This document shows positions 1 to 64,000 of a stretch of DNA of 64,000 bases, in pieces. Origin of the DNA: Pseudomonadota bacterium (GTDB lineage: Bacteria > Pseudomonadota > Gammaproteobacteria > Pseudomonadales > Oleiphilaceae); assembly GCA_051744725.1 (NCBI GenBank), contig JBNJDI010000001.1, forward strand, positions 11,455-75,454. The letters are read 5' to 3'. The notes below the pieces were generated by a model, which had not been told where the DNA came from, did no database searches, and saw only the letters and a program-made list of their open reading frames with translations. The position numbers and the translations under genes were made by a program. How positions within the stretch are numbered: the first letter of the stretch is position 1; each line of letters begins with the position of its first letter.

Positions 1-578
1 ATATCGCGACCAAGTACGAACTGGCGGCCCATGATCGCCATGGCCTGGTACATGGCCTTGCGGATCACCGGCTCACCGGCGCGGTTCACCAGCTTGTGCC
101 AGATGGATTTGGGATGGCCGTCCAGCCCCGGGTCCATCTTGACCACACGGCCGGTGAGCAGCATGCCCCAGGTGGAGGCGTTGACCATGACGGATTCGCT
201 GCGGCCAAGGTGCTTACGCCAGTCGGCGTCACCCATCTTGTCGCGGATCAGCTCATCCGCCGTATGCGAATCCGGAATCCGGATCAGCGCCTCGGCCAGG
301 CACATCAGCAGGATGCCCTCTTCGGTATCCAGGCTGTATTCCTGCAGAAGCGCGTCCACCATGTGAACGGAATCATCCTGCTCGCGGACCTTGCGGATCA
401 GCCCTGTTGCACGATCCGCAATGGCCTGGCGCTCGCGCCCATCGGGTTCCGCCAGCGCCAGCAGTGACTCAAGGTAGGCCGTTTCATCGGTGTAATGGTT
501 ATCAACGATACCCTGCCAGAGGAAATCGGTATCATCGTGGGGAAACGACGGGTCAAGCACCCGACTGGCATCAAACAT
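1..578 (-). CDS. putA: Bifunctional proline dehydrogenase/P5C dehydrogenase PutA, N-terminal part (runs off window)
   Basis: Not in the ORF track; translated by hand from ATG at 578 (GGAGG upstream): MFDASRVLDPSF...LLQEYSLDTEEGILLMCLAEALIRIPD...NASTWGMLLTGRV...EPVIRKAMYQAMAIMGRQFVLGRDI. These are PutA motifs. No N-terminal RHH DNA-binding domain. Confidence 0.93.
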   Translation of the reverse strand, partial: MFDASRVLDPSFPHDDTDFLWQGIVDNHYTDETAYLESLLALAEPDGRERQAIADRATGLIRKVREQDDSVHMVDALLQEYSLDTEEGILLMCLAEALIRIPDSHTADELIRDKMGDADWRKHLGRSESVMVNASTWGMLLTGRVVKMDPGLDGHPKSIWHKLVNRAGEPVIRKAMYQAMAIMGRQFVLGRD

Positions 579-653
579 AGCGTTCGGCCTCCAGTAATCC
601 TGGGCGTGATACCTCTGCCCTCATGGTCTATCCATTCATTAAAGCAGAGGTTG

Positions 654-2373
<1,720 letters not shown>

Positions 2374-2377
<4 letters not shown>

Positions 2378-3192
2378 CGGAATCCAAGCTCCCTGTTCAC
2401 ATCCTCAACCAACCGCGAGGCCTCGACGTTCATCGGCACGGCACTGTCACCGCACTCGCTGACGGGCACCAGGCCCATCACGCTGTTGCCCAGCAACAGC
2501 CCATGGCTGTGGAAGTCAGCCTCCGTCAGTTCGCGCTCCTCGACCGTCAGGCCAAGGCGTCCTGCGTTGCCCACCACCCAGTCCCGCAGCGTCCCGGCAA
2601 CAGCGAGCCGGCCCCGTGGCGGCGTCACCAGGGTGCCATCCACCACGGAAAACAGGCAGGTGCGGGTTCCCTCGACCCAGCCGGAGCGGTCGTCCATCGC
2701 CATCAGGCCCTCGAACTCGCTGTCTGAAAGTTCGGAACTGGCAAGCACCTGCTCCAGGCGCGCCAGGGTCTTGAAGCCCCGACCCGCTGCCACCGGAGAC
2801 AGCGGCTGCCGGCAGAGACGGACCCGGACGCCTTCTCGCGGTACCGCCGGGGCCGCCACCAGGGCAGAGATCACCCTGGGCACCACTGTTGCCGGCGGCC
2901 GATAGCCCTTACCCCCCGAGCCCGCCGTGACCGTGACCTTGAGCACCGCCGGCGTTTCCGGCGCGAGCAACCCACGTTCGTCAGCCTGCTGCTGCCAGGC
3001 ATCCAGTCGATCCGTGTCAAACGGGATCCCGAGCGCCCGGCAGCCGGCCAGAAGCCGTTCGCGGTGCGCATCCAGCAGGACCGGCCCTTCCGGGGTCACC
3101 CTGAGGGTCTCGAAAACCCCCTGGCCATAGGCCAGCCCCCGATCATCAGACGGCACCCCCGGGTCATTCCCCGGCCAGATCCATTCGGGCAT
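2374..3192 (-). CDS. pabC: Aminodeoxychorismate lyase (class IV aminotransferase fold)
   Basis: DRGLAYGQGVFETL, KTLARLEQV, EGTRTCLF; canonical position upstream of mltG. Confidence 0.88.
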
Positions 3193-3227
3193 CAGCTCCG
3201 CTCCCGCTGCCTGAGCCAGTAACGATC

Positions 3228-3257
3228 AAAAAAGCCGCCCCTGCTCAGGGCGGCTTT
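3228..3257 (-). terminator. Intrinsic terminator after acpP
   Basis: AAAGCCGCCC-7nt-GGGCGGCTTT with T6 tail on the minus strand. Confidence 0.85.
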
Positions 3258-3284
3258 GGTACCGATCGAACCGCGTTGGTCCGT

Positions 3285-3521
3285 TCAGCTGCTATGGGAC
3301 TCGATGTAGTCCACCGCGTCCTTGACCGTGGTCAGCTTTTCGGCTTCCTCATCCGGGATCTCGGTCTCGAACTCTTCTTCCAGAGCCATGACCAGCTCAA
3401 CCGTGTCCAGGGAGTCGGCACCCAGATCCTCTACGAAGGAGGAAGTGCTCTGTACTTCGGACTCCTTAACCCCCAGCTGTTCACAGACAATCTTCTTAAC
3501 GCGCTCTTCAACTGTACTCAT
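3285..3521 (-). CDS. acpP: Acyl carrier protein
   Basis: [12 protein letters not shown]...[20 protein letters not shown]; start trimmed to ATG 3521 (GAGGA upstream). Confidence 0.98.
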
Positions 3522-3647
3522 AATGTCCTCATTTGTGCGTCCAGCAGTGCTGGCGTGCCAGTTTAGTTGAATCCCCCGGGCCGAACAACCAACCCGGAAG
3601 GGGCTGACCGGAAGCCGCACCCGCTATGATGACGGGCACGCCCTCCT

Positions 3648-4388
3648 TCAGTTCATGTACATGCCACCATTGACATGAATTGTCTCGCCATTGATGTAGG
3701 CTGCCCCCTCGGAAGCGAGGAACACAGCCAGATCGGCTACTTCCCCCGCCTCGCCGAGACGGCCTGCCGGAATGGCTGACAGCATGGCATCACGCTGGCT
3801 TTCGTCAAGCTCCCGCGTCATGTCCGTTTCAATGAACCCCGGTGCAATGGCATTGACGGTGATACCACGGCTTGCCACTTCCCGCGCCAGGGAACGGGTC
3901 ATGCCCTCGATGCCCGCCTTGCTGGCGGCATAGTTCATCTGCCCGGCATTGCCCATGCGGGCAACCACCGAACTCAGGTTGATGATGCGCCCGGTACGCG
4001 CCTTCATCATGCCCTTGAGCACAGCCTGACTGGTGCGATAGACCGCGGAGAGATTGGTGTTGATCACCTCGTCCCAGTCATCCGGCTTCATGCGCATGGC
4101 CAGCCCATCCCGCGTCACGCCGGCATTGTTGACCAGCACCGTGGGTGGGCCGAACGTCTGGCCGATCGTCTTGATGCCCTCGGTGACGCTCTCCGCATCA
4201 CCCACATTCATGACCACACCATCACCCTGCCAGCCGTTCTCGCTGATCCGGCCGGCAATGGCGGACGCGCCGGATTCCGATGTTGCTGTTCCGATCACCG
4301 TGGCACCGGCGCGGGCAAAGCGTTCCAGAATCGCGCTGCCGATGCCACGGCTCGCGCCGGTTACCAGAACCACCTGTCCTTCCAGCAT
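3648..4388 (-). CDS. fabG: 3-oxoacyl-ACP reductase
   Basis: VTGASRGIG, NNAG, YAASKAG SDR motifs; fab cluster. Confidence 0.97.
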   Translation of the reverse strand: MLEGQVVLVTGASRGIGSAILERFARAGATVIGTATSESGASAIAGRISENGWQGDGVVMNVGDAESVTEGIKTIGQTFGPPTVLVNNAGVTRDGLAMRMKPDDWDEVINTNLSAVYRTSQAVLKGMMKARTGRIINLSSVVARMGNAGQMNYAASKAGIEGMTRSLAREVASRGITVNAIAPGFIETDMTRELDESQRDAMLSAIPAGRLGEAGEVADLAVFLASEGAAYINGETIHVNGGMYMN

Positions 4389-4413
4389 CCTTTTCTCCCG
4401 TTGAGCGTCGCTG

Positions 4414-5355
4414 TCAGGCGCCTTCGCGAACCGCTTCCAGCGCCTTTGTCATCTGTTCCGGGGTCTCAGTGGGATGACACCCCATGCTGCGGTCAATGCG
4501 CCGTACCAGCCCCGAAAGCACCTTGCCCGGACCGCATTCGGCCATGACACCGACACCCTGTTCGCCCATAAAGCGTACCGATTCGGTCCACCGCACCGGC
4601 GAAATCAGCTGCCAGTAGAGATTCTCACGGATGGAGGCCGCGTCGGTCACCGCCCCCGCGGTCACATTCTGGACAACCGGGATAGCCGCGTCCTGAACGC
4701 TCACACCCGCCAGTGCCCCAGCCATGCGATCCGCCGCCGGCTGCATCAGGGCACAATGGGAAGGTACGCTCACATCCAGGGGCATGACTTTCTTCGCGCC
4801 CTCTTCCCGGGCGCGTTCAATCACCCGGTCCACCGCCGTTGCGGAGCCGGCAATGACCACCTGCCCGGGAGCATTGAAATTGACCGCCTCAACCACGCCA
4901 TCGGAGACGTGCTCCTGACAGAGACTGATGACGGCCTCGTCATCCAGCCCCAGGATCGCGGCCATGCGCCCCGCCCCTTCCGGCACGGCATGCCGCATGG
5001 CATCGCCACGGATACGCACCAGATCAACGGCGTCGGCAAAATCCAGGCACTCCGCAGCCACCAGCGCGGAGTACTCCCCGAGACTGTGACCCGCCAGATA
5101 ATCCGGTTTCGGACCGCCCAGATCCTGCCATACACGCCATAGCGCAACGCTGGCGGTAAGCAGGGCCGGCTGGGTGACATCGGTACGGTTCAGCTCTTCC
5201 GCCGGACCCTGCCGGCAGAGTTCGGCCAGATCGTAACCCAGCACGCCGGAGGCCTGCTCAAAGGTCTGCCCGACCAGCGGCCACTCGGCGGCTGCTTCGT
5301 CCAGCATTCCAACGGACTGGGAGCCCTGACCGGGAAACACCAGTGCTGTCGTCAT
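4414..5355 (-). CDS. fabD: Malonyl-CoA:ACP transacylase
   Basis: FPGQGSQ, GHSLGEYSAL, SVPSHC; start trimmed to MTTALVF. Confidence 0.97.
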   Translation of the reverse strand: MTTALVFPGQGSQSVGMLDEAAAEWPLVGQTFEQASGVLGYDLAELCRQGPAEELNRTDVTQPALLTASVALWRVWQDLGGPKPDYLAGHSLGEYSALVAAECLDFADAVDLVRIRGDAMRHAVPEGAGRMAAILGLDDEAVISLCQEHVSDGVVEAVNFNAPGQVVIAGSATAVDRVIERAREEGAKKVMPLDVSVPSHCALMQPAADRMAGALAGVSVQDAAIPVVQNVTAGAVTDAASIRENLYWQLISPVRWTESVRFMGEQGVGVMAECGPGKVLSGLVRRIDRSMGCHPTETPEQMTKALEAVREGA

Positions 5356-5374
5356 CTGTCCTTCCTGTTCTGTT

Positions 5375-6379
5375 CTAGAATTCAACCTGTTCCAGCAAGT
5401 CCCCGAGCCTGCGCGGCAGTTCATGCTCGACCTCACGGGCCGCCTGCTCAATGGCTGCCACCAGCCCGGTCACGTCGGCATTGCCGTGGCTCTTGATCAC
5501 CACACCGCGCAGCCCGATGAAACTCGCGCCATTATGCCGTGCGGGATCCAGGCGCCGCTTGATCCTGCGTAACACCGGTGCGGCCAGGACCGCGACCAGG
5601 CGTGAATACCAGCTGTCCGCAAAAGAACGCCGTATCAGGTCGCCGATCAGCTCTGCAACACCCTCTCCTGTTTTCAGCGCCACATTGCCGACAAAACCGT
5701 CACACACCACTACATCGGCAACCCCCCGGAAAAGGTCGCTGCCCTCAATATAGCCAATGTACCCGGATTGCTCCCGCACCTGCAGCATGTGGCCCGCCAG
5801 TCGGACCTGTTCATTGCCCTTGACGGCCTCCTGGCCCACGTTGAGCAGCGCCACGCGGGGCTCCTGGATGCCGTCCACGGCCTGCGCCATGAGGCGCCCC
5901 ATCAGGGCGAACTGCACCAGATGCTCGGCGCTGGCGTCCACATTGGCGCCCAGGTCCAGCACGTAACAGTGGCCGTCATGGAAAGGGATGCGCTTGATGA
6001 TGGCGGGGCGCTCAATGCCGGGCCAGGTCTCGAGGGTGTTGCGCCCCAGTGCCATAAGCGCACCGGTGTTGCCGGCGCTGACGCAGGCATCGGCACCGCC
6101 GCTGCCGACCAGTGACAGCGCCCGCGCCATCGAGGACTGCTGGCCATGGCGAAGCGCGTGGGAGGGACGTTCCTCCATGCTGACCACGTCGGGAGCATCC
6201 TCGATCTCGATGCGGTCGTGACCCGCACACAGAAAAGCCTCGAGTTCCGTGCGCCTGCCCAGCAGCACGACCCTCAAGGCTCTGTTATTCGTAACGGCGA
6301 TTTCCGCGGCGCGGACCACCGGCTCACAGCCGCGGTCGCCACTCATGGCGTCAACGGCGATGGTGGTCTCAGCCGCCAC
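5375..6379 (-). CDS. plsX: Phosphate acyltransferase PlsX
   Basis: IAVDAMSGD, SAGNTGALM, LDLGANVD, DGFVGNVALK, KSHG. Confidence 0.97.
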   Translation of the reverse strand: MAAETTIAVDAMSGDRGCEPVVRAAEIAVTNNRALRVVLLGRRTELEAFLCAGHDRIEIEDAPDVVSMEERPSHALRHGQQSSMARALSLVGSGGADACVSAGNTGALMALGRNTLETWPGIERPAIIKRIPFHDGHCYVLDLGANVDASAEHLVQFALMGRLMAQAVDGIQEPRVALLNVGQEAVKGNEQVRLAGHMLQVREQSGYIGYIEGSDLFRGVADVVVCDGFVGNVALKTGEGVAELIGDLIRRSFADSWYSRLVAVLAAPVLRRIKRRLDPARHNGASFIGLRGVVIKSHGNADVTGLVAAIEQAAREVEHELPRRLGDLLEQVEF

Positions 6380-6386
6380 CGGTCAC

Positions 6387-6566
6387 TCAGTCTTCCGGTG
6401 TTTCGATCACCTTCTTACCCCGATAGAAACCATCGGGGGAGATGTGATGCCGGCGATGCACTTCCCCGGTCGTCGGGTCCATGGAAAGCGCGGGCTTGCT
6501 GAGCCCGTCGTGGGAGCGACGCATGCCGCGCTTTGAACGGGTCTTGCGATTCTTCTGAACGGCCAT
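6387..6566 (-). CDS. rpmF: 50S ribosomal protein L32 (no CxxC)
   Basis: Not in the ORF track; [59 protein letters not shown]. Confidence 0.97.
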
Positions 6567-6602
6567 AGCAGATTACTCCTGGAGTCTTGCCTTTCTCTTG
6601 AA

Positions 6603-7169
6603 TTACGAATCCGTTCCGCCCTGATCCTGACCTCCACTGCCAAGGCCGGCCAGTACACGGAACGGGTTGTCTGTATCATGCTCGCGCGCCTGAGCAACAG
6701 CGTCGTCGGCATCCCGGTTGATGCGTTCCAGCGTGGCGGATGCGCTGCAGTCTGCCTCCTCATGCACCGGATAGTCCGGCAGGCTCATGATGAGCTCATC
6801 CTCCAGAAGCTCATGGATCGGCAGATCCCGCTGCCCTGCCACCATGGGCTCAAGGCTGGCCGGCAACTGCTCTGCCATCACCTCTGTGTCCACAACGCCC
6901 ACCCGGAAGCTTGACTCCACCGGCAGACGCATGGCCTCAAGGCATCGCTGGCACAACACCACCAGCTCCGCCCGGATCCAGCCTTCGATGACGCGACGCC
7001 GCTCGTCATCAAAAAAGAACGCCAGCCTGACCGCCGCTTCGCCTTCTGTTTCCAGAACCAACGGCTCCAGCCGGTTCATACCGGCAAGGGCCAGACTGCC
7101 CTCTTTGACGGTCCCCTGTTCGAACGGCTTCAGCGCGTCGACCGACAGGGGTATCTCCGGGTTCGACAT
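6603..7169 (-). CDS. yceD: YceD/DUF177 23S rRNA accumulation protein
   Basis: LVVLCQRCLE, ELLEDELIMSLP, NPFRVLA; directly upstream of rpmF. Confidence 0.92.
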   Translation of the reverse strand: MSNPEIPLSVDALKPFEQGTVKEGSLALAGMNRLEPLVLETEGEAAVRLAFFFDDERRRVIEGWIRAELVVLCQRCLEAMRLPVESSFRVGVVDTEVMAEQLPASLEPMVAGQRDLPIHELLEDELIMSLPDYPVHEEADCSASATLERINRDADDAVAQAREHDTDNPFRVLAGLGSGGQDQGGTDS

Positions 7170-7178
7170 AAGGCCGCG

Positions 7179-7207
7179 ATTCTAGGGTCCGCACCGTTGA
7201 TTGTCAA
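7179..7207 (-). promoter_or_regulatory. Sigma70 promoter of yceD-rpmF-plsX operon
   Basis: Minus strand TTGACA-17nt-TAGAAT followed by GC-rich CGCGGCC. Confidence 0.85.
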
Positions 7208-7210
7208 AGC

Positions 7211-8245
7211 TCAGCGCAGCACAGGGCCGCTGTTGATGAGCGTTTCCGTAACACCCTGCCCGACCGAGCTGCCCAGGTCACGCATGATCCGCTGGAACGG
7301 CGAGGGCTGATAGCTGTAATCCACGATATCCTCGGCGCCGACCACGTTGCGGGCCACCTGACCGGCCGAGTTGAAGCTGTCGACCAGCCCCAGCTCGCGC
7401 GCTTTCTGTCCGGTCCAGATCAGCCCCGAGAACAGATCCGCCTCGGATTCCTTGAGCTTATCCCCACGTCCTTCGCGCACCCGCTCGATGAACTGGTCAT
7501 GGGTGCGGTCCAGCACCGTCTCCCAGAAATCCACCTGCTCCGGGTCCTCCGGCAGGAAGGGATCCAGGAATGCCTTGTTGTCACCCGCCGTGTACAGCCG
7601 GCGCTCGACGCCCAGCTTCTCCATCGCGCCAGTGAAGCCAAAGCCACCGCCGCGCACGCCAATGGACCCCACCAGGCTGGAGGGATTGGCATGGATGCGG
7701 TCGGCGGCGGCGGCAATGTAATAGGCGCCGGAAGCGCCGATATCCGAAATCACGGCGTGCACTTTCTTGTCCGGATACTCGTCACGCAACCGGTTGATGG
7801 CCTGGTAGACGTAGTCCGCCTGGACCGGGCTGCCACCCGGGCTGTTGATGCGCAGGATCACCCCCTTCGACTGCTCCGCCGAAAAGGCGTTCTCAAGCGC
7901 GGTCACCAGGTTGTCGGCACTGGCGTCCTGACCCTGGACAATCGCACCCTCCACGTCCACCAGCGCGGTATGGGGCCCGCCGGCGCCGGGAGTGAGATCA
8001 CCTGAGCCGAAGGGTGACCCGAAAGTGAACAGGAGCGCGAACAGATAGAGCAGGGTCAACGTCTTGAACAGAATCCCCCAGCGCCGGCTGCGGCGCTGCT
8101 CCGCCTGCATCGACATCATGGTCTTCTCGATCAGGCGCCATTCCTTGGAGTCCTCCCTGGCCTCCTGGGCGCGCCCTTCCGGTTGCTGGGCGGCTTTTTC
8201 CCGCGTCACACCCCATTCCGCGTTTTCCGAATCCCAATCGGACAT
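7211..8245 (-). CDS. sppA: S49 family peptidase (short SppA)
   Basis: TM segment, LRINSPGGSP, GASGAYYIAAAADRI, SLVGSIGV. Confidence 0.9.
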   Translation of the reverse strand: MSDWDSENAEWGVTREKAAQQPEGRAQEAREDSKEWRLIEKTMMSMQAEQRRSRRWGILFKTLTLLYLFALLFTFGSPFGSGDLTPGAGGPHTALVDVEGAIVQGQDASADNLVTALENAFSAEQSKGVILRINSPGGSPVQADYVYQAINRLRDEYPDKKVHAVISDIGASGAYYIAAAADRIHANPSSLVGSIGVRGGGFGFTGAMEKLGVERRLYTAGDNKAFLDPFLPEDPEQVDFWETVLDRTHDQFIERVREGRGDKLKESEADLFSGLIWTGQKARELGLVDSFNSAGQVARNVVGAEDIVDYSYQPSPFQRIMRDLGSSVGQGVTETLINSGPVLR

Positions 8246-8264
8246 GGTGTCTCCTTGCCGTTAT

Positions 8265-8921
8265 TCACTGGGTACCGCCGGAAGCCATCAGCTCCCGCAG
8301 CATTGAAATATCAGAGGCAATGGCCATGGGGCTGTGTGCCGAAAGCTGCTCCTCCGAATGCACGCCCCAGGTCACGCCAATCGCCGGCATCCCGATCCGG
8401 CGCGCCATTTCCATGTCGTAGATGGTATCACCAACCATCACCATGCGCTCCACGCAGGCGCCGGTCTCGCTCACAATCTGGCGCAGCATCAGAGGGTCGG
8501 GCTTGGAGGCTGTCTCATTGGCGCAACGGGTCAGAGGGAAAAACCGCCCCAGCCCGCTGGAGCCCAGCGCCCGGTCCAGACCCGGCCGGCTCTTGCCGGT
8601 GGCCACCGCCAGCATCGGGCCACCATGCAGGGTTTCCAGAAGCTCATCCACCCCATTGAAAAGATCCGCCGGCGTGGTATCGCGCTGAAAGAAATACCGG
8701 GCATAGACCTCGCGCAGCTGTGTCATCTCTTCACGGGTGATGCCAGGCCAGAGCTGACTCAGCGCCTCCTCCATACCCAGCCCCACAATATGGCGCAGCG
8801 CCTCGCGCTCGCGCACCGGATACCCCAGATCCCGCGCCGCCAGTTCAAGACTGTCCGCGATATGATCCACGGAATCAATCAGGGTGCCATCCCAGTCAAA
8901 GACCACTACATCAAAGCTCAT
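8265..8921 (-). CDS. HAD-IA hydrolase (phosphoglycolate phosphatase-like)
   Basis: FDWDGTLIDS, VATGKSR, KPDP, MVGDTIYD. Confidence 0.9.
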   Translation of the reverse strand: MSFDVVVFDWDGTLIDSVDHIADSLELAARDLGYPVREREALRHIVGLGMEEALSQLWPGITREEMTQLREVYARYFFQRDTTPADLFNGVDELLETLHGGPMLAVATGKSRPGLDRALGSSGLGRFFPLTRCANETASKPDPLMLRQIVSETGACVERMVMVGDTIYDMEMARRIGMPAIGVTWGVHSEEQLSAHSPMAIASDISMLRELMASGGTQ

Positions 8922-9895
8922 TGACGCTTTCCCAGTCGCTGAATCTGCGTTTCAAAATCCTCCGGTACCGGTGCCTCGAAGGTCACCCTTTCCCCCGCGG
9001 GCGTCTCGAACGCCAGCTGATGGGCGTGCAGCATCAAGCGGTCGCCACCGCCACGCTGCCAGGCCGCCTGGGAGGCCCCATCGAGATACTTGCCATCCCC
9101 CGCCACCGGGCACCCCTGGCAGGCCGCGTGCACCCGGATCTGGTGCGTGCGCCCGGTCAGGGGCGTGGCCTCCAGCAGGGTGTAGCCGGGAAAGCGCGCC
9201 AGAACCCGGAAGTCCGTGCGGGCAGTCTTGCCCTGCTCGGCGCTCACGCGCACCAGGCGCTCACCGGCCCCACCGGTGACCCGCTGCAGAGGCGCCTCCA
9301 CGCGGGTCACCCCCTTTGGCCACTCGCCCACCACAAGCACCCGGTAAACCTTGTGCGTACTCTTCTGCCGGAACTGATCCTGCAGAGCCTTGAGGGCGGA
9401 ACGGCGCCGGGCCACCAGGATCAGCCCGGAGGTATCACGGTCCAGCCGGTGCACCAGCTCCAGGTAACGGTCATCCCGCCCGGCGCGCAGCGTCTCGATC
9501 AGCCCGAAATCGACACCACTGCCACCATGCACCGCGATGCCCGCCGGCTTGTTCACCACCAGAAAATCCGGCGCCTCATGCAGAACCGCCGCCTGCATGC
9601 GCCGCTGCACCCGACGACCGGGCTGGGCGCGATCCGGCTTCTGCTCGGGCTCCCGCAGCGGCGGCACGCGGATCGAGTCACCCGCTGCGATGCGGTAGTC
9701 CGGCTTCACCCGCTTGCGGTTGGCCCGAACTGCCCCCTTACGGATCACGCGGTAGATAACGCTTTTCGGAACCCCGCGGAAACGCCCCATGAGGAAGTTG
9801 TCGAGACGCTGTCCGGCCCATTCCGGCGCCACTTCCAGCCACTGGACCCTGGGTCTGGATTCGGCGCTGTCATGGCTGCCCGGGTGCCCTGGCAT
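8918..9895 (-). CDS. rluC: 23S rRNA pseudouridine synthase C
   Basis: S4 domain GQRLDNFL, NKPAGIAVHGGSG, HRLDRDTSG, TGRTHQIRVH; divergent from rne; start approximate. Confidence 0.95.
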   Translation of the reverse strand: MPGHPGSHDSAESRPRVQWLEVAPEWAGQRLDNFLMGRFRGVPKSVIYRVIRKGAVRANRKRVKPDYRIAAGDSIRVPPLREPEQKPDRAQPGRRVQRRMQAAVLHEAPDFLVVNKPAGIAVHGGSGVDFGLIETLRAGRDDRYLELVHRLDRDTSGLILVARRRSALKALQDQFRQKSTHKVYRVLVVGEWPKGVTRVEAPLQRVTGGAGERLVRVSAEQGKTARTDFRVLARFPGYTLLEATPLTGRTHQIRVHAACQGCPVAGDGKYLDGASQAAWQRGGGDRLMLHAHQLAFETPAGERVTFEAPVPEDFETQIQRLGKRQ

Positions 9896-10546
9896 TCTGT
9901 GTTTCTCCTGGGATGCGGAGCCACTCCGCAGCTCGTTGATGAGGCAGGGGATTACTGCTATATTGACTCTGTTTTCCCACTCCGCTCGGACCGACGATCT
10001 CGGCCGGCTGGACTGGCGGAACACGGTCAGCGATTGAATCCGCAATTATAGAGCCTTCGGGCCTGGTATGAAACGAGCAGCGGACGCACCGGTTCCACCT
10101 GGCAGGAAAACAGCGAGAGCCAACAGAATCACACAGGCGCGCGGCTGAGTCCTTTCACCCGCCGGCCGGAGCCCAGGAGGCTCTCCCCGGTGGACGATCA
10201 CGGAAACTGAGAACAACGCGCGTCGTGATGGGTGTTCCGCCCGGCCGGAGTCAAGGCCGGAGGAACTGATGTCAATCCGGGCGGAAGCGCGCGGCAGGGT
10301 CATCGCAACGGTTTGAAAACACAGAAGCACCGGTTCGGGCTGTCCTGCTCATGAATATGACATAAGACCTCGTAGCCGGTACGGGACAGACTTCGGTGGC
10401 GTGCGGCCACACAACCGCACGCCTCAAGCACGGGGCCGGCCTCAGAAGGCCCCTCCGGCTTTACTGAAGCGGGCGGACGTACGCCCGCTGTCCTGTCATT
10501 GCGCCCCGCACCGCTTCCGTCGCAGAACGATGGAAGTTTGTTCCAC
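9896..10546 (+). promoter_or_regulatory. rluC/rne intergenic region with long structured rne leader
   Basis: 651 bp non-coding; extended -10-like TGCTATATT near 9956; hairpins 10235-10286 and 10468-10489. Confidence 0.6.
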
Positions 10547-13546
10547 ATGAAAAGAATGCTGATCAATGCAACTCACGAAGAGGAGTTGCGTGTCGCTCTG
10601 GTTGATGGCCAGCGTCTGGTCGATCTTGATATCGAATCCAGCACCCGCGAACAGAAGAAATCCAACATCTACAAGGGGCGCATCACCCGCATCGAGCCCA
10701 GCCTTGAAGCAGCCTTCATTGATTACGGCTCCGAACGTCACGGGTTCCTGCCCCTGAAGGAAATCGCCCGCGAGTACTTCAGCAAGGCCCCGTCCGAGAT
10801 TGATGGCAAGATCAACATCAAGGACGTGCTCAACGAGGGCCAGGAACTGATCGTCCAGGTCGACAAGGAAGAGCGTGGCAACAAGGGCGCGGCCCTGACC
10901 ACCTTTATCACCCTCGCCGGGCGCTACCTGGTCCTGATGCCGAACAACCCCAGAGCCGGCGGCATCTCGCGCCGCATCCAGGGCGATGAGCGCAGCCAGC
11001 TCAAGGACGCCATGTCCGGGCTGAAGGTGCCCAAGGCCATGGGTGTGATCGTCCGCACCGCCGGTATTGGCCGCGAAACCGAAGAGCTGCAGTGGGACCT
11101 GGATTACCTGCTGCAGTTCTGGGACGCCATCACCCAGGCCGCGGAAGCGCGCAAGGCCCCCTTCCTGATCTACCAGGAAAGCAACGTCATCATCCGGGCC
11201 GTGCGCGACTACCTGCGCCAGGACATCACCGAGGTGATGATCGACTCCCCCAGCGTGTACGAGGACGTGCTCAACTTCGTTCGGGCGGTGATGCCCTCGT
11301 TCGAGAACCGGATAAAACTCTATACGGACGACATCCCGCTGCTGAGCCGGTATCAGATCGAGGCCCAGATCGAGACCGCCTTCCAGCGGGAGGTGTCCCT
11401 GCCCTCCGGTGGCTCGCTGGTGATCGACCCCACCGAGGCACTGGTGTCCATCGACATCAACTCCTCGCGCGCCACCCGGGGCGGTGACATCGAGGAGACG
11501 GCCTTCCAGACCAACCTGGAGGCGGCGGACGAGATTGCACGGCAACTGCGCCTGCGCGATATCGGCGGCCTGATCGTGATCGACTTCATCGACATGTCCC
11601 CCAACCGCCACCAGCGCGAGGTCGAGCAGCGTATCCGTGAAGCACTGGAGCTGGATCGCGCCCGCGTGCAGCTGGGCCGCATTTCCCGCTTCGGCCTGAT
11701 GGAAATGTCTCGCCAGCGGCTGCGGCCCTCGCTGGGTGAGACCCGCAGCGAGGTCTGCCCGCGCTGTAACGGCCAGGGCTCCATCCGCAGCATGGAATCC
11801 CAGGCGCTGAGCATCATGCGCCTGATGTACGAGGAATCCTCCAAGGACAAGACCGCGGAAGTACGGGCCCTGGTGCCGGTCACGGTCGCCGCCTTCCTTC
11901 TCAACGAGAAGCGCGACGAGATCAACGCCATTGAGCGGCGCGAGAATGTGCGGGTGCGGGTGATTCCCTCCCAGAACCTGGAGACACCGCACTTCGAGGT
12001 CCAGCGCCTGCGCAGCGACGACACCGAGGTGACCGTCGGTGAAGCAAGCTTCGAGATCGCGGCAAGGCACGAGGACGAGCCGGAGGATGCCTGGTCCGTC
12101 GGCCAGAGCACCGGCGAGCGGGAAGAAGCCGCTGTGAAGGCGGTCACCCCGGCCAACCGCACCCCTGCCCCGGAACCCAAAGCCGAAACACCGGCAGCCG
12201 GTGAAACGCTCGGGTTCTGGCAACGGGTCGGACGCAAGCTCCAGACCATGTTCGCGCCCCCGGAAGAATCCGGTGGAAACCAGCAGGAAAGCGGCTCAGG
12301 CAACCAGCGCCAGGGCGGCGGCTCTACCGACCGGAAGCAGGCTCAGAGCGGCGACGGCCAGCAGCGCCAGCAGGGTGGTGGCCAGCAGCAGAGCGGGCGC
12401 CAGGGCCAGGACGGCAACAACCAGCGCGGCGGCCAGAACCGGCGCCGCCGTGGCGGCCAGAACCGCAACCGGGGCCAGGGACAGCAGGATTCGGACAGCC
12501 AGCAGAAGTCCGGTGGTAAGCAGGACGGCGGCAAGCAGGAAGGTTCCGGCCAGGGCGGCAAAGGCGGTGGCGGCAATCAGTCCCGCCAGTCCGGCAAAGG
12601 TGGCGGACAGAAAACCGGCGGTGATCAGAAGTCTGGTGCTGACCAGAAATCCAGCGCCGATCAGAAGCCCAAGGGCGAGCAGAAATCCGGTTCCGAGCGC
12701 AAGCCCGACACCGAGCAGAAGTCCGGTGGGGGCAACAAAGGCGGCGGTAACGACGGCGCCCCCCAGAAATCCAAGGGGGGAGGCAACCGTCGCAATCGTG
12801 ATTCGGACCGTGACGAGCAGAAGAAGGAGGAATCCCCTGACAAGCAGCCCCAGGGCGGCGGCGATAAGGCCCCCGAGGGCAGTGGCGACAACCAGGGCCG
12901 CTCCGACAACCGCAGAAAGAACCAGGGCCGTGGTGGTTCCGGTGGCAGGAACCGGAACCAGCAGGAAAGCGCCGCGGACGAAACACCGAACCCGGAATTC
13001 CAGCGTCCCCGTCGGCCCCGCCAGAAAAACGGCAAGCCTGCTGACCAGGAATCCGCCGGGGGTGTGACAACGGAAACCGGGAACGCCAGAGCGGAAACGG
13101 AATCCGGAGCTGAAGGTAAGGCCGCAGAGCCAAAAGCGAAGGCAAGCGCCGCAAAAGCGACGGAAACGCCTGCAGCTGAAAAGGACGCCGGTTCCGGCGA
13201 CGAAGGCACCGCTGAAAGTGCACGGCAGCCAGTGGACCCCCCGAAGGCGGCCCCCAGTGAGGCAGCTGCCACCGATGGTGAGCCCGCTGCCAGTACTGAA
13301 GCCCGGAAACAGCCGGAAGCGGAGCCCCGGCCCGAATGGGCTCCCCAGGCTGAACCGGCAACCGCACCCGCACAGACGGCAACAGCGGAAACCGCAACCG
13401 ACGAGGCGGAGAACAGCCCGGCCGAGGATGAGGTTCACCTGGAGCCCATCAAGGGGCGTGCCTACAACGACCCGCGGGAAATCCGCCGGCGCCAGGAAGA
13501 GTTCCGCAGGGCCCGCAACCAGGCAAAGACCAGTGAACAGGAGTGA
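10547..13546 (+). CDS. rne: Ribonuclease E
   Basis: [18 protein letters not shown]1 domain, IDINS, CPRC Zn-link, amphipathic [14 protein letters not shown], disordered CTD ending GRAYNDPRE. Confidence 0.98.
12608..12733 (+). repeat. Seven degenerate 18-nt (hexapeptide) tandem repeats in RNase E CTD
   Basis: [42 protein letters not shown]; CAGAA(A/G) recurs every 18 nt. Confidence 0.8.
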
Positions 13547-13555
13547 CACCAGGTT

Positions 13556-14095
13556 ATGCTGACCGATCAGGACGTGGAAACCCTTGAGTCATTCCTGTTC
13601 GCCCCGGGACAGAGCGATGAGGCACTGGATGTGTTTGGCCTCCACGGAGTGGTTACAGCCTCCGTTGTGGGGCCGGTGCCGGTATCGGTGGAACGCATCC
13701 ACGCCATCGCCACTGCCCAGCCCGAGGCCGGCGGCGATGCCATGCCCGACGAGTTCGGGACACTGGTATCACGGCTTGCCAGGACCATCCAGCAGGAGCT
13801 GGAACAGGGTCAGACGCTGGAGCTGCCGGAACCCGAGGATGACGACACCGCCGAGGAGGCGCTTGAGAACTGGTGTGCGGGTTTTACGGACACCTTCCTG
13901 CTGGATGAGGATCAGTGGTTGGGCGAGGACGAGGAAACCGTGGGGCAGCTGATGACGCCCATCCTGACCCTCTCAAACCTGTTCGATGATGAAGCCTTCC
14001 AGCAGGCGCGCAAGGACCCCAAGCGCCTGGCGGACTATGCCGACGCCATACCGGAACTGCTGACGGACCTCTACCTGCACTATCATTCGCCCTGA
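13556..14095 (+). CDS. YecA/UPF0149 family protein
   Basis: LDVFGLHGVVTASVVGP, LENWCAGF, IPELL; acidic; no C-terminal SEC-C motif. Confidence 0.8.
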   Translation: MLTDQDVETLESFLFAPGQSDEALDVFGLHGVVTASVVGPVPVSVERIHAIATAQPEAGGDAMPDEFGTLVSRLARTIQQELEQGQTLELPEPEDDDTAEEALENWCAGFTDTFLLDEDQWLGEDEETVGQLMTPILTLSNLFDDEAFQQARKDPKRLADYADAIPELLTDLYLHYHSP

Positions 14096-14961
14096 AGGCG
14101 GGCCCGGGTCTCCCTCCGGAAGTGCCACCAGACCGGCTCAGGCCCGGCGGGCAGTTCCGGAAGGCGGCCCAGCTCGGACCAGGGCCGTTCCGGCCAGTGG
14201 AAATCACTGCCCCCCGAGGCCCAGAGCCCGCCATCCAGGCACAGGCGCGTGAGATAACCGCTGTCCTGGGGTGAATGCCCGGCACTGAGCACCTCCAGAG
14301 CCTGACCGCCGGCATCCTGGAATGCCTGTACCAGCTTCCTCAGCTTGTTGTTGGTCAGCCCGTAACGCCGCGGATGCGCCAGCACCGGAATGCCTCCCGC
14401 CTCGCGGATCCAGCCAACAACCTCGGCCAGTTCCGGCCAACAGGTCGCCACGTCTCCCACTTTGCCTGTTCCCAGATAGCGCTGGAACGCCTGCCGTGCC
14501 CCGGGAACCACACCCGCATCCACCAGCGCCCGGGCAAAATGGGGACGCCCCGGAACACCAGCCGCCAGGGCGCGCGCCTCTTCCAGCACCGAGGGCAACC
14601 CCTGTTTCCGCAGCCGCTCGTCAATGGTGCCCGCACGCTCGTGCCGGACACTCTCCTGCCCCTCCAGTGCCTTCAGAAAGCCCGCATCGTCCGGATCAAA
14701 GTCCAGGGCCACCACATGGATGGTCTGATTGCGCCAGAGGCAGGACAGTTCCACGCCGCTGACCAGATGCATGCCTTCCGCCGCGGCCGCCTCCCTGGCC
14801 TCCGCCACACCGGCAATGGTGTCATGGTCGGTCAGCGCCAGAACGCCCACGCCCTTCTCGACGGCGCGAGCGACCAATGAGGCCGGTGAAAGCCCGCCAT
14901 CGGAGGCGGTGCTGTGGCAGTGCAGATCCGCAAGCAGCGGCCTGGGTCCGTCAGTATGCAT
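14083..14961 (-). CDS. PHP-domain protein (YciV/RNase AM-like)
   Basis: [34 protein letters not shown]. Confidence 0.88.
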
Positions 14962-15073
14962 AGTGCTCCGGGAAATGCTGCTCCATGCCGGGATTGGCGC
15001 GAAGGCGGGGGCAGCTTATCATAGGCGCCTGTTGATACTCATACGCACCCGTTTTTCCAGGCAGGAGATCCGT

Positions 15074-15373
15074 ATGTACTACGCCATCATCGCCGACGAT
15101 GTTGCTGGGAGTCTTGAACGCCGCAAGCAGGCCCGAGCTGCGCACCTTGAGCGCCTTGAGGCCCTCAAGCGCGAAGGCCGCCTGCTCATGGCCGGGCCTT
15201 TCCCCGCGGAGGATACCACCGAACCGGGAGAGGCTGGCTTCACCGGCAGCCTGGTGGTGGCGGAGTTTGAATCCCAGGCAGCCGCACAGGCCTGGGCGGA
15301 TGCGGATCCCTACGTGGAAGCAGGGGTTTACGAAAAGGTTACAGTCAGGCCATTCAAACCAGTGCTGCCCTGA
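15074..15373 (+). CDS. yciI: YciI family protein
   Basis: MYYAIIADD...RAAHLERL...LLMAGP...GSLVVAEF...DPYVEAGVY. Confidence 0.92.
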
Positions 15374-15437
15374 GCCTCACTGGGCAAGGCGAATGCGCTG
15401 TGGCAGAATCCGGACTCGTTTAACAGGGAATGACATC

Positions 15438-16127
15438 ATGACCCCAAAGAAAGGCATGGACAGAGCATTACGCTGCATCGTACCGCTGCTGCTTGTGCTG
15501 GCCTCCGTGGCACAGGCCGAAACCCAATATGTGGACGATGTGATCTACGTTCCGGTCCGCTCAGGCCCTGGCAACGAGTACCGGATCGTCGAGTCCGCCC
15601 TGCGCAGCGGCACGCCCGTCGAGGTGGTCGAGGAGGACGTGGAGAACGACTATTCGCGTGTACGCTTTGGTGATGACGAGGAGGGTTACATCGCAACCCG
15701 CTTCCTGAGCTCCGAGCGCATTGCGGAAGACCGGCTCCAGGACGTCCAGGAGGAGCTGGCCGGCACTGAGGAGGAGCTCTCCGGGGCGCGCTCCCAGCTG
15801 GAGGAGACCCGTTCCGAGCTTGAGCAGGTGCAGCAGGAGAAAGAGTCCCTGGAGTCGGAACTCAGCGACACCAGTGATGAACTCGATCGCATCCGCACCA
15901 TCTCCGAGGACGCGATCAACCTCGAGAAGCGCAACCGCGAGCTGCGCGAGGAACGCCAGGAGCTGCGCAAGGAAGTCGAGCTGCTGACCAACGAGAACCA
16001 GCGCCTCGAGGACAGCCGCGAATCCAGCTACCTGCTGACCGGTGGCGGCCTGGTGATCGCGGGCATTTTCATAGCCGTTATCTTCCCGCTGCTCAAACCC
16101 AGCCGCAAGAGCGAAAACTGGGCCTGA
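15438..16127 (+). CDS. SH3 domain protein (YgiM/TIGR04211-like)
   Basis: Signal peptide, VPVRSGPGNEYRI SH3b, coiled coil, C-terminal TM. Confidence 0.88.
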   Translation: MTPKKGMDRALRCIVPLLLVLASVAQAETQYVDDVIYVPVRSGPGNEYRIVESALRSGTPVEVVEEDVENDYSRVRFGDDEEGYIATRFLSSERIAEDRLQDVQEELAGTEEELSGARSQLEETRSELEQVQQEKESLESELSDTSDELDRIRTISEDAINLEKRNRELREERQELRKEVELLTNENQRLEDSRESSYLLTGGGLVIAGIFIAVIFPLLKPSRKSENWA

Positions 16128-16139
16128 CCATGGTCAGGC

Positions 16140-16436
16140 TCAGCGCTTGACCTCATCGATCCGCAGGCCCACACGCCAGCGGCCGCCGTCGATCGGTTCA
16201 CTTCTGAGTACGGTGGAAATGGTCTCGAAGGGCGGAAAATCCGGGTTGTTGGAGGGCAGCGATGTATGCAGCCGCTGCCCTTCCACCATCTCCCGATCCA
16301 TTTCAACCGCCATTCCAGTGGCGCTCAGGTCCACGCACCGCCCCTGCATTCTCTGATCACTGCCATCCTCGAAAAGCTCAACCACCGTGTCCACGTGCAT
16401 ACGGATAAAGTCGCGCTTCTCAGACGTATCCCGCAT
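16140..16436 (-). CDS. Stand-alone PilZ domain protein
   Basis: EKRDFIR (RxxxR) and DLSATG (DxSxxG); GGAGG upstream of ATG 16436. Confidence 0.88.
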   Translation of the reverse strand: MRDTSEKRDFIRMHVDTVVELFEDGSDQRMQGRCVDLSATGMAVEMDREMVEGQRLHTSLPSNNPDFPPFETISTVLRSEPIDGGRWRVGLRIDEVKR

Positions 16437-16589
16437 TGAGCCTCCAGTCATGAGATGATCCCGTCCCACGGTTGTTATTGTTACTGGTCGACTACGTTAT
16501 ACCGGGAGGGGGCCACGGGCGTCAAAGAATCAGATGGCATAAGGCGGGGCGGGAGCCGGAGGTGTGCGCCGGCTCCCGGAAACAGCCGG

Positions 16590-17087
16590 TTACACGGAGA
16601 CTTCCGGCAGTGGTTGGGCGGATACGATGATGCCGTTGTTATCGGCATAGACATAATGACCGGGCTCGAAGGTGACGCCGCCAAAGCTTACGGCCACATT
16701 CAGATCTCCCAGACCACGTTTCTCACTCTTACGCGGATGGGTAGCCAGTGCCTGAACGCCGATGTCCGTTTCGCCGATCACGTCCACATCCCGGATGCAG
16801 CCGTAGACAATCACGCCCTGCCAGCCGTTCTTCGAAGCCTTTTCAGCCAGCATGTCACCGAGCAGGGCAATACGCAGCGAGCCGCCGCCATCGACGACGA
16901 GCACCTTGCCGTGCCCCTCCTTGCCGACCTGCTCCTTGACCACGGAGTTGTCCTCAAAGCATTTAACAGTCACGATTTCACCACCAAAAGCGCTGCGCCC
17001 GCCCAGGTTCACGAACATGGGCGCCACCACAGCCACTTCCGGATGCTCATCCACAAGGTCCGGTGTAACGATTGTCTCTTGCGACAC
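16590..17087 (-). CDS. rraA: RraA family protein (regulator of RNase E / HMG aldolase fold)
   Basis: [35 protein letters not shown]. Confidence 0.93.
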
Positions 17088-17113
17088 GATTTCCTCCTGA
17101 TCCAGTTGCGATT

Positions 17114-18037
17114 TCAGTCGATACTGTCCGCCCGCAGGTCACGGGTGTGTTCTGTCAGCCAGGCGCGGATATCATCCTGGAGCGCCGTCCCCAGAGTACT
17201 CTGTCCGGCTGGGCTTCTTCCGCCGTCTCCGGGACCCAGTGTGTGACGGACCTGTCCGCCAAGATTGCCCGCAAAGCCGCGCACCGTTGCCTCGTCATCC
17301 TCGACACCGACCACGAGCCCCGGGCAGCGGATGACACGCAGTCCTTCGTGGGTGGGGTGCCCCTTGCCCCTGCGGTACCGTTTCTGGGTCCGATACAGAT
17401 CACGGAACAGGGCGCTGGGCTCATCCTCCGGGCCCCAGCCGTGCAGCCCGCCCAGAAACCGCTGGCGCCGGCGCAGCCCCAGTTTCTCGCCCATGGTCGC
17501 CTCGGATTCCGTCCAGTGGGAATCCGCCCGGCCGGGGTCCACAAAGACCACAGCGGGCACCAGGCGCAGAAAGCGGTGATTGTTCACCAGGGCATGTGCC
17601 AGCATGCGGGCGCCAAGCCCCTGACCCAGCCAGGCCGGGGGCACGCCGCTCTGCTCTTCCACGAATCGCTGCACCGGGGGCAGGTCCTCCTCCGCCAGCA
17701 GCGCAATATGGCCCAGGGCCCAGTCGCGGTTACGCGGGGACATGCCGTGGCCGCGCATCTCCGGCATCCAGACGTCAAAACCGTAACGGGCAAGCAGCGC
17801 CGCCAGCCCCTCGCCCCCGGGGGAGAGCCACTGGCGCTTGTTCTGGAACTCCCGGTGGATGAGCACAACCGGTACGCGTCGGCCCTGCCAGGCCGGATCG
17901 CGCACCCGGGTCACCGCGATGCGGACGCTGGGATCCGGGCTCACGCCGGGGTTCAGCAGGTACACATCCTCATAGAGGTCAGCGGCCATTTCGGTGGCCG
18001 ACAGGGTCACCGGAAACAATCGGCTACTGCTCTGCAT
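17114..18037 (-). CDS. Alpha/beta-hydrolase fold protein, apparently lacking its catalytic residues
   Basis: [15 protein letters not shown] motif and position between ppsA and rraA as for the Pseudomonas esterase; nucleophile elbow reads GQGLG. Confidence 0.75.
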
Positions 18038-18077
18038 ACCCGCGTTCCTCAAACCAGCCAGGGGTTACACCGGACGT

Positions 18078-20456
18078 TCAGGAGTGCTGCCCTTCCGCAA
18101 GGAAGAACCAGGTGTCCAGAACCGAATCCGGATTAAGCGAGACACTGTCGATGCCCTGATCCATCAACCATTTAGCCAGGTCCGGGTAGTCCGAGGGGCC
18201 CTGGCCACAGATGCCGACGTACTTGTTGGCCCTGCGGCAGGCGGCAATGGCGCTGGCAAGCAGCGACTTGACCGCCTCGTTGCGTTCATCAAACAGGTGG
18301 GCCACGATCCCGGAATCCCGATCCAGCCCGAGCGTGAGCTGGGTGAGGTCATTGGATCCGATGGAGAAGCCGTCAAAGTGCTCCAGGAATTCATCCGCCT
18401 GGAGGGCATTGGCCGGCAGTTCGCACATCATGATCACGCGCAGATCCTCGCGCCCGCGCTCGAGACCATTCTCCGCCAGCAGCTCCACCACCTGGCGGCC
18501 CTCGCCCGGCGTGCGTACGAACGGCACCATGACCTCGACGTTATTCAGGCCCATCTCGTCCCGCACGCGGGTCAGTGCCCGGCATTCAAGCTCAAAGCAG
18601 TCGCGGAAGGAATCCGAGATGTAACGGGAGGCGCCCCGGAAGCCGAGCATCGGGTTCTCTTCGTCCGGCTCGTACAGGGTGCCCCCGATCAGGTTGGCGT
18701 ATTCATTGGACTTGAAATCCGACAGCCGCACGATGACCGGCTTGGGATAGAAGGCGGCCGCCAGCGTGGAGATGCCCTCGACCAGTTTGTCCACGTAAAA
18801 GTCCACCGGTGAGTCGTAACCGGCGATGCGCTTCTCAACCGTCTGCTTGATGTCCCCCGGCAGCGATTCGAAATTCAGCAGTGCCTTGGGGTGAACGCCG
18901 ATCATGCGGTTGATGATGAACTCCAGCCGGGCAAGCCCCACGCCCTCGTTCGGCATGGCCTGGAAGTCAAAGGCCCGGTCCGGGTTGCCGACGTTCATCA
19001 TGATGCGGAACGGCAGCTTGGGCATGGATTCAACGGAATTCTCGCGCAGCTCGAAATCCAGCCGGCCGTCATAAACCAGCCCGGTATCGCCCTCGGCGCA
19101 GGAGACCGTGAGTTCCTGGCCTTCCTGGACCAGCTCGGAGGCATTACCGCAGCCGACAACAGCGGGAATACCCAGCTCCCGGGCAATGATGGCCGCGTGG
19201 CAGGTACGCCCGCCACGGTCGGTGATGATCGCGGCCGAACGCTTCATGACCGGCTCCCAGTCGGGATCGGTCATGTCCGTTACCAGCACATCCCCTTCCT
19301 GGACGCGGTCCATCTCGTTGATACTGGTAACGATCCGCGCCGGGCCGGCACCGATGCGGTGACCAATGCTCCGGCCCTCAACCAGCACGGTGCCCTTCTC
19401 CTTGAGCAGGTAGCGCTCCATGGTGTGCAGCCCCTTGCGGCTGCGGACCGTCTCCGGGCGCGCCTGCACGATGAACAGCTGGCCGGTGTCACCATCCTTG
19501 GCCCACTCAATGTCCATGGGCCGACCATAGTGCTTTTCGATGGTCAGCGCCTGGCGGGTGAGTTCGGTGACATCCTCATCAGAGAGGCAGAACCGGTTGC
19601 GATCCGCCGCATCCACCTTGACCGTCTCGACTGAACGGCCCATTTCGCCGTCACCGGCATAGACCATCTTGATGGCCTTGCTGCCCAGATTGCGCCGCAG
19701 AACGGCAGGGTGTCCGGCCTCGAAGGTGGGCTTGTGCACGTAGAATTCGTCCGGATTGACCGCACCCTGCACCACTGTCTCACCCAGGCCATAGGAGGCG
19801 GTGATGAACACCACCTCCTGGAAACCGGATTCGGTATCGAGGGTGAACATCACGCCGCTGCTGCCGGTCTCGCTGCGCACCATGCGCTGGATACCGGCCG
19901 AAAGCGCCACCTTGTTATGGTCAAAACCGTGATGCACGCGGTAGGAAATCGCCCGGTCATTGAACAGGGAGGCGAACACCTCCTTGATGGCGAGTTTGAC
20001 GTTGTCCAGCCCGACGATGTTCAGAAAGGTCTCCTGCTGGCCCGCAAAGGAGGCATCCGGGAGATCTTCCGCCGTCGCGGAGGAGCGCACCGCTACCGCC
20101 ATGCGTTCGTTACCGTCCTGCATGGCGCCGAAGCGCTCCGCAATCGCCTGCTCCAGCGCCGGGGGGAAAGGCGTATCGATGATCCACTGACGGATCTTTG
20201 CGCCGACCCGTGCCAGTTCGTTCACGTCATTGATGTCCAGACTGTTCAGGGTCTCATCAATGCGCTGGCGCAGTCCGTCCTTCTCAAGAAACTCGCGGTA
20301 GGCCTGTGCTGTGGTGGCGAACCCACCGGGTACCGTCACACCGGCATTGGCGAGGTTACTGATCATCTCCCCGAGGGAGGCATTCTTGCCGCCCACGCGC
20401 TCGACATCGTCCATGCCGAGTTGCTCGAATCCGATGATGAAATCGTCCAAAGCCAA
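18078..20456 (-). CDS. ppsA: Phosphoenolpyruvate synthase
   Basis: [42 protein letters not shown]. Confidence 0.98.
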
Positions 20457-20618
20457 TCTCCCTCGTTATTGCCTGTCACCCGGGGCGCCACGCGCCCTGT
20501 AGAGCCCGCGTATCATACTGTAACCGGCAGGGTTATCTCCACCATTGCGCGGAGCGGGTTCACAGACCGACCGTATCGGCCTAGGATACCGGAAAATCAG
20601 GAGAGAGCCCCACGCCCC

Positions 20619-21437
20619 ATGAAACGCACCGCCTTCTTCATCTCCGACGGCACCGGCATTACCGCGGAGGCCCTTGGCAACAGCCTCCTGGCCCAGTTCG
20701 ACAGCATCCAGTTCGAGAAGATCACCCTGCCCTACATCGACTCTGTGGGGAAAGCCCAGGAAGCGGTTGAGCAGATCAACAAGGCGGGGGAGCTTGACGG
20801 GGCGCGGCCGCTGACCTTCGACACCATCGTCGACAGCGAGATCCGGGGCGAACTTTCCAGAGCCGAAGCCTTCATGGTGGACATCTTCGGCACCTTCCTG
20901 TCGCCACTGGAGAACGAGCTCCATTCCAGCTCCTCCTACACCGTGGGCAAATCCCACGCCATCTCCCGGGATGGCGGCTATGAGGAGCGCATCAAGGCGG
21001 TGAACTACGCGCTGGAGAACGACGACGGCGCCCGCACACGCTACTACGACGACGCCGACGTCGTCCTGATCGGCCCGTCACGCAGCGGCAAGACGCCCAC
21101 CTGCCTGTACCTGGCCCTGCAGTATGGGATCAAGGCAGCGAATTACCCGCTGACCGAGGAGGATATGGAGGAGCAGCGCATTCCCTCGGCCCTGCAGCCC
21201 CACCGCCAGAAGCTCTTCGGGCTCACCATTGACCCCAACCGGCTGTCGGCGATCCGCAATGAACGCCGGCCCAACTCCGGTTACGCGTCCCTGCGCCAGT
21301 GCATGATGGAGGTCAATGAAGCCGAAAGCATGTACCGGCGCGAGCGCATCCCGAACCTGAACACCACGGACTACTCGGTGGAAGAGATCTCCACCCGTCT
21401 CCTGGTCCAGACCGGGATCGAACGCCGAGCACGCTGA
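20619..21437 (+). CDS. ppsR: PEP synthase regulatory kinase/pyrophosphorylase
   Basis: [35 protein letters not shown]; divergent from ppsA. Confidence 0.96.
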
Positions 21438-24362
21438 TCAGATCTCGAGAACCTTCATGCCAAGATCCGCCAGCCGCTGCCGGTTACCATGACCGGTCAC
21501 CACGGCCGTGGAGGCACGTTCAGGCGTGAGCCAGCGTTCGGCCGCCCTCTGCATGGAGGCCAGGTCCACCGCCAGTACCCGTTCCCGGAAGCGCTGCTGC
21601 TGCTCGGGCGTGCGCCCGAAAAGCCGGCTCTGATACGCGAATCGGGCTTCGCCCGCGGGTGAACGCGGACGGTCCAGCTGGGAGATCACGCCCAGTATGG
21701 CCTCTTCCACGGAAGCCGCGGTCTGCCCGCCCGCATGCAGCCACGCCAGTGAGCGGTCGAAATCAGCCAGGGTCTCCTCAAGGCGCGGATCGCGATAGGA
21801 GAAGAACCGGAACACCCCGTTGGTGCTGTCCTGCCCCGCGCCGCTGCCGTAGGCACCACCCTGCTCCCGAATGCTGCGGTGCAGGTTGTCATTGCGCAGC
21901 AGCACGCCCAGCACGCTCAGGGGCGCCGCATCCGGGTGCTCCACCGGCACCGTCGGGAAGGCCCGGGCGCAGAAGTTCACCTGGGTGGCGGTCAGCCAGC
22001 CTTCGTTGACCTGCTCACTCACTGGATCCAGATGGAAACCGCCCGCGGCCCGCTCCGCATCCAGGGACCAATGGCCGCGTACCGCGTCCTCGGAGCCTTC
22101 CAGCCCACTGCTCTCACCGATCAGCAGGAAGTCCGGCCCCCCGGCGTGGATCCGTTCATGAAGCTCCGAGAGCCGCTGGCAGAAGCGGTCAAGCTCGGCG
22201 CTGTCGTCCAGACGGTCGTCCAGTGCCACCAGCTGCCGGATGCCCTCAAGCCCGCCCAGCTCATAGGTCAGGCGGGCACCGGGGCTGGCCCCGTGGGAGG
22301 CGGCCCCCATGGCCAGTGCGTGACCACTCCCGGTGATCGAGTGCTCCCGGCGGGCCCGCATCTGGGCCACCAGCTCCCGCACCCGCTCCTTTTCGTCAAA
22401 GCGTGCGGCGGTGGCAACGTCGTGCAGAAGCCCCGCGAGGTCGTCGCTGTTCGCGGCCAGGGCCTTGCCGCCCAGGGTGAAGTAGCCCCGCACGGACTGG
22501 ACGTCGTCAACGTTGCCCTTGATCGTGGCCGCGCCGCTGATGCCGCCGCTGCCCGCCGAGATGCGGTCCTGCATGCGCAGGTAGTCATCGGAACCCGCAC
22601 CCACTTCGCTCAGCATGCTGGAATAGATGGGCAGAAGCTGGCGCTGTTCCGGGGCCAGATCCGGCAGTGGTGCCACCAGCTGCTGGTACACCAGACCGTT
22701 GGTACCCATGTGATAGCGGGTGATGCGCCCGGACCCGTCGCCTTCGCCTTCCGGAATCTTCAGTGACGCCGGCACATCCTCGATGCCGACACGCGGCAGC
22801 ATGCTGTCATCCGCTTCCTGGTTCTGGCGCGCCTGCAGGGCCTGCGCCTGTTCCACCAGGGTATGCGCCTCCTCGCTGGTCAGGCTCGCCTTACGCTCAT
22901 CCAGCGCTTGGCGAACCGCCTGTTCACGGCGCTCATTGAGTCCGGTGTCCGGTGCCAGGGCCAGGCGCACCCGGTGCGGGTTGTCCAACAGCAGGCGCCG
23001 GATCAGCCCGGGCACATACTCCGGATCCCGGATGCGCTCACGCAGTCGTTCCAGTACCGGCTCCAGGTCGAGCAGGTCTACGGGATCACCACCGTGCACC
23101 ATGGGCGAAAGCGCCTGCATGATCAGCTGCAGGCCATAGGGGAACCCATCGCCCGAAATCTCGCGCTGCTGCAGTTCCAGCTGGTGCACGATGGCCTCCA
23201 GCTTCTCATGAGCCACCCCTTCGCGCGCCACCTGTTCCAGGGTTTCGAGAATCAGATTCTCCACCTCACCGGCCTGCTCCGGCTCCGTGCCCTCAATGCC
23301 GCAGACAAAGGTCATTTCGCGGTTGGAGTCCTCGAGCCCGCACAGCGGCGAGGGGGCCTGCCCCAGGCTGGTGGTCTCCAGCGCCTGCAGCAGCGGCGAA
23401 GCGCTGTTTTCCAGCAGCACGGCGGTGAGCAGCTCCGCCTCGAGGTTCTGCTCAAGGTCGAAGCTCTCCCCCAGCAGCCAGCCCATGACCACATGGGTGC
23501 GGTTGTCGGTGCCCTCGTCCGGGTCCACGCCGTAATGCTCCTGGACCCGCACCGGCGCGTAGTAGCGCTTCTCATTGCGCACTGGCAGGTCGATCTCCGC
23601 CGCCGAGAACCGGTTCAGCGCCAGCGACTCGAAGCGCTCCTGGTGCTCGCGCGCCGGGATATCACCGAAGGTGGCGAAGATGGCATTGCTGGGATGATAG
23701 TGGCGGCGATAGAACTGGACCAGCTGATCATAGGTCAGGTCCACGATATGGTCCGGCTCGCCGCCGCTGTTGTAGTGATAGGTGGTGGTCGGAAACAGAT
23801 GCTTCGACAGTGTCTGCCAGAGCTGCGACACCGGCGAACTCATGGCCCCTTTCATCTCGTTGTAGACCACGCCCCGGTGCACCAGCGGCGTACTGGGATC
23901 ATCCGGGGTCTCGAACTCCAGCCGGTGGCCCTCCTGGGCGAAATCCAGTGGATCCAGGTTGGAGAAAAAGACGGAATCCAGATAGACCGAGAGAAGGTTG
24001 TCAAAATCCTTGCGGTTTTTGCTGGCAAACGGATAGGCCGTCCAGTCGCTGCTGGTCAGCGCGTTCATGAAGGTGTTCAGCGAACGCTGGATCATCATGA
24101 AGAAGGGATCGCGCGTGGGGTAGTTCTCGCTGCCGCACAGGGCCGTGTGCTCGAGAATGTGCGCGACCCCGGTGGAATCCATGGGGAAGGTCCGCAGCGC
24201 CACGAGAAAGACATTCTCGTCGTTGTCTGAAGCGAGATGCAGATGGCACGCCCCGGTGGCCCGATGCCGATACTCCTCCACCTCCAGGTGAAGTGTCTCG
24301 ATCCGGTGATTGCGTACCCACTCGAAAGCCGGGTGAACCTGCGGTTCCGCCTGATCCAGCAT
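21438..24362 (-). CDS. Insulinase-family (M16C, PreP-like) zinc metallopeptidase
   Basis: HILEH inverted zincin motif, SLNTFMNALT, GVVYNEMKGA, IREQGGAYG, SYRDP. Confidence 0.92.
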   Translation of the reverse strand: MLDQAEPQVHPAFEWVRNHRIETLHLEVEEYRHRATGACHLHLASDNDENVFLVALRTFPMDSTGVAHILEHTALCGSENYPTRDPFFMMIQRSLNTFMNALTSSDWTAYPFASKNRKDFDNLLSVYLDSVFFSNLDPLDFAQEGHRLEFETPDDPSTPLVHRGVVYNEMKGAMSSPVSQLWQTLSKHLFPTTTYHYNSGGEPDHIVDLTYDQLVQFYRRHYHPSNAIFATFGDIPAREHQERFESLALNRFSAAEIDLPVRNEKRYYAPVRVQEHYGVDPDEGTDNRTHVVMGWLLGESFDLEQNLEAELLTAVLLENSASPLLQALETTSLGQAPSPLCGLEDSNREMTFVCGIEGTEPEQAGEVENLILETLEQVAREGVAHEKLEAIVHQLELQQREISGDGFPYGLQLIMQALSPMVHGGDPVDLLDLEPVLERLRERIRDPEYVPGLIRRLLLDNPHRVRLALAPDTGLNERREQAVRQALDERKASLTSEEAHTLVEQAQALQARQNQEADDSMLPRVGIEDVPASLKIPEGEGDGSGRITRYHMGTNGLVYQQLVAPLPDLAPEQRQLLPIYSSMLSEVGAGSDDYLRMQDRISAGSGGISGAATIKGNVDDVQSVRGYFTLGGKALAANSDDLAGLLHDVATAARFDEKERVRELVAQMRARREHSITGSGHALAMGAASHGASPGARLTYELGGLEGIRQLVALDDRLDDSAELDRFCQRLSELHERIHAGGPDFLLIGESSGLEGSEDAVRGHWSLDAERAAGGFHLDPVSEQVNEGWLTATQVNFCARAFPTVPVEHPDAAPLSVLGVLLRNDNLHRSIREQGGAYGSGAGQDSTNGVFRFFSYRDPRLEETLADFDRSLAWLHAGGQTAASVEEAILGVISQLDRPRSPAGEARFAYQSRLFGRTPEQQQRFRERVLAVDLASMQRAAERWLTPERASTAVVTGHGNRQRLADLGMKVLEI

Positions 24363-24505
24363 GCTCTCTTCCTGTCGTGTGAATGTGCCGCCATTCTAGC
24401 GGTTGCGCGCCGGTGTTCCCACAGCTGTGGCGCAATGCCCTCTGGCAACCGCTCACATCTTGTTTATAGTGTGGGGACACTGGGCAACGTCTGAATGGGC
24501 AATCA

Positions 24506-24970
24506 TTGACCGGCCAACACGAGCATACAGAGACTTCCGGATCCCGCCCCCGCGTTGAGGCCTACTGGGTCGAACGCAAGCGCTACCTGGAGGAGATCCG
24601 CGGCATACCGGAACTGCGGCGGCGATACCTCAAAGCACTGGCGGTCTACCTGCTCCGGCGGACCCTCTGGTCCTTCGGATTCTTTCCCGTGTTCCTGGGG
24701 TTCTGGATTCCACTGGTATTCGCACGCTTCAATCCTGTGGCACTGGTGGACAACGCCCTGCCCCACCTGGAGCGCTTCGTCGACGCAACCGCCCAGGTCC
24801 AGGCCACCACCCTGGAGACACTTGTTCTGTCCTGGCTCTCCGTGGGCCTGCTTTTCGCGGTCTTTGACCTGGTCCTGACCCCCTTCAAGTCGCCCTACGA
24901 GTATGAAGCGGACGTGCACATGCGCGCCTGGGAGGAACTGCAGCAGCGGAGTCGCTCGGAAAACGCCTGA
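24506..24970 (+). CDS. Hypothetical membrane protein (2 TM)
   Basis: 154 aa, two hydrophobic segments, coding-like codon usage, fills intergenic gap. Confidence 0.75.
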   Translation: MTGQHEHTETSGSRPRVEAYWVERKRYLEEIRGIPELRRRYLKALAVYLLRRTLWSFGFFPVFLGFWIPLVFARFNPVALVDNALPHLERFVDATAQVQATTLETLVLSWLSVGLLFAVFDLVLTPFKSPYEYEADVHMRAWEELQQRSRSENA

Positions 24971-25088
24971 AAAGTGCGTCACTTCACGCAGTCACCGTCT
25001 GTTCTCCGATAACATGAAGTCAGATTGAACAGGGAGCACACCGCCCCCTGCCTGACCCGTTGTGTCGGAATGAACGGAGTGGCATGCA

Positions 25089-26369
25089 ATGATCGACTAC
25101 AGACCGCTGCTGTTTGCGAATTTTCTCGCGATCATGCTGCTGGTGACGGCCGGTTTTGCCACCATCCAGCGCTCCCCGGAGCTTGTGGGCTCACGCATTC
25201 CAGTGGTCTCCCCGTCTTCTTCCGGAGAGACTGAAGCCAGCGCGGACGATGAGCGCGCCTCAGCAGAGGCGGCCCAGGCCGATACCGACAGGATTCCCAG
25301 GGTCATTCCAGCCGTCTCCGGCCCCGATACCGGCAGCAGCGCCAAAACCACTGCCGATACCGCCAGCGCCGGAACGGCGGATGACACCCAGCCCGCCACG
25401 TCTAAACAGCAGCCGCAGGAACAGAAGCAGGAGCCAACACAGGCACGGCTGACACTGCGCTCCAACGTGTACGACGACCAGGTGCGGGTCAATGGCGAGC
25501 CCAGGGGCTCCACCGCCATGGACCTGGAACTGGAACCCGGCACCTACACCATCGAGATCAGCAAGCCGAAGCACAGTACCTGGCGGGAGCAGATCCATCT
25601 GGATGCCGGTGATGCCCCCACCCTGATGGCACGCCTTGAACGCTATACCACAGTCCGCTACCGCGACGGCACCTGGGAGCACGGCGTGAAAACCGGCGAA
25701 GGCACCTACCGGGACAGCGACGGCCTCACCTATGAAGGCGAATTCCGCAATGGCGAGTTCCACGGCCAGGGTACGGCCCATTTTCCGGACGGACGCATCT
25801 ACGAAGGCGAGTGGCGGCAGGGCGCCATGCATGGCGAGGGCAGCCTCCAGCGCCCCGGTGGCGATGTCTATGAGGGCGAGTTCCAGGACGGTGAATACCA
25901 TGGCCGTGGCACGCTCACGGCCAGCAACGGCGATACATTCACCGGTCACTGGGAGGACGGCGAACTCAATGGACACGGCACCCTCACAACCGCCGAAGGA
26001 CTCATGTACGTGGGAGATTTCCGGGATGGCCAGCTCCACGGCGAAGGCCGCCTGACCTACCCCGATGGCGGCTATTACCGCGGCGACTTCGCCAACGACC
26101 GTTTCCATGGCGAAGGGGTCCGCACCTTCAGCAGTGGCCGCCAGTACCAGGGCCAGTTTGTCGATGGCCGATTCCACGGCCAGGGCGAGATCCGTCATCC
26201 CAGCGGTGCCAGCATTGAAAGCACATTCCGGGAAGGCGACCCTTACGGCGAGGTCCGCATGACGACACCGGAGGGCGAGGTCTTCACCGCCCGCACTTCG
26301 GAGCCGGGTGTGTGCTATCGCAAGGGCAGCTACCGGGAAACACAGTGTCCCTCCATGGAGGCGTGGTGA
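25089..26369 (+). CDS. PEGA-domain + MORN-repeat exported or membrane-anchored protein
   Basis: N-terminal hydrophobic anchor, S/A/T linker, PEGA-like LRSNV...LELEPGTYTIEISK, YxGxxxxGxxHGxG repeats. Confidence 0.85.
   Translation: MIDYRPLLFANFLAIMLLVTAGFATIQRSPELVGSRIPVVSPSSSGETEASADDERASAEAAQADTDRIPRVIPAVSGPDTGSSAKTTADTASAGTADDTQPATSKQQPQEQKQEPTQARLTLRSNVYDDQVRVNGEPRGSTAMDLELEPGTYTIEISKPKHSTWREQIHLDAGDAPTLMARLERYTTVRYRDGTWEHGVKTGEGTYRDSDGLTYEGEFRNGEFHGQGTAHFPDGRIYEGEWRQGAMHGEGSLQRPGGDVYEGEFQDGEYHGRGTLTASNGDTFTGHWEDGELNGHGTLTTAEGLMYVGDFRDGQLHGEGRLTYPDGGYYRGDFANDRFHGEGVRTFSSGRQYQGQFVDGRFHGQGEIRHPSGASIESTFREGDPYGEVRMTTPEGEVFTARTSEPGVCYRKGSYRETQCPSMEAW
25731..26282 (+). repeat. MORN repeats, 69-nt (23 aa) period, about 8 units plus a degenerate one upstream
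   Basis: YEGEF/YEGEW/YEGEF/FTGHW/YVGDF/YRGDF/YQGQF starting at 25731, 25800, 25869 and so on. Confidence 0.88.
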
Positions 26370-26417
26370 TCCATGTCAGCCGATCCGGTAACAACGCAGT
26401 ACGCAAGAGGAAGTGAG

Positions 26418-27503
26418 ATGACCATCAATACCGCTCTGCTGGTGGACGACTCCAAGGTCGCCCGCTTCGCCCTGAGCAAGCTCCTCGAGAGCCGCAACAT
26501 GGATGTAACCATGGCGGGCTCCGCAGAGGAGGCTCTGGATCTTCTGAACAGCCAGCAGCCGCCGGACGTCATCTTCATGGATCACCTGATGCCGGGCATG
26601 AACGGCGTGGAGGCCACCAAGGCCATCAAGCGCAACCCGGCAACCGCCGCCATCCCGGTGGTCATGTGCACCTCGAAGAAATCGGATGATTTCATCCAGG
26701 AAGCGCAGGGATACGGGGTCTACAACATCCTCACCAAGCCCCCGCAGGCGGATGGGCTCGACAGCATCCTCACGGCGCTGACCCAGGACCTGAACCAGGG
26801 CACACTGCCCGAACCACCGTCTCCCGAGGATGTGGCCGAGGCACCGGATGAATCCGACCCCCTTGAGACCGAGGCCAGTGTGCGCCTGGCAGACAACCGC
26901 CAGAGCGCAGGCGCCGAGGGGGATACCGTACCTCTGACCACTGAGCTGATCGAACAGATCGCGCGCTCGGCGGTGAAGACCCATATCCACAACCGGCTGC
27001 ACGAGCTGCTTTCCAGCCTTTTCGACGAACAGCACGACCATGTCCGCCGCCTGATCGAGGACAGTGAACGCCGGCGGGAAGAGGCCATAGAAAAGCAGAC
27101 CACGGATTTCCGCGAGCTGGTGGAGAGCCGCCTGGAGTCGCTGAAGAATGAAGTGGCCGCCGAAGTCACCCTCAACCTGGGCAATGAGCTCAGCGAACTG
27201 CGCCGGGAGATCCGTGAGCAGACACAGCAGGGACTGACGGAAAGCGACCTGAATGCCCTCAAGGATCACCTGACCGCGGCCCAGACGGTGGATACCGAGT
27301 TCTGGCAGTCCCTGCAGTCCGAAGCCGTCCAGCAGGCCCACGACATCGCCCGGGATACCTCCGAGGAAGTCGCCCAGCGCACCCTGGATCTCTACCGGCG
27401 CGAGCAGAAAACCACGGCAGCGCGGATCTACACCATGGCACTGGCCGTCAGCCTGGGCATCTTCAGTCTCGGCATTGCCTGGCTGGGCGGGCTGATCGGC
27501 TGA
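26418..27503 (+). CDS. Response regulator receiver + coiled coil + C-terminal TM
   Basis: [30 protein letters not shown] intact; helical tail; terminal hydrophobic helix; alternative in-frame ATG at 26373. Confidence 0.88.
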
Positions 27504-27571
27504 GCCGCTGCCCGCCCCATGCGGTGATCTGCTACCATGCGGGCTTTCACTCCGCAGGCAGCCACCGCATC

Positions 27572-28423
27572 ATGAACCGTCTTTTCGTTGATAACCTGAC
27601 CGTCATTGACTTTGCCTACCTGGACCGTCACCGCGGCCTGGTCGGCGAAAGCTGGATCGTGGACATCGAACTCGCCGGCGAGCTGAACGAGGCCGGCATG
27701 GTGTTCGACTTCGGCCATGTCAAAAGCACCATCAAGGCGCATATTGACGACCAGGTGGATCACCGGCTGCTGATCCCGGCGGATTATTCCGGGCTGCAGT
27801 GGCTGGACCCGGAGGCGGCGGGGCACTTCCGCTGGCACCTGGCGGACGGCACCTGGATCGAACACCGGTCACCGGACGAGGCGGTTGCCACCGTCCCCGG
27901 CACAGCCGTTGAACGCGAGGCCATCGCCACCCGGCTCTCGCAAAGCCTGCAGCGGATCCTTCCGGACAACGTCCAAAGCGTGCACATCAGCCTGCGCCTG
28001 GAAGCCATAGAGGGCGCCTGGTACCACTATGCCCACGGGCTCAAGAAGCACGACGGCAACTGCCAGCGCATCGCCCACGGCCACCGTTCCCGCATCCGGA
28101 TCCTGCGCAACGGTCAGCGCGCCCCGGATCTGGAGTACTACTGGAGCGAGCGCTGGCGTGACATCTACCTGGCAACAGCCGAAGACCGCACCGGAACCTT
28201 CCAGGATGCGGGCATCACCTATCACCGGTTCAGCTACGATTCGGACCAGGGCCATTTCGAAATCGCCCTGCCAGCGGCCCGCACCGAGATCATGGGGCCG
28301 GATACCACGGTGGAGTGGATTGCCTGCCATCTGCGCGATGAAACCCGCAAGCTGGAGCCGGAAAGCCGGATTGAGGTGTACGCCTTCGAGGGAGTGAACA
28401 AGGGCGCTATCGCGGAGGGCTGA
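27572..28423 (+). CDS. Tandem T-fold 6-carboxy-tetrahydropterin synthase-like (QueD-like) protein
   Basis: GMVFDFGHVK...DHRLL in domain 1; AHGLKKHDGNCQRIAHGH in domain 2. Confidence 0.78.
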   Translation: MNRLFVDNLTVIDFAYLDRHRGLVGESWIVDIELAGELNEAGMVFDFGHVKSTIKAHIDDQVDHRLLIPADYSGLQWLDPEAAGHFRWHLADGTWIEHRSPDEAVATVPGTAVEREAIATRLSQSLQRILPDNVQSVHISLRLEAIEGAWYHYAHGLKKHDGNCQRIAHGHRSRIRILRNGQRAPDLEYYWSERWRDIYLATAEDRTGTFQDAGITYHRFSYDSDQGHFEIALPAARTEIMGPDTTVEWIACHLRDETRKLEPESRIEVYAFEGVNKGAIAEG

Positions 28424-28440
28424 GTCCGGAATACGGACAT

Positions 28441-28469
28441 AAAAAAAGCCGGCCAAATGGCCGGCTTTT
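28441..28469. terminator. Bidirectional terminator between QueD-like gene and tRNA operon
   Basis: A7-GCCGGCC-AAAT-GGCCGGC-T4. Confidence 0.85.
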
Positions 28470-28476
28470 CTGTATC

Positions 28477-28552
28477 TGGCGTCCCGTAGGGGACTCGAAC
28501 CCCTGTTACTGCCGTGAAAGGGCAGTGTCCTAGGCCTCTAGACGAACGGGAC
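28477..28552 (-). tRNA. tRNA-Glu(TTC)
   Basis: GTCCCGTTCGTCTAGAGGCCTAGGACACTGCCCTTTCACGGCAGTAACAGGGGTTCGAGTCCCCTACGGGACGCCA, 76 nt, encoded CCA. Confidence 0.97.
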
Positions 28553-28560
28553 TGAAAAAG

Positions 28561-28636
28561 TGGTGGAGCCAGGGAGGCTCGAACTCCCGACCTCGGCGCT
28601 GCCAGCGCCGCGCTCTCCCAGCTGAGCTATGGCCCC
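28561..28636 (-). tRNA. tRNA-Ala(GGC)
   Basis: GGGGCCATAGCTCAGCTGGGAGAGCGCGGCGCTGGCAGCGCCGAGGTCGGGAGTTCGAGCCTCCCTGGCTCCACCA; G3:U70 identity pair. Confidence 0.97.
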
Positions 28637-28656
28637 ACTGCGTCCAACGGGTGCGT

Positions 28657-28685
28657 ATATTAGTGGCGACCCAGGGGCGCGTCAA
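28657..28685 (-). promoter_or_regulatory. Sigma70 promoter for tRNA-Ala/Glu
   Basis: Minus strand TTGACG-17nt-TAATAT. Confidence 0.75.
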
Positions 28686-28701
28686 CCCCTGATTGCCGCC
28701 T

Positions 28702-30189
28702 TTACTCGCCGGTCTCCAGCGCCGCGTATTCCTTCTCGACCTTCTTCGCCTGTTTCTTCGAGAAGCCACCCAGCACATTCAGTGCGTGGCGCAGGCGCGC
28801 CCGGCTCACGTCCGGCCCCAGCAGCCCCATGGAGTCCACCACCGACCAGGAGTTGGGAGTCCCTGCGATCGCCACGAAAATGGGGAACATGAAGTCCCCG
28901 AGCTTCAGGCCCATGGCGCCCGCAAGCGCCTTGAGGTCGGCAAAGACCGTGTCCCGGCTCCAGTGGCGCTCCGCCTCAAGCCGCCACAGGGCAAACTGCA
29001 GGATCCGGCGCACGGTTTCCTCGTCCAGCTTGCGGTGCTCGAAATCCCCGGGGCGAACATCCAGCATCCCGGAGAACATGAAGGACGCCATGGGCGCGAT
29101 GTCCGAAAAGGTCTCAACACGGCTCTTGAGATGGGGCACCAGCGGCGCCAGCTGCGCACGGCTGAACCACCAGTCCCCCACCCGGTCCATGAACGCCTCG
29201 TCGCTCAGCGTCTCGCGGATCCAGAGGCCGTTGAGCCAGCGCAGCTTGGCCTGGTCGAACACCGGCCCGCCGAGCGAGACCCGATGGATATCAAACTCTG
29301 CCTGCATCTCCTCGAGCGTGAACCGCTCGCGCTCATCCGGCATGGACCAGCCCATGCGCCCCAGGAAGTTCAGCACCGCCTCGGGCATGAAGCCCAACCG
29401 CTCGTACAGGTCGATGCTGGTGGGGTTCTTGCGCTTGCTGAGCTTGGTGCCGTCCTCGTTGCGCAGCAGCGGCATGTGGCACAGCGTGGGCATTGTCCAG
29501 CCGAAGTATTCATACAGCAGCTTGTGCTTGGGCGCGGAGTTGATCCACTCCTCACCCCGGATCACATGGGTAATGCCCATACGGTGGTCGTCCACCACGT
29601 TCGCCAGGTGGTAGGTGGGCATGCCATCGGACTTGAGCAGGATCTGGCAGTCGATCTGGGTCCAGTCGATGGTCACCGTGCCCCGGAGCATGTCCTCAAT
29701 CTCACACACGCCCTCCTCCGGCACCTTCATCCGGATCACATAGGGCTCGCCGGCGTCCATGCGGCGCTTCACTTCATCCTCGGGCAGTTCCAGATCGCCC
29801 TTGATGCCCGGGTTGAGGCCCTGCTCGCGCCGGGCATCGCGGATGGCATCCAGCTCCTCGGGGCTGCGGAAGCAGTAGAACGCATGACCACTCTCGACCA
29901 GCTGTTCGGCATAGGCTCGATACTCGTCGCGGCGCTCGGACTGGCGGTACGGGCCATACTCACCGCCCACATCCGGCCCCTCATCCCATTCCAGCCCCAG
30001 CCAGCGCAGGGAATCCAGAATCGCCTGCTCGGATTCCGGCGTGCTCCGGGCCTGGTCGGTATCCTCAATGCGCAGGATGAACTGCCCGCCGTGCTGGCGC
30101 GCAAAACACTGGTTGAACAGCGCGATATAGGCCGTACCCACATGCGGGTCGCCGGTGGGCGAAGGGGCGATTCGGGTTCTGACGGTCAT
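28702..30189 (-). CDS. gltX: Glutamate--tRNA ligase
   Basis: [13 protein letters not shown] (HIGH), RIEDTD, KLSKR (KMSKS); followed by tRNA-Ala and tRNA-Glu. Confidence 0.98.
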
Positions 30190-30234
30190 ATCGGTTCAAG
30201 GCTCCTCGACTAGGTCGGCATCGACTCAATGAAA

Positions 30235-30246
30235 GCGCGCATTATA
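30235..30246 (-). promoter_or_regulatory. gltX -10 element with GC-rich discriminator
   Basis: Minus strand TATAAT followed by GCGCGC. Confidence 0.6.
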
Positions 30247-30332
30247 ACGCCTCCACCGGGCCGGGTCGTCCTTCCGTATCCTCCCCTATGGTCGATCCCG
30301 CCCTGATTGGATAGAATGCACCCTCCACTGAT

Positions 30333-30349
30333 ATGTTATGTTATAACGC
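30333..30349. promoter_or_regulatory. Putative Zur box
   Basis: ATGTTAT-GTT-ATAACGC; matches the gammaproteobacterial Zur core TGTTAT-N3-ATAACA (one mismatch), 3 nt before a ZnuA-like gene. Confidence 0.75.
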
Positions 30350-30352
30350 TTT

Positions 30353-31261
30353 ATGACTGATCGACACCTGCTGTACCTGCTGATACTCCTTCTGGGCTTC
30401 ATCGCCACACCCGCATGGGGGGCGGAGCGCCCTCTTGTTGTCACCAGCACCCACCCCCTGGCACTGATCGTCAAGGAAGTGGCGGGTGATCAGGCGGATG
30501 TCCAGGCCCTGGTGCCCGCGGATATCAGCCCCCACCACTACAGCATGCGCCCCTCGGAGCGGCGCAGCCTGGCGGAGGCGGACCGCATCTACTGGCTGGG
30601 CGCGGGGCTGGAACCCTTCCTCCAGGGGACCATGAGCGACAGCACGCTCTCCGGCAAGGCCCGGACACTGGTCGAGGCATCACAGAGCCATTCCCAAGAC
30701 GACGATCACGGACACCACCACGGAACCGGCGAGGACCCCCATGTCTGGCTGTCCCCGGAAAGGGCCCTGGCCATGGCCCAGCGTGCCAGGGATACCCTGG
30801 GCGAACTGGACGGAGTGGACGGACAGGCCATTGAACGCAATTACGAGCGCTTTGAGGCGCGTGTCGATGAGACCGGGGAGCGCATCCGTGCCCAGCTTGA
30901 GCCCCTGCAGGTGATCACGCTGTTCACCTATCACGATGCGTTCCACTATTTCGCGGATCACTTCGGGCTGACCATCGCCGGCACGCTCACCAGCAACCCC
31001 GAGCGCAGCCCCAGCGCAAGGCACATCGCCGGCCTCCAGGAGTCCCTTGAAGAGGCCCGATTCCCCTGTATCATGACGGAAACCCAGCTCGGCGGTGACT
31101 GGTGGCGAGGCCTTGACGTGCCCCAGCCCCTTGCGGTCAGCCGCTGGGATCCAATCGGCGGCGACATCCCTGTCGAAGTGGGTGGCTATACAGCGTTCCT
31201 GGACTCCCTTGCGGACGCGGTGAGCCGCTGTCGCCCCGAACAAGCGCCCAAGGAAAAGTAG
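30353..31261 (+). CDS. ZnuA-like metal ABC substrate-binding protein
   Basis: Signal peptide, VVTSTHPL, SPHHYSMRPS, His-rich DDDHGHHHG, DPHVWLSP, YHDAFHYF. Confidence 0.9.
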   Translation: MTDRHLLYLLILLLGFIATPAWGAERPLVVTSTHPLALIVKEVAGDQADVQALVPADISPHHYSMRPSERRSLAEADRIYWLGAGLEPFLQGTMSDSTLSGKARTLVEASQSHSQDDDHGHHHGTGEDPHVWLSPERALAMAQRARDTLGELDGVDGQAIERNYERFEARVDETGERIRAQLEPLQVITLFTYHDAFHYFADHFGLTIAGTLTSNPERSPSARHIAGLQESLEEARFPCIMTETQLGGDWWRGLDVPQPLAVSRWDPIGGDIPVEVGGYTAFLDSLADAVSRCRPEQAPKEK

Positions 31262-31268
31262 AACCGGC

Positions 31269-32261
31269 ATGCAGCACCCCGAACCGGATCGCCGATTCAG
31301 CATCGCACCCATGATGGATCACACCACCCGTGACTACCGCTGGTTCGTCCGGGGCCTGACCCGTCATGCCCTGCTCTACACCGAGATGGTGACCACCGGC
31401 GCCCTCATTCATGGCGACCGGGCACGTTTCCTTGACTATGACGCGCAGGAGCACCCCCTCGCGCTCCAGCTGGGCGGCGCGGACCCCGCGGAACTGGCCC
31501 AGTGCGCGGCCATGGCCGAGGCCTGGGGCTATGATGAGGTCAACCTGAACGTGGGCTGCCCCAGTGACCGGGTCCAGAACAACCGCATCGGCGCCTGCCT
31601 GATGGCGGAGCCGGAGACCGTTGCGCAGGCGGTGGCCGCCATGAAGGCCAGCACGGCCCTGCCCGTCACCGTCAAACACCGCATCGGCATCGATGGCCAC
31701 GAGCAGTGGGGGGATCTGGTCCACTTTATTGAGCGGGTCGCGGAAGCTGGTTGCCGCACCTTCATCGTACACGCGCGCATCGCCATCCTGCAGGGGCTCA
31801 GCCCCAAGGAGAACCGGGACGTGCCGCCACTGAAGTACGACTGGGTGCATGGCCTGCGGCAACGCTTCCCCGGGCTTGAGATCATCATCAATGGCGGCTT
31901 CTGGGAGATGGACGCCATCCGCGAGCAGCTTGCACATGTGGACGGCGTCATGATCGGCCGCGCCGCCTACCAGCAGCCCTGGCTGCTGAGCCGCGTGGAT
32001 CCGGAGATCCACGGCGTGGCGGCGCCCTGCAGCACGCGCACAGAGGCCATCGAGCGGCTCATTCCCTATCTGGAGCGGCGCCTGGCCGAGGGGGTTCCAT
32101 TGCAGGCCATGACCCGCCACATCATGAACCTTTTCCACGGCTGCGCGGGTGGCCGCCAGTTCCGTCGCCATCTCAGTGAGAACGCCCATCGCCCGGGCGC
32201 CGGCACCGGGGTTGTCCGGGACGCACTGGCCCTGGTCCGGGAAAAGGCCGATGCCGCCTGA
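31269..32261 (+). CDS. dusA: tRNA-dihydrouridine(20/20a) synthase
   Basis: [46 protein letters not shown]. Confidence 0.96.
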
Positions 32262-32277
32262 CAGGCGGATTCCGCGC

Positions 32278-32306
32278 TTGTGACACCGGCGACAGCGCGC
32301 TATCGT
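32278..32306 (+). promoter_or_regulatory. Candidate tal promoter
   Basis: TTGTGA-17nt-TATCGT. Confidence 0.5.
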
Positions 32307-32365
32307 GGAGCGGGTTACCCTTCAGGGTTCCAGACACCCGGATGCACAATGGACGCAACCAGCCG

Positions 32366-33331
32366 ATGACTTCCAAACTTGATCAGCTCCGCCATATGAC
32401 CACCGTGGTCGCCGACACCGGTGACCTGGATGCCATCCGCCAGTGGCAGCCGCGGGACGCCACAACCAACCCCTCCCTGCTGCTCAAGGCCGTCTCCTCG
32501 GACGCCTACCGCCACCTGGTGGAACAGGCGCTGGCCTGGGCCCGAGAGCGGGGCCGGACCGCCTCACCGGATCCGATCCTGGCCGGCGACTGCCTGGCAG
32601 TGCTGGCCGGAGAGCAGATCCTGGCAAGCGTGCCGGGCATGGTCTCCACGGAAGTGGATGCGCGCCTGTCGTTCGACCGCGATGCCACCATTGCCCGCGC
32701 CCGCGAACTTACGCAACTCTACCGCCAGCGGGGCGTGGATACCGACAGGGTCATGATCAAGATCGCTGCCACCTGGGAAGGCATCCAGGCCGCCCGGGTC
32801 CTGGAGCGCGAGGGCATTGCGTGCAACCTGACCCTGCTGTTCTCATTCACCCAGGCGATGGCCTGCGCCGATGCTGGCGCCACACTGATCTCACCCTTTG
32901 TGGGGCGGATTCTTGACTGGCATCTGGCACAGACCGGCCAGGATGCCATCGATCCAGCCGAGGATCCCGGTGTGCGCTCGGTACAGCGCATTTACGGGTA
33001 TTACAAGGCGCACGGCTACCGCACCATTGTCATGGGGGCGAGCTTCCGCAACCAGGGCGAAATCGAGCACCTGGCCGGCTGCGACCGGCTGACGATCAGC
33101 CCGCAGCTTCTCGAATCGCTCTCCCAGGATACCGGCACACTGGATCGACGCCTGGATCCCCACAACACCAGCTCCAAGGAATACCATGCCCCGCTGGATG
33201 AGAGCGGCTTCCGCTGGCACCTCAATGAGGATGCCATGGCCACGGATAAGCTTGCTGAAGGCATCCGGCGTTTTGCCGCCGACCAGCGTCAGCTGGAGAA
33301 GAAGCTGGGAGACTGGATCCAGGCCGCCTGA
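32366..33331 (+). CDS. tal: Transaldolase
   Basis: [42 protein letters not shown]. Confidence 0.97.
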
Positions 33332-33358
33332 ACGCCATACAGAGACCCGGAGGGCCCC

Positions 33359-34471
33359 ATGCTACTGATACTTCACCCGGATACGGATCGCGACAGCGAA
33401 ACGTACCGCGAGACCATGAACTTCCTCGATCAGCTCAGCAATGTCGAGGTCCGTGTTCATGACGTGCTCGGGAGCCAGCAGACACTGACCGAGGTCTACC
33501 TGATCGGCGACACCAAGGCCCTGGATGCCGGGGAAATTGAAGCGCTGCCCGCCGTCGAGCGGGTCATCCGCATCTCCGACGATTTCCGGGTCCTGGGCAG
33601 GCACAGTGACGCCGCACGCCAGACCGGTTTTGACTACAACGGCATCCACTTTGACCAGGACAACCTGAATGTCTTTGCCGGCCTGTGCGCGGTGGACAAC
33701 CGGACCCACGTGGAAGAAATGCTCAGGGCCCTGAAGGACAACGGCCAGCAGTGCACCCGTATGGGCGCCTACAAGCCCCGCACCAACCCCTATTCCTTCC
33801 AGGGGCATGGCGCGGACTGCCTGCCCTGGGTGTTCGAGCTTGCCGGCCGGTACGACATCCGGGTGGTCGCCATGGAGGTGACCCATGAGAACCATGTGCA
33901 TGAGATTGAACAGGCGCTTGAGCAGACCGGGCACCCGACCGGTGTGATGCTCCAGGTGGGCACCCGCAACACCCAGAACTTCGAGCTGCTCAAGGCCCTG
34001 GGCCGCCAGAGCACCTTCCCGGTGCTGCTCAAGCGCGGATTCGGCATCACCCTCAACGAATCCCTCAACGCGGCCGAGTACCTGGCCACCGAGGGCAACA
34101 CCAATGTGATCTTCTGCCTTCGGGGCATGAAGACCGAAGCCGGCAACCCCCACCGCAACCTGGTGGATTTCGCCCACATTCCGGTGGTCAAGCGCCTCAC
34201 CCGCATGCCGGTCTGCATCGACCCCTCCCACTCCGTGGGGGTCCGCGACAGAGCACCGGACGGGATCTCCGATATCGTCCACGCCACCGCCCAGGGCGTG
34301 ATCGCCGGGGCCAACATGATCCTGGCGGACTTCCATCCGAACCCGGAAAAAGCCCTGGTGGACGGCCCCCAGGCACTGCTGCCCCGGGACCTGCCCCGGT
34401 TTCTGAAAGACGTTGAACTCTGCCACGAGACGTACCGCAAACGGCGCGCTCTCTACACCGAAAACGGATGA
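33359..34471 (+). CDS. DAHP synthase, class I-beta type with N-terminal regulatory domain
   Basis: AGLCAV, GAYKPRTNPYSFQG, VLLKRG, DPSHSVG, ALVDGPQAL. Confidence 0.88.
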   Translation: MLLILHPDTDRDSETYRETMNFLDQLSNVEVRVHDVLGSQQTLTEVYLIGDTKALDAGEIEALPAVERVIRISDDFRVLGRHSDAARQTGFDYNGIHFDQDNLNVFAGLCAVDNRTHVEEMLRALKDNGQQCTRMGAYKPRTNPYSFQGHGADCLPWVFELAGRYDIRVVAMEVTHENHVHEIEQALEQTGHPTGVMLQVGTRNTQNFELLKALGRQSTFPVLLKRGFGITLNESLNAAEYLATEGNTNVIFCLRGMKTEAGNPHRNLVDFAHIPVVKRLTRMPVCIDPSHSVGVRDRAPDGISDIVHATAQGVIAGANMILADFHPNPEKALVDGPQALLPRDLPRFLKDVELCHETYRKRRALYTENG

Positions 34472-34488
34472 AGGAGGCATCCGCGTCC

Positions 34489-35292
34489 ATGCTGATCTAC
34501 GGCCATCGCGGCGCCAAGGGCGAAGCGCCCGAGAACACCCTAGCCGGCTTCATGCACGCTTACCGCCACGGCATTCGCCGCTTTGAAATGGACATCCTTC
34601 TTTCCCAGGACGGGGTTCCCGTGGTCATTCACGATCGCTCCCTGCTCAGGACCACGGGCAGCAACCGCACTGTCAGCTCGGTCTCCGCCCTCGAGATGAG
34701 CACCCTGGATGCCCGCCAGAACACCGCGAACTGGCACCACGTGACGGGGATTCCCAGCCTCGATGACGTGGTTCGGGCCTGCCCCGACTACAGACACCTT
34801 CAGCTCGAAGTGAAAGCCGACGAGCGCGGGCGGCTCAACCGGCTCTGCAACCGCCTGATTGAGTGGATCCAACGGGAAAACCTCTACGAGCGGATCACCC
34901 TGACCTCGAGCAACACCGGTTTCCTGCGTTCAGCCCGCAGGCTGGATCGACGGGTAAGTTTGGGCTATGTGGCGGAAAGGCGCTTCCCCTCCCCGGTCCG
35001 ACAGGCCAAGAGCCTCGACTGCCAGTACCTGTGCTGCAATCACCGGATCTGCAGCTCGGGCCTGGTCAACGATGCCCGCAACAAGGGCATGAGCGTGTCC
35101 ACATGGACCGTCAACCGGATCCACGACATGCTGGAGCTGGAGAAAATGGGCGTGGCATCCGTGATTACGGACTTCCCGACCAGCGCCCTGGTCTACTTTG
35201 AGAACCGGCGCCGGCTGGGGCATCAGGTGGAGAGCCTGCGCGGCCCTGAAGCCGCCACAGACCCGGACCCGTCTCTCAGAAAATCCGGTTGA
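34489..35292 (+). CDS. Glycerophosphodiester phosphodiesterase
   Basis: [32 protein letters not shown]. Confidence 0.92.
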
Positions 35293-36670
35293 GACCGTTG
35301 AGAGCCGCCACCCTGTAGGCTTCCGCCATGGTGGGGTAGTTGAAGGTGGTATTGATGAAGTAATCCAGGGTGTTCGCCTCACCGGGCTGGTTCATGATGG
35401 CCTGTCCGATGTGGACGATCTCCGCTGCCTGGTCGCCGAAGCAGTGGATACCCAGAAGTTCCTTGGTCTCCCTGTGGAACAGCAGCTTGAGCATGCCCAC
35501 CGGATCCCCCGAAATCTGTGCCCGTGCCAGGTCCTTGAAGAACGCCTGCCCGACTTCATAGGGCACCTTGGCTTCCGTGAGCTCCCTTTCGGTCTTACCC
35601 ACGGAGCTGATCTCCGGAATGGTGTAGATGCCAGTGGGGACGTCATCCACATAACGGAAGTAGCGGTCCGCCATGATGTCGGACGAGGCGGAGCGGCCCT
35701 GATCGTAGGCGGCACTGGCAAGCCCGGGCCAGCCGATCACGTCGCCCACGGCATAGATGTTCGGAACCTGGGTCCGGTAGTGATCATCCACGGCCAGCTG
35801 GCCACGGTAGTTGGTCTCAAGACCCACGTTCTCAAGCCCCAGGGACCCTGTGTTGCCGCTCCGACCGTTACACCAGAGGAACGCATCGGACCGCACCTTC
35901 TTACCGGATTCCAGGTTCAGCACCACACCGTGGTCGTCCCCTTCCACCGACTCGTACTTCTCGTTGTGCCGCACCAGCACCCCGTTGTTCCGCAGGTGGT
36001 AGCTCAACGCATCCGAAATCTCGTCATCCAGGAAGGACAGGAGACGGCTTCCCGGGTTGATCAGGTCCACTTTCACGCCCAGCCCGCAGAAGATGGACGC
36101 GTATTCGCAGCCGATCACGCCCGCGCCATAGATGGTGATGGTGCGCGGCGTATGCGACAGCGTCAGGATCGAGTCACTGTTGTAGATCCGGTCGTGTGAG
36201 AAGTCCACATCCGGGGGAAGATACGGCGAGGAACCCGTGGCGATCACGAAACTGTCCGCCGTGATCCTCTGCCCGCCTGTCTCCTCGTCATGCAGCTCAA
36301 GCTGGTTCTGATCCAGAAAACGCGCGCGGCTGTGGAAACGCTGTACCCGGTTGCGGGCATAGAACCCCGTACGCAGCTTCACCTGCTTGTTGCGGACACG
36401 TTCGGCGTTCTGCAGTACCCGAGGAAAGGAGAACCAGCGCGGCTCGCCGATATCGCGGAACATCGGATTGGTGTTGAAGTTGATGATCTGCTTGACCGAA
36501 TAACGCAGCGCCTTGGACGGAATCGTCGCCCAGTGGGTACAGTTGCCTCCGACGGTCTGCTTGTCATCCACAATGGCCACCCGCCGACCGTTCTTTGCTG
36601 CGTTCATGGCGGCCCCTTCACCCGCGGGCCCGGCCCCAATCACCACAACATCAAAATGCTGATCCGACAT
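35276..36670 (-). CDS. sthA: Soluble pyridine nucleotide transhydrogenase
   Basis: [43 protein letters not shown]. Confidence 0.97.
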
Positions 36671-36722
36671 CCGCTCAATCACTCCTCTATTCTATCTGCC
36701 TGAATTCAGTAACCGGTGCCTT

Positions 36723-36971
36723 TCAGGCCTGCCGGTCGCTGTCTGCATTGTAGGTAAGGCTCTCCGCTTCTCCAGCGTCCGGCGCGTCTTCATCGTCGGC
36801 GCAGCTTCCAGAGGACCGCCCGCAGACGGAACAGCCGCTGCCGCCGCCGACCTGGCTGCCAACGCCCCCACAGGAGCCGCTGATGGGCTTGCGACCGAAG
36901 ATGACACCGATCGACATGCCGGCGATCAGCACCATCACAAGAACCAGTGCCAGTACAAATGTCTCAAACAT
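36723..36971 (-). CDS. nqrM: Na+-NQR maturation protein NqrM
   Basis: TM helix then GRKPISGSCGG...CSVC; next to nqr operon. Confidence 0.88.
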   Translation of the reverse strand: MFETFVLALVLVMVLIAGMSIGVIFGRKPISGSCGGVGSQVGGGSGCSVCGRSSGSCADDEDAPDAGEAESLTYNADSDRQA

Positions 36972-37034
36972 GCTTACCTCCATACACGATCCGCCTGAGG
37001 GTATGGTGACGCCCCGGCGGCCGCGGATTCAACC

Positions 37035-37060
37035 AAAAACACCCGGCCTTGGCCGGGTGT
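37035..37060 (-). terminator. Intrinsic terminator after nqrF
   Basis: ACACCCGGCC-TT-GGCCGGGTGT with T tail on the minus strand. Confidence 0.75.
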
Positions 37061-37068
37061 CCTCGGGT

Positions 37069-38295
37069 TCAGCCTCCGAAATCATCCAGGGCTATGTTCT
37101 CATCCTCGACGCCCATATCCTTGAGCATCTTGATGGTCACCGCGTTCATGATGGGTGGCCCGCACATGTAGTACTCAATGTCCTCGGGCGCCTCATGGTG
37201 CTTCAGATAGTTCTCATAGAGAACATTGTGGATGAATCCGACGTCACCCTCCCATTCGTCCTCTGGAAGCGGGTCAGACAGTGCCACGTGCCAATTGAAG
37301 TTGTCGCACTCTTCCTGGAGCTGATTGAAATCCTCCACATAGAACATCTCACGCCTGCTGCGCGCGCCATACCAGAAGGTGATCTTCCGGTTGGTGTTGA
37401 TCCGCTTGAGCTGGTCGAAGATATGCGCCCGCATCGGCGCCATACCGGCACCACCGCCAATGAAGCACATCTCCGCATCGGTATCCTTGGCAAAGAACTC
37501 GCCGAAGGGCCCCATCACCGTCATCTTGTCGCCCGGCTTCAGGGAGAAGACGTAGGAGGACATCTGCCCCGGCGGATGGCTGGTACCGGGCGGCGGCGTT
37601 GCGATACGGATATTGAAGCGCAGCTCGCCCTTCTCTTCCGGATAATTGGCCATGGAGTAGGCCCGGACGATGTCTTCCTTCACCACCGACTTGATGTCCC
37701 AGAGACCATGCTTGTCCCAGTCCTCGTGATACTCCTCCTCCACATCGAAATCCTTGAAGTGCACCTCGTGAGCCGGCGCCTCGAACTGGACGTAACCGCC
37801 AGCCCGGAACTCAACATTCTCACCTTCAGGGAGATCCAGTATTGTCTCCTTGATGAAGGTGGCAACGTTGTGATTCGAGCGTACAGTGCACTCCCACTTC
37901 TGAACCCCGAAGAACTCTTCCGGAACCTCAACCTTCATGTCCTGCTTTACAGGCACCTGGCAGGAAAGGCGCCAGCCTTCACGCTGCTCCCGAGGCGTGA
38001 AATGGTTCTTCTCCGTCGGCAGCACCGCACCGCCACCTTCGTGAACCTTGCACACGCACTGGCCACAGCTGCCACCGCCGCCACAGGCGGACGACAGGAA
38101 GATGCCCTGTTCGGCGAGCTTGCCCAGGAGCTTGCCGCCGCCCTGTGTCGTGAAACTGTGTTCCGGGTCGCCGTTGACCTCAATCTCAATGTCACCGGAA
38201 CTGACCAGTCGTGCCCGCGCACCAAGGATGATCGCGACCAGCGACAGGACGATCACGGTGAACATCACCACGCCCAGTATGATTTCTGTAACCAT
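37069..38295 (-). CDS. nqrF: Na+-translocating NADH:quinone reductase subunit F
   Basis: [13 protein letters not shown] 2Fe-2[27 protein letters not shown]. Confidence 0.98.
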
Positions 38296-38334
38296 AACTC
38301 CGCCTTCTGCCTTGAATCCGAATACGCCGTTTTT

Positions 38335-38943
38335 TTACAGCGATATGCCCGAGAAGGACATGAAACCGAGCGACATCAGCCCCACGGTAATGAATGTGAT
38401 GCCGAGCCCACGCAGTCCCGGCGGAACGTCGCTGTACTTGAGCTTCTCGCGAATGCCTGCCAGCGCCACGATCGCCAGGGCCCAGCCGACCCCCGCGCCA
38501 AAGCCATAGGCCACACTCTCGCCGAACGCGTAGTCGCGCTCAACCATGAACAGCGATGCACCCAGGATGGCGCAATTCACCGTGATCAGCGGCAGGAAGA
38601 CCCCGAGCGCGCTGTAAAGCGCCGGCACATAGCGGTCCAGAAACATCTCCAGGATCTGTACCAGCGCCGCGATCACACCGATGTAGGTCAGCAGCCCCAG
38701 GAAGTTCAGGTTCATATTAGGGAGGCCTGCCCAGCTGAGAGCGCCGTCCCGCAGAACATAATTGAAGATCAGATTATTGACCGGCACCGAGATGGTGAGC
38801 ACAACCACCACCGCAATGCCCAAGCCAAGGGCCGCCTCCACCTTCTTGGAGATCGCAAGGAAGGTACACATCCCGAGAAAGAAAGCCAGAGCCAGGTTCT
38901 CGACGAAAACCGCCTGCAGGATGAGGCTGATATAGTGTTCCAT
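38335..38943 (-). CDS. nqrE: Na+-NQR subunit E
   Basis: [24 protein letters not shown]. Confidence 0.98.
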
Positions 38944-39608
38944 CAGAATGCCTCCCGTACTTTATGGGGCTGCATTTCGAATTCCTCTTCCTCGACCTGC
39001 TCCGGATCCCAGATCCGCACTGCCCAGATAAAGAAACCGATCAGGAAGAACGCGCTGGGCGGCAGCAGCATCAGGCCGTTCGGGACATAGAAGCCACCCT
39101 CGCTGGCCAAAGGCAGCACCGTGTAACCCATCCAGGTTCCGGCGCCCAGCACTTCGCGGAAGGTTGCCACCACCATCAGGATCACACTGTAGCCAACACC
39201 GTTGCCAAGACCGTCCACAAAGCTCAGCCAGGGACCGTTCTGCATCGCGAAGCCCTCAGCCCGGCCAAGTATGATGCAATTGGTGATGATCAGGCCCACG
39301 AACACCGAAAGCTGCTTGCTGATCTCATAGGCGAACGCTTTGAGGAACTGGTCAACGACAATCACCAGAGAGGCAATGATCGTCATCTGGACGATAATCC
39401 GAATGCTGCTCGGGATCTGTGTACGGATCAGCGATACCGCGACGTTCGAGGCACACAGCACCACGATCACGGAAATACACATAACCAGACTGACCGTTAC
39501 ACTCGAGGTAACAGCCAGAGCCGAACAGATACCCAGGATCTGAAGTGCAATCGGGTTATTGTGCAGTATGGGTCCAAACAGGACGTCTTTGGTCTTCAGT
39601 TCCGCCAT
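38943..39608 (-). CDS. nqrD: Na+-NQR subunit D
   Basis: [31 protein letters not shown]. Confidence 0.98.
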
Positions 39609-39611
39609 GGA

Positions 39612-40412
39612 TCAGATCTCCCCTTTGCGCACCCTGGCGAGGAAGGGCCCGTAGCCCCGCTCACCAAGCCAGAAATTGACCGTGCTCTCAACGCCGCGAG
39701 AGGTCAGTGTGGCACCGGAAAGCGCATCAATCTTGTGCTCACTGCCCGGCGAGTCCTCGCTCACGCCGCCTTTGACAACAGCGAAGTTGGGGTTCCCATA
39801 CTCGCCCTCGTCGTAGATTTTCTTGCCTTCCCACTTGGCGAGCCAGTCCGGATTCTCGATCTCGCCACCGAGCCCCGGAGTTTCAGCATGCTCATAGAAG
39901 CGTACGCCCGCCACTGTGCTGCCATCCCCTTCCAGCGCCAGGAACCCATACATGATGGACCAGAGGCCGTAGCCGTGGATCGGGAGAACCACACGCTCCA
40001 CCTCATCCCCGTCACGAAGGACATAGGCCTTATTGTAGCGCACCTGACGGTTGATACCCGCAGGATCCTCCGTGAGGTTGCGGGAAAGCTCTGGATCCCG
40101 GGCTGCACCGCGCGCGTCAAAGCTGGCGGCAGATTCCGCATTGACTTCCTCAGCGGACACCAGTTCCCCTGTTCCCATTTCAACCAGCATAACCTCGAAC
40201 CGGTCAAAGGTTTCGGCGATTTCTTCATTGGTCGCGTCCACGTCCAGCACCCCAGCGGCTGCCAGCATGTTGGAGCGGGTACTCAATGCCTCGTTACGGT
40301 CCTGCGCCGGGCGCAGCGTAACAGCTGCCCCGGACACGATCACCGAAAAGACAATGCTGAGCGTTACGGCGACGATCAGGATCTTGCTGACGGTATCGTT
40401 AGACTGCGACAC
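39612..40412 (-). CDS. nqrC: Na+-NQR subunit C
   Basis: [28 protein letters not shown] site. Confidence 0.97.
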
Positions 40413-41607
40413 GGGCCTGCCTCCGCTTGATGTTCGCCTGAATGACGAGGTGGTCGATGAAGGGCGCGAACAGGTTCGCGAACAGGATCGCGAGCATCAC
40501 ACCCTCCGGGAATGCGGGATTCACAACCCGGATCAGTACCGTCATCACACCGATGAAGATGCCGAACACCCAGCGCCCAGTGTTGGTCATGGACGCAGAC
40601 ACCGGGTCCGTCGCCATGAACATCATGGCAAACGCGAAGCCGCCGATCACAAAGTGCCAGTGAGGCGGAATCTCGAACATGGGATTACTGTCGGAACCCA
40701 CCGCATTGAACAACAGTGCGGTGCCGATCAGACCAATCAGGGTACCGAACACGATGCGATAACTGGCGATCTTCATCAACAGCAGCACGGCACCGCCGAT
40801 CAGGATCGCCAGCGTCGACGTTTCACCGACCGAGCCCTGCATGAATCCAAAGAATGCATCAAACCAGGTCAGGTGATCACTCAGCCCCTCCATGCCATCA
40901 GAAGCGGCAACGCTCAGTGCGGTTGCACCACTGAATCCATCCACAGCCGTCCAGACCTCATTGCCCGAGATCTGGGCCGGATACGCGAAGTACAGGAAGG
41001 CCCGGCCGGTCAGTGCCGGGTTGAGGAAGTTCTTGCCGGTACCCCCGAAGATCTCCTTGGCGACCACTACACCGAAGGTAATGCCCAGTGCCACCTGCCA
41101 CAGGGGAATGGTGGGCGGCAGGATGAGCGCGAACAGGATGGAGGTGACAAAGAAGCCTTCGTTGACCTCATGCTTGCGCACGGTCGCGAAAAGCACTTCC
41201 CAGAAGCCGCCGACCACGAAGGTCACGAAATAGATGGGAACGAAATAGGCGGCACCGAAGATGATGTTATCCCAGATGCTGCCGGGGTCATTGCCCGCCA
41301 GTGCGGAAATGAAGGCGGCACGCAGCCCCTCATCCGTCATGGCCATACCCTGCTCGGCCAGGTAGGTGTTGGCCTGGTAGCCCGCATTCCACATGCCAAA
41401 GAACATGGCCGGGAAGACACAGAACCAAACGGTGATCATGATCCGTTTGAGGTCAATGCCATCACGCACATGGGCGTTGGTGCGCGTCACCGACGGCGGC
41501 GTGTAGAAAATGGTGTCCACCGCTTCGTACAGGGGGTACCAGCGCTCAAAACGCCCCCCCTTCTCGAAGTGCGGCTCAATCCGGTCGAATATCTGTCTCA
41601 GCCCCAT
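40399..41607 (-). CDS. nqrB: Na+-NQR subunit B
   Basis: [37 protein letters not shown] site. Confidence 0.98.
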
Positions 41608-41610
41608 GAA

Positions 41611-42966
41611 TCAGCCCTCGATCTCAATGCGCGTCAGATTCTGTCGGAGAATCGGCCCGTACTCGTACTTGCCGGGACACACGAAGGTGCACAGAGCAAG
41701 GTCTTCCTCGTCGAGTTCCAGTACCCCGAGCTGCTGGGCCTGTTCGGTGTCCTGAACGATCAGCGAGCGCAGCAGCTGGGTGGGAAGGATATCGAGGGGC
41801 ATCACCTCCTCGTAGACTCCGATCGGCACCATGGCCCGTTCTGAGCCATTGGTCGTGGTGGTGAAGTTGAATCGCTTGCCCGGCATCAGCTTCGATATAT
41901 AGATGTTGAGACGGGAAAAACGGTTCGGCCCAGGCGACAGCCACCCCATGAAGTGACGGCGATAGCCTTCCTCCAGAGCGGTGATCTGGGTTGCTGTCCG
42001 TGCCAGATAGCTGACAGGCCCACGCGCGGCACGCCCGCCCAGTACGGAGCCATTGACCAGCCGGATGTCCATGTCTCCCTGCGCCAGCTCGCCCTCGAGC
42101 AGTTCCTCGAGGCTGGCGCCGATACGGGTGCGGAGCAGGCGCGGCTTCGCCGCACAGGGACCGGTGATGGCTACAATCTGTTCCGTGGGCAGCATGCCGG
42201 TGGTGAACAGGCGCCCGATATCCATCACGTTCTGGTAGCCCACCGTCCAGACCACCTTCTCACCACCCACAGGGTCAATGAAGTGGATATGGGTGCCGAC
42301 ATTGCCGGCGGGATGGGGGCCGTCAAACGTATGCTGCTGGAACTGCTCGCCGCCGGGCATCGGTATCCGGGCATCCGGACCTCCGCACAGGTGTACGGCG
42401 CCACTGGTCAGCCGGGAAAGCACGCGCAGACCGTTCTCGAATGCCTCGGGATCCTCGTTGATGATGGTCTGAGGATCCGGAGACAGCGGATGGGTGTCCA
42501 TCGCGGAGACGAAAATGGAATGCGGTTCCGGCGCGTCAATGGCCGGCACCTTGCTGTAGGGGCGGGTCCTGAGAACCGTCCACATGCCGGAATTGACAAG
42601 GTTGTCCACCACGTCCTGACGGGCAAGCCCATCAATCTCGGAAGCACTGTAACGGCCGAAGGTCTCAGCCTCCTCATTATCATCCACTTCGATGACGAGG
42701 GACTGGAAAACGCGCCGTTCGCCGCGGTTGATTTCCCGGACGGTACCGCCGGCCGGAGCGGTGTAGACAACGCCCTCGTTCTTCTTGTCCGTGAAAAGCA
42801 GCTGCCCACGCTTGACCTGGTCGCCCTCCCGAACCTTAAGAGTCGGCTTCATGCCGATGTAGTCAAAACCGGTCAGGGCCACATGCCGCACAGGCCGTCC
42901 CTGATCGATGGTCGGTTCGGGCGCGCCAGTCATCGGAAGATCGAGGCCTTTCTTGATCTTGATCAT
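41611..42966 (-). CDS. nqrA: Na+-NQR subunit A
   Basis: [35 protein letters not shown]. Confidence 0.98.
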
Positions 42967-43010
42967 TCGCTTTGCCCAATCAGAACTGGATGGAGTGAAA
43001 AACCGGCCCA

Positions 43011-43016
43011 ATTATA
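43011..43016 (-). promoter_or_regulatory. Candidate -10 of nqr operon
   Basis: Perfect TATAAT on the minus strand 45 nt upstream of nqrA; -35 weak. Confidence 0.45.
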
Positions 43017-43112
43017 GAGATACCAGGCCCAGGATTCCACACAGAACCGGCCCGGAGCGACTACCCATTAGGTGGGAGACACTCTCGGGCCGGCCACTTG
43101 CAGTGGAGCCGA

Positions 43113-44597
43113 TCAGTGATCCGCGGCGGTGCCGCGCTCCGGGAATATCGGGAAGGACATACCGGCCATTTCGCTCACCAGCCGGATGACCTGGGCGCTG
43201 TAGCCCGCCTCGTTGTCGTACCAGACATAGAGCACGGCACGGTGACCATTGGCGATGGTGGCCTGGCCATCCACCACCCCTGCATGGCGGGAGCCCACAA
43301 AATCGGAGGAGACCACCTCGGGCGAACTCACGTAATCAACCTGTTTCTGGAGATCCGAGTGCAGCGCCACATCCCGCAGGAACTCGTTCATCTCGTCGCG
43401 CGTCGCCGCCTTCTCCAGATTCAGATTGAGAATGGCCATGGACACGTTGGGCGTGGGCACCCGGATGGCGTTGCCGGTGAGCTTGCCGTCCAGATCCGGC
43501 AAGGCCTTGGCCACCGCCTTGGCGGCCCCGGTCTCGGTCAGGACCATGTTAAGCGGCGCGCTGCGGCCCCGGCGCTCACCCTTGTGGTAGTTGTCGATCA
43601 GGTTCTGGTCGTTGGTGTAGGCATGGACCGTCTCCATGTGCCCATCGACAATACCGAACCGCTCTTTCACCGCCTTGAGCACTGGGGTAATGGCGTTGGT
43701 GGTGCAGGAGGCCACGGAGAGAATGCGGTCCTCGTCCGAGTACAGATCGTTGTTGATGCCCGGAACGATGTTCTTGATGTTGCCCTTGCCGGGCGCTGTC
43801 AGAACAACGCGGCTGGCACCCTTGGACTTGAGGTGCAGGCCAAGGCCTTCGTCATCACGCCACTTACCGGTATTGTCGATGATGATGGCGTTGTCGATGC
43901 CGTACTGGGTGTAATCCACCTGATCCGGACCATCGGAGTAGATGACCTTGATGTAGTTGCCATTGGCGATAATCGCCTCATTTTCCTCGTCCACGGTGAT
44001 GGTGCCGCGGAAGGAGCCATGCACGGAATCGCGACGCAGCAGACTGGCGCGCTTTTCCAGGTCGTTCTCGGCCCCGCCCTTGCGGACGACGATGGCACGC
44101 AGGCGCAGGTTGTTCCCGCCGCCGGCCTTCTCCACCAGGATACGGGCCAGGTAGCGGCCGATACGGCCGAAGCCGTACAGGACGATGTCCTTGGTTTCGC
44201 TTTCGCTGGCCGCCTTGGCTTCCTCGTCGTACCGATCGACCACAGGATTGACCGCTTCACGCAGGAAGTCCTCAAGGCTCTGCTCGTCCCGTACCTGGTT
44301 ATACTGGTTCGCGAGCTTACCAATGTCGATGTGCGCCTGGCCCAGGTTCAGCCGGTCCAGTGTCTCGAGGATCGGATAGGTATCGTGGACATCCAGCTCT
44401 TCCGCCTCGATCTGGCGCACGAATCGGTGTGCCTTGAGGATGTTGATGACCGACTGGTTGATCAGGGCACGCCCGTACATGGACGTCACAACGTTGTTGC
44501 GGCGGTAGAGACGGCCGATCAGCGGAATCATGGCTTCGGCGATGGCTTCACGCTCGGTCCAGTCGGAAAAGTAGCGGTTGAGTTGCTCCTGGCTCAC
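43113..44597 (-). CDS. gap: Glyceraldehyde-3-phosphate dehydrogenase, N-terminally extended type
   Basis: YGFGRIGR, VASCTTN, VWYDNE; GTG start at VSQEQLNRYF. Confidence 0.94.
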   Translation of the reverse strand: MSQEQLNRYFSDWTEREAIAEAMIPLIGRLYRRNNVVTSMYGRALINQSVINILKAHRFVRQIEAEELDVHDTYPILETLDRLNLGQAHIDIGKLANQYNQVRDEQSLEDFLREAVNPVVDRYDEEAKAASESETKDIVLYGFGRIGRYLARILVEKAGGGNNLRLRAIVVRKGGAENDLEKRASLLRRDSVHGSFRGTITVDEENEAIIANGNYIKVIYSDGPDQVDYTQYGIDNAIIIDNTGKWRDDEGLGLHLKSKGASRVVLTAPGKGNIKNIVPGINNDLYSDEDRILSVASCTTNAITPVLKAVKERFGIVDGHMETVHAYTNDQNLIDNYHKGERRGRSAPLNMVLTETGAAKAVAKALPDLDGKLTGNAIRVPTPNVSMAILNLNLEKAATRDEMNEFLRDVALHSDLQKQVDYVSSPEVVSSDFVGSRHAGVVDGQATIANGHRAVLYVWYDNEAGYSAQVIRLVSEMAGMSFPIFPERGTAADH

Positions 44598-44770
44598 GAT
44601 CAGGGTCCTCTGAAACAGGGTGTATGTCGGGTCATGGCCTCTCGCCCTTGCGGGCTGGCGTATTATCCAGCTTAAAGCACCCTGGCGCAATCGACTCGGG
44701 CTCGTCGGGGTGGCAGGCATGGCGCCTCGGCCTTAGAATGGCGCCTCCGCACACCGACCATGCAGCGTTG

Positions 44771-47700
44771 ATGAACCAGACCAGCACCCAGTCCCCACTC
44801 CTGCCCGCTGACCCGCCCACCCGCGGCGGCGACCACCGTCACTGGGGCTCGCTCCCCGGCAGTGCCCGCTCCCTGGCCATACTCGATGCCAGCCGGCGCT
44901 TCCCCGGACTGACGCTGGTGATCACCGGCAGCACCGACGAGGCCCAGGCGCTGGAACAGGAACTGGCGTTCTACCGTGATGATGACCGGGATGACGCGCT
45001 GCTCTCACTGCCGGACTGGGAAACACTTCCTTACGACATGTTCTCGCCCCACGAGGCGATCATTTCCCAGCGCATACGAACCCTGCACAACCTGCCCCGG
45101 ATGAGGCGCGGTCTGCTGGTGCTGCCTGCACGGACCCTGATGCACCGGCTGCCGCCAACCGCGTTCACCGAGGGCAATACCCTGCTGCTGGCGACCGGCG
45201 ACCCGCTGCCCATTGATGACTGGCGCCAGCGGCTGGAAGCCGTGGGCTACCGACATGCCGACAACGTCCAGGAACACGGCGAGTACGCCGTACGCGGCTC
45301 AATTCTCGACATCTACCCCATGGGGGCCGATCTCCCCTACCGGATCGAGCTCTTTGATGACGAGGTGGAAACGCTCCGCACCTTCGACCCGGAAACCCAG
45401 CGTTCCATCGACCAGGTTGAGCGCATCGAGCTGCTGCCGGCCCATGAGTTTCCCTGGGACGAACGCTCCCGGCAGCGGTTCCGCAGCCGCTGGAACGAGG
45501 CCTTCCCCGAGGCACCGCGCGAAGCGCCTGTGTATCAGGATGTAGCCGCCGGCATACGTCCGCCGGGGATCGAATACTTTTTGCCGCTTTTCTTCGACGA
45601 AACCGCCACGCTGTTCGACTATCTGCCGGAGCAGTCCCTGGTCCTGACCGACCCGGAGCTTCAGAGCGCGCTGGATCATTTCCAGGCAGAGGTTGATGAA
45701 CGCTATGAGGAGCGCCGGTACGACCGCTACCGCCCCATACTGGCCCCCAAAGAGGTGTTCCTGCGGACCGAGGAATGCTTCCGGCACATCCGACACCTGC
45801 CCCGTGTCACCTGGTTCGCCGAAGAACAGTCCCAGGGCGCCGGCGTGCTCAACATGCCCTGCGCACCGCTGCCGGATATTGCACTGGATGCCCGGGCAGA
45901 GGATCCGGCGGCAAAACTGCGGACCTTCATGGACGAACGCTCGCCCAGGGTGCTCTTTGCCGCCGACTCCGCCGGCCGCCGCGAAGCGCTGCTGGAGCAG
46001 CTGAAGCAGTACGGCTGGCAGCCCAGGGAGGTCGACAACTGGCAGCAGTTCCAGGCCGCCAGTGACACCGTGGGGCTGTGCACAGGCCCGCTGGAACATG
46101 GAGCCTGGCTCAATGAGGCCGGGCTCTGTGTCATTGCCGAGGCGGAACTCTACGGTCAGCGGGTCATGCAGCGCAGGCGGCGCCAGCGCGCCACGGACTC
46201 GGACACCGAAGGCAGCATCCGGGACCTTTCCGAGCTGCGCGTGGGGGCCCCCGTGGTGCACATCGACCACGGCATCGGCCGCTACCAGGGGCTGCAGACC
46301 ATTGAGGTGGACGGCCAGCCCACTGAGTTCCTGACCCTGCAGTACGCCAACGGCGCCAACCTCTATGTGCCGGTCTCCAACCTGAACCTGATCTCGCGCT
46401 ACAGCGGCGTGGACGATGCCACCGCGCCCCTGCACCGGCTCGGTTCCGAGAAGTGGACCCAGGCCAAGCAGAAAGCGCTGGAGAAGGTCCGGGACACTGC
46501 CGCCGAGCTGCTGGATGTGTACGCCCGGCGCGAAGCCAGTCAGGGCCACGCCTTCCCGCAGCCGGATGACGCCTACCATGCCTTCTGCGCCGAGTTCCCG
46601 TTCGAGGAGACACCGGACCAGATGGCCGCCATCGAAGCCGTGGAGCAGGACATGGCCAGCGAGCGGCCCATGGACCGGCTGATCTGCGGCGACGTGGGCT
46701 TCGGCAAGACGGAAGTGGCCATGCGCGCCGCCTTCCTCGCGACCCATGCGGGTAAGCAGGTGGTGGTGCTCGTGCCCACCACCCTGCTCGCCCAGCAGCA
46801 TTACGACTCCTTCCGGGACCGTTTCGCTGAGACCGGTGTGCGCGTGGAGCTGCTCAGCCGCTTCCGCAGCCAGAAACAGCAGCAGGCAACCATGGCCCGC
46901 GCCGCCGAGGGCGAGGCGGACATCATCATCGGTACCCACAAGCTGCTCCAGGGCGACCTCAACTTCCCCGACCTGGGCCTGACGATCATCGACGAGGAGC
47001 ACCGCTTCGGCGTCAACCAGAAGGAAAAGCTCAAGCAGCTGCGCGCCCAGGTGGACGTGCTCACCCTTACAGCGACGCCCATCCCGCGCACCCTGAACAT
47101 GGCCATGGGCAACCTGCGGGACCTGTCCATCATCGCCACACCACCGGCCCGGCGGCTGTCGGTGAAGACCTTTGTACGCCGCCGTGAGGATGCCCTGGTC
47201 AAGGAGGCGATACTCCGGGAGATCCTGCGGGGCGGCCAGGTCTACTACCTGCACAACGACGTGGAGTCCATCGAGCGGCTGGCCGAGGAAGTCCGGGCCC
47301 TGGTTCCGGAAGCCCGGGTGGGCGTGGCGCACGGTCAGATGCGTGAGCGCGAGCTCGAGCAGATCATGTCGGATTTCTACCACAAGCGCTTCAACGTGCT
47401 GATCTGCACCACCATCATCGAGACGGGGATCGACATTCCCAGCGCCAACACCATCCTCATCGAACGCGCGGACCGCTTCGGTCTGGCCCAGCTCCACCAG
47501 CTGCGGGGCCGGGTCGGCCGCTCCCACCACCAGGCCTACGCTTACCTGCTGACGCCCGAGGGCAAGAAAATCACCGGCGATGCGGAGAAGCGCCTGGACG
47601 CCATTGCCGCCGCCCAGGACCTGGGGGCGGGTTTCATGCTCGCCACCCACGACCTTGAGATCCGCGGCGCTGGCGAACTGCTCGGCGATGACCAGAGCGG

Positions 47701-48268
47701 CCAGATCCAGGGCGTGGGCCTGACGCTCTACATGGAGCTTCTGGACGAGGCCGTGAAGGCCATCCGCGAAGGCCGCACACCCAACGCGGATCTGCCCATC
47801 CGCCACGGCACCGAGATCAACCTGCGCATCCCGGCCCTGATCCCGGAGGATTACCTGCCGGATGTGCACCAGCGCCTGATCCTCTACAAGCGCCTGGCCA
47901 GCACCCAGAGCCAGGAACAGCTTAAAGAGCTTCAGGTGGAGATCATCGACCGCTTCGGCCTCCTGCCCGAGCCGCTGAAAAACCTGGTGCGCCAGACCGG
48001 CCTGCGCATACGCGCCGAAGCACTGGGGATCAGCAAGGTGGATGCCGCCGGCTCTTCCGCCACCATGGCGTTCAGCGCCGACACCCGGGTGGATCCACTG
48101 GTACTGGTGGAGCTGGTCCAGAGTTCACCCGCCGACTACGCGCTGGAAAGCGGTGACCAGCTGAAGTTCCGGCTGAACGGGGAAACCGCGGATGATAGAC
48201 TCAATGATCTTGACCGCTTCCTGACGCTTCTGGAAGAACGCGCCACGGAAAGCAAAGGAACCCAATAG
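44771..48268 (+). CDS. mfd: Transcription-repair coupling factor
   Basis: UvrB-like N-terminus, RID VHIDHGIGRY, GDVGFGKTEV, DEEHRFG, QLRGRVGR, TRCF domain. Confidence 0.98.
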   Translation: MNQTSTQSPLLPADPPTRGGDHRHWGSLPGSARSLAILDASRRFPGLTLVITGSTDEAQALEQELAFYRDDDRDDALLSLPDWETLPYDMFSPHEAIISQRIRTLHNLPRMRRGLLVLPARTLMHRLPPTAFTEGNTLLLATGDPLPIDDWRQRLEAVGYRHADNVQEHGEYAVRGSILDIYPMGADLPYRIELFDDEVETLRTFDPETQRSIDQVERIELLPAHEFPWDERSRQRFRSRWNEAFPEAPREAPVYQDVAAGIRPPGIEYFLPLFFDETATLFDYLPEQSLVLTDPELQSALDHFQAEVDERYEERRYDRYRPILAPKEVFLRTEECFRHIRHLPRVTWFAEEQSQGAGVLNMPCAPLPDIALDARAEDPAAKLRTFMDERSPRVLFAADSAGRREALLEQLKQYGWQPREVDNWQQFQAASDTVGLCTGPLEHGAWLNEAGLCVIAEAELYGQRVMQRRRRQRATDSDTEGSIRDLSELRVGAPVVHIDHGIGRYQGLQTIEVDGQPTEFLTLQYANGANLYVPVSNLNLISRYSGVDDATAPLHRLGSEKWTQAKQKALEKVRDTAAELLDVYARREASQGHAFPQPDDAYHAFCAEFPFEETPDQMAAIEAVEQDMASERPMDRLICGDVGFGKTEVAMRAAFLATHAGKQVVVLVPTTLLAQQHYDSFRDRFAETGVRVELLSRFRSQKQQQATMARAAEGEADIIIGTHKLLQGDLNFPDLGLTIIDEEHRFGVNQKEKLKQLRAQVDVLTLTATPIPRTLNMAMGNLRDLSIIATPPARRLSVKTFVRRREDALVKEAILREILRGGQVYYLHNDVESIERLAEEVRALVPEARVGVAHGQMRERELEQIMSDFYHKRFNVLICTTIIETGIDIPSANTILIERADRFGLAQLHQLRGRVGRSHHQAYAYLLTPEGKKITGDAEKRLDAIAAAQDLGAGFMLATHDLEIRGAGELLGDDQSGQIQGVGLTLYMELLDEAVKAIREGRTPNADLPIRHGTEINLRIPALIPEDYLPDVHQRLILYKRLASTQSQEQLKELQVEIIDRFGLLPEPLKNLVRQTGLRIRAEALGISKVDAAGSSATMAFSADTRVDPLVLVELVQSSPADYALESGDQLKFRLNGETADDRLNDLDRFLTLLEERATESKGTQ

Positions 48269-48279
48269 AGGAGACTGCC

Positions 48280-49038
48280 GTGCCGAGTCGCGGAACCCGC
48301 CGCATCCTGGTCAGCATGCTGCTGCTCTGCACCACTGCCATGCCGGCAGCCGGGGCGGACCTGTACCGGGTGGAACTGCTGCTGTTCGAGCGTCTGCTGG
48401 GAGAGCCGGAACAGCTGCCGGACCGCCATGACCCTGTTTCCCTGCCGGAAAGGGGCGTTCCGCTGTGGGTGGACAGCCAGTGGGCGCCGGAGCCCGCAAG
48501 CGCTGACGGTGTCGACGCGGCATCCGACGCGCCCGTGGAGCGGAGCCCGGAAATAGTGGCACTGCCCCTTGAAGAGCTCCGGCTCAACAGCATTGCCAGG
48601 GCGCTGAAGAACGATTCCGGCTACCGGCTTCTGGCCTTCACCGGATGGCAGAACCCGTTCCCGGATGGCTACCGCACCGTTCCCCTGGTCGTGGATATCG
48701 CGGCGGATGAGGCGGGTGAGCAGCGGATCCAGGGCAGCCTCCAGATCGAGCGCCGGCGTTACCTGCATGTACGGGCGTCGCTGAACGACACGCGTCTGAA
48801 CAAACCCGCACTTGATGTGGCGCCCATTCCCCGCGTCCCGGTGGTCTCAGAGCTGATTCGGCCCCTGCCCCACTACCTGGCCCCCGAAAGCCCGGCCTTC
48901 AGGGAGACGGTGACCCGGCTGACCGAGAACCGGCGCATGCGCAGCGAGGAGGTGCATTACCTGGACGCGCCCACCTTTGGCCTGGTGGTCTATTTCCATC
49001 CGATTGCTAAAGAGGATGGAGACGAAGACGAGGACTGA
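48280..49038 (+). CDS. CsiV-family peptidoglycan-binding protein
   Basis: Signal peptide, YRVELLLF, ERRRYLH, RRMRSEEVHYLDAPTFG; follows mfd. Confidence 0.82.
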   Translation: MPSRGTRRILVSMLLLCTTAMPAAGADLYRVELLLFERLLGEPEQLPDRHDPVSLPERGVPLWVDSQWAPEPASADGVDAASDAPVERSPEIVALPLEELRLNSIARALKNDSGYRLLAFTGWQNPFPDGYRTVPLVVDIAADEAGEQRIQGSLQIERRRYLHVRASLNDTRLNKPALDVAPIPRVPVVSELIRPLPHYLAPESPAFRETVTRLTENRRMRSEEVHYLDAPTFGLVVYFHPIAKEDGDEDED

Positions 49039-49055
49039 TGGTCGCCGGGCGGTGC

Positions 49056-49808
49056 TCAATCCGCCCGGAGACAGGCCTCCAGCACCTGCAGCACGCGCCC
49101 AATGCCCGCATCCAGGTTCGAACGGATGTCGTCCATGGTGATGACCTCACTGGTCTTGCCCGCCGCCCAGTTCACCACCAGTGCCAGGCAGGCATAATCC
49201 AGTCCCGCCTCCCGGGCCAGAACCGCCTCGGGCATCGCCGTCATACCCACAATATCCGCACCGTCCTGCTCCAGGCGTCGGATCTCCGCGGCCGTTTCCA
49301 GCCTCGGCCCCTGGGTACAGGCGTAGACACCGCCGTCATGGGGTACCACACCCACTTCCGCCGCTGCCGCCCTCAGGGCGTCGCGGATTGACTCGCAATA
49401 CGGCCAGGTGAAGTCCACATGCACCGTGTGCTCCAGATTCTGCTCATGGAAGCTGGGCGCACGCCCCCAGGTGTAGTCAATGATCTGGTCCGGCAGCACC
49501 AGGCTGGCCGGGGTCATGGCCGGATGGATTGAGCCAACCGCGTTGACCGCGATGATCCGGTCAACACCGGCCTGCCTGAGCGCCTCGATATTGGCCCGAT
49601 AGTTGACCTGGTGGGGCGGGATCCGGTGTGGATCCCCATGACGGGCCAGAAAGACCACCTTCCGCCCGCCCAGGCGTCCGATCCGCAGAGGTGCCGAGGG
49701 CTCCCCGCAGGGCGTCGCGGCTTCGAGGGTTTCATCAACGACCAGAGAATCAATGGCGGTCAATCCCGTCCCGCCAATAATGCCCCATACCGGCTCACTG
49801 CTGCCCAT
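49056..49808 (-). CDS. S-methyl-5'-thioinosine/thioadenosine phosphorylase
   Basis: GIIGGTG, FLARHG, PHQVNYRAN, GPRLETAAE, GMTAMPE. Confidence 0.92.
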   Translation of the reverse strand: MGSSEPVWGIIGGTGLTAIDSLVVDETLEAATPCGEPSAPLRIGRLGGRKVVFLARHGDPHRIPPHQVNYRANIEALRQAGVDRIIAVNAVGSIHPAMTPASLVLPDQIIDYTWGRAPSFHEQNLEHTVHVDFTWPYCESIRDALRAAAAEVGVVPHDGGVYACTQGPRLETAAEIRRLEQDGADIVGMTAMPEAVLAREAGLDYACLALVVNWAAGKTSEVITMDDIRSNLDAGIGRVLQVLEACLRAD

Positions 49809-50958
49809 TGGCGTCTCCCCCTTCTGTTGCAGGCTGTTCGCCCTCCGCTGCCACGCCCTCCCCCAGAACGGCCTGCGGTCCTCCGCCGGCGATGTGCAGG
49901 GTACGCGTCGGGAAGGCCACTTCCGCCCCGTGTCCGCGGATGATGCTGCTGATGCGCAGCATCACGTCCTGTTTCACGCTCTGGTACGTCACCCACTCCC
50001 GGGTGTGGGTGAAGGCATAGACCATGATGTCCAGCGAAGAGGCATTGAAGGCGGTGAAGTTGACGATCCGGAACTGGTCGGCATCGATGTCCTCATGCTC
50101 CTCCAGCATGCCGCGGATATCGTTCACAATCGGATCGACCACGTCCACATCCTCGTAGCGCACCCCGACCATCTCGTAGATCCGCCGGTTCATCATCCGG
50201 GAGGGATTCTCCACGGAAATGGTGGTGAAAATGGAGTTGGGAACGTAGAGCGGGCGCAGCTCAAAGGTCCTGATCCGGGTTACCCGCCAGCCGATGTGCT
50301 CCACCACCCCCTCAATGCTTGCATCCGGGGAGCGGATCCACTCACCGACCTTGAAGGGTTTGTCCATGTAGACAACGGCACCGCCGAAGAAATTCGCCAG
50401 CATGTCCTTGGCCGCGAAGCCGACTGCAATGCCGCCCACGCCCCCGAAGGCCAGCACCCCGGAAATGCTATAGCCGAGATTCTGGATGATGACCAGGGCG
50501 GCGATCACAAACACGGAAATCCGGGCCAGCTTGCCGATGGCTGACACCGTGGTGTAATCCATGGGCTCGGCAACGCGGCTCGAGACCAGCAGTTCCTCGG
50601 TCCCCTGTATGAACCGCAGCAACGCCCAGACCAGCAGCAGTATGAAGCCAAACCTCAACCCCAGCCCGTTGAGATTGAGCAGGTCGATCTCATAGAAACG
50701 GGCGGCCACTTCCGAGGCGAAATACAGCCCCAGAAGCCAGATATACCAGTATAGCGGGCGCCGTATGGCGTGGATCAGGACGTCATCCCAGAGATTGCGG
50801 TTGTTCCGCAGCTTGCCCTCAACCGCCCGGATCACCCACCAGACAACGAAGGCCACCACAAAGGTGACCAGCAGAATGACACCAGCCCAGAGCAGCCCAC
50901 GGAGTTCCGGAGCGACACCAACTCCGGACAGGAAGCCGTCGAGTGTGGCTAGGTTCAT
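49795..50958 (-). CDS. Small-conductance mechanosensitive channel (YnaI/MscS family)
   Basis: GGVGGIAVGFAAKD, GVVEHIGWRVT, YVPNS, VAFPTRT. Confidence 0.92.
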   Translation of the reverse strand: MNLATLDGFLSGVGVAPELRGLLWAGVILLVTFVVAFVVWWVIRAVEGKLRNNRNLWDDVLIHAIRRPLYWYIWLLGLYFASEVAARFYEIDLLNLNGLGLRFGFILLLVWALLRFIQGTEELLVSSRVAEPMDYTTVSAIGKLARISVFVIAALVIIQNLGYSISGVLAFGGVGGIAVGFAAKDMLANFFGGAVVYMDKPFKVGEWIRSPDASIEGVVEHIGWRVTRIRTFELRPLYVPNSIFTTISVENPSRMMNRRIYEMVGVRYEDVDVVDPIVNDIRGMLEEHEDIDADQFRIVNFTAFNASSLDIMVYAFTHTREWVTYQSVKQDVMLRISSIIRGHGAEVAFPTRTLHIAGGGPQAVLGEGVAAEGEQPATEGGDANGQQ

Positions 50959-51980
50959 GCGGGCGCCTCATCGAGCATCCGCAGCAGCGCCGCGCGGGTA
51001 TCGCGATACCGGGCGGTACTGCGGAAGGCCCCGCGCGGCCCGGGAAGCGGCTTGCCCCGCAGCGATACCAGCCCGGCTGAGGCGCGCGCTCCGGCTTCGC
51101 TCAGGCTTGCGGCCACGGCATCGGCGGCCTCGGGATCGTTGCACACCAGCAGCAGGTCACAGCCGGCATCCAGCGCGGCCTGCGCCCGTGCCGGCGGCTC
51201 GCCGGCCACCGCTGCGCCCGCCATGGTGAGATCATCGCTGATCACAACACCACGGAATCCCACTTCCCGGGAAAGCACGTTCTTCAGCCAGAACGGGGAG
51301 AAACCGGCCGGCTGTTCATCCACGCCGGGATAGACCACATGGGCGGGCATGACGGCATCCAGCGTCTCCGCCAGCTCCCGGAAAGGTACCGCGTCATGCC
51401 CCAGGATCTGCTCCAGGGTACGCCCGTCGCTGGGAAGCTCGTGGTGGGAGTCCGCCGCAATGGCGCCATGGCCGGGGAAGTGCTTGCCCACCGCCGCCAT
51501 GCCACCTTCATGCATCCCCTCAATCCAGGCGCCGGCGAGCTCCGCCACCACCTGTGGATCGGAATGGAAGCTGCGATCCCCGATCACACTGGAAACCCCA
51601 TGATCCAGATCCAGCACCGGCGCGAAGCTGAAATCCACATCCATGTCACGCAGCTCGGAGGCCATCAGCCAGCCGGCGGCGTGGGCAATGGCACGGCCAT
51701 TCTCCGGATCCCGCTCCCAGGCCAGACCGAAACTGCGCATCGGAGGCAGGCGCGTAAGCCCGGACTGAAAGCGCTGTACCCGGCCTCCCTCCTGGTCCAC
51801 GCCAATCAGTATGCGTGGCCGGATCTGGCGGATGGACTGCACCAGCGCCCGCAGCTGGGCCGGTGACTCGTAATTGCGGGAAAAAAGGATCACTCCGCCC
51901 ACCGCCTCATGGGCAAGCCGTTCACGCTCGGGGGCGCTGAGACGTGGCCCCTCGAGATCGATCATCAATGGTCCGCTCAC
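50955..51980 (-). CDS. nagZ: Beta-N-acetylhexosaminidase
   Basis: GVDQEGGRVQR, FAPVLD, KHFPGHG, DSH, SDDL. Confidence 0.96.
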   Translation of the reverse strand: MSGPLMIDLEGPRLSAPERERLAHEAVGGVILFSRNYESPAQLRALVQSIRQIRPRILIGVDQEGGRVQRFQSGLTRLPPMRSFGLAWERDPENGRAIAHAAGWLMASELRDMDVDFSFAPVLDLDHGVSSVIGDRSFHSDPQVVAELAGAWIEGMHEGGMAAVGKHFPGHGAIAADSHHELPSDGRTLEQILGHDAVPFRELAETLDAVMPAHVVYPGVDEQPAGFSPFWLKNVLSREVGFRGVVISDDLTMAGAAVAGEPPARAQAALDAGCDLLLVCNDPEAADAVAASLSEAGARASAGLVSLRGKPLPGPRGAFRSTARYRDTRAALLRMLDEAPA

Positions 51981-52020
51981 CGGGCCTCCCTAAACGACAC
52001 AAGAACAGCCCGGGCCGGCC

Positions 52021-52545
52021 TCACTGAACAAGGACAGGCGTGCCCGGGCGTACCCATTCCCAGAGCTGAAGAATGTCATCATTGCGCATCCGGATACAAC
52101 CGTGGGACAGCGGCTGCCCCATGGGCTCCGTATCCGGTGTGCCATGGATGTAAATGAACCGTCGCATGGTATCAACAGCGCCCCCGCGGTTATACCCGGG
52201 TTCCTCGCCACAGAGCCAGAGAATCCGCGTGAGTATCCAGTCACGCCCGGGATGTGCCTGATGGAGCTCCGGGCTCCAGACCTCTCCGGTGGGACGCCGG
52301 CCGCGGAAGACCGCGCCCCGGGGCTGGCCGGCGCCGATGCAGGAGCGCACGCGGTGCCACCCCAGCGGGGTTCCGCCGGAACCGTCCTGCTGACCGGGCC
52401 CGGCGGCGGCCGTGGCAATGCGGTAGCAGAGCCATGGACCAGCGCGCCCGCTCAGAGTCATGACCTGCCGGGCCAGGTCCACCTCGATCCGCTCAATCGG
52501 ATCCGCGCCGTCAGGCACCGCTGTCGGGATTCCCTGTGTTGCCAT
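52021..52545 (-). CDS. L,D-transpeptidase (YkuD) family protein
   Basis: DWILTRILWL, IYIHGT, SHGCIRM; start approximate. Confidence 0.88.
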   Translation of the reverse strand: MATQGIPTAVPDGADPIERIEVDLARQVMTLSGRAGPWLCYRIATAAAGPGQQDGSGGTPLGWHRVRSCIGAGQPRGAVFRGRRPTGEVWSPELHQAHPGRDWILTRILWLCGEEPGYNRGGAVDTMRRFIYIHGTPDTEPMGQPLSHGCIRMRNDDILQLWEWVRPGTPVLVQ

Positions 52546-53185
52546 GGGCAACAGTATGCGCCTGCATCCCCGCGGCAAGGAAGGGGACGAGCTGGTCCAC
52601 AATCTCCTCATTGGGTGTCTCAACCCCCAGTTTGTTCCAGAGGATCTCAGTGAGCGCATCACTGCTGGAGAGGGTGAAGGCTGTGGCACCCAGCATGAAC
52701 TGGTTGCGCCAGTAGCGTTCCACGGCGGACAGCTCCGGCGTAGCGTTTTTGAGAAGCCGCATGAAGCGGCCGAAGGTGTGGTTGTACTCGGCTTCCAGGA
52801 ACCGGCGCAGGTGCCCCTGGGACTGGGTGTAGGCGAGCCCCTGCAGGCGCATGTAGATGGCGATGCTGCGGTCGTGCTTGCGCGGCATTTCCACCAGGGT
52901 GCCAGTGAGCACGCGGAGCACGGACTCCAGATCGGGCGGCTCCGGGGCTGCTTCCGCCTCCAGGCGGTCAAAGGCCTCCTCAAGCGCAATACAGAAGGGG
53001 GTGAGGAAGCGTGCGAATACCGCCTGAATGAGTGATTTCTTGGAGCCGAAATGGTAATTGACCGCAGCCAGATTCACCCCGGCCTTACCCGTGATCATGC
53101 GGAGAGAGGTCTCGGAAAAGCCTCTTTCGGCGAACAGTTCCTCCGCCGCGTCCAGAATCCTGTTCACTGTATCCGAATGCGCCAT
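52511..53185 (-). CDS. psrA: TetR-family regulator PsrA
   Basis: MAHSDTVNRILDAAEELFAERGFSETSLRMITGKAGVNLAAVNYHFGSKK; upstream of nagZ; PsrA boxes in promoter. Confidence 0.88.
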   Translation of the reverse strand: MAHSDTVNRILDAAEELFAERGFSETSLRMITGKAGVNLAAVNYHFGSKKSLIQAVFARFLTPFCIALEEAFDRLEAEAAPEPPDLESVLRVLTGTLVEMPRKHDRSIAIYMRLQGLAYTQSQGHLRRFLEAEYNHTFGRFMRLLKNATPELSAVERYWRNQFMLGATAFTLSSSDALTEILWNKLGVETPNEEIVDQLVPFLAAGMQAHTVAHGNTGNPDSGA

Positions 53186-53208
53186 GGAATCCCGCTCAAA
53201 CGTGTGAC

Positions 53209-53235
53209 CAAACAATTGTTTGAAACATACGTTTG
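53209..53235. promoter_or_regulatory. Two overlapping PsrA boxes (autoregulation)
   Basis: CAAAC-AATT-GTTTG (53209-53222) and GAAAC-ATAC-GTTTG (53222-53235) fit (C/G)AAAC-N2-4-GTTT(G/C). Confidence 0.8.
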
Positions 53236-53248
53236 AGTCGGAAGGGTG

Positions 53249-54229
53249 TCAAGGCGCGCTCGAGGATGGGTTACCGGCATCCGCTGGAGCCGGAGCTGCC
53301 TCGGTGGCCCCCTCCCCTTCGCCCTCCGCGGATTCCGGTGCCCCGGCGCCCGGATCCGAATCCGGCACCGGCACCAGGCTGGGATCCGTGGCCTGGGAAG
53401 CCGCATCCAGCGGCTCTGCATCCCCGTCATCCAGCATCTGCTCGTGCGTACGCAGGTATTCATCCCGAAGTCGGTTATAGGCCTTTTCCGCTTCCAGGGC
53501 AAAGATGAGATAGAGCTGGGCCTGGGCCCGGTTCCGGATGCTGTCCACCAGCTGCCCTTTCTCGGAAAGACTGTAGAGTCCGGTGTAGCGGCTGCGACGC
53601 AAGGTGGGATTATACTCGCCCAGCGGACGGCATGCAGCCGCCAGGCCAATGGGACCCTCCAGGTGTTCAACGTGCTTGCGGGCACGGTGCAGCAGGCGCC
53701 GCCGCTTCAGCAACAGCTCCATATGGGAGGCCTGGTGGGTGAACACATGACGCACACCCGGCAGCCCCCAGAACGCGGCCAGAGCCAGGCCGCCAAAGGC
53801 CACACCACCGATCAGAGCCGGCACCAGGTTGCCCATACCCGCCAGAACCAAGGCGGCAAGTACGCTCAGAAGCAACAGCCAGCTGTCGCGCCGACGCCGC
53901 GCCAGATTCAGCTGGTGGTGATCCGGCCACCCGGGCATGGCCAGGGTATCGAAGTCCAGCAGAAGCAGACGCTCGCAGTCGTGCAGCAGTCTGCGCCGGC
54001 GTTTCTGGCGTTTATGCTCGGCCTCACGTGCCGCCCGCAGCGCGGCTTCGGGGTCCGCATCCGCAGAGGCCTCCTCGCCGCTGGCCGGATCACCATCCGA
54101 CTCGTCCACCGGACTTCCGGAATCCACCGACGGGTCTCCTGCCGGGGTTTCCGGTTCGGGAACCGGTTCCAGTCGACCGCCGGGATGAACCCGCGGTTCC
54201 TCCGTCCGTTCAGGCTGATGCTGCGCCAT
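53249..54229 (-). CDS. Hypothetical membrane protein with acidic disordered termini
   Basis: GGAG upstream of ATG 54229; central hydrophobic hairpin; no family recognised. Confidence 0.75.
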   Translation of the reverse strand: MAQHQPERTEEPRVHPGGRLEPVPEPETPAGDPSVDSGSPVDESDGDPASGEEASADADPEAALRAAREAEHKRQKRRRRLLHDCERLLLLDFDTLAMPGWPDHHQLNLARRRRDSWLLLLSVLAALVLAGMGNLVPALIGGVAFGGLALAAFWGLPGVRHVFTHQASHMELLLKRRRLLHRARKHVEHLEGPIGLAAACRPLGEYNPTLRRSRYTGLYSLSEKGQLVDSIRNRAQAQLYLIFALEAEKAYNRLRDEYLRTHEQMLDDGDAEPLDAASQATDPSLVPVPDSDPGAGAPESAEGEGEGATEAAPAPADAGNPSSSAP

Positions 54230-54382
54230 CCCAATTCTCCGCGTGCCTGGACCATCACTGGTTAACGGCTGATTCCCACCGGTTTTGAGTACCCGCCCCA
54301 TGCTCTGGCATGTGTTGGCAGCGTAGCGTATTCTGATTCACCCTGATGTCTGTGGAACAAACTTTTACAGAGGCATGGCTCC

Positions 54383-54805
54383 ATGACGACCACACCGAAG
54401 ATCCTGGTACGCGACTACATGCGTTCACTGTCACTCTGGTTCTCGCCTTCCGACCCGATCGAGAAAGTGGCGGCCACCCTGGTCAAGCAGGAGGAGCTGG
54501 GCGCACCGGTTCTGGACGAACACAAGCGGCTTGTCGGCTTTGTGACCGAGCAGGACTGCATCAAGGAGATGCTCAACGACTCCTATTACGCCCAGGAACA
54601 CCAGCTTGTGAGTGACGTGATGTCGCGGCGGACCGTTTCCGTCGGCCCGAATGAGGACGTGACCCACCTGGCGGAGGAAATGCTTGGCGCCAAGCCCAAG
54701 ATCTATCCCGTGGTCGAGGACAGCCGGGTTATCGGGGTCATCACGCGGGGGGATGTGCTGCGGGCGCTGAGCCGTGTACGCAACAGTGGCCACGGCCACA
54801 TCTGA
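54383..54805 (+). CDS. CBS-pair protein
   Basis: VRDYM, APVLDEHKRLVGFVT, VSDVMS, YPVVEDSRVIGVITRGD. Confidence 0.9.
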   Translation: MTTTPKILVRDYMRSLSLWFSPSDPIEKVAATLVKQEELGAPVLDEHKRLVGFVTEQDCIKEMLNDSYYAQEHQLVSDVMSRRTVSVGPNEDVTHLAEEMLGAKPKIYPVVEDSRVIGVITRGDVLRALSRVRNSGHGHI

Positions 54806-54817
54806 CAGGGTGCCCAG

Positions 54818-55441
54818 GTGTTTACAGGAATTGTTCAGGGCATCGCCCGAGTGGAAACCGTCGAGCGGCTGGCCGGCCTCCACCGAATCCGGCTGCGGTT
54901 TCCGGCAGACTTCATTGATGGCATTGCGGTCGGCGCCTCGGTATCCGTCAACGGTGCCTGCCTGACGGTCACCGAAGCCTGGCCGGACAGCCATCTGGCG
55001 GCCTTTGACGTAATGATGGAAACCCTGAGGGTCACCACTCTGGGGGCGTTGCAGAAAGGGGATGCGGTCAACGTCGAGCGGGCTGCCCGCATCGGCGATG
55101 AAGTCGGCGGGCACCTGCTGTCGGGCCATGTCCACTGCATGGCCAGGGTCAGCGCCGTTGAGGAGCCCGAGAACAACCGCCGGATCGTCTTCTCCGTTCC
55201 CCAGGCGTGGCGCCCTTACCTCATCAGCAAGGGCTACATCGCGGTGGATGGAGCCAGCCTCACCATTGCTGAGCTGACCGGGGACGGCTTTGCCGTCTAC
55301 CTTATTCCGGAGACACTCAGGGCGACGCGTTTCGGAACGCTCGGTGAAGGCGACCAGGTGAACATTGAAATCGACCACCAGACCCAGACCATCATCGATA
55401 CCCTGAACCGTCTGGACCTGGTGCCCCGCGGGGCCGATTGA
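54818..55441 (+). CDS. ribC: Riboflavin synthase
   Basis: MFTGIV N-terminus, GASVSVNGACLTV, GGHLLSGHVH, IAVDGASLT. Confidence 0.96.
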   Translation: MFTGIVQGIARVETVERLAGLHRIRLRFPADFIDGIAVGASVSVNGACLTVTEAWPDSHLAAFDVMMETLRVTTLGALQKGDAVNVERAARIGDEVGGHLLSGHVHCMARVSAVEEPENNRRIVFSVPQAWRPYLISKGYIAVDGASLTIAELTGDGFAVYLIPETLRATRFGTLGEGDQVNIEIDHQTQTIIDTLNRLDLVPRGAD

Positions 55442-55459
55442 CCCCGCGGCCGCGCTTTT

Positions 55460-56584
55460 CTAGCGCTGGTAGCCGGGGCGCAGGAAGGGCATGGCGGAGA
55501 CCGTCATGCTGCGGCGCTTACCCCGCACATCCGCCTCAACGGTGGTGCCCTTCTCCGCCAGATCCGCACGCACATACCCCATGGCAATGGGTGCGCCGAC
55601 ACTGGCGGCGAAATTGCCGCTGGTTACTTCCCCGATGGCCTCATCGCCGCCTTCGGCATAGAGTACGGCGCCCTCGCGCACCGGTGCCTTGCCTTCAGCC
55701 ACGAGTCCAACCCGCCTGCGCTCCGGCGCGTTATCGCGCATCTGCTGCAGAACCCGCTGCGCTCCCGGGAAGCCGCCCTCGCGCTCCCCGCCGGGCCTGC
55801 GGGGCTTACCGATGGCCCAGCCGAGAGAGGCCTCAACCGGCGTGGTATCTGGGGTGATGTCATGACCATAGAGACAGAGGCCCGCTTCAAGGCGCAGCGA
55901 ATCCCGGGCACCAAGCCCCACCGGTTCCACATTCTCATCCGCCAGCAGGCGCCGGGCCAGGGTCTCAGCCACGTCCGCCGGGACCGAGATCTCGTAGCCA
56001 TCCTCGCCGGTGTAACCGCTGCGGGAAATGATCGCCGGGCTGTCGAGCAGTGTCATGGACCAGTTGTCCATGAACTTCATTTGCCGGACCTCCGGCTGGA
56101 GCTTCGCCAGTGCTTCCTCCGCTTTCGGCCCCTGGAGGGCGATCAGCGCCCTGTCGGTCATCTCGGTCAGGGTGATGGATGCCGGCAGCCCGGCGCGCAG
56201 GTGGGCAATGTCCTCGGCCTTGCAGGCGGCGTTGACGACCAGGTAGAAGCCATCCTCATGACGGCTGATCATCAGGTCATCCAGGACACCCCCATCCTCG
56301 TTGGTGAACAGACCATAACGCTGGCGGTGCATGCCCAGCCCGACCAGGTCCGCGGGAATCATGGCCTCAAGGGCTTCCGCGATGCCCTCGCCACTGAGCC
56401 AGACCTGGCCCATGTGGGACACATCAAAAAGGCCCGCCCCTTCCCGGGTATGCAGGTGTTCCTGCTTGATGCCCGCGGGGTACTGCACCGGCATGCTGTA
56501 GCCGGCAAAGGGCACCATGCGCGCACCGAGTTCCTCGTGGAGGGTGGTCAGCGGGGTTGTGAGCAATGCCTGATCGTTCGCCAT
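55460..56584 (-). CDS. gcvT: Glycine cleavage T protein
   Basis: GARMVPFAGYSMPVQY, GLFDVSHMG, SRSGYTGEDGYE, GLGARDSLRLEAG. Confidence 0.97.
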   Translation of the reverse strand: MANDQALLTTPLTTLHEELGARMVPFAGYSMPVQYPAGIKQEHLHTREGAGLFDVSHMGQVWLSGEGIAEALEAMIPADLVGLGMHRQRYGLFTNEDGGVLDDLMISRHEDGFYLVVNAACKAEDIAHLRAGLPASITLTEMTDRALIALQGPKAEEALAKLQPEVRQMKFMDNWSMTLLDSPAIISRSGYTGEDGYEISVPADVAETLARRLLADENVEPVGLGARDSLRLEAGLCLYGHDITPDTTPVEASLGWAIGKPRRPGGEREGGFPGAQRVLQQMRDNAPERRRVGLVAEGKAPVREGAVLYAEGGDEAIGEVTSGNFAASVGAPIAMGYVRADLAEKGTTVEADVRGKRRSMTVSAMPFLRPGYQR

Positions 56585-56665
56585 GAGCCTGTCTCTCCTG
56601 TTGTTGTTTCGGAGCCGCCTGTACCCGCGGCTCCCGCTGAGCTGGATTGCCCCCATGATGCCGTA

Positions 56666-56679
56666 TTTCCGATTGGAAA
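56666..56679. promoter_or_regulatory. Putative operator upstream of gcvT
   Basis: TTTCC-GATT-GGAAA palindrome; second half-site TTTCC at 56685. Confidence 0.6.
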
Positions 56680-56691
56680 CAAAGTTTCCTG

Positions 56692-57327
56692 TCAGGCTGT
56701 CACCCAGAGGACTTCCGCGTCCTCTTCGCTCACGGAAACCAGCATATGCCCCATGGTGCAGTCGTAATAGGCACTGTCTCCGGCTTCCAGGCGCACGGGT
56801 TCATAGAACTCCGTATAGAACAGGATTGTCCCGCTCAGTACATACAGGAATTCCTCGCCGTCATGGCGGATCCATTCCGGAAAATCGCCGAAAGCGCGCG
56901 CCCGCACACGCGTCGTGAAAGGCACCATTTTCTTGTGGCTCAGATCCGTGGCCAGCAGTTCGTGTTCATAGGTGGCCGTGGGATGGGGCTTGCCCTCCCC
57001 CCGGCGCGTGATGTCGCGCCGCCCGGACGGCTGGGCGCTGTTGCTGGGCTCTGAGAACAGCTGCGGCAGGTCGATGCCCAGTCCGTTAACCAGCTTGTGC
57101 ACCACCGAGAAGGTGGGTGAAATCTGCTCGTTCTCAATCTTCGACAGCGTGGAGCGCGCAAGCCCCGTCAGCTTGCTGGCTTCTTCCAGGGTCAGCCCCT
57201 GACCCAGGCGCAGCGACCGGACGCGCTCTCCCAGCCGCAGCGGCTGCAGTGTGGCTTCGGTTTCACCGCGCTGGACCTGCAGGGTCTCGTGAAGCGGCTC
57301 CCGCATGTTCTCGCTGTCCTCGGCCAT
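56692..57327 (-). CDS. XRE-family HTH + cupin transcriptional regulator
   Basis: LGERVRSLR...TGLARSTLSKIENEQISPT; cupin HDGEEFLYVLSG...GDSAYYD...H. Confidence 0.92.
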   Translation of the reverse strand: MAEDSENMREPLHETLQVQRGETEATLQPLRLGERVRSLRLGQGLTLEEASKLTGLARSTLSKIENEQISPTFSVVHKLVNGLGIDLPQLFSEPSNSAQPSGRRDITRRGEGKPHPTATYEHELLATDLSHKKMVPFTTRVRARAFGDFPEWIRHDGEEFLYVLSGTILFYTEFYEPVRLEAGDSAYYDCTMGHMLVSVSEEDAEVLWVTA

Positions 57328-57337
57328 GATTCGCGTG

Positions 57338-57351
57338 TTTCCTATAGGAAA
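57338..57351. promoter_or_regulatory. Putative operator between XRE gene and gcvH
   Basis: Perfect 14-bp palindrome TTTCCTATAGGAAA. Confidence 0.65.
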
Positions 57352-57357
57352 TTTACG

Positions 57358-57386
57358 TTGTTTGTGGGAAAATCCGTTGTTAATCT
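57358..57386 (+). promoter_or_regulatory. Candidate gcvH promoter
   Basis: TTGTTT-17nt-TAATCT with extended TG at 57378. Confidence 0.5.
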
Positions 57387-57436
57387 AACACAGACAACCC
57401 TACAACCACATGACTCTGCTGCAGGAGGACGGAGCG

Positions 57437-57829
57437 ATGACAGCGACGCCCGAGGAACTTCTCTACACCCCCAGCCACGAATGGATCCGTGACAACGGCG
57501 ACGGCACCGTGACCATGGGCATCACCGACCACGCCCAGGATCAGCTCGGCGACGTTGTCTTCGTGGAGCTCCCGGAAGCCGACCAGAGCTTTGCCAAGGG
57601 CGATGAGCTGGCGGTCGTGGAATCCGTAAAGTCCGCCTCGGACATCTACTCGCCCATCAGCGGCACCGTCCAGAGCGTGAACGAAGCGCTCGAAGATGCC
57701 CCCGAGACCGTGAATGAGCACTGCTACGGGGACGGCTGGATGGTACGCATCAAGCTGGACAACGCGGACGAACTCTCTGAACTCCTGTCGGCCGAGCGCT
57801 ATCAGGAGCTCGTTGCCGACGAAGCCTGA
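57437..57829 (+). CDS. gcvH: Glycine cleavage H protein
   Basis: HEWI, GITDHAQDQLGDVVFVELP, lipoyl VESVKSASD. Confidence 0.97.
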   Translation: MTATPEELLYTPSHEWIRDNGDGTVTMGITDHAQDQLGDVVFVELPEADQSFAKGDELAVVESVKSASDIYSPISGTVQSVNEALEDAPETVNEHCYGDGWMVRIKLDNADELSELLSAERYQELVADEA

Positions 57830-57844
57830 CCCAGGAGGTAGCCC

Positions 57845-60720
<2,876 letters not shown>

Positions 60721-60721
<1 letters not shown>

Positions 60722-60782
60722 AGTTTTTACTCGGATTAGGGTGATTATTCTAATTTTTCACCCTAATCTGGCGTTAGAACTC
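60721..60782 (+). other. 62-nt AT-rich imperfect hairpin
   Basis: Perfect 11-bp core GATTAGGGTGA/TCACCCTAATC extended by an outer stem GAGTT...AACTC. Confidence 0.7.
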
Positions 60783-60841
60783 AAGGGCAGCAATGGAGGT
60801 GATCCATCGCTGAGAAGTCCCCAGACAGTTGGAGCACAACC

Positions 60842-61252
60842 ATGAGCGATCTGACACGCAGGATTCAGGAACAGACCAGCCAGCAATGGCAGAAGGCCAA
60901 TCAGGAACTGCAGCGTGTGCTCAGGGATCTCGGTGCGCGGGATGCGGAAAATGAGTCCTTCCAGGAAATGGTCCGGGACATCCGTGAGAAGAACCCCTCC
61001 TTCCGGGAGTTCATGTTCAGCCTGGACGCGGCCACCTACGACACGCGCAAGCGCCTGTCGTGGAACGCGCACATGACCTCCGCCTATCTCATGAACCGGG
61101 TCGAGGCCTCCTACACCAACGATCTCAAGCCGCTGGTGGCCAACTACCGCCAGCAGGCCAGCGAACGGCTGACCGCCCTGAAGCAGCAGCTTCGCAGCAT
61201 GCGCGAACGCTTCCAGTCCGCCGCTTCCGACAGCGACGACACGCAGGACTAA
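60842..61252 (+). CDS. Hypothetical all-helical protein
   Basis: 136 aa, GGAG upstream, own terminator, amphipathic Q/E/R-rich helices. Confidence 0.8.
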   Translation: MSDLTRRIQEQTSQQWQKANQELQRVLRDLGARDAENESFQEMVRDIREKNPSFREFMFSLDAATYDTRKRLSWNAHMTSAYLMNRVEASYTNDLKPLVANYRQQASERLTALKQQLRSMRERFQSAASDSDDTQD

Positions 61253-61286
61253 CCCCCTGCCTGAAGCACACCGGCATACCCCTCCT

Positions 61287-61314
61287 CCCCGTGCCCTGGC
61301 GCACGGGGTTTTTT
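61287..61314 (+). terminator. Intrinsic terminator
   Basis: CCCCGTGC-6nt-GCACGGGG-T6. Confidence 0.85.
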
Positions 61315-61951
61315 ATGCGTAACGCACGCCCGTACCCGCCAACCCGCAGTAACCGCCCGGATTCTTGTGCAGATACTGCTGGTGCCAGCCCTCGGCGTAA
61401 TAGAAGGTCACGTCCTGCGCCAGCTCCGTGCTGATACGCCCCTGGCCGGCGACATCCAGGGCCTTCTGGTAGGCCTCCATTGAGGCCTGCGCAACTCCAA
61501 GGCTGTCTTCATCCGGAAGATAGAGCGCGGAACGGTACTGGGTTCCCACATCATTGCCCTGGCGCATCCCCTGGGTGGGATCATGGGACTCCCAGAACAC
61601 CTGCAGGAGCGCCTCCAGCGACACCACCGCCGGGTCATGAATGACACGGACCGCCTCCGTATGGCCTGTCCGGGCACTGCAGACCTCTTCATAGGTGGGA
61701 TTGGGGGTGTAACCGCCGGCATAGCCCACGGCCGTTGTATACACGCCCTCCAGCTGCCAGAAGCACTGCTCAGCGCCCCAGAAACAGCCCATACCTACGA
61801 CCAGCTCCCGGCAGTGTTCCGGAAACGGCGGCAGCAGTGGCGTCCCCAGCACCGCGTGCCGGTTGCTGACGGGCATTTCAGAAGAACGCCCCGGCAGCGC
61901 CTCTTCCGGCGTTACCATCCGCATCTTTTCCCTGCTGAACAGATGCCACAT
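61313..61951 (-). CDS. msrA: Peptide methionine sulfoxide reductase A
   Basis: [35 protein letters not shown]-like WHQQYL, GYCG. Confidence 0.97.
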
Positions 61952-62006
61952 CTCCGGATCTCCCCAAGGTTCAGTAATACCCCAACAATAACGGACAGCC
62001 GCCCAC

Positions 62007-62039
62007 AAAAAACCCCCTGCCGGAATCCGACAGGGGGTT
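62007..62039 (-). terminator. Intrinsic terminator after aceA
   Basis: AACCCCCTG-11nt-CAGGGGGTT with T tail on the minus strand. Confidence 0.82.
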
Positions 62040-62083
62040 CTGTATCGGCGCGGCCCCGCGGGGCCGCAACACCGGAACCGGTT

Positions 62084-63679
62084 TTAGAACTGGTTCATGG
62101 TGTTGTCTTTACCACCGGCCTTCAGGGCTGCTTCGCCCGCGAAGTATTCCTTGTGGTCGTCACCGATGTTGGAGCCGGCCATGTCCTGGTGCTTGACGCA
62201 CGCCAGACCCTTACGGATCTCCTGGCGCTGGACGTCGCGCACGTAAGCCAGCATGCCTTCCTCACCGAAGTAGCCCTTGGCCAGGTTGTCCGTGGACAGG
62301 GCCGCGGTGTGGTAGGTCGGCAGTGTGATGAGGTGGTGGAAGATGCCCGCGTGCTTGGAACCATCCTTCTGGAAGTTCTGGGTCCAGCGGTCGGCTTCCG
62401 CAGCAAGTTCGGAATCGTCGTACTTGCTGTTCATCAGGTCGGAGCGGTCGTACTGGGACACGTCCTTGCCTTCTTCCTTCCACGCATCGAAAACCTGCTG
62501 GCGGAAGTTCAGGGTCCAGTTGAAGGACGGGCTGTTGTTGTAGACCAGCTTGGCGTCCGGCACTTCTTCCTTGATGCGGTTGACCATGCCCGCGATCTGG
62601 CCGACGTGGGGCTTCTCGGTCTCGATCCACAGCAGGTCGGCGCCGTTCTTCAGGCTGGTGATGCAGTCCAGAACCACGCGGTCCTCGCCGGTGCCTTCCT
62701 GGAACTCGTACAGGCCGTTGGGCAGGCGCATCGGCTTGTGCAGCTCGCCCTTCTTCTTGATGACCATGTCACCTTCCTGAACGTCTTCCGCAGACTTGAC
62801 CGGCTCGGTCTTCAGGAAACTGGTGTAGGTCGCCGCCAGATCGCCGGGCTCCTGGGAAACCGGGATCTTGTGGGTCAGGCCCGCGCCCAGGGAGTCGGTA
62901 CGCGCGACGATGACGCCGTCTTCAACACCCAGCTCGAGGAACGCATAGCGAACCGCGTTGATCTTGGCGATGAAGTCCTCGTGGGGGCAGGTTACCTTGC
63001 CGGCCTGGTGACCGCACTGCTTGGCGTCGGATACCTGGTTCTCGATCTGGATGGCGCAGGCGCCCGCCTCGATCATCTTCTTGGACAGCAGGTAGGTCGC
63101 TTCCTCGTTACCGAAACCGGCATCGATGTCGGCGATGATCGGCACAACGTGGGTCTCGAAGTTGTCGATCTTGTCGATCAGCTCCTGGACCTTCTTGTCG
63201 TCGCCGGCTTCGCGCGCCGCGTCCAGGTCGTGGAACAGGTGGTTGAGTTCGCGTGCGTCCGCCTGCTTGAGGAAGGTGTAGAGCTCCTCGATCAGGGACG
63301 GAACCGCCGTCTTCTCGTGCATGGACTGGTCGGGCAGCGGGCCGAACTCGGAGCGCATGGCCGCAACCATCCATCCGGAGAGGTAGAGGTAGCTGCGCTT
63401 GGTGGTGCCGTGATGGCGCTTCACGGCCATCATCTTCTGCTGGCCGATGAACCCGTGCCAGCAACCCAGGGACTGGGTGTACTTGCTGTGGTCCTTGTCG
63501 TACTCGGCCATGTCCTCGCGCATGATCCTGGCGGTGTAACGCGCAATGTCCAGGCCGGTCTGGAACCGGTTCTGGGCGCGCATGCGGGCCACATACTCAG
63601 GCGTAATGTGGTCCCATTTGCCGCCCTGCGACTTGCGCAGTGCAGCTGCTTCTTCAATGTCCTTCATGTAGTTCGACAT
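62084..63679 (-). CDS. aceA: Isocitrate lyase (long Pseudomonas-type)
   Basis: YLSGW, IADIDAGFG, QIENQ, KQCGHQ, WIETEKP, YNNSPSFNW. Confidence 0.97.
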   Translation of the reverse strand: MSNYMKDIEEAAALRKSQGGKWDHITPEYVARMRAQNRFQTGLDIARYTARIMREDMAEYDKDHSKYTQSLGCWHGFIGQQKMMAVKRHHGTTKRSYLYLSGWMVAAMRSEFGPLPDQSMHEKTAVPSLIEELYTFLKQADARELNHLFHDLDAAREAGDDKKVQELIDKIDNFETHVVPIIADIDAGFGNEEATYLLSKKMIEAGACAIQIENQVSDAKQCGHQAGKVTCPHEDFIAKINAVRYAFLELGVEDGVIVARTDSLGAGLTHKIPVSQEPGDLAATYTSFLKTEPVKSAEDVQEGDMVIKKKGELHKPMRLPNGLYEFQEGTGEDRVVLDCITSLKNGADLLWIETEKPHVGQIAGMVNRIKEEVPDAKLVYNNSPSFNWTLNFRQQVFDAWKEEGKDVSQYDRSDLMNSKYDDSELAAEADRWTQNFQKDGSKHAGIFHHLITLPTYHTAALSTDNLAKGYFGEEGMLAYVRDVQRQEIRKGLACVKHQDMAGSNIGDDHKEYFAGEAALKAGGKDNTMNQF

Positions 63680-63817
63680 GATTCACCTATGCTTCGGGAG
63701 TGGAACAACACGATTGTCGGCGGCTCCCCTGTACCGGAGAGTCGTACCTCGAGCGCTGGCGTATTCTATCCGGATTCAAACCATAATTAAAATCAATGCA
63801 ATCAATTCCCGACATTC

Positions 63818-64000
63818 TTACCGTGAATGTTTGGAATTCACTGAATAGACCCGGAACCGGCCATCATCCGAGAGTGTGCGCACCGGGCCGATGAAGCGCC
63901 CCATGGGCTCCTGGTACGGCAGGAAGGCGTTGGCGACCAGCCGCAGCTCAGCGCCCGGTTCCAGAAAGGCCGGCAGCTCACGGAACCACTGGTTGACCGG
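63818..64000 (-). CDS. rsmC: Class I SAM methyltransferase, RsmC-like C-terminus (partial)
   Basis: Hand translation ...FLEPGAELRLVANAFLPY...DDGRFRVYSVNSKHSR*. Confidence 0.75.
   Translation of the reverse strand, partial: PVNQWFRELPAFLEPGAELRLVANAFLPYQEPMGRFIGPVRTLSDDGRFRVYSVNSKHSR

Follow-up and report, generated by a model that had tools for sequence, protein, structure and literature searches.

Does a phosphorylatable receiver that ends in a membrane anchor work together with the PEGA-MORN protein encoded immediately upstream of it, and on which side of the inner membrane would each of the two proteins lie? The question is raised by two genes at positions 25,089 to 27,503 of the window (the whole stretch of DNA that was analysed, 64,000 nucleotides). 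The host is a salt-loving marine bacterium. Few signalling switches have been studied as closely as receiver domains; to our knowledge, almost no functions have been assigned to bacterial MORN and PEGA proteins.

Layout of the PEGA-MORN gene

The upstream gene (gene 1) comprises the following features:

25089..26369, + strand: PEGA-MORN gene (gene 1), an ORF of 426 aa encoding a bitopic protein
25101..25160, + strand: N-terminal TM helix, about residues 5-24, MIDYRPLLFANFLAIMLLVTAGFA (AF2 helix 5-21)
25158..25427, + strand: disordered P/A/E/T-rich spacer, residues 24-113, about 90 aa (pLDDT <50)
25443..25643, + strand: PEGA beta-sandwich, residues 119-185, Pfam PF08308 (AF2 strands 119-181, pLDDT >90)
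25653..26264, + strand: MORN array of about nine 23-aa beta-hairpin repeats, residues 189-392, Pfam PF02493
26280..26366, + strand: conserved C-terminal cap ARTxEPGVCYRxxSYRxTQCP...W, with invariant Cys columns

A sequence-only reading of the locus had described gene 1 as a PEGA domain and about nine MORN repeats behind an N-terminal anchor, with a Cys pair at the C-terminus, and this layout is borne out by the ORF, by Pfam and by the AF2 model (mean pLDDT 79.7). The PEGA profile matched at E 2e-11 and 44.1 bits (curated cut-off 20.8) with 67 of its 71 positions covered, and the MORN profile at E 4.4e-45, also above its curated cut-off; the MORN hairpins at residues 189-392 were modelled with pLDDT >90. 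The best Foldseek matches were to MORN1 of Toxoplasma, Trypanosoma and Plasmodium (6t69, 6t68, 6t4d) and also to junctophilins, and comparison with the MORN1 and junctophilin structures gave E about 1e-18, a TM-score on target of 0.81-0.86 and 35-39% identity. All of the PDB MORN matches listed are eukaryotic. Orthologues of gene 1 share 45-88% identity.

Layout of the receiver gene and its start

The downstream gene (gene 2) and the gap before it were annotated as follows:

26370..26417, + strand: 48-nt intergenic spacer, with a ribosome-binding site (GAGGAAG) at 26407-26413
26418..27503, + strand: tail-anchored response-regulator gene (gene 2), an ORF of 361 aa
26418..26798, + strand: receiver (REC) domain, residues 1-127, PF00072
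26799..26939, + strand: acidic, Pro-rich disordered linker with a conserved start, G-x-LPEPP (pLDDT <50 at residues 137-179)
26940..27428, + strand: helical stalk, residues 175-337 (AF2 helices; conservation)
27429..27500, + strand: C-terminal TM tail anchor (hydropathy scan; AF2 helix to residue 360)

The stop codon of gene 1 lies at 26367-26369 and is followed by ATG codons at 26373 and 26418, so that the tight linkage described earlier, with a gap of 3 or 48 nt, is present in the sequence in both forms. Translation from the in-frame ATG at 26373 would lengthen the protein by 15 residues (376-aa frame). The start at 26418 appears the better of the two, because it is preceded by GAGGAAG and because homologues of gene 2 in the family are 356-367 aa long and begin with MxIxxALLVDD at the corresponding Met. 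A terminator scan predicted no + strand terminator between the genes, and from this, the 48-nt gap and the ribosome-binding site they are likely to be co-transcribed. Neither gene is a chance ORF, since each protein has conserved counterparts in hundreds of database clusters.

The receiver domain matched PF00072 (Response_reg) at 84.9 bits (cut-off 30.2; E 5.5e-24; residues 22-130 of the 376-aa frame) and was modelled by AF2 as a (beta-alpha)5 fold with pLDDT of about 80. Numbering from the start at 26418, residues D10, D11, D55, T85 and K107-P108 are invariant across 50 homologues, with D55 (codon 26580-26582) as the phospho-acceptor, and this full D-D-D-T-K set predicts a receiver competent for phosphorylation. 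The hydropathy scan found a single hydrophobic helix, in about the last 24 residues and with one residue after it, and no other hydrophobic segment; the product is predicted to be a tail-anchored membrane protein without an N-terminal signal, its bulk in the cytoplasm. The phosphorylatable receiver with a C-terminal TM helix that had been read from the letters is thereby upheld.

Between receiver and anchor, the linker conserves G128, L130, P131, E132 and P134, and the stalk carries two strongly conserved blocks, at about residues 172-208 and 282-325. AF2 placed helices at 175-249, 254-268, 275-290 and 294-360 with moderate or low confidence, in a model of low confidence overall (pLDDT 63, pTM 0.37). 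A phmmer search of 1.84 billion proteins with residues 170-361 matched only 25 cluster representatives, the same residues gave only coiled-coil noise against PDB sequences, and no Pfam or NCBIfam family was matched beyond REC. PF26406 is listed for three homologues of gene 2 and was not recovered in the Pfam copy that was searched. No DNA-binding, enzymatic or other output domain was recognisable after the receiver by Pfam, NCBIfam or PDB sequence search.

Search for a kinase and for further components

HATPase_c matches numbered zero on the 79,642-bp contig and 32 elsewhere in the genome, which also holds 13 Hpt matches, and the orthologous loci that were inspected showed no kinase either. 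The locus therefore differs from a classical two-component pair, with neither a cognate kinase adjacent nor an output domain found, and the earlier statement that no histidine kinase or DNA-binding domain lies nearby holds, with REC the sole domain recognised in gene 2. A search for the kinase by co-loss with the pair gave no candidate: HptB, of the HptB-HsbR-HsbA type phosphorelay branch that might supply the phosphate, is retained in all five pair-less complete genomes of the Marinobacter family, and a CHASE2 kinase is matched at full length in two of the five and partially in the other three. A kinase with several targets would be kept anyway.

The small 2-TM gene upstream (24506-24970) was considered as a third component and rejected, being present in all five pair-less genomes checked. 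A role in anti-phage defence was also considered and received no PADLOC match.

Co-inheritance across the Marinobacter family

In a survey of the family that covered 121 genomes (Salicola, Marinobacter and relatives), both genes were present in 107 and both absent from 8; the receiver occurred alone in 5, in 2 of which it sits at a contig edge, and the MORN gene alone in 1, a fragmented genome, and in none of the well-assembled genomes. Where both genes were found, they were adjacent and on the same strand in 106 of 107 genomes, spanning 21 genera, with the receiver 28-313 nt downstream (typically 50-60 nt); in the remaining genome both genes sit at contig ends. In five complete pair-less genomes the order ppsR-M16-small gene-[ ]-PTPS-gltX was otherwise intact, and in three of these the small gene abuts PTPS at a distance of 70-87 nt. 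A tree of the neighbouring M16 peptidase placed pair-less genomes at no fewer than three separate points, one of them (G308) nested among pair-holders with support 99/97, and pair-less genomes were found in a second genus as well, which points to repeated loss. Since the two genes are retained or lost jointly throughout the family, the pair is very likely one uncharacterised functional unit specific to the Marinobacter/Salicola family.

Co-conservation and synteny had been proposed as a check across Oceanospirillales/Alteromonadales. The check succeeds inside the Marinobacter family, with 106 of 107 pairs adjacent and eight joint absences, and fails across the wider orders: the pair is confined to one family, and it is the receiver type that is more widespread, with other neighbours. 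MORN genes adjoining receiver homologues were sought outside the family and discarded as a lead, none being adjacent and the nearest lying 21-60 kb off. Similar tail-anchored receivers in other marine gammaproteobacterial families have different neighbours and never MORN; these neighbours include DUF4112 proteins, a 214-aa bitopic protein and HAMP-cyclases. In one distant genome, that of the gamma proteobacterium HdN1, STAS, REC-PP2C-kinase-like and Hpt genes are found next to the receiver homologue. In two other families, the gene after the receiver homologue encodes a HAMP class III cyclase. The cyclase lead was dropped, as the one class III cyclase of the present genome (presumably CyaB-like, with a polytopic N-terminus), whose N-terminal half is without a match to HAMP-cyclases, is unlinked.

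Changed constraint where the MORN gene is lost

Three genomes (G245, G307 and G309) carry the receiver at the syntenic site with MORN gone. Their receiver stalk and TM helix are 30-55% identical to Marinobacter orthologues, at an M16 identity of 73-77%; among pair-holders, the stalk is 80-95% identical where M16 is 83-92%, and 59-61% where M16 is 65-67%. Judged by these identities, the stalk and TM helix diverge much faster than the neighbouring gene after MORN loss, a comparison that rests on three lineages whose REC domains also evolve somewhat faster. Conservation is lost over the whole cytoplasmic stalk, not in the TM helix alone. The core job of the receiver would not need MORN, because the receiver survives MORN-less in three lineages and has other neighbours elsewhere.

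Alignments show that both TM helices are conserved far beyond the needs of an anchor. At the start of gene 1, conservation is 90% or higher at 19 of the first 24 positions, versus a mean column identity of 51% over the whole protein, and D3, P6, N11 and G22 are invariant; in the gene 2 helix, no variation is seen at Y338, S345, F349 or G352, and conservation reaches 90% or more at 8 further positions. A polar Asn within a TM helix is known to drive helix association, and the conservation of both helices, including the invariant Asn of gene 1, was counted in favour of helix pairing.

Topology and proposed model

The model that we prefer, and to which we assign about an even chance of being correct as a whole, couples the receiver to the PEGA-MORN protein across the inner membrane. 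The receiver protein would be cytoplasmic, with its final 23 residues fixing it to the inner membrane, and the PEGA-MORN protein would be anchored by its first 24, with the spacer of about 90 aa serving as a flexible arm that holds a disulfide-stapled PEGA-MORN sheet in the periplasm, possibly reaching peptidoglycan or the outer membrane. The two TM helices and their juxtamembrane residues would pack against each other, the helical stalk would relay conformational changes from membrane to REC domain or the reverse, and the phosphorylation of D55, carried out by a kinase or Hpt protein from another locus, would be coupled to how the periplasmic scaffold is arranged or where it lies. Information might flow outside-in, with MORN as a non-kinase co-sensor, or inside-out, with the receiver controlling the scaffold. 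The receiver is ranked as the primary element because it exists without MORN in other lineages; an output-less, membrane-tethered REC would act by protein contacts, and the PEGA-MORN protein would be a lineage-specific accessory, useless without the receiver. It counts against this model that the proposed topology leaves only the TM helices and a 5-residue MORN N-tail to touch the receiver, whereas MORN loss relaxes the whole cytoplasmic stalk and not just the TM helix. Further points against it are the weak positive-inside signal of the gene 1 anchor, the survival of the receiver in MORN-less lineages, the small number of lineages behind the faster divergence, the lack of a kinase candidate and the low confidence of the gene 2 structure model. 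A broader claim is doubtful: a tail-anchored receiver and a non-catalytic, single-pass MORN scaffold would couple phospho-Asp signalling across the inner membrane by helix-helix contact, either inside-out, with cytoplasmic phosphorylation reshaping or moving the scaffold, or outside-in, with an envelope cue acting on the receiver independently of any sensor kinase, and tail-anchored receivers, each beside a different membrane gene, would be a general, undescribed class of modular adaptors in marine Gammaproteobacteria.

The relaxation of the whole stalk, and not of the TM helix alone, would suit an arrangement in which both soluble parts are cytoplasmic: the MORN protein would be N-out/C-in, its sheet would bind the long helices of the receiver, and the two would form a membrane-attached scaffold switched by phosphorylation. 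Eukaryotic MORN arrays clamp alpha-helices, and eukaryotic MORN proteins are cytosolic; the closest solved structures to gene 1 include junctophilin and MORN4/Myo3a, in which MORN sheets reportedly bind long helices. The charges flanking the gene 1 anchor are also nearly symmetric, with one Arg on each side and hence a weak positive-inside signal, yet the net charge is more negative on the C side (-1.1, versus 0 on the N side). Against a cytoplasmic sheet stands the Cys pattern: each of 119 gene 1 orthologues (119/119) carries two Cys and no others, at a spacing of 11 residues and with the second at 7 positions from the C-terminus (here C409, 26313-26315, and C420, 26346-26348), and other metal ligands are absent nearby, which is the signature of a disulfide; C409 and C420 probably form one. 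Across the same 119 orthologues the spacer is 79-158 aa long and consists of 17% P, 16% A, 11% E and 11% T, and extended segments of this kind are typical of envelope-spanning proteins, so that the spacer probably spans the periplasm. PEGA is related to surface-layer proteins, and 8 other MORN proteins, sampled from the same order, have a hydrophobic signal-like segment or a lipobox at their N-terminus. On these indirect grounds (Cys pattern, spacer, PEGA kinship and signal-like starts) the PEGA-MORN part probably faces the periplasm, in agreement with the sequence-only reading, and we consider the wholly cytoplasmic arrangement unlikely.

In a second alternative, the receiver would be a tethered phosphate sink or a modulator of membrane kinases and the PEGA-MORN protein an unrelated structural operon-mate of the envelope, joint absence then reflecting deletion of one segment. 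Neighbouring genes are readily deleted together, no output domain was found in the receiver, and the same REC subtype is tail-anchored without MORN at 15 or more other loci, with variable and poorly conserved stalks. Deletion of one segment predicts no asymmetry, however, and MORN is kept alone in no well-assembled genome while MORN-only deletion has occurred in three lineages; moreover, strong stalk conservation is seen only alongside MORN, and order, strand and short spacer are held in 106 genomes of 21 genera. This explanation is accordingly improbable. A polar landmark module, the example named in the sequence-only reading, in which the periplasmic MORN-PEGA part would bind a pole-specific envelope feature and recruit the receiver and phospho-signalling to the pole, is very unlikely: receiver-plus-coiled-coil proteins such as Myxococcus FrzS are polar, an anchor, long spacer and scaffold resemble the polar organisers FimV and HubP, and the receiver gene follows zipA-ligA in one other family, but the sequence data do not bear on localisation, no motility, pilus or division genes are linked to the pair in the Marinobacter family, and a Pfam profile search detected no peptidoglycan-binding domain such as LysM or OmpA-like.

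Significance of the pair

If the transmembrane coupling model is true, the pair would place a bacterial MORN array in a functional context for the first time, would show two-component signalling wired to the envelope with the sensor kinase outside the complex, and would mark out modular tail-anchored receivers as a family of their own, found in hydrocarbon-degrading marine bacteria of ecological importance (Marinobacter, Ketobacter, HdN1). The module is present in genetically tractable laboratory strains of Marinobacter. The literature searched yielded no characterised tail-anchored receiver or PEGA-MORN protein, no characterised homologue of the pair, and no earlier description of an output-less receiver on a C-terminal tail anchor with a dedicated periplasmic partner. 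Should the pair prove to be only a tethered phosphate sink and a passenger gene, the gain would be a modest improvement in annotation.

Comparison with known systems

Gene 2 shares with CheY, DivK, CpdR and PilH a phosphorylatable REC domain with the D-D-D-T-K set, no output and no adjacent kinase; unlike these, it adds about 230 residues (linker, conserved stalk and TM tail anchor) and is genetically coupled to a predicted periplasmic partner. Like FrzS of Myxococcus xanthus, it begins with a receiver and continues as a long helical or coiled-coil, non-enzymatic scaffold, and no sequence relationship between the two was detected beyond REC. FrzS is a soluble protein with a pseudo-receiver that cannot be phosphorylated, whereas gene 2 retains the complete phospho-acceptor set and has a membrane anchor at the end of its helix.

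LapD-LapG and non-kinase accessory sensors offer an analogy for the proposed complex, which would likewise combine a cytoplasmic signalling domain, membrane helices and a non-catalytic periplasmic protein-binding module; LapD is one polypeptide that reads c-di-GMP, whereas the proposed complex would consist of two single-pass proteins with a phospho-Asp switch, and there is no homology. Gene 1 resembles proteins of the TonB and FimV/HubP type in its N-terminal signal-anchor, its Pro/Ala/Glu/Thr-rich extended segment and its folded C-terminal module, but that folded part is PEGA plus MORN, and the profile search brought up neither a TonB C-terminal domain nor LysM or any other domain that binds peptidoglycan or a receptor. 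The repeat fold itself is shared with eukaryotic MORN1 and the junctophilins, from which gene 1 differs in being bacterial and probably extracytoplasmic, with PEGA before the array and the Cys-pair cap after it. The junctophilin anchor lies at the tail and that of gene 1 at the N-terminus; both proteins nevertheless combine a MORN sheet, a single membrane anchor and a long spacer, an arrangement suited to bridging two layers.

Gene order and linkage

The source of the window is a Salicola-like bacterium in the Marinobacter family (Salicola, Marinobacter and relatives); among named organisms, Salicola sp. and 'Halomonadaceae bacterium KBTZ08' supply the closest homologues, and many Marinobacter come next. 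The locus is arranged as follows:

21438-24362, minus strand: M16 peptidase gene, divergent
24506-24970, plus strand: small gene encoding a two-TM-helix protein, flanked by the M16 peptidase gene and the pair
25089-26369, plus strand: PEGA-MORN gene (Pfam MORN and PEGA)
26418-27503, plus strand: receiver gene (Pfam receiver domain)
27572-28423, plus strand: PTPS/QueD-like gene, 3' of the receiver gene
beyond the PTPS/QueD-like gene, minus strand: tRNA-Glu, tRNA-Ala and gltX

The sequence-only reading had described tightly linked genes with a gap of 3 or 48 nt, and both starts are present: the PEGA-MORN stop codon occupies 26367-26369 and the next ATGs lie at 26373 and 26418. A 48-nt gap is most likely, because ATG 26418 has GAGGAAG upstream and agrees with homologue N-termini. 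The in-frame ATG 26373 lies 3 nt past the stop and 15 codons 5' of the likely start; since in most of the genus's genomes the frame is uninterrupted across 26373-26417 and runs to 377-378 aa, a translationally coupled longer receiver isoform is possible. No plus-strand terminator was predicted between the two genes, and we infer that they are co-transcribed.

The small gene encodes a conserved membrane protein (154 aa as listed; 49-63% identity across the family) with no Pfam, NCBIfam or PADLOC match, and a promoter-like site (CTGGCA-17-TATAGT, 24442-24470) precedes it. It was ruled out as part of the unit because genomes lacking both genes of the pair (pair-less) retain it. The PTPS/QueD-like protein (283 aa, roughly double a typical QueD) has two stretches matching PF01242, under equivalog cut-offs. 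Its gene begins 68 nt past the receiver gene with no terminator predicted between, and synteny holds for it in every family genome checked, pair-less ones included; in some Marinobacter an oppositely oriented MobA-like gene is inserted ahead of it.

Domain architecture and topology

All domains of the pair are of known types. The first protein matched MORN (E 4.4e-45) and PEGA (E 2e-11) in Pfam, and was modeled with AF2 from a 50-sequence alignment (pLDDT 79.7):

residues 5-21: TM helix
residues 24-113: disordered segment
residues 119-181: beta-sandwich
residues 189-392: about nine MORN hairpins
after the hairpins: small C-terminal cap

All 119 full-length orthologues contain exactly two Cys, spaced 11 residues apart and a constant distance from their C-terminus. 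This and the model bear out the N-anchored PEGA plus about nine-MORN protein with a C-terminal Cys pair read from the sequence. The periplasm-facing orientation suggested there is also supported: the PEGA-MORN part is probably periplasmic, given the Cys pair, a P/A/E/T-rich spacer of variable length (79-158 aa), the net charge flanking the TM helix (0 before, -1.1 after; both from 119 orthologues), known background on the PEGA domain, and the hydrophobic signal-like segment or lipobox that begins 8/8 further MORN proteins sampled in the order (Pseudomonadales). Four of these eight carry an exported-type peptidase C13 domain. Loci L075-L077 and L081, from several families, encode exported proteins of about 550-615 aa with a MORN array and a C-terminal, legumain-like peptidase C13, an architecture for which no discussion was found in the literature located.

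In the second protein, Pfam detected a receiver domain (E 5.5e-24) and no further domain, in line with the earlier statement that no DNA-binding domain lies nearby. Its model, of modest confidence (pLDDT 63), places the receiver domain (REC) at residues 1-127, a disordered acidic/Pro-rich linker at 137-179, and long helices (the stalk) running into a C-terminal hydrophobic helix followed by a single residue; the protein would be cytoplasmic and tail-anchored. D10, D11, D55, T85 and K107 are invariant in homologues, so the receiver should be phosphorylatable, as first proposed.

Co-inheritance and constraint on the stalk

The same 121 family genomes were searched with each protein and match coordinates were compared line by line. 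Both genes were found in 107 genomes, neither in 8, the receiver only in 5 (in two of which it lies <=85 nt from a contig end, where MORN could not be judged) and MORN only in 1, a 580-contig assembly. The receiver gene lies downstream on the same strand at 28-313 nt, mostly 50-60 nt, in 106 of the 107; in the remaining genome the two genes lie on separate contigs, each at an end. Gene order is kept in five complete pair-less genomes, from ppsR through M16, the small two-TM gene and PTPS to gltX. Judged from this intact order and from a gap of only 70-87 nt between the small and PTPS genes in three of them, absence is a clean excision of exactly the two genes. In a maximum-likelihood tree of the neighboring M16 peptidase, pair-less genomes occupy at least three places: one (G308) is nested among pair-holders with strong support, three (G255, G297, G305) form one clade, and one (G023) is the sole occupant of a deep branch; another genus contributes three more pair-less genomes. 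The number of loss events is a minimum estimate without dated reconstruction, because the tree is of a single gene with 28 rows.

In three lineages (G245, G307, G309) the receiver gene remains in its syntenic place directly after the small two-TM gene, and tblastn detected no MORN; MORN without the receiver was not seen in any well-assembled family genome. By this distribution, dependence is one-way, of the MORN gene on the receiver gene, and the pair is co-inherited and jointly dispensable.

Identity to Marinobacter pair-holders (M16; REC; last 190 receiver residues, stalk plus TM)
Pair-holders within Marinobacter: 83-92%; 83-95%; 80-95%
Window genome: 65-67%; 71-73%; 59-61%
MORN-less lineages: 73-77%; 64-73%; 54-55% (G245), 51% (G309), 30% (G307)

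On these identity values, across three lineages, the receiver segment linking REC to the membrane is strongly constrained only as long as PEGA-MORN is retained.

Tail-anchored receivers in other families

A distinctive REC subtype (ALxVDDSKxARFxLxKLL ... PDxIFMDHxMPGMDG ... IPxxMCTSK) recurs across the order in proteins of 283-449 aa, with a C-terminal TM helix in 17/20 inspected members (15/18 outside the family) and a helical, poorly conserved REC-to-anchor region of variable length. Named members (Ketobacter, strain HdN1, Alkalimarinus, uncultured Pseudomonadales) are annotated solely as 'response regulator'. Because a phmmer search of 1.84 billion proteins with residues 170-361 (linker end, stalk, anchor) returned just 25 cluster representatives, the conserved stalk is a family-level speciality. 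The co-conservation and synteny proposed as a check on the module hold within the Marinobacter family and break down elsewhere, where MORN matches never adjoined subtype receivers. Neighbors vary between families: a bitopic protein of 214 aa, encoded after zipA-ligA; a two-TM-helix DUF4112 protein upstream (L035, Ketobacter alkanivorans, 5400-7942, with tandem tail-anchored receivers of 338 and 290 aa; L028, L031, L033); or, in two families, a membrane HAMP class III adenylate/guanylate cyclase directly downstream on the same strand (L025, 6017-8738; L038, 3553-6696), which may be a different partner of the same receiver type.

Proposed mechanism

In each protein the TM helix is conserved far beyond the remainder (at least 90% conservation at 19/24 first positions of PEGA-MORN, including an invariant Asn, and at 12/24 last positions of the receiver), from which we infer a complex of the two proteins held together within the membrane. 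The conserved stalk would transduce between membrane and REC. The earlier remark that no histidine kinase is nearby extends to the whole 79,642-bp contig C1, on which no kinase domain was found; the phosphodonor would be encoded elsewhere. Two candidates were checked for loss alongside the pair in the five complete pair-less genomes: HptB occurs in all five, and matches to the CHASE2 kinase are full-length in two and partial in three. The main alternative keeps the coupling and makes MORN cytoplasmic, binding the stalk helices directly, against which the invariant Cys pair speaks. A receiver acting as a phosphate sink, with MORN as a passenger gene, agrees with the wider receiver family and fits neither the receiver/MORN asymmetry nor the MORN-dependent stalk constraint. 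Polar localization of the pair is pure conjecture.

Comparison with known systems

Neither a characterized tail-anchored receiver nor a functional study of a PEGA-MORN protein was found in the literature searched, with subscription journals outside coverage; what is new is the architecture, the pairing of the two proteins and the comparative support for their coupling. In L033 (gamma proteobacterium HdN1, 2671-6445) the receiver homologue lies beside STAS, REC-PP2C-kinase-like and stand-alone Hpt proteins, a set resembling HsbA/HsbR/HptB; the window genome carries, on contig C44, an HptB and HsbR-like pair of its own. The MORN part is structurally like, and groups with, apicomplexan and trypanosome MORN1 and junctophilins (Foldseek E about 1e-18), and all PDB MORN matches listed by Foldseek are, like these, eukaryotic.

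Follow-up and report, generated by a model that had tools for sequence, protein, structure and literature searches.

A conserved TTTCC-N4-GGAAA dyad links an XRE-cupin regulator to the glycine cleavage genes and predicts a local repressor

Control of glycine cleavage, a process central to one-carbon metabolism, has been worked out in E. coli (GcvA/GcvR), in Pseudomonas (GcsR) and in the bacteria that use a glycine riboswitch. In the 64 kb stretch of DNA analysed here (the window), the gene of an XRE-cupin transcription factor sits between gcvT and the divergent gcvH-gcvP pair, which raises the question of whether and how this factor controls the pathway. Coordinates and Pfam matches confirmed this layout, which a preliminary description of the sequence had put forward:

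55460..56584, minus strand: gcvT, aminomethyltransferase of 374 aa (Pfam GCV_T, 2.7e-83, and GCV_T_C), predicted target
56692..57327, minus strand: XRE-cupin transcription factor gene, intact, 211 aa (Pfam HTH_3 and Cupin_2)
57437..57829, plus strand: gcvH (Pfam GCV_H, 6.6e-47), predicted target
57845..60721, plus strand: gcvP, glycine dehydrogenase of 958 aa, predicted target and predicted to be co-transcribed with gcvH

The gcvP of the window shares 84-95% identity with that of close relatives and 60-65% with gcvP on the other gcv-linked contigs, and an annotated gcvP occupies the same position in Salinivibrio and Vibrio. The regulator gene and gcvT lie on one shared metatranscriptome contig.

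Three types of glycine-dependent control are established elsewhere. Both GcvA of E. coli, a LysR-type activator/repressor with the partner GcvR, and the cis-acting glycine riboswitch RNA found in Bacillus and Vibrio cholerae act on gcvTHP; their output is the same as predicted here, but the protein or RNA mechanism differs. GcsR (PA2449) of P. aeruginosa is a TyrR-like sigma-54 enhancer-binding protein, encoded beside the cluster, that acts as an ATP-dependent activator and confers glycine-responsive control on gcvH2, gcvP2, glyA2, sdaA and gcvT2. It serves the same gene set as the regulator described here, but belongs to a different protein family with a different mechanism, and no GcsR-type gene is present at 52-64 kb. 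Among the neighbours annotated in that region we found no gene of a LysR-type or sigma-54 (AAA+) activator; Pfam assigned a TetR-family gene, a CBS-domain gene and a riboflavin synthase to the surroundings of the gcv cluster, and the translations add MsrA and isocitrate lyase. Rfam covariance models gave no glycine riboswitch match at E <= 1 within 50000-64000, and none at the gathering score in eight related loci, including two Vibrio loci. The earlier claim that riboswitch, GcvA and sigma54 activator are all absent was upheld over these ranges.

The regulator consists of an N-terminal helix-turn-helix (HTH) domain (residues 31-90; HTH_3 with 1.7e-12, HTH_31 and HTH_19) and a C-terminal cupin domain (residues 150-209; Cupin_2 with 1e-12). 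An alternative start at 57306, preceded by GAGGA, would yield a protein of 204 aa, the form used in some NCBI records. The AlphaFold2 model, built from a 30-sequence alignment and of medium quality (pLDDT 69), has five helices (residues 32-91) followed by a β-barrel with strands at residues 135-210. The cupin domain is predicted with pLDDT of 81-93 for residues 141-150 and 161-210, and of 70 for residues 151-160, whereas the linker between the two domains has low confidence. His155, Glu159 and His194 are invariant and occupy the metal-ligand positions of the cupin. The protein thus combines an XRE-type HTH with a cupin β-barrel, and palindromes lie in the intergenic DNA beside its own gene, three features of XRE-cupin regulators.

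Structural similarity search using Foldseek matched two-domain HTH and cupin structures, which confirmed the type of the protein and did not indicate its function; the HTH domain alone matched C.AhdI and DdrO with an rmsd of ~1.2 Å. Three structures, namely the HTH_3-family regulator of Vibrio cholerae (PDB 1Y9Q), HppE and HEPD, aligned over both domains (~200 columns, E of 1e-8 to 1e-9) at 16-20% identity and with TM-scores of ~0.3, values that are low because the relative orientation of the domains differs in the medium-confidence model. HppE and HEPD are enzymes, and 1Y9Q is without an assigned function. A sequence search against the PDB gave matches at the HTH level only. The sole NCBIfam match, below threshold, so that no named family is assigned, was to PuuR, the putrescine-utilisation repressor of E. 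coli that has the same two-domain architecture. The regulator reached 54 bits, whereas the PuuR equivalog model (NF007408) demands 211, with only the HTH aligned (residues 30-100), and is therefore not a PuuR orthologue.

Each intergenic region flanking the regulator gene harbors one dyad:

56666..56679, no strand: predicted operator dyad O(T), TTTCCGATTGGAAA, an exact TTTCC-N4-GGAAA, 27.3 bits
57338..57351, no strand: predicted operator dyad O(R/H), TTTCCTATAGGAAA, an exact and perfect palindrome, 33.0 bits

O(T) begins 13 nt past the stop codon of the regulator gene and 82 nt ahead of the gcvT start, whereas O(R/H) lies in the divergent region between the regulator gene and gcvH. Both 14-bp dyads, together with the two half-sites considered below, were found at the coordinates first given for them. 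The window has no exact match to TTTCC-N4-GGAAA other than these two dyads, where 0.02 would be expected by chance, and none of 100 shuffled windows reached two. Scanning the window with a weight matrix derived from 71 orthologous sites separated the two dyads (33.0 and 27.3 bits) from the next site at 3.0 bits, and all other members of the 12 best matches also scored 3.0 bits or less; the best score across 50 shuffles was 15.3 bits. A site with one mismatch at 48438 (TTCCCTGCCGGAAA) was dismissed because its spacer is GC-rich and it falls outside these 12 matches.

The position of O(T) just behind a stop codon might suggest that the palindromes are structural or accidental, such as a terminator hairpin or a chance AT-rich repeat, and serve no regulatory protein. 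We consider this extremely unlikely, given the chance expectation of 0.02 per window and the retention of the dyad in two classes of proteobacteria although the rest of the spacers has diverged. A terminator reading of O(T) is rejected because its AT-rich stem comprises just 5 bp and is followed by no T-run; a terminator scan of 56500-57500 called none.

Conservation of the motif in orthologous loci had been proposed at the outset as the decisive test. We collected 80 loci, 48 of which have the regulator linked to gcvH/gcvP and gcvT, and accepted dyads with at most one mismatch. The gcv-linked loci span Halovibrio, Natronospirillum, Saccharospirillum, Marinobacterium, Oceanospirillum, Amphritea, Pontibacterium and one Endozoicomonadaceae genome. 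The dyad was present upstream of the regulator gene in 47 of the 48 and between the regulator gene and gcvT in all 41 loci compared, so that the motif passed this test on both sides. An unbiased count of 5-Nx-5 palindromes ranked the same dyad first, with 24/41 non-redundant linked loci against 1/26 unlinked ones, and its columns hold 1.4-1.9 bits while the neighbouring intergenic DNA has diverged. The same gene order with the dyad recurs in Vibrio, Salinivibrio and Photobacterium, in agreement with the earlier statement that an XRE gene is part of Vibrio gcv clusters, as well as in Ruegeria pomeroyi (SPO_RS20055 in strain DSS-3), Phaeobacter and Parasedimentitalea. The regulators in the Roseobacter gcv clusters are only 48-52% identical to the regulator of the window, and the dyad is still there. 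In the Neptuniibacter loci, TTTCCTAAAGGAAG was rejected as an operator, as it falls within the N-terminal coding sequence.

Further genes are preceded by the dyad in relatives: sdaA in two loci (L009 and L010), a Na:alanine symporter gene in another (L075), glyA, and the lpdA-lipA-symporter-gcvTHP operon of Phaeobacter. A blind metagenome scan with the 16-mer as query returned 120 matches, 27 of which lie beside the regulator gene, gcvT/H/P, sdaA, glyA or the symporter gene. The remainder are mostly chance or unrelated matches, including 12 at genes of the AAA_14/DUF4143 ATPase family that are unconnected with the system. Together, the dyad-preceded gcv, sdaA, glyA and symporter genes of relatives delineate a predicted glycine-to-pyruvate regulon.

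Does the XRE-cupin protein itself read these dyads? They could instead belong to a regulator of glycine and serine catabolism encoded elsewhere, with the XRE-cupin gene as a mere neighbour whose product has another target. Some sdaA-rpiA pairs in the blind scan carry the dyad on metagenome contigs without a regulator gene nearby, in line with such an arrangement, as are the 32 of the 80 loci in which an equally similar regulator copy has neither gcv genes nor the dyad within 4 kb. Because of these copies, protein similarity alone fails to predict the target. No residue separates gcv-linked from unlinked copies, and because the consensus of the recognition helix and the cupin core is identical in both groups, the unlinked copies are not a paralogue class separable by sequence. 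Nevertheless, the dyad stands ahead of the XRE-cupin gene in nearly every gcv-linked locus, whichever gene is the divergent neighbour (gcvH, sdaA, glyA, gcvT or lpdA), and besides gcv it alone accompanies the dyad in Alphaproteobacteria as well as Gammaproteobacteria. Moreover, plasmid pBVIE01 of Burkholderia vietnamiensis encodes a 53%-identical paralogue at a locus without gcv genes, where the dyad precedes the neighbouring aldehyde dehydrogenase and D-amino-acid dehydrogenase genes. The motif therefore tracks the regulator family and not merely gcv. The 14-bp length of the dyad, with 5-bp arms separated by 4 bp, also suits a 434-type HTH dimer. We thus regard a separate regulator as highly unlikely, and propose that the XRE-cupin protein itself would bind the dyads.

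Whether binding represses or activates depends on where the dyads lie relative to the promoters. A consensus promoter scan of 56500-57500 called none, so the assignments were taken from conserved registers and one set of metatranscriptome contig ends:

57358..57386, plus strand: predicted gcvH-gcvP promoter, -35 TTGTTT at 57358-57363, 17-nt spacer, -10 TAATCT at 57381-57386
56655..56682, minus strand: candidate gcvT promoter of low confidence, -35 TTGTTT at 56677-56682, 16-nt spacer, -10 CATCAT at 56655-56660
57362..57397, minus strand: predicted regulator promoter, -35 TTGTCT at 57392-57397, -10 GATTTT at 57369-57374, RNA 5' end near 57362

The gcvH promoter so predicted places the centre of O(R/H) at about -48.5, and the register dyad-N6-(TTGnnn)-N17-(TAnTCT) is kept from Halovibrio to Oceanospirillum, Marinobacterium and Amphritea. 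A dyad centred there, on the gcvH or sdaA side, is compatible with either activation or repression; repression from this position would depend on the weak half-site in the spacer or on a blocked UP-element contact.

The candidate gcvT promoter overlaps O(T). The Halovibrio clade keeps a CAnnAT hexamer 5 nt past the gcvT dyad, and Saccharospirillum and Natronospirillum keep it 17-18 nt past TTGGAA, whereas the Oceanospirillaceae have TTGCAT-N17-TAAGTT-G-dyad, which puts the gcvT dyad at about -5 to +9. The predicted promoter of the regulator gene would place O(R/H) at +12 to +25, in the transcribed leader. In four metatranscriptome runs, the contigs do not cover 57363-57406, and in two of the runs an adapter junction directly follows 57362; such junctions also occur at internal positions of contigs, so that this promoter and RNA 5' end, drawn from contig ends and sequence geometry, are suggestive only. 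In two loci (L008 and L042), TTTCCT-N18/19-TATAAT puts the dyad on the -35 of the regulator promoter.

Each dyad is accompanied by a half-site assigned from sequence:

56684..56689, no strand: half-site GTTTCC on the gcvT side (TTTCC at 56685-56689)
57367..57371, no strand: half-site GGAAA, 20 nt from the right half of O(R/H), in the spacer of the gcvH promoter

The GGAAA at 57367 is present as first described, whereas its supposed overlap with the gcvH -35 did not hold: the cross-genus register puts the -35 at 57358-57363 and the -10 at 57381-57386, so that the half-site falls in the spacer between them. It shares positions with the -10 in the predicted promoter of the regulator gene, and the matching TTTC block at -20 to -17 is kept in 32 non-redundant loci. 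On the gcvT side, GTTTCC and the nearer dyad half form an everted repeat, GGAAAC-AAA-GTTTCC on the plus strand, or GGAAAC-TTT-GTTTCC in the direction of gcvT. This half-site is kept solely in the Halovibrio/Halospina clade (loci L001-L009); in other genera, a TTTCC of opposite orientation lies 20 nt ahead of the dyad. The everted motif GGAAAC-N3-GTTTCC also occurs, without the dyad, upstream of the unlinked regulator copies of Marinobacterium.

GTTTCC hexamers thus appear with the same recognition helix in three arrangements: as an inverted pair 4 bp apart (the gcv dyad), as an everted pair 3 bp apart (alone in Marinobacterium, joined to the dyad in the window), or as single half-sites inside the -35/-10 spacers, two helical turns from the dyad. 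Together with the low-confidence linker between HTH and cupin, this might reflect an AraC-like switch instead of a simple repressor with one dimer per palindrome, the ligand redirecting the pair of DNA-binding domains to other half-sites. The ligand could perhaps be glycine that chelates a metal bound by the invariant His155, Glu159 and His194. If this held, the protein would be an ancient, portable glycine sensor common to Alpha- and Gammaproteobacteria; we regard it as a speculative and rather unlikely reading.

The same protein and sites could also make an activator or dual regulator: bound to glycine at about -48.5, it would recruit RNA polymerase at gcvH (or at sdaA or glyA) while repressing its own overlapping divergent promoter, like lambda cI at PRM. 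In favour of this reading, the register from dyad to -10 is strictly kept on the catabolic side and the promoter elements there are poor (-10 TAATCT/TAGTCT, -35 TTGTTT/TTGCCA), and in salt-lake metatranscriptomes gcvHP is 5-10 times deeper than the regulator-gcvT transcript. At least one XRE family member, NceR of Neisseria gonorrhoeae, appears as an activator in the reference list of PMC12724383. By contrast, the gcvT dyad lies on the transcription start in the Oceanospirillaceae and on the -35 or spacer in Saccharospirillum, Natronospirillum and the window, all repressing positions; because gcvT is needed together with gcvHP, it would be strange for the two operators to act with opposite sign. 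Every XRE-cupin factor characterised genome-wide is a repressor (PMC7901475). Activation at gcvH is thus a minority possibility, and the positions of the dyads relative to the predicted promoters point to repression.

XRE-cupin local repressors are already known as a class (PuuR, PauR, PsdR, DbuR). In the P. aeruginosa set of Trouillon et al. 2021 (PauR, PsdR, ErfA, PA0535, PA1359, PA1884 and PA4987), all factors tested are local repressors with palindromes in core promoters adjoining their own gene (PMC7901475), and DbuR of P. putida behaves likewise (PMC12724383). The regulator described here resembles them in its N-terminal XRE HTH and C-terminal cupin, in a gene beside metabolic genes, and in palindromes in or at core promoters, one of them before its own gene. 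It differs in the pathway, namely glycine cleavage and serine deamination, which neither PMC7901475 nor PMC12724383 mentions; in a predicted 14-bp operator, compared to the 20-bp AATTCTCATATATTAGAATT of DbuR; and in the conservation of the dyad well past one genus, into Alphaproteobacteria.

The dyads lie on or next to core promoter elements. A dimeric repressor is the best model, and we propose that the regulator is probably a local, autoregulated and glycine-released repressor of gcvT, gcvH-gcvP and itself. The dimer would read the 14-16 bp palindrome (G)TTTCC-TATW-GGAAA(C) via a 434/lambda-like HTH. O(T) would either overlap the putative gcvT promoter or act as a roadblock against read-through from the regulator gene, whereas O(R/H) would sit at about +12 to +25 of the regulator promoter and immediately precede the gcvH -35, with the auxiliary half-site two helical turns away within the overlapping core promoters. 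In the absence of the effector, the sites would be occupied and gcvT, gcvH-gcvP and the regulator gene repressed. Binding of the effector, by pathway logic most likely glycine, in the C-terminal cupin would lower the DNA affinity and induce the pathway. In relatives, the same regulator/operator pair would also control glyA, sdaA, a Na:alanine-family symporter gene and lipA/lpdA, which would amount to the entire route from glycine via serine to pyruvate.

Our literature search found no description of a gcv-specific XRE-cupin regulator or of a TTTCC-N4-GGAAA operator, in accord with the earlier impression that the operator was undescribed, nor a named glycine cleavage regulator for Vibrionaceae, Oceanospirillales, halophilic Halomonadaceae relatives or Roseobacters. 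These marine heterotrophs are abundant and use glycine as well as carbon derived from glycine betaine. For them, the present analysis offers a candidate protein with a precise predicted operator (AAG-TTTCCTATWGGAAA-CTT) and a predicted regulon of gcvTHP, glyA, sdaA, a glycine/alanine symporter gene and lipA/lpdA, for which tractable hosts exist among Vibrio species and in R. pomeroyi DSS-3 and Phaeobacter inhibens. If the ligand is glycine, the regulator/operator pair would constitute a compact glycine biosensor.

The glycine-cleavage genes and their putative XRE-cupin regulator occupy positions 55460-60721 of the window. The cluster contains two copies of a 14-bp inverted repeat, TTTCC-N4-GGAAA (the dyad), and has the following features:

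55460-56584, minus strand: gcvT (Pfam GCV_T)
56666-56679: gcvT-side dyad, TTTCCGATTGGAAA
56685: extra half-site TTTCC, gcvT side
56692-57327, minus strand: regulator gene, 211 residues (Pfam HTH_3, 1.7e-12; Cupin_2, 1e-12)
57338-57351: regulator/gcvH-side dyad, TTTCCTATAGGAAA
57358-57363 and 57381-57386: -35 and -10 of the predicted gcvH promoter, placed by conserved register
57367-57371: extra half-site GGAAA, regulator/gcvH side
57392-57397 (TTGTCT) and 57369-57374 (GATTTT): predicted regulator promoter with a start near 57362, placed from metatranscriptome contig ends
57437-57829, divergent from the regulator: gcvH (Pfam GCV_H)
57845-60721, divergent from the regulator, after gcvH: gcvP

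Pfam annotation of the neighbours within 52-64 kb revealed a TetR-family gene, a CBS-domain gene and riboflavin synthase, and two further genes, named from their translations, presumably encode MsrA and isocitrate lyase. The preliminary description had noted the lack of a GcvA or sigma-54 activator and of a glycine riboswitch. Both absences were borne out, as no LysR-type or sigma-54 activator is found among the annotated neighbours at 52-64 kb, and Rfam in permissive mode gave no glycine riboswitch match in 50000-64000. No such riboswitch reached the gathering score in eight relatives either, two Vibrio loci among them. The start of the regulator is ambiguous (57306-57327): ATG 57327 is separated from the dyad by only 10 nt and lacks a Shine-Dalgarno sequence, and the alternative ATG 57306 (Met8), directly preceded by GAGGA, is used by some NCBI records (204 residues). 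A 350-residue open reading frame nearby (53249-54301, minus strand) has a hydrophobic segment in its centre and acidic, Pro/Ala/Glu-rich, low-complexity ends.

The AlphaFold2 model of the regulator (pLDDT 69) places five helices at residues 32-91 and, with confidence, a β-barrel at residues 135-210; the linker between them is poorly defined. In a Foldseek structure search, HppE, HEPD and 1Y9Q, an uncharacterised regulator from Vibrio cholerae, aligned over both domains. Comparison of 66 homologues showed full or nearly full conservation of the segment R58-STLSKIEN-E-Q68, and likewise of H155, E159 and H194, which occupy the metal-ligand positions of the cupin. The regulator is named only generically in every source; its only NCBIfam match, to PuuR, scores 54 bits and stays below the cut-off of 211.

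The two dyads and the half-sites TTTCC (56685) and GGAAA (57367) are all present where the preliminary description had placed them. Exact matches to TTTCC-N4-GGAAA number two in 64 kb against 0.02 expected, a count reached by none of 100 shuffles of the window, and allowing one mismatch adds a single site, at 48438, with a GC spacer. A symmetric weight matrix built from 71 distinct sites has the consensus AAG-TTTCCTATAGGAAA-CTT, in which the arms and the central AT carry 1.4-1.9 bits. It scores the window dyads at 33.0 and 27.3 bits, compared to 3.0 for the next site and at most 15.3 in shuffles.

Conservation in orthologous loci, without which the proposed operator would fall, was found by scanning a single genome for each species. 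This yielded 80 loci with regulators 67-99% identical, the closest (99%) being those of Halovibrio salipaludis and a strain labelled Vreelandella utahensis, which places the window in a halophilic gammaproteobacterium of this group. The regulator adjoins gcvH/gcvP on one side, gcvT on the other, or both, in 48 of the 80. Upstream of it, a dyad with at most one mismatch is present in 47 of these 48 gcv-linked loci (29 exact), and the remaining locus has a two-mismatch dyad at the homologous place; between the regulator and gcvT, the dyad is present in 41 of 41 loci at the same tolerance (35 exact). When all 5-Nx-5 palindromes within 300 bp upstream of the regulator were counted without bias, TTTCC-N4-GGAAA ranked top, being present in 24 of 41 non-redundant gcv-linked loci versus 1 of 26 unlinked ones, the latter a 2.6-kb contig fragment.

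The other 32 of the 80 loci hold an equally similar regulator copy with neither gcv genes nor the dyad inside 4 kb, which counts against a simple regulator-dyad picture. One genome (loci L074 and L077) carries both kinds of copy, and no residue separates gcv-linked from unlinked copies among the 66 homologues. In five unlinked Marinobacterium loci (L026, L040, L045, L058 and L065), the recognition-helix consensus is identical to that of gcv-linked copies, and an everted GGAAAC-N3-GTTTCC, directly following a TATACT box, replaces the inverted dyad upstream of the regulator (~3913-3930). The same everted pair occurs fused to the dyad at 56666-56689 of the window.

A tblastn search of PLSDB, which includes several second chromosomes filed as plasmids, revealed homologues in Vibrio, Salinivibrio and Photobacterium (61-70% identical) and in Roseobacters (48-52%). 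In the annotated regions of Salinivibrio and Vibrio alginolyticus, the XRE gene is followed by gcvT, with gcvP-gcvH-glyA(-sdaA) divergent. The XRE gene is divergent from gcvT-gcvH(-gcvP) in Ruegeria pomeroyi DSS-3 and Parasedimentitalea, and from lpdA-lipA-symporter-gcvT-gcvH-gcvP in Phaeobacter. The dyad reads TTTCCTATAGGAAA in Vibrio, TTTCCAATAGGAAA (two copies) in Salinivibrio, TTTCCTTTTGGAAA in Photobacterium, TCTCCTATAGGAAA in Ruegeria, GTTCCTATAGGAAA in Parasedimentitalea and TTTCCTTTAAGAAA in Phaeobacter. The Vibrio gcv regions contain both the XRE gene and the dyad, and the annotated V. alginolyticus region shows the cluster; the earlier statement that Vibrio gcv clusters contain an XRE gene is therefore correct. 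The Salinivibrio proteolyticus cluster (L082) lies on a 760-kb replicon, and a type I-E CRISPR-Cas operon (cas3, casA, casB, cas7e; 9034-14630) comes immediately after it.

Upstream of the regulator gene, the dyad persists irrespective of which gene lies divergent to it, and, gcv genes aside, only the regulator goes together with the dyad in both proteobacterial classes. Moreover, a paralogue (53% identical) on pBVIE01 of Burkholderia vietnamiensis G4 (L085), in a locus free of gcv genes, neighbours genes for an FAD-linked oxidase, an aldehyde dehydrogenase and a D-amino-acid dehydrogenase. Dyads stand there at 3269 and 11698, with TTTCCTATCGGAAA 48 nt ahead of the D-amino-acid dehydrogenase gene and TTTCCGATGCGAAA ~10 nt ahead of the aldehyde dehydrogenase gene. 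Altogether, these observations favour a link of the motif to the protein over one to gcv genes alone, and from the pBVIE01 sites this operator type may be common to a wider regulator subfamily with other amino-acid-related targets.

Because a consensus promoter scan called nothing in 56500-57500, promoters were placed by conserved registers. On the divergent catabolic side, genera from Halovibrio to Oceanospirillum share the register dyad-N6-TTGCCA/TTGTTT-N17-TAGTCT/TAATCT, which puts the dyad centre near -48.5 of gcvH in the window. The half-site at 57367-57371, previously assigned to the -35 element, is present, but by this register falls in the spacer. On the gcvT side, most Oceanospirillaceae have TTGCAT-N17-TAAGTT-G-dyad with TTTCC inside the spacer, the dyad lying at about -5 to +9. 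In Saccharospirillum and Natronospirillum, the right arm of the dyad supplies TTGGAA, with N17-18 and then CATGAT/CATTAT after it, and in the window a putative TTGTTT-N16-CATCAT promoter overlaps the dyad. Toward the regulator, two relatives (L008 and L042) have TTTCCT-N18/19-TATAAT.

Salt-lake metatranscriptome contigs near-identical to the window cover 84-89% of sampled words in three runs and 40% in a fourth; the cluster is expressed in situ by this organism. The regulator gene and gcvT share one contig at similar depth, and gcvHP reaches 5-10 times the depth of this transcript. Between the divergent transcripts, 44 nt (57363-57406) lack coverage in all four runs, and an adapter junction directly follows 57362 in two. 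A regulator start near 57362 would put the dyad at +12 to +25, but it is only a hint and not a mapped start, since these assembler contigs carry no strand information and adapter junctions occur at internal positions too.

A TTTC block located 20-21 nt from the regulator/gcvH-side dyad recurs in 32 non-redundant loci. Since the two core promoters overlap at this block, it may belong to a promoter and not be contacted by the protein. Conservation of the gcvT-side TTTCC (56685) is limited to the Halovibrio/Halospina group, in which it combines with the dyad to give GGAAAC-TTT-GTTTCC, read toward gcvT; in other genera, a TTTCC stands 20 nt upstream of the dyad in the opposite orientation. The half-sites are therefore real, yet only partly general.

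Further analysis extended the predicted targets. Many Oceanospirillaceae encode serine hydroxymethyltransferase and L-serine dehydratase in the 3 kb separating gcvH from the regulator. Downstream of their gcvT, as in L021, L029 and L031 (~6000-8300), come a lipoyl-synthase-like radical-SAM gene and a SoxG-like gene, SoxG being the sarcosine oxidase gamma family. Together with lpdA and lipA at the head of the Phaeobacter gcv operon, these genes suggest that lipoylation and E3 supply are dedicated to, and co-regulated with, glycine cleavage. Two Natronospirillum loci carry an additional dyad ahead of sdaA, and in Amphritea one precedes a Na:alanine-family symporter gene. When metagenome contigs were scanned blindly with GTTTCCTATWGGAAAC, at least 120 matches emerged. 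Among the 120 listed, 27 adjoin the regulator, gcvT/H/P, sdaA, glyA or the symporter, with the regulator itself forming the biggest cluster of proteins encoded nearby (16 loci). On at least six contigs (L119, L126, L155, L190, L192 and L209), the dyad separates divergent sdaA (L-serine dehydratase) and rpiA (ribose-5-phosphate isomerase); the regulator gene is absent from the contig, which suggests that these sites may be remote targets. Another setting of GTTTCCTATWGGAAAC, unrelated to glycine genes, is the 5' end of AAA_14/DUF4143 ATPase genes on at least 12 contigs of 25%-64% GC (L103, L107, L110, L128, L130, L153, L184, L185, L187, L196, L198 and L204).

The nearest functional analogue is GcsR of P. 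aeruginosa, which has the gene set in common with the regulator but works via sigma-54. XRE-cupin factors are an established kind, of which the regulator is another member. All those tested in P. aeruginosa act as local repressors, binding palindromic sites within core promoters next to the gene that encodes them (PMC7901475), and in P. putida a 20-bp palindrome covering the -10 is protected by DbuR (PMC12724383). Glycine, gcv and the TTTCC-N4-GGAAA motif go unmentioned in both papers and in a 2025 survey of XRE motifs (PMC12565409), and a full-text literature search including old V. cholerae and R. pomeroyi locus tags found no published description of the regulator.

We consider it highly probable that the regulator acts directly on the gcv genes through the dyads. 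Given such direct control, repression is the likely mode, and the chances that glycine is the effector are about even. In sum, the regulator is most probably an autoregulated repressor released by glycine. The genes of the predicted regulon amount to the conversion of glycine to pyruvate, and, as far as computation allows, the evidence supports the regulator and dyad as a conserved transcription factor/operator pair that would govern glycine catabolism.
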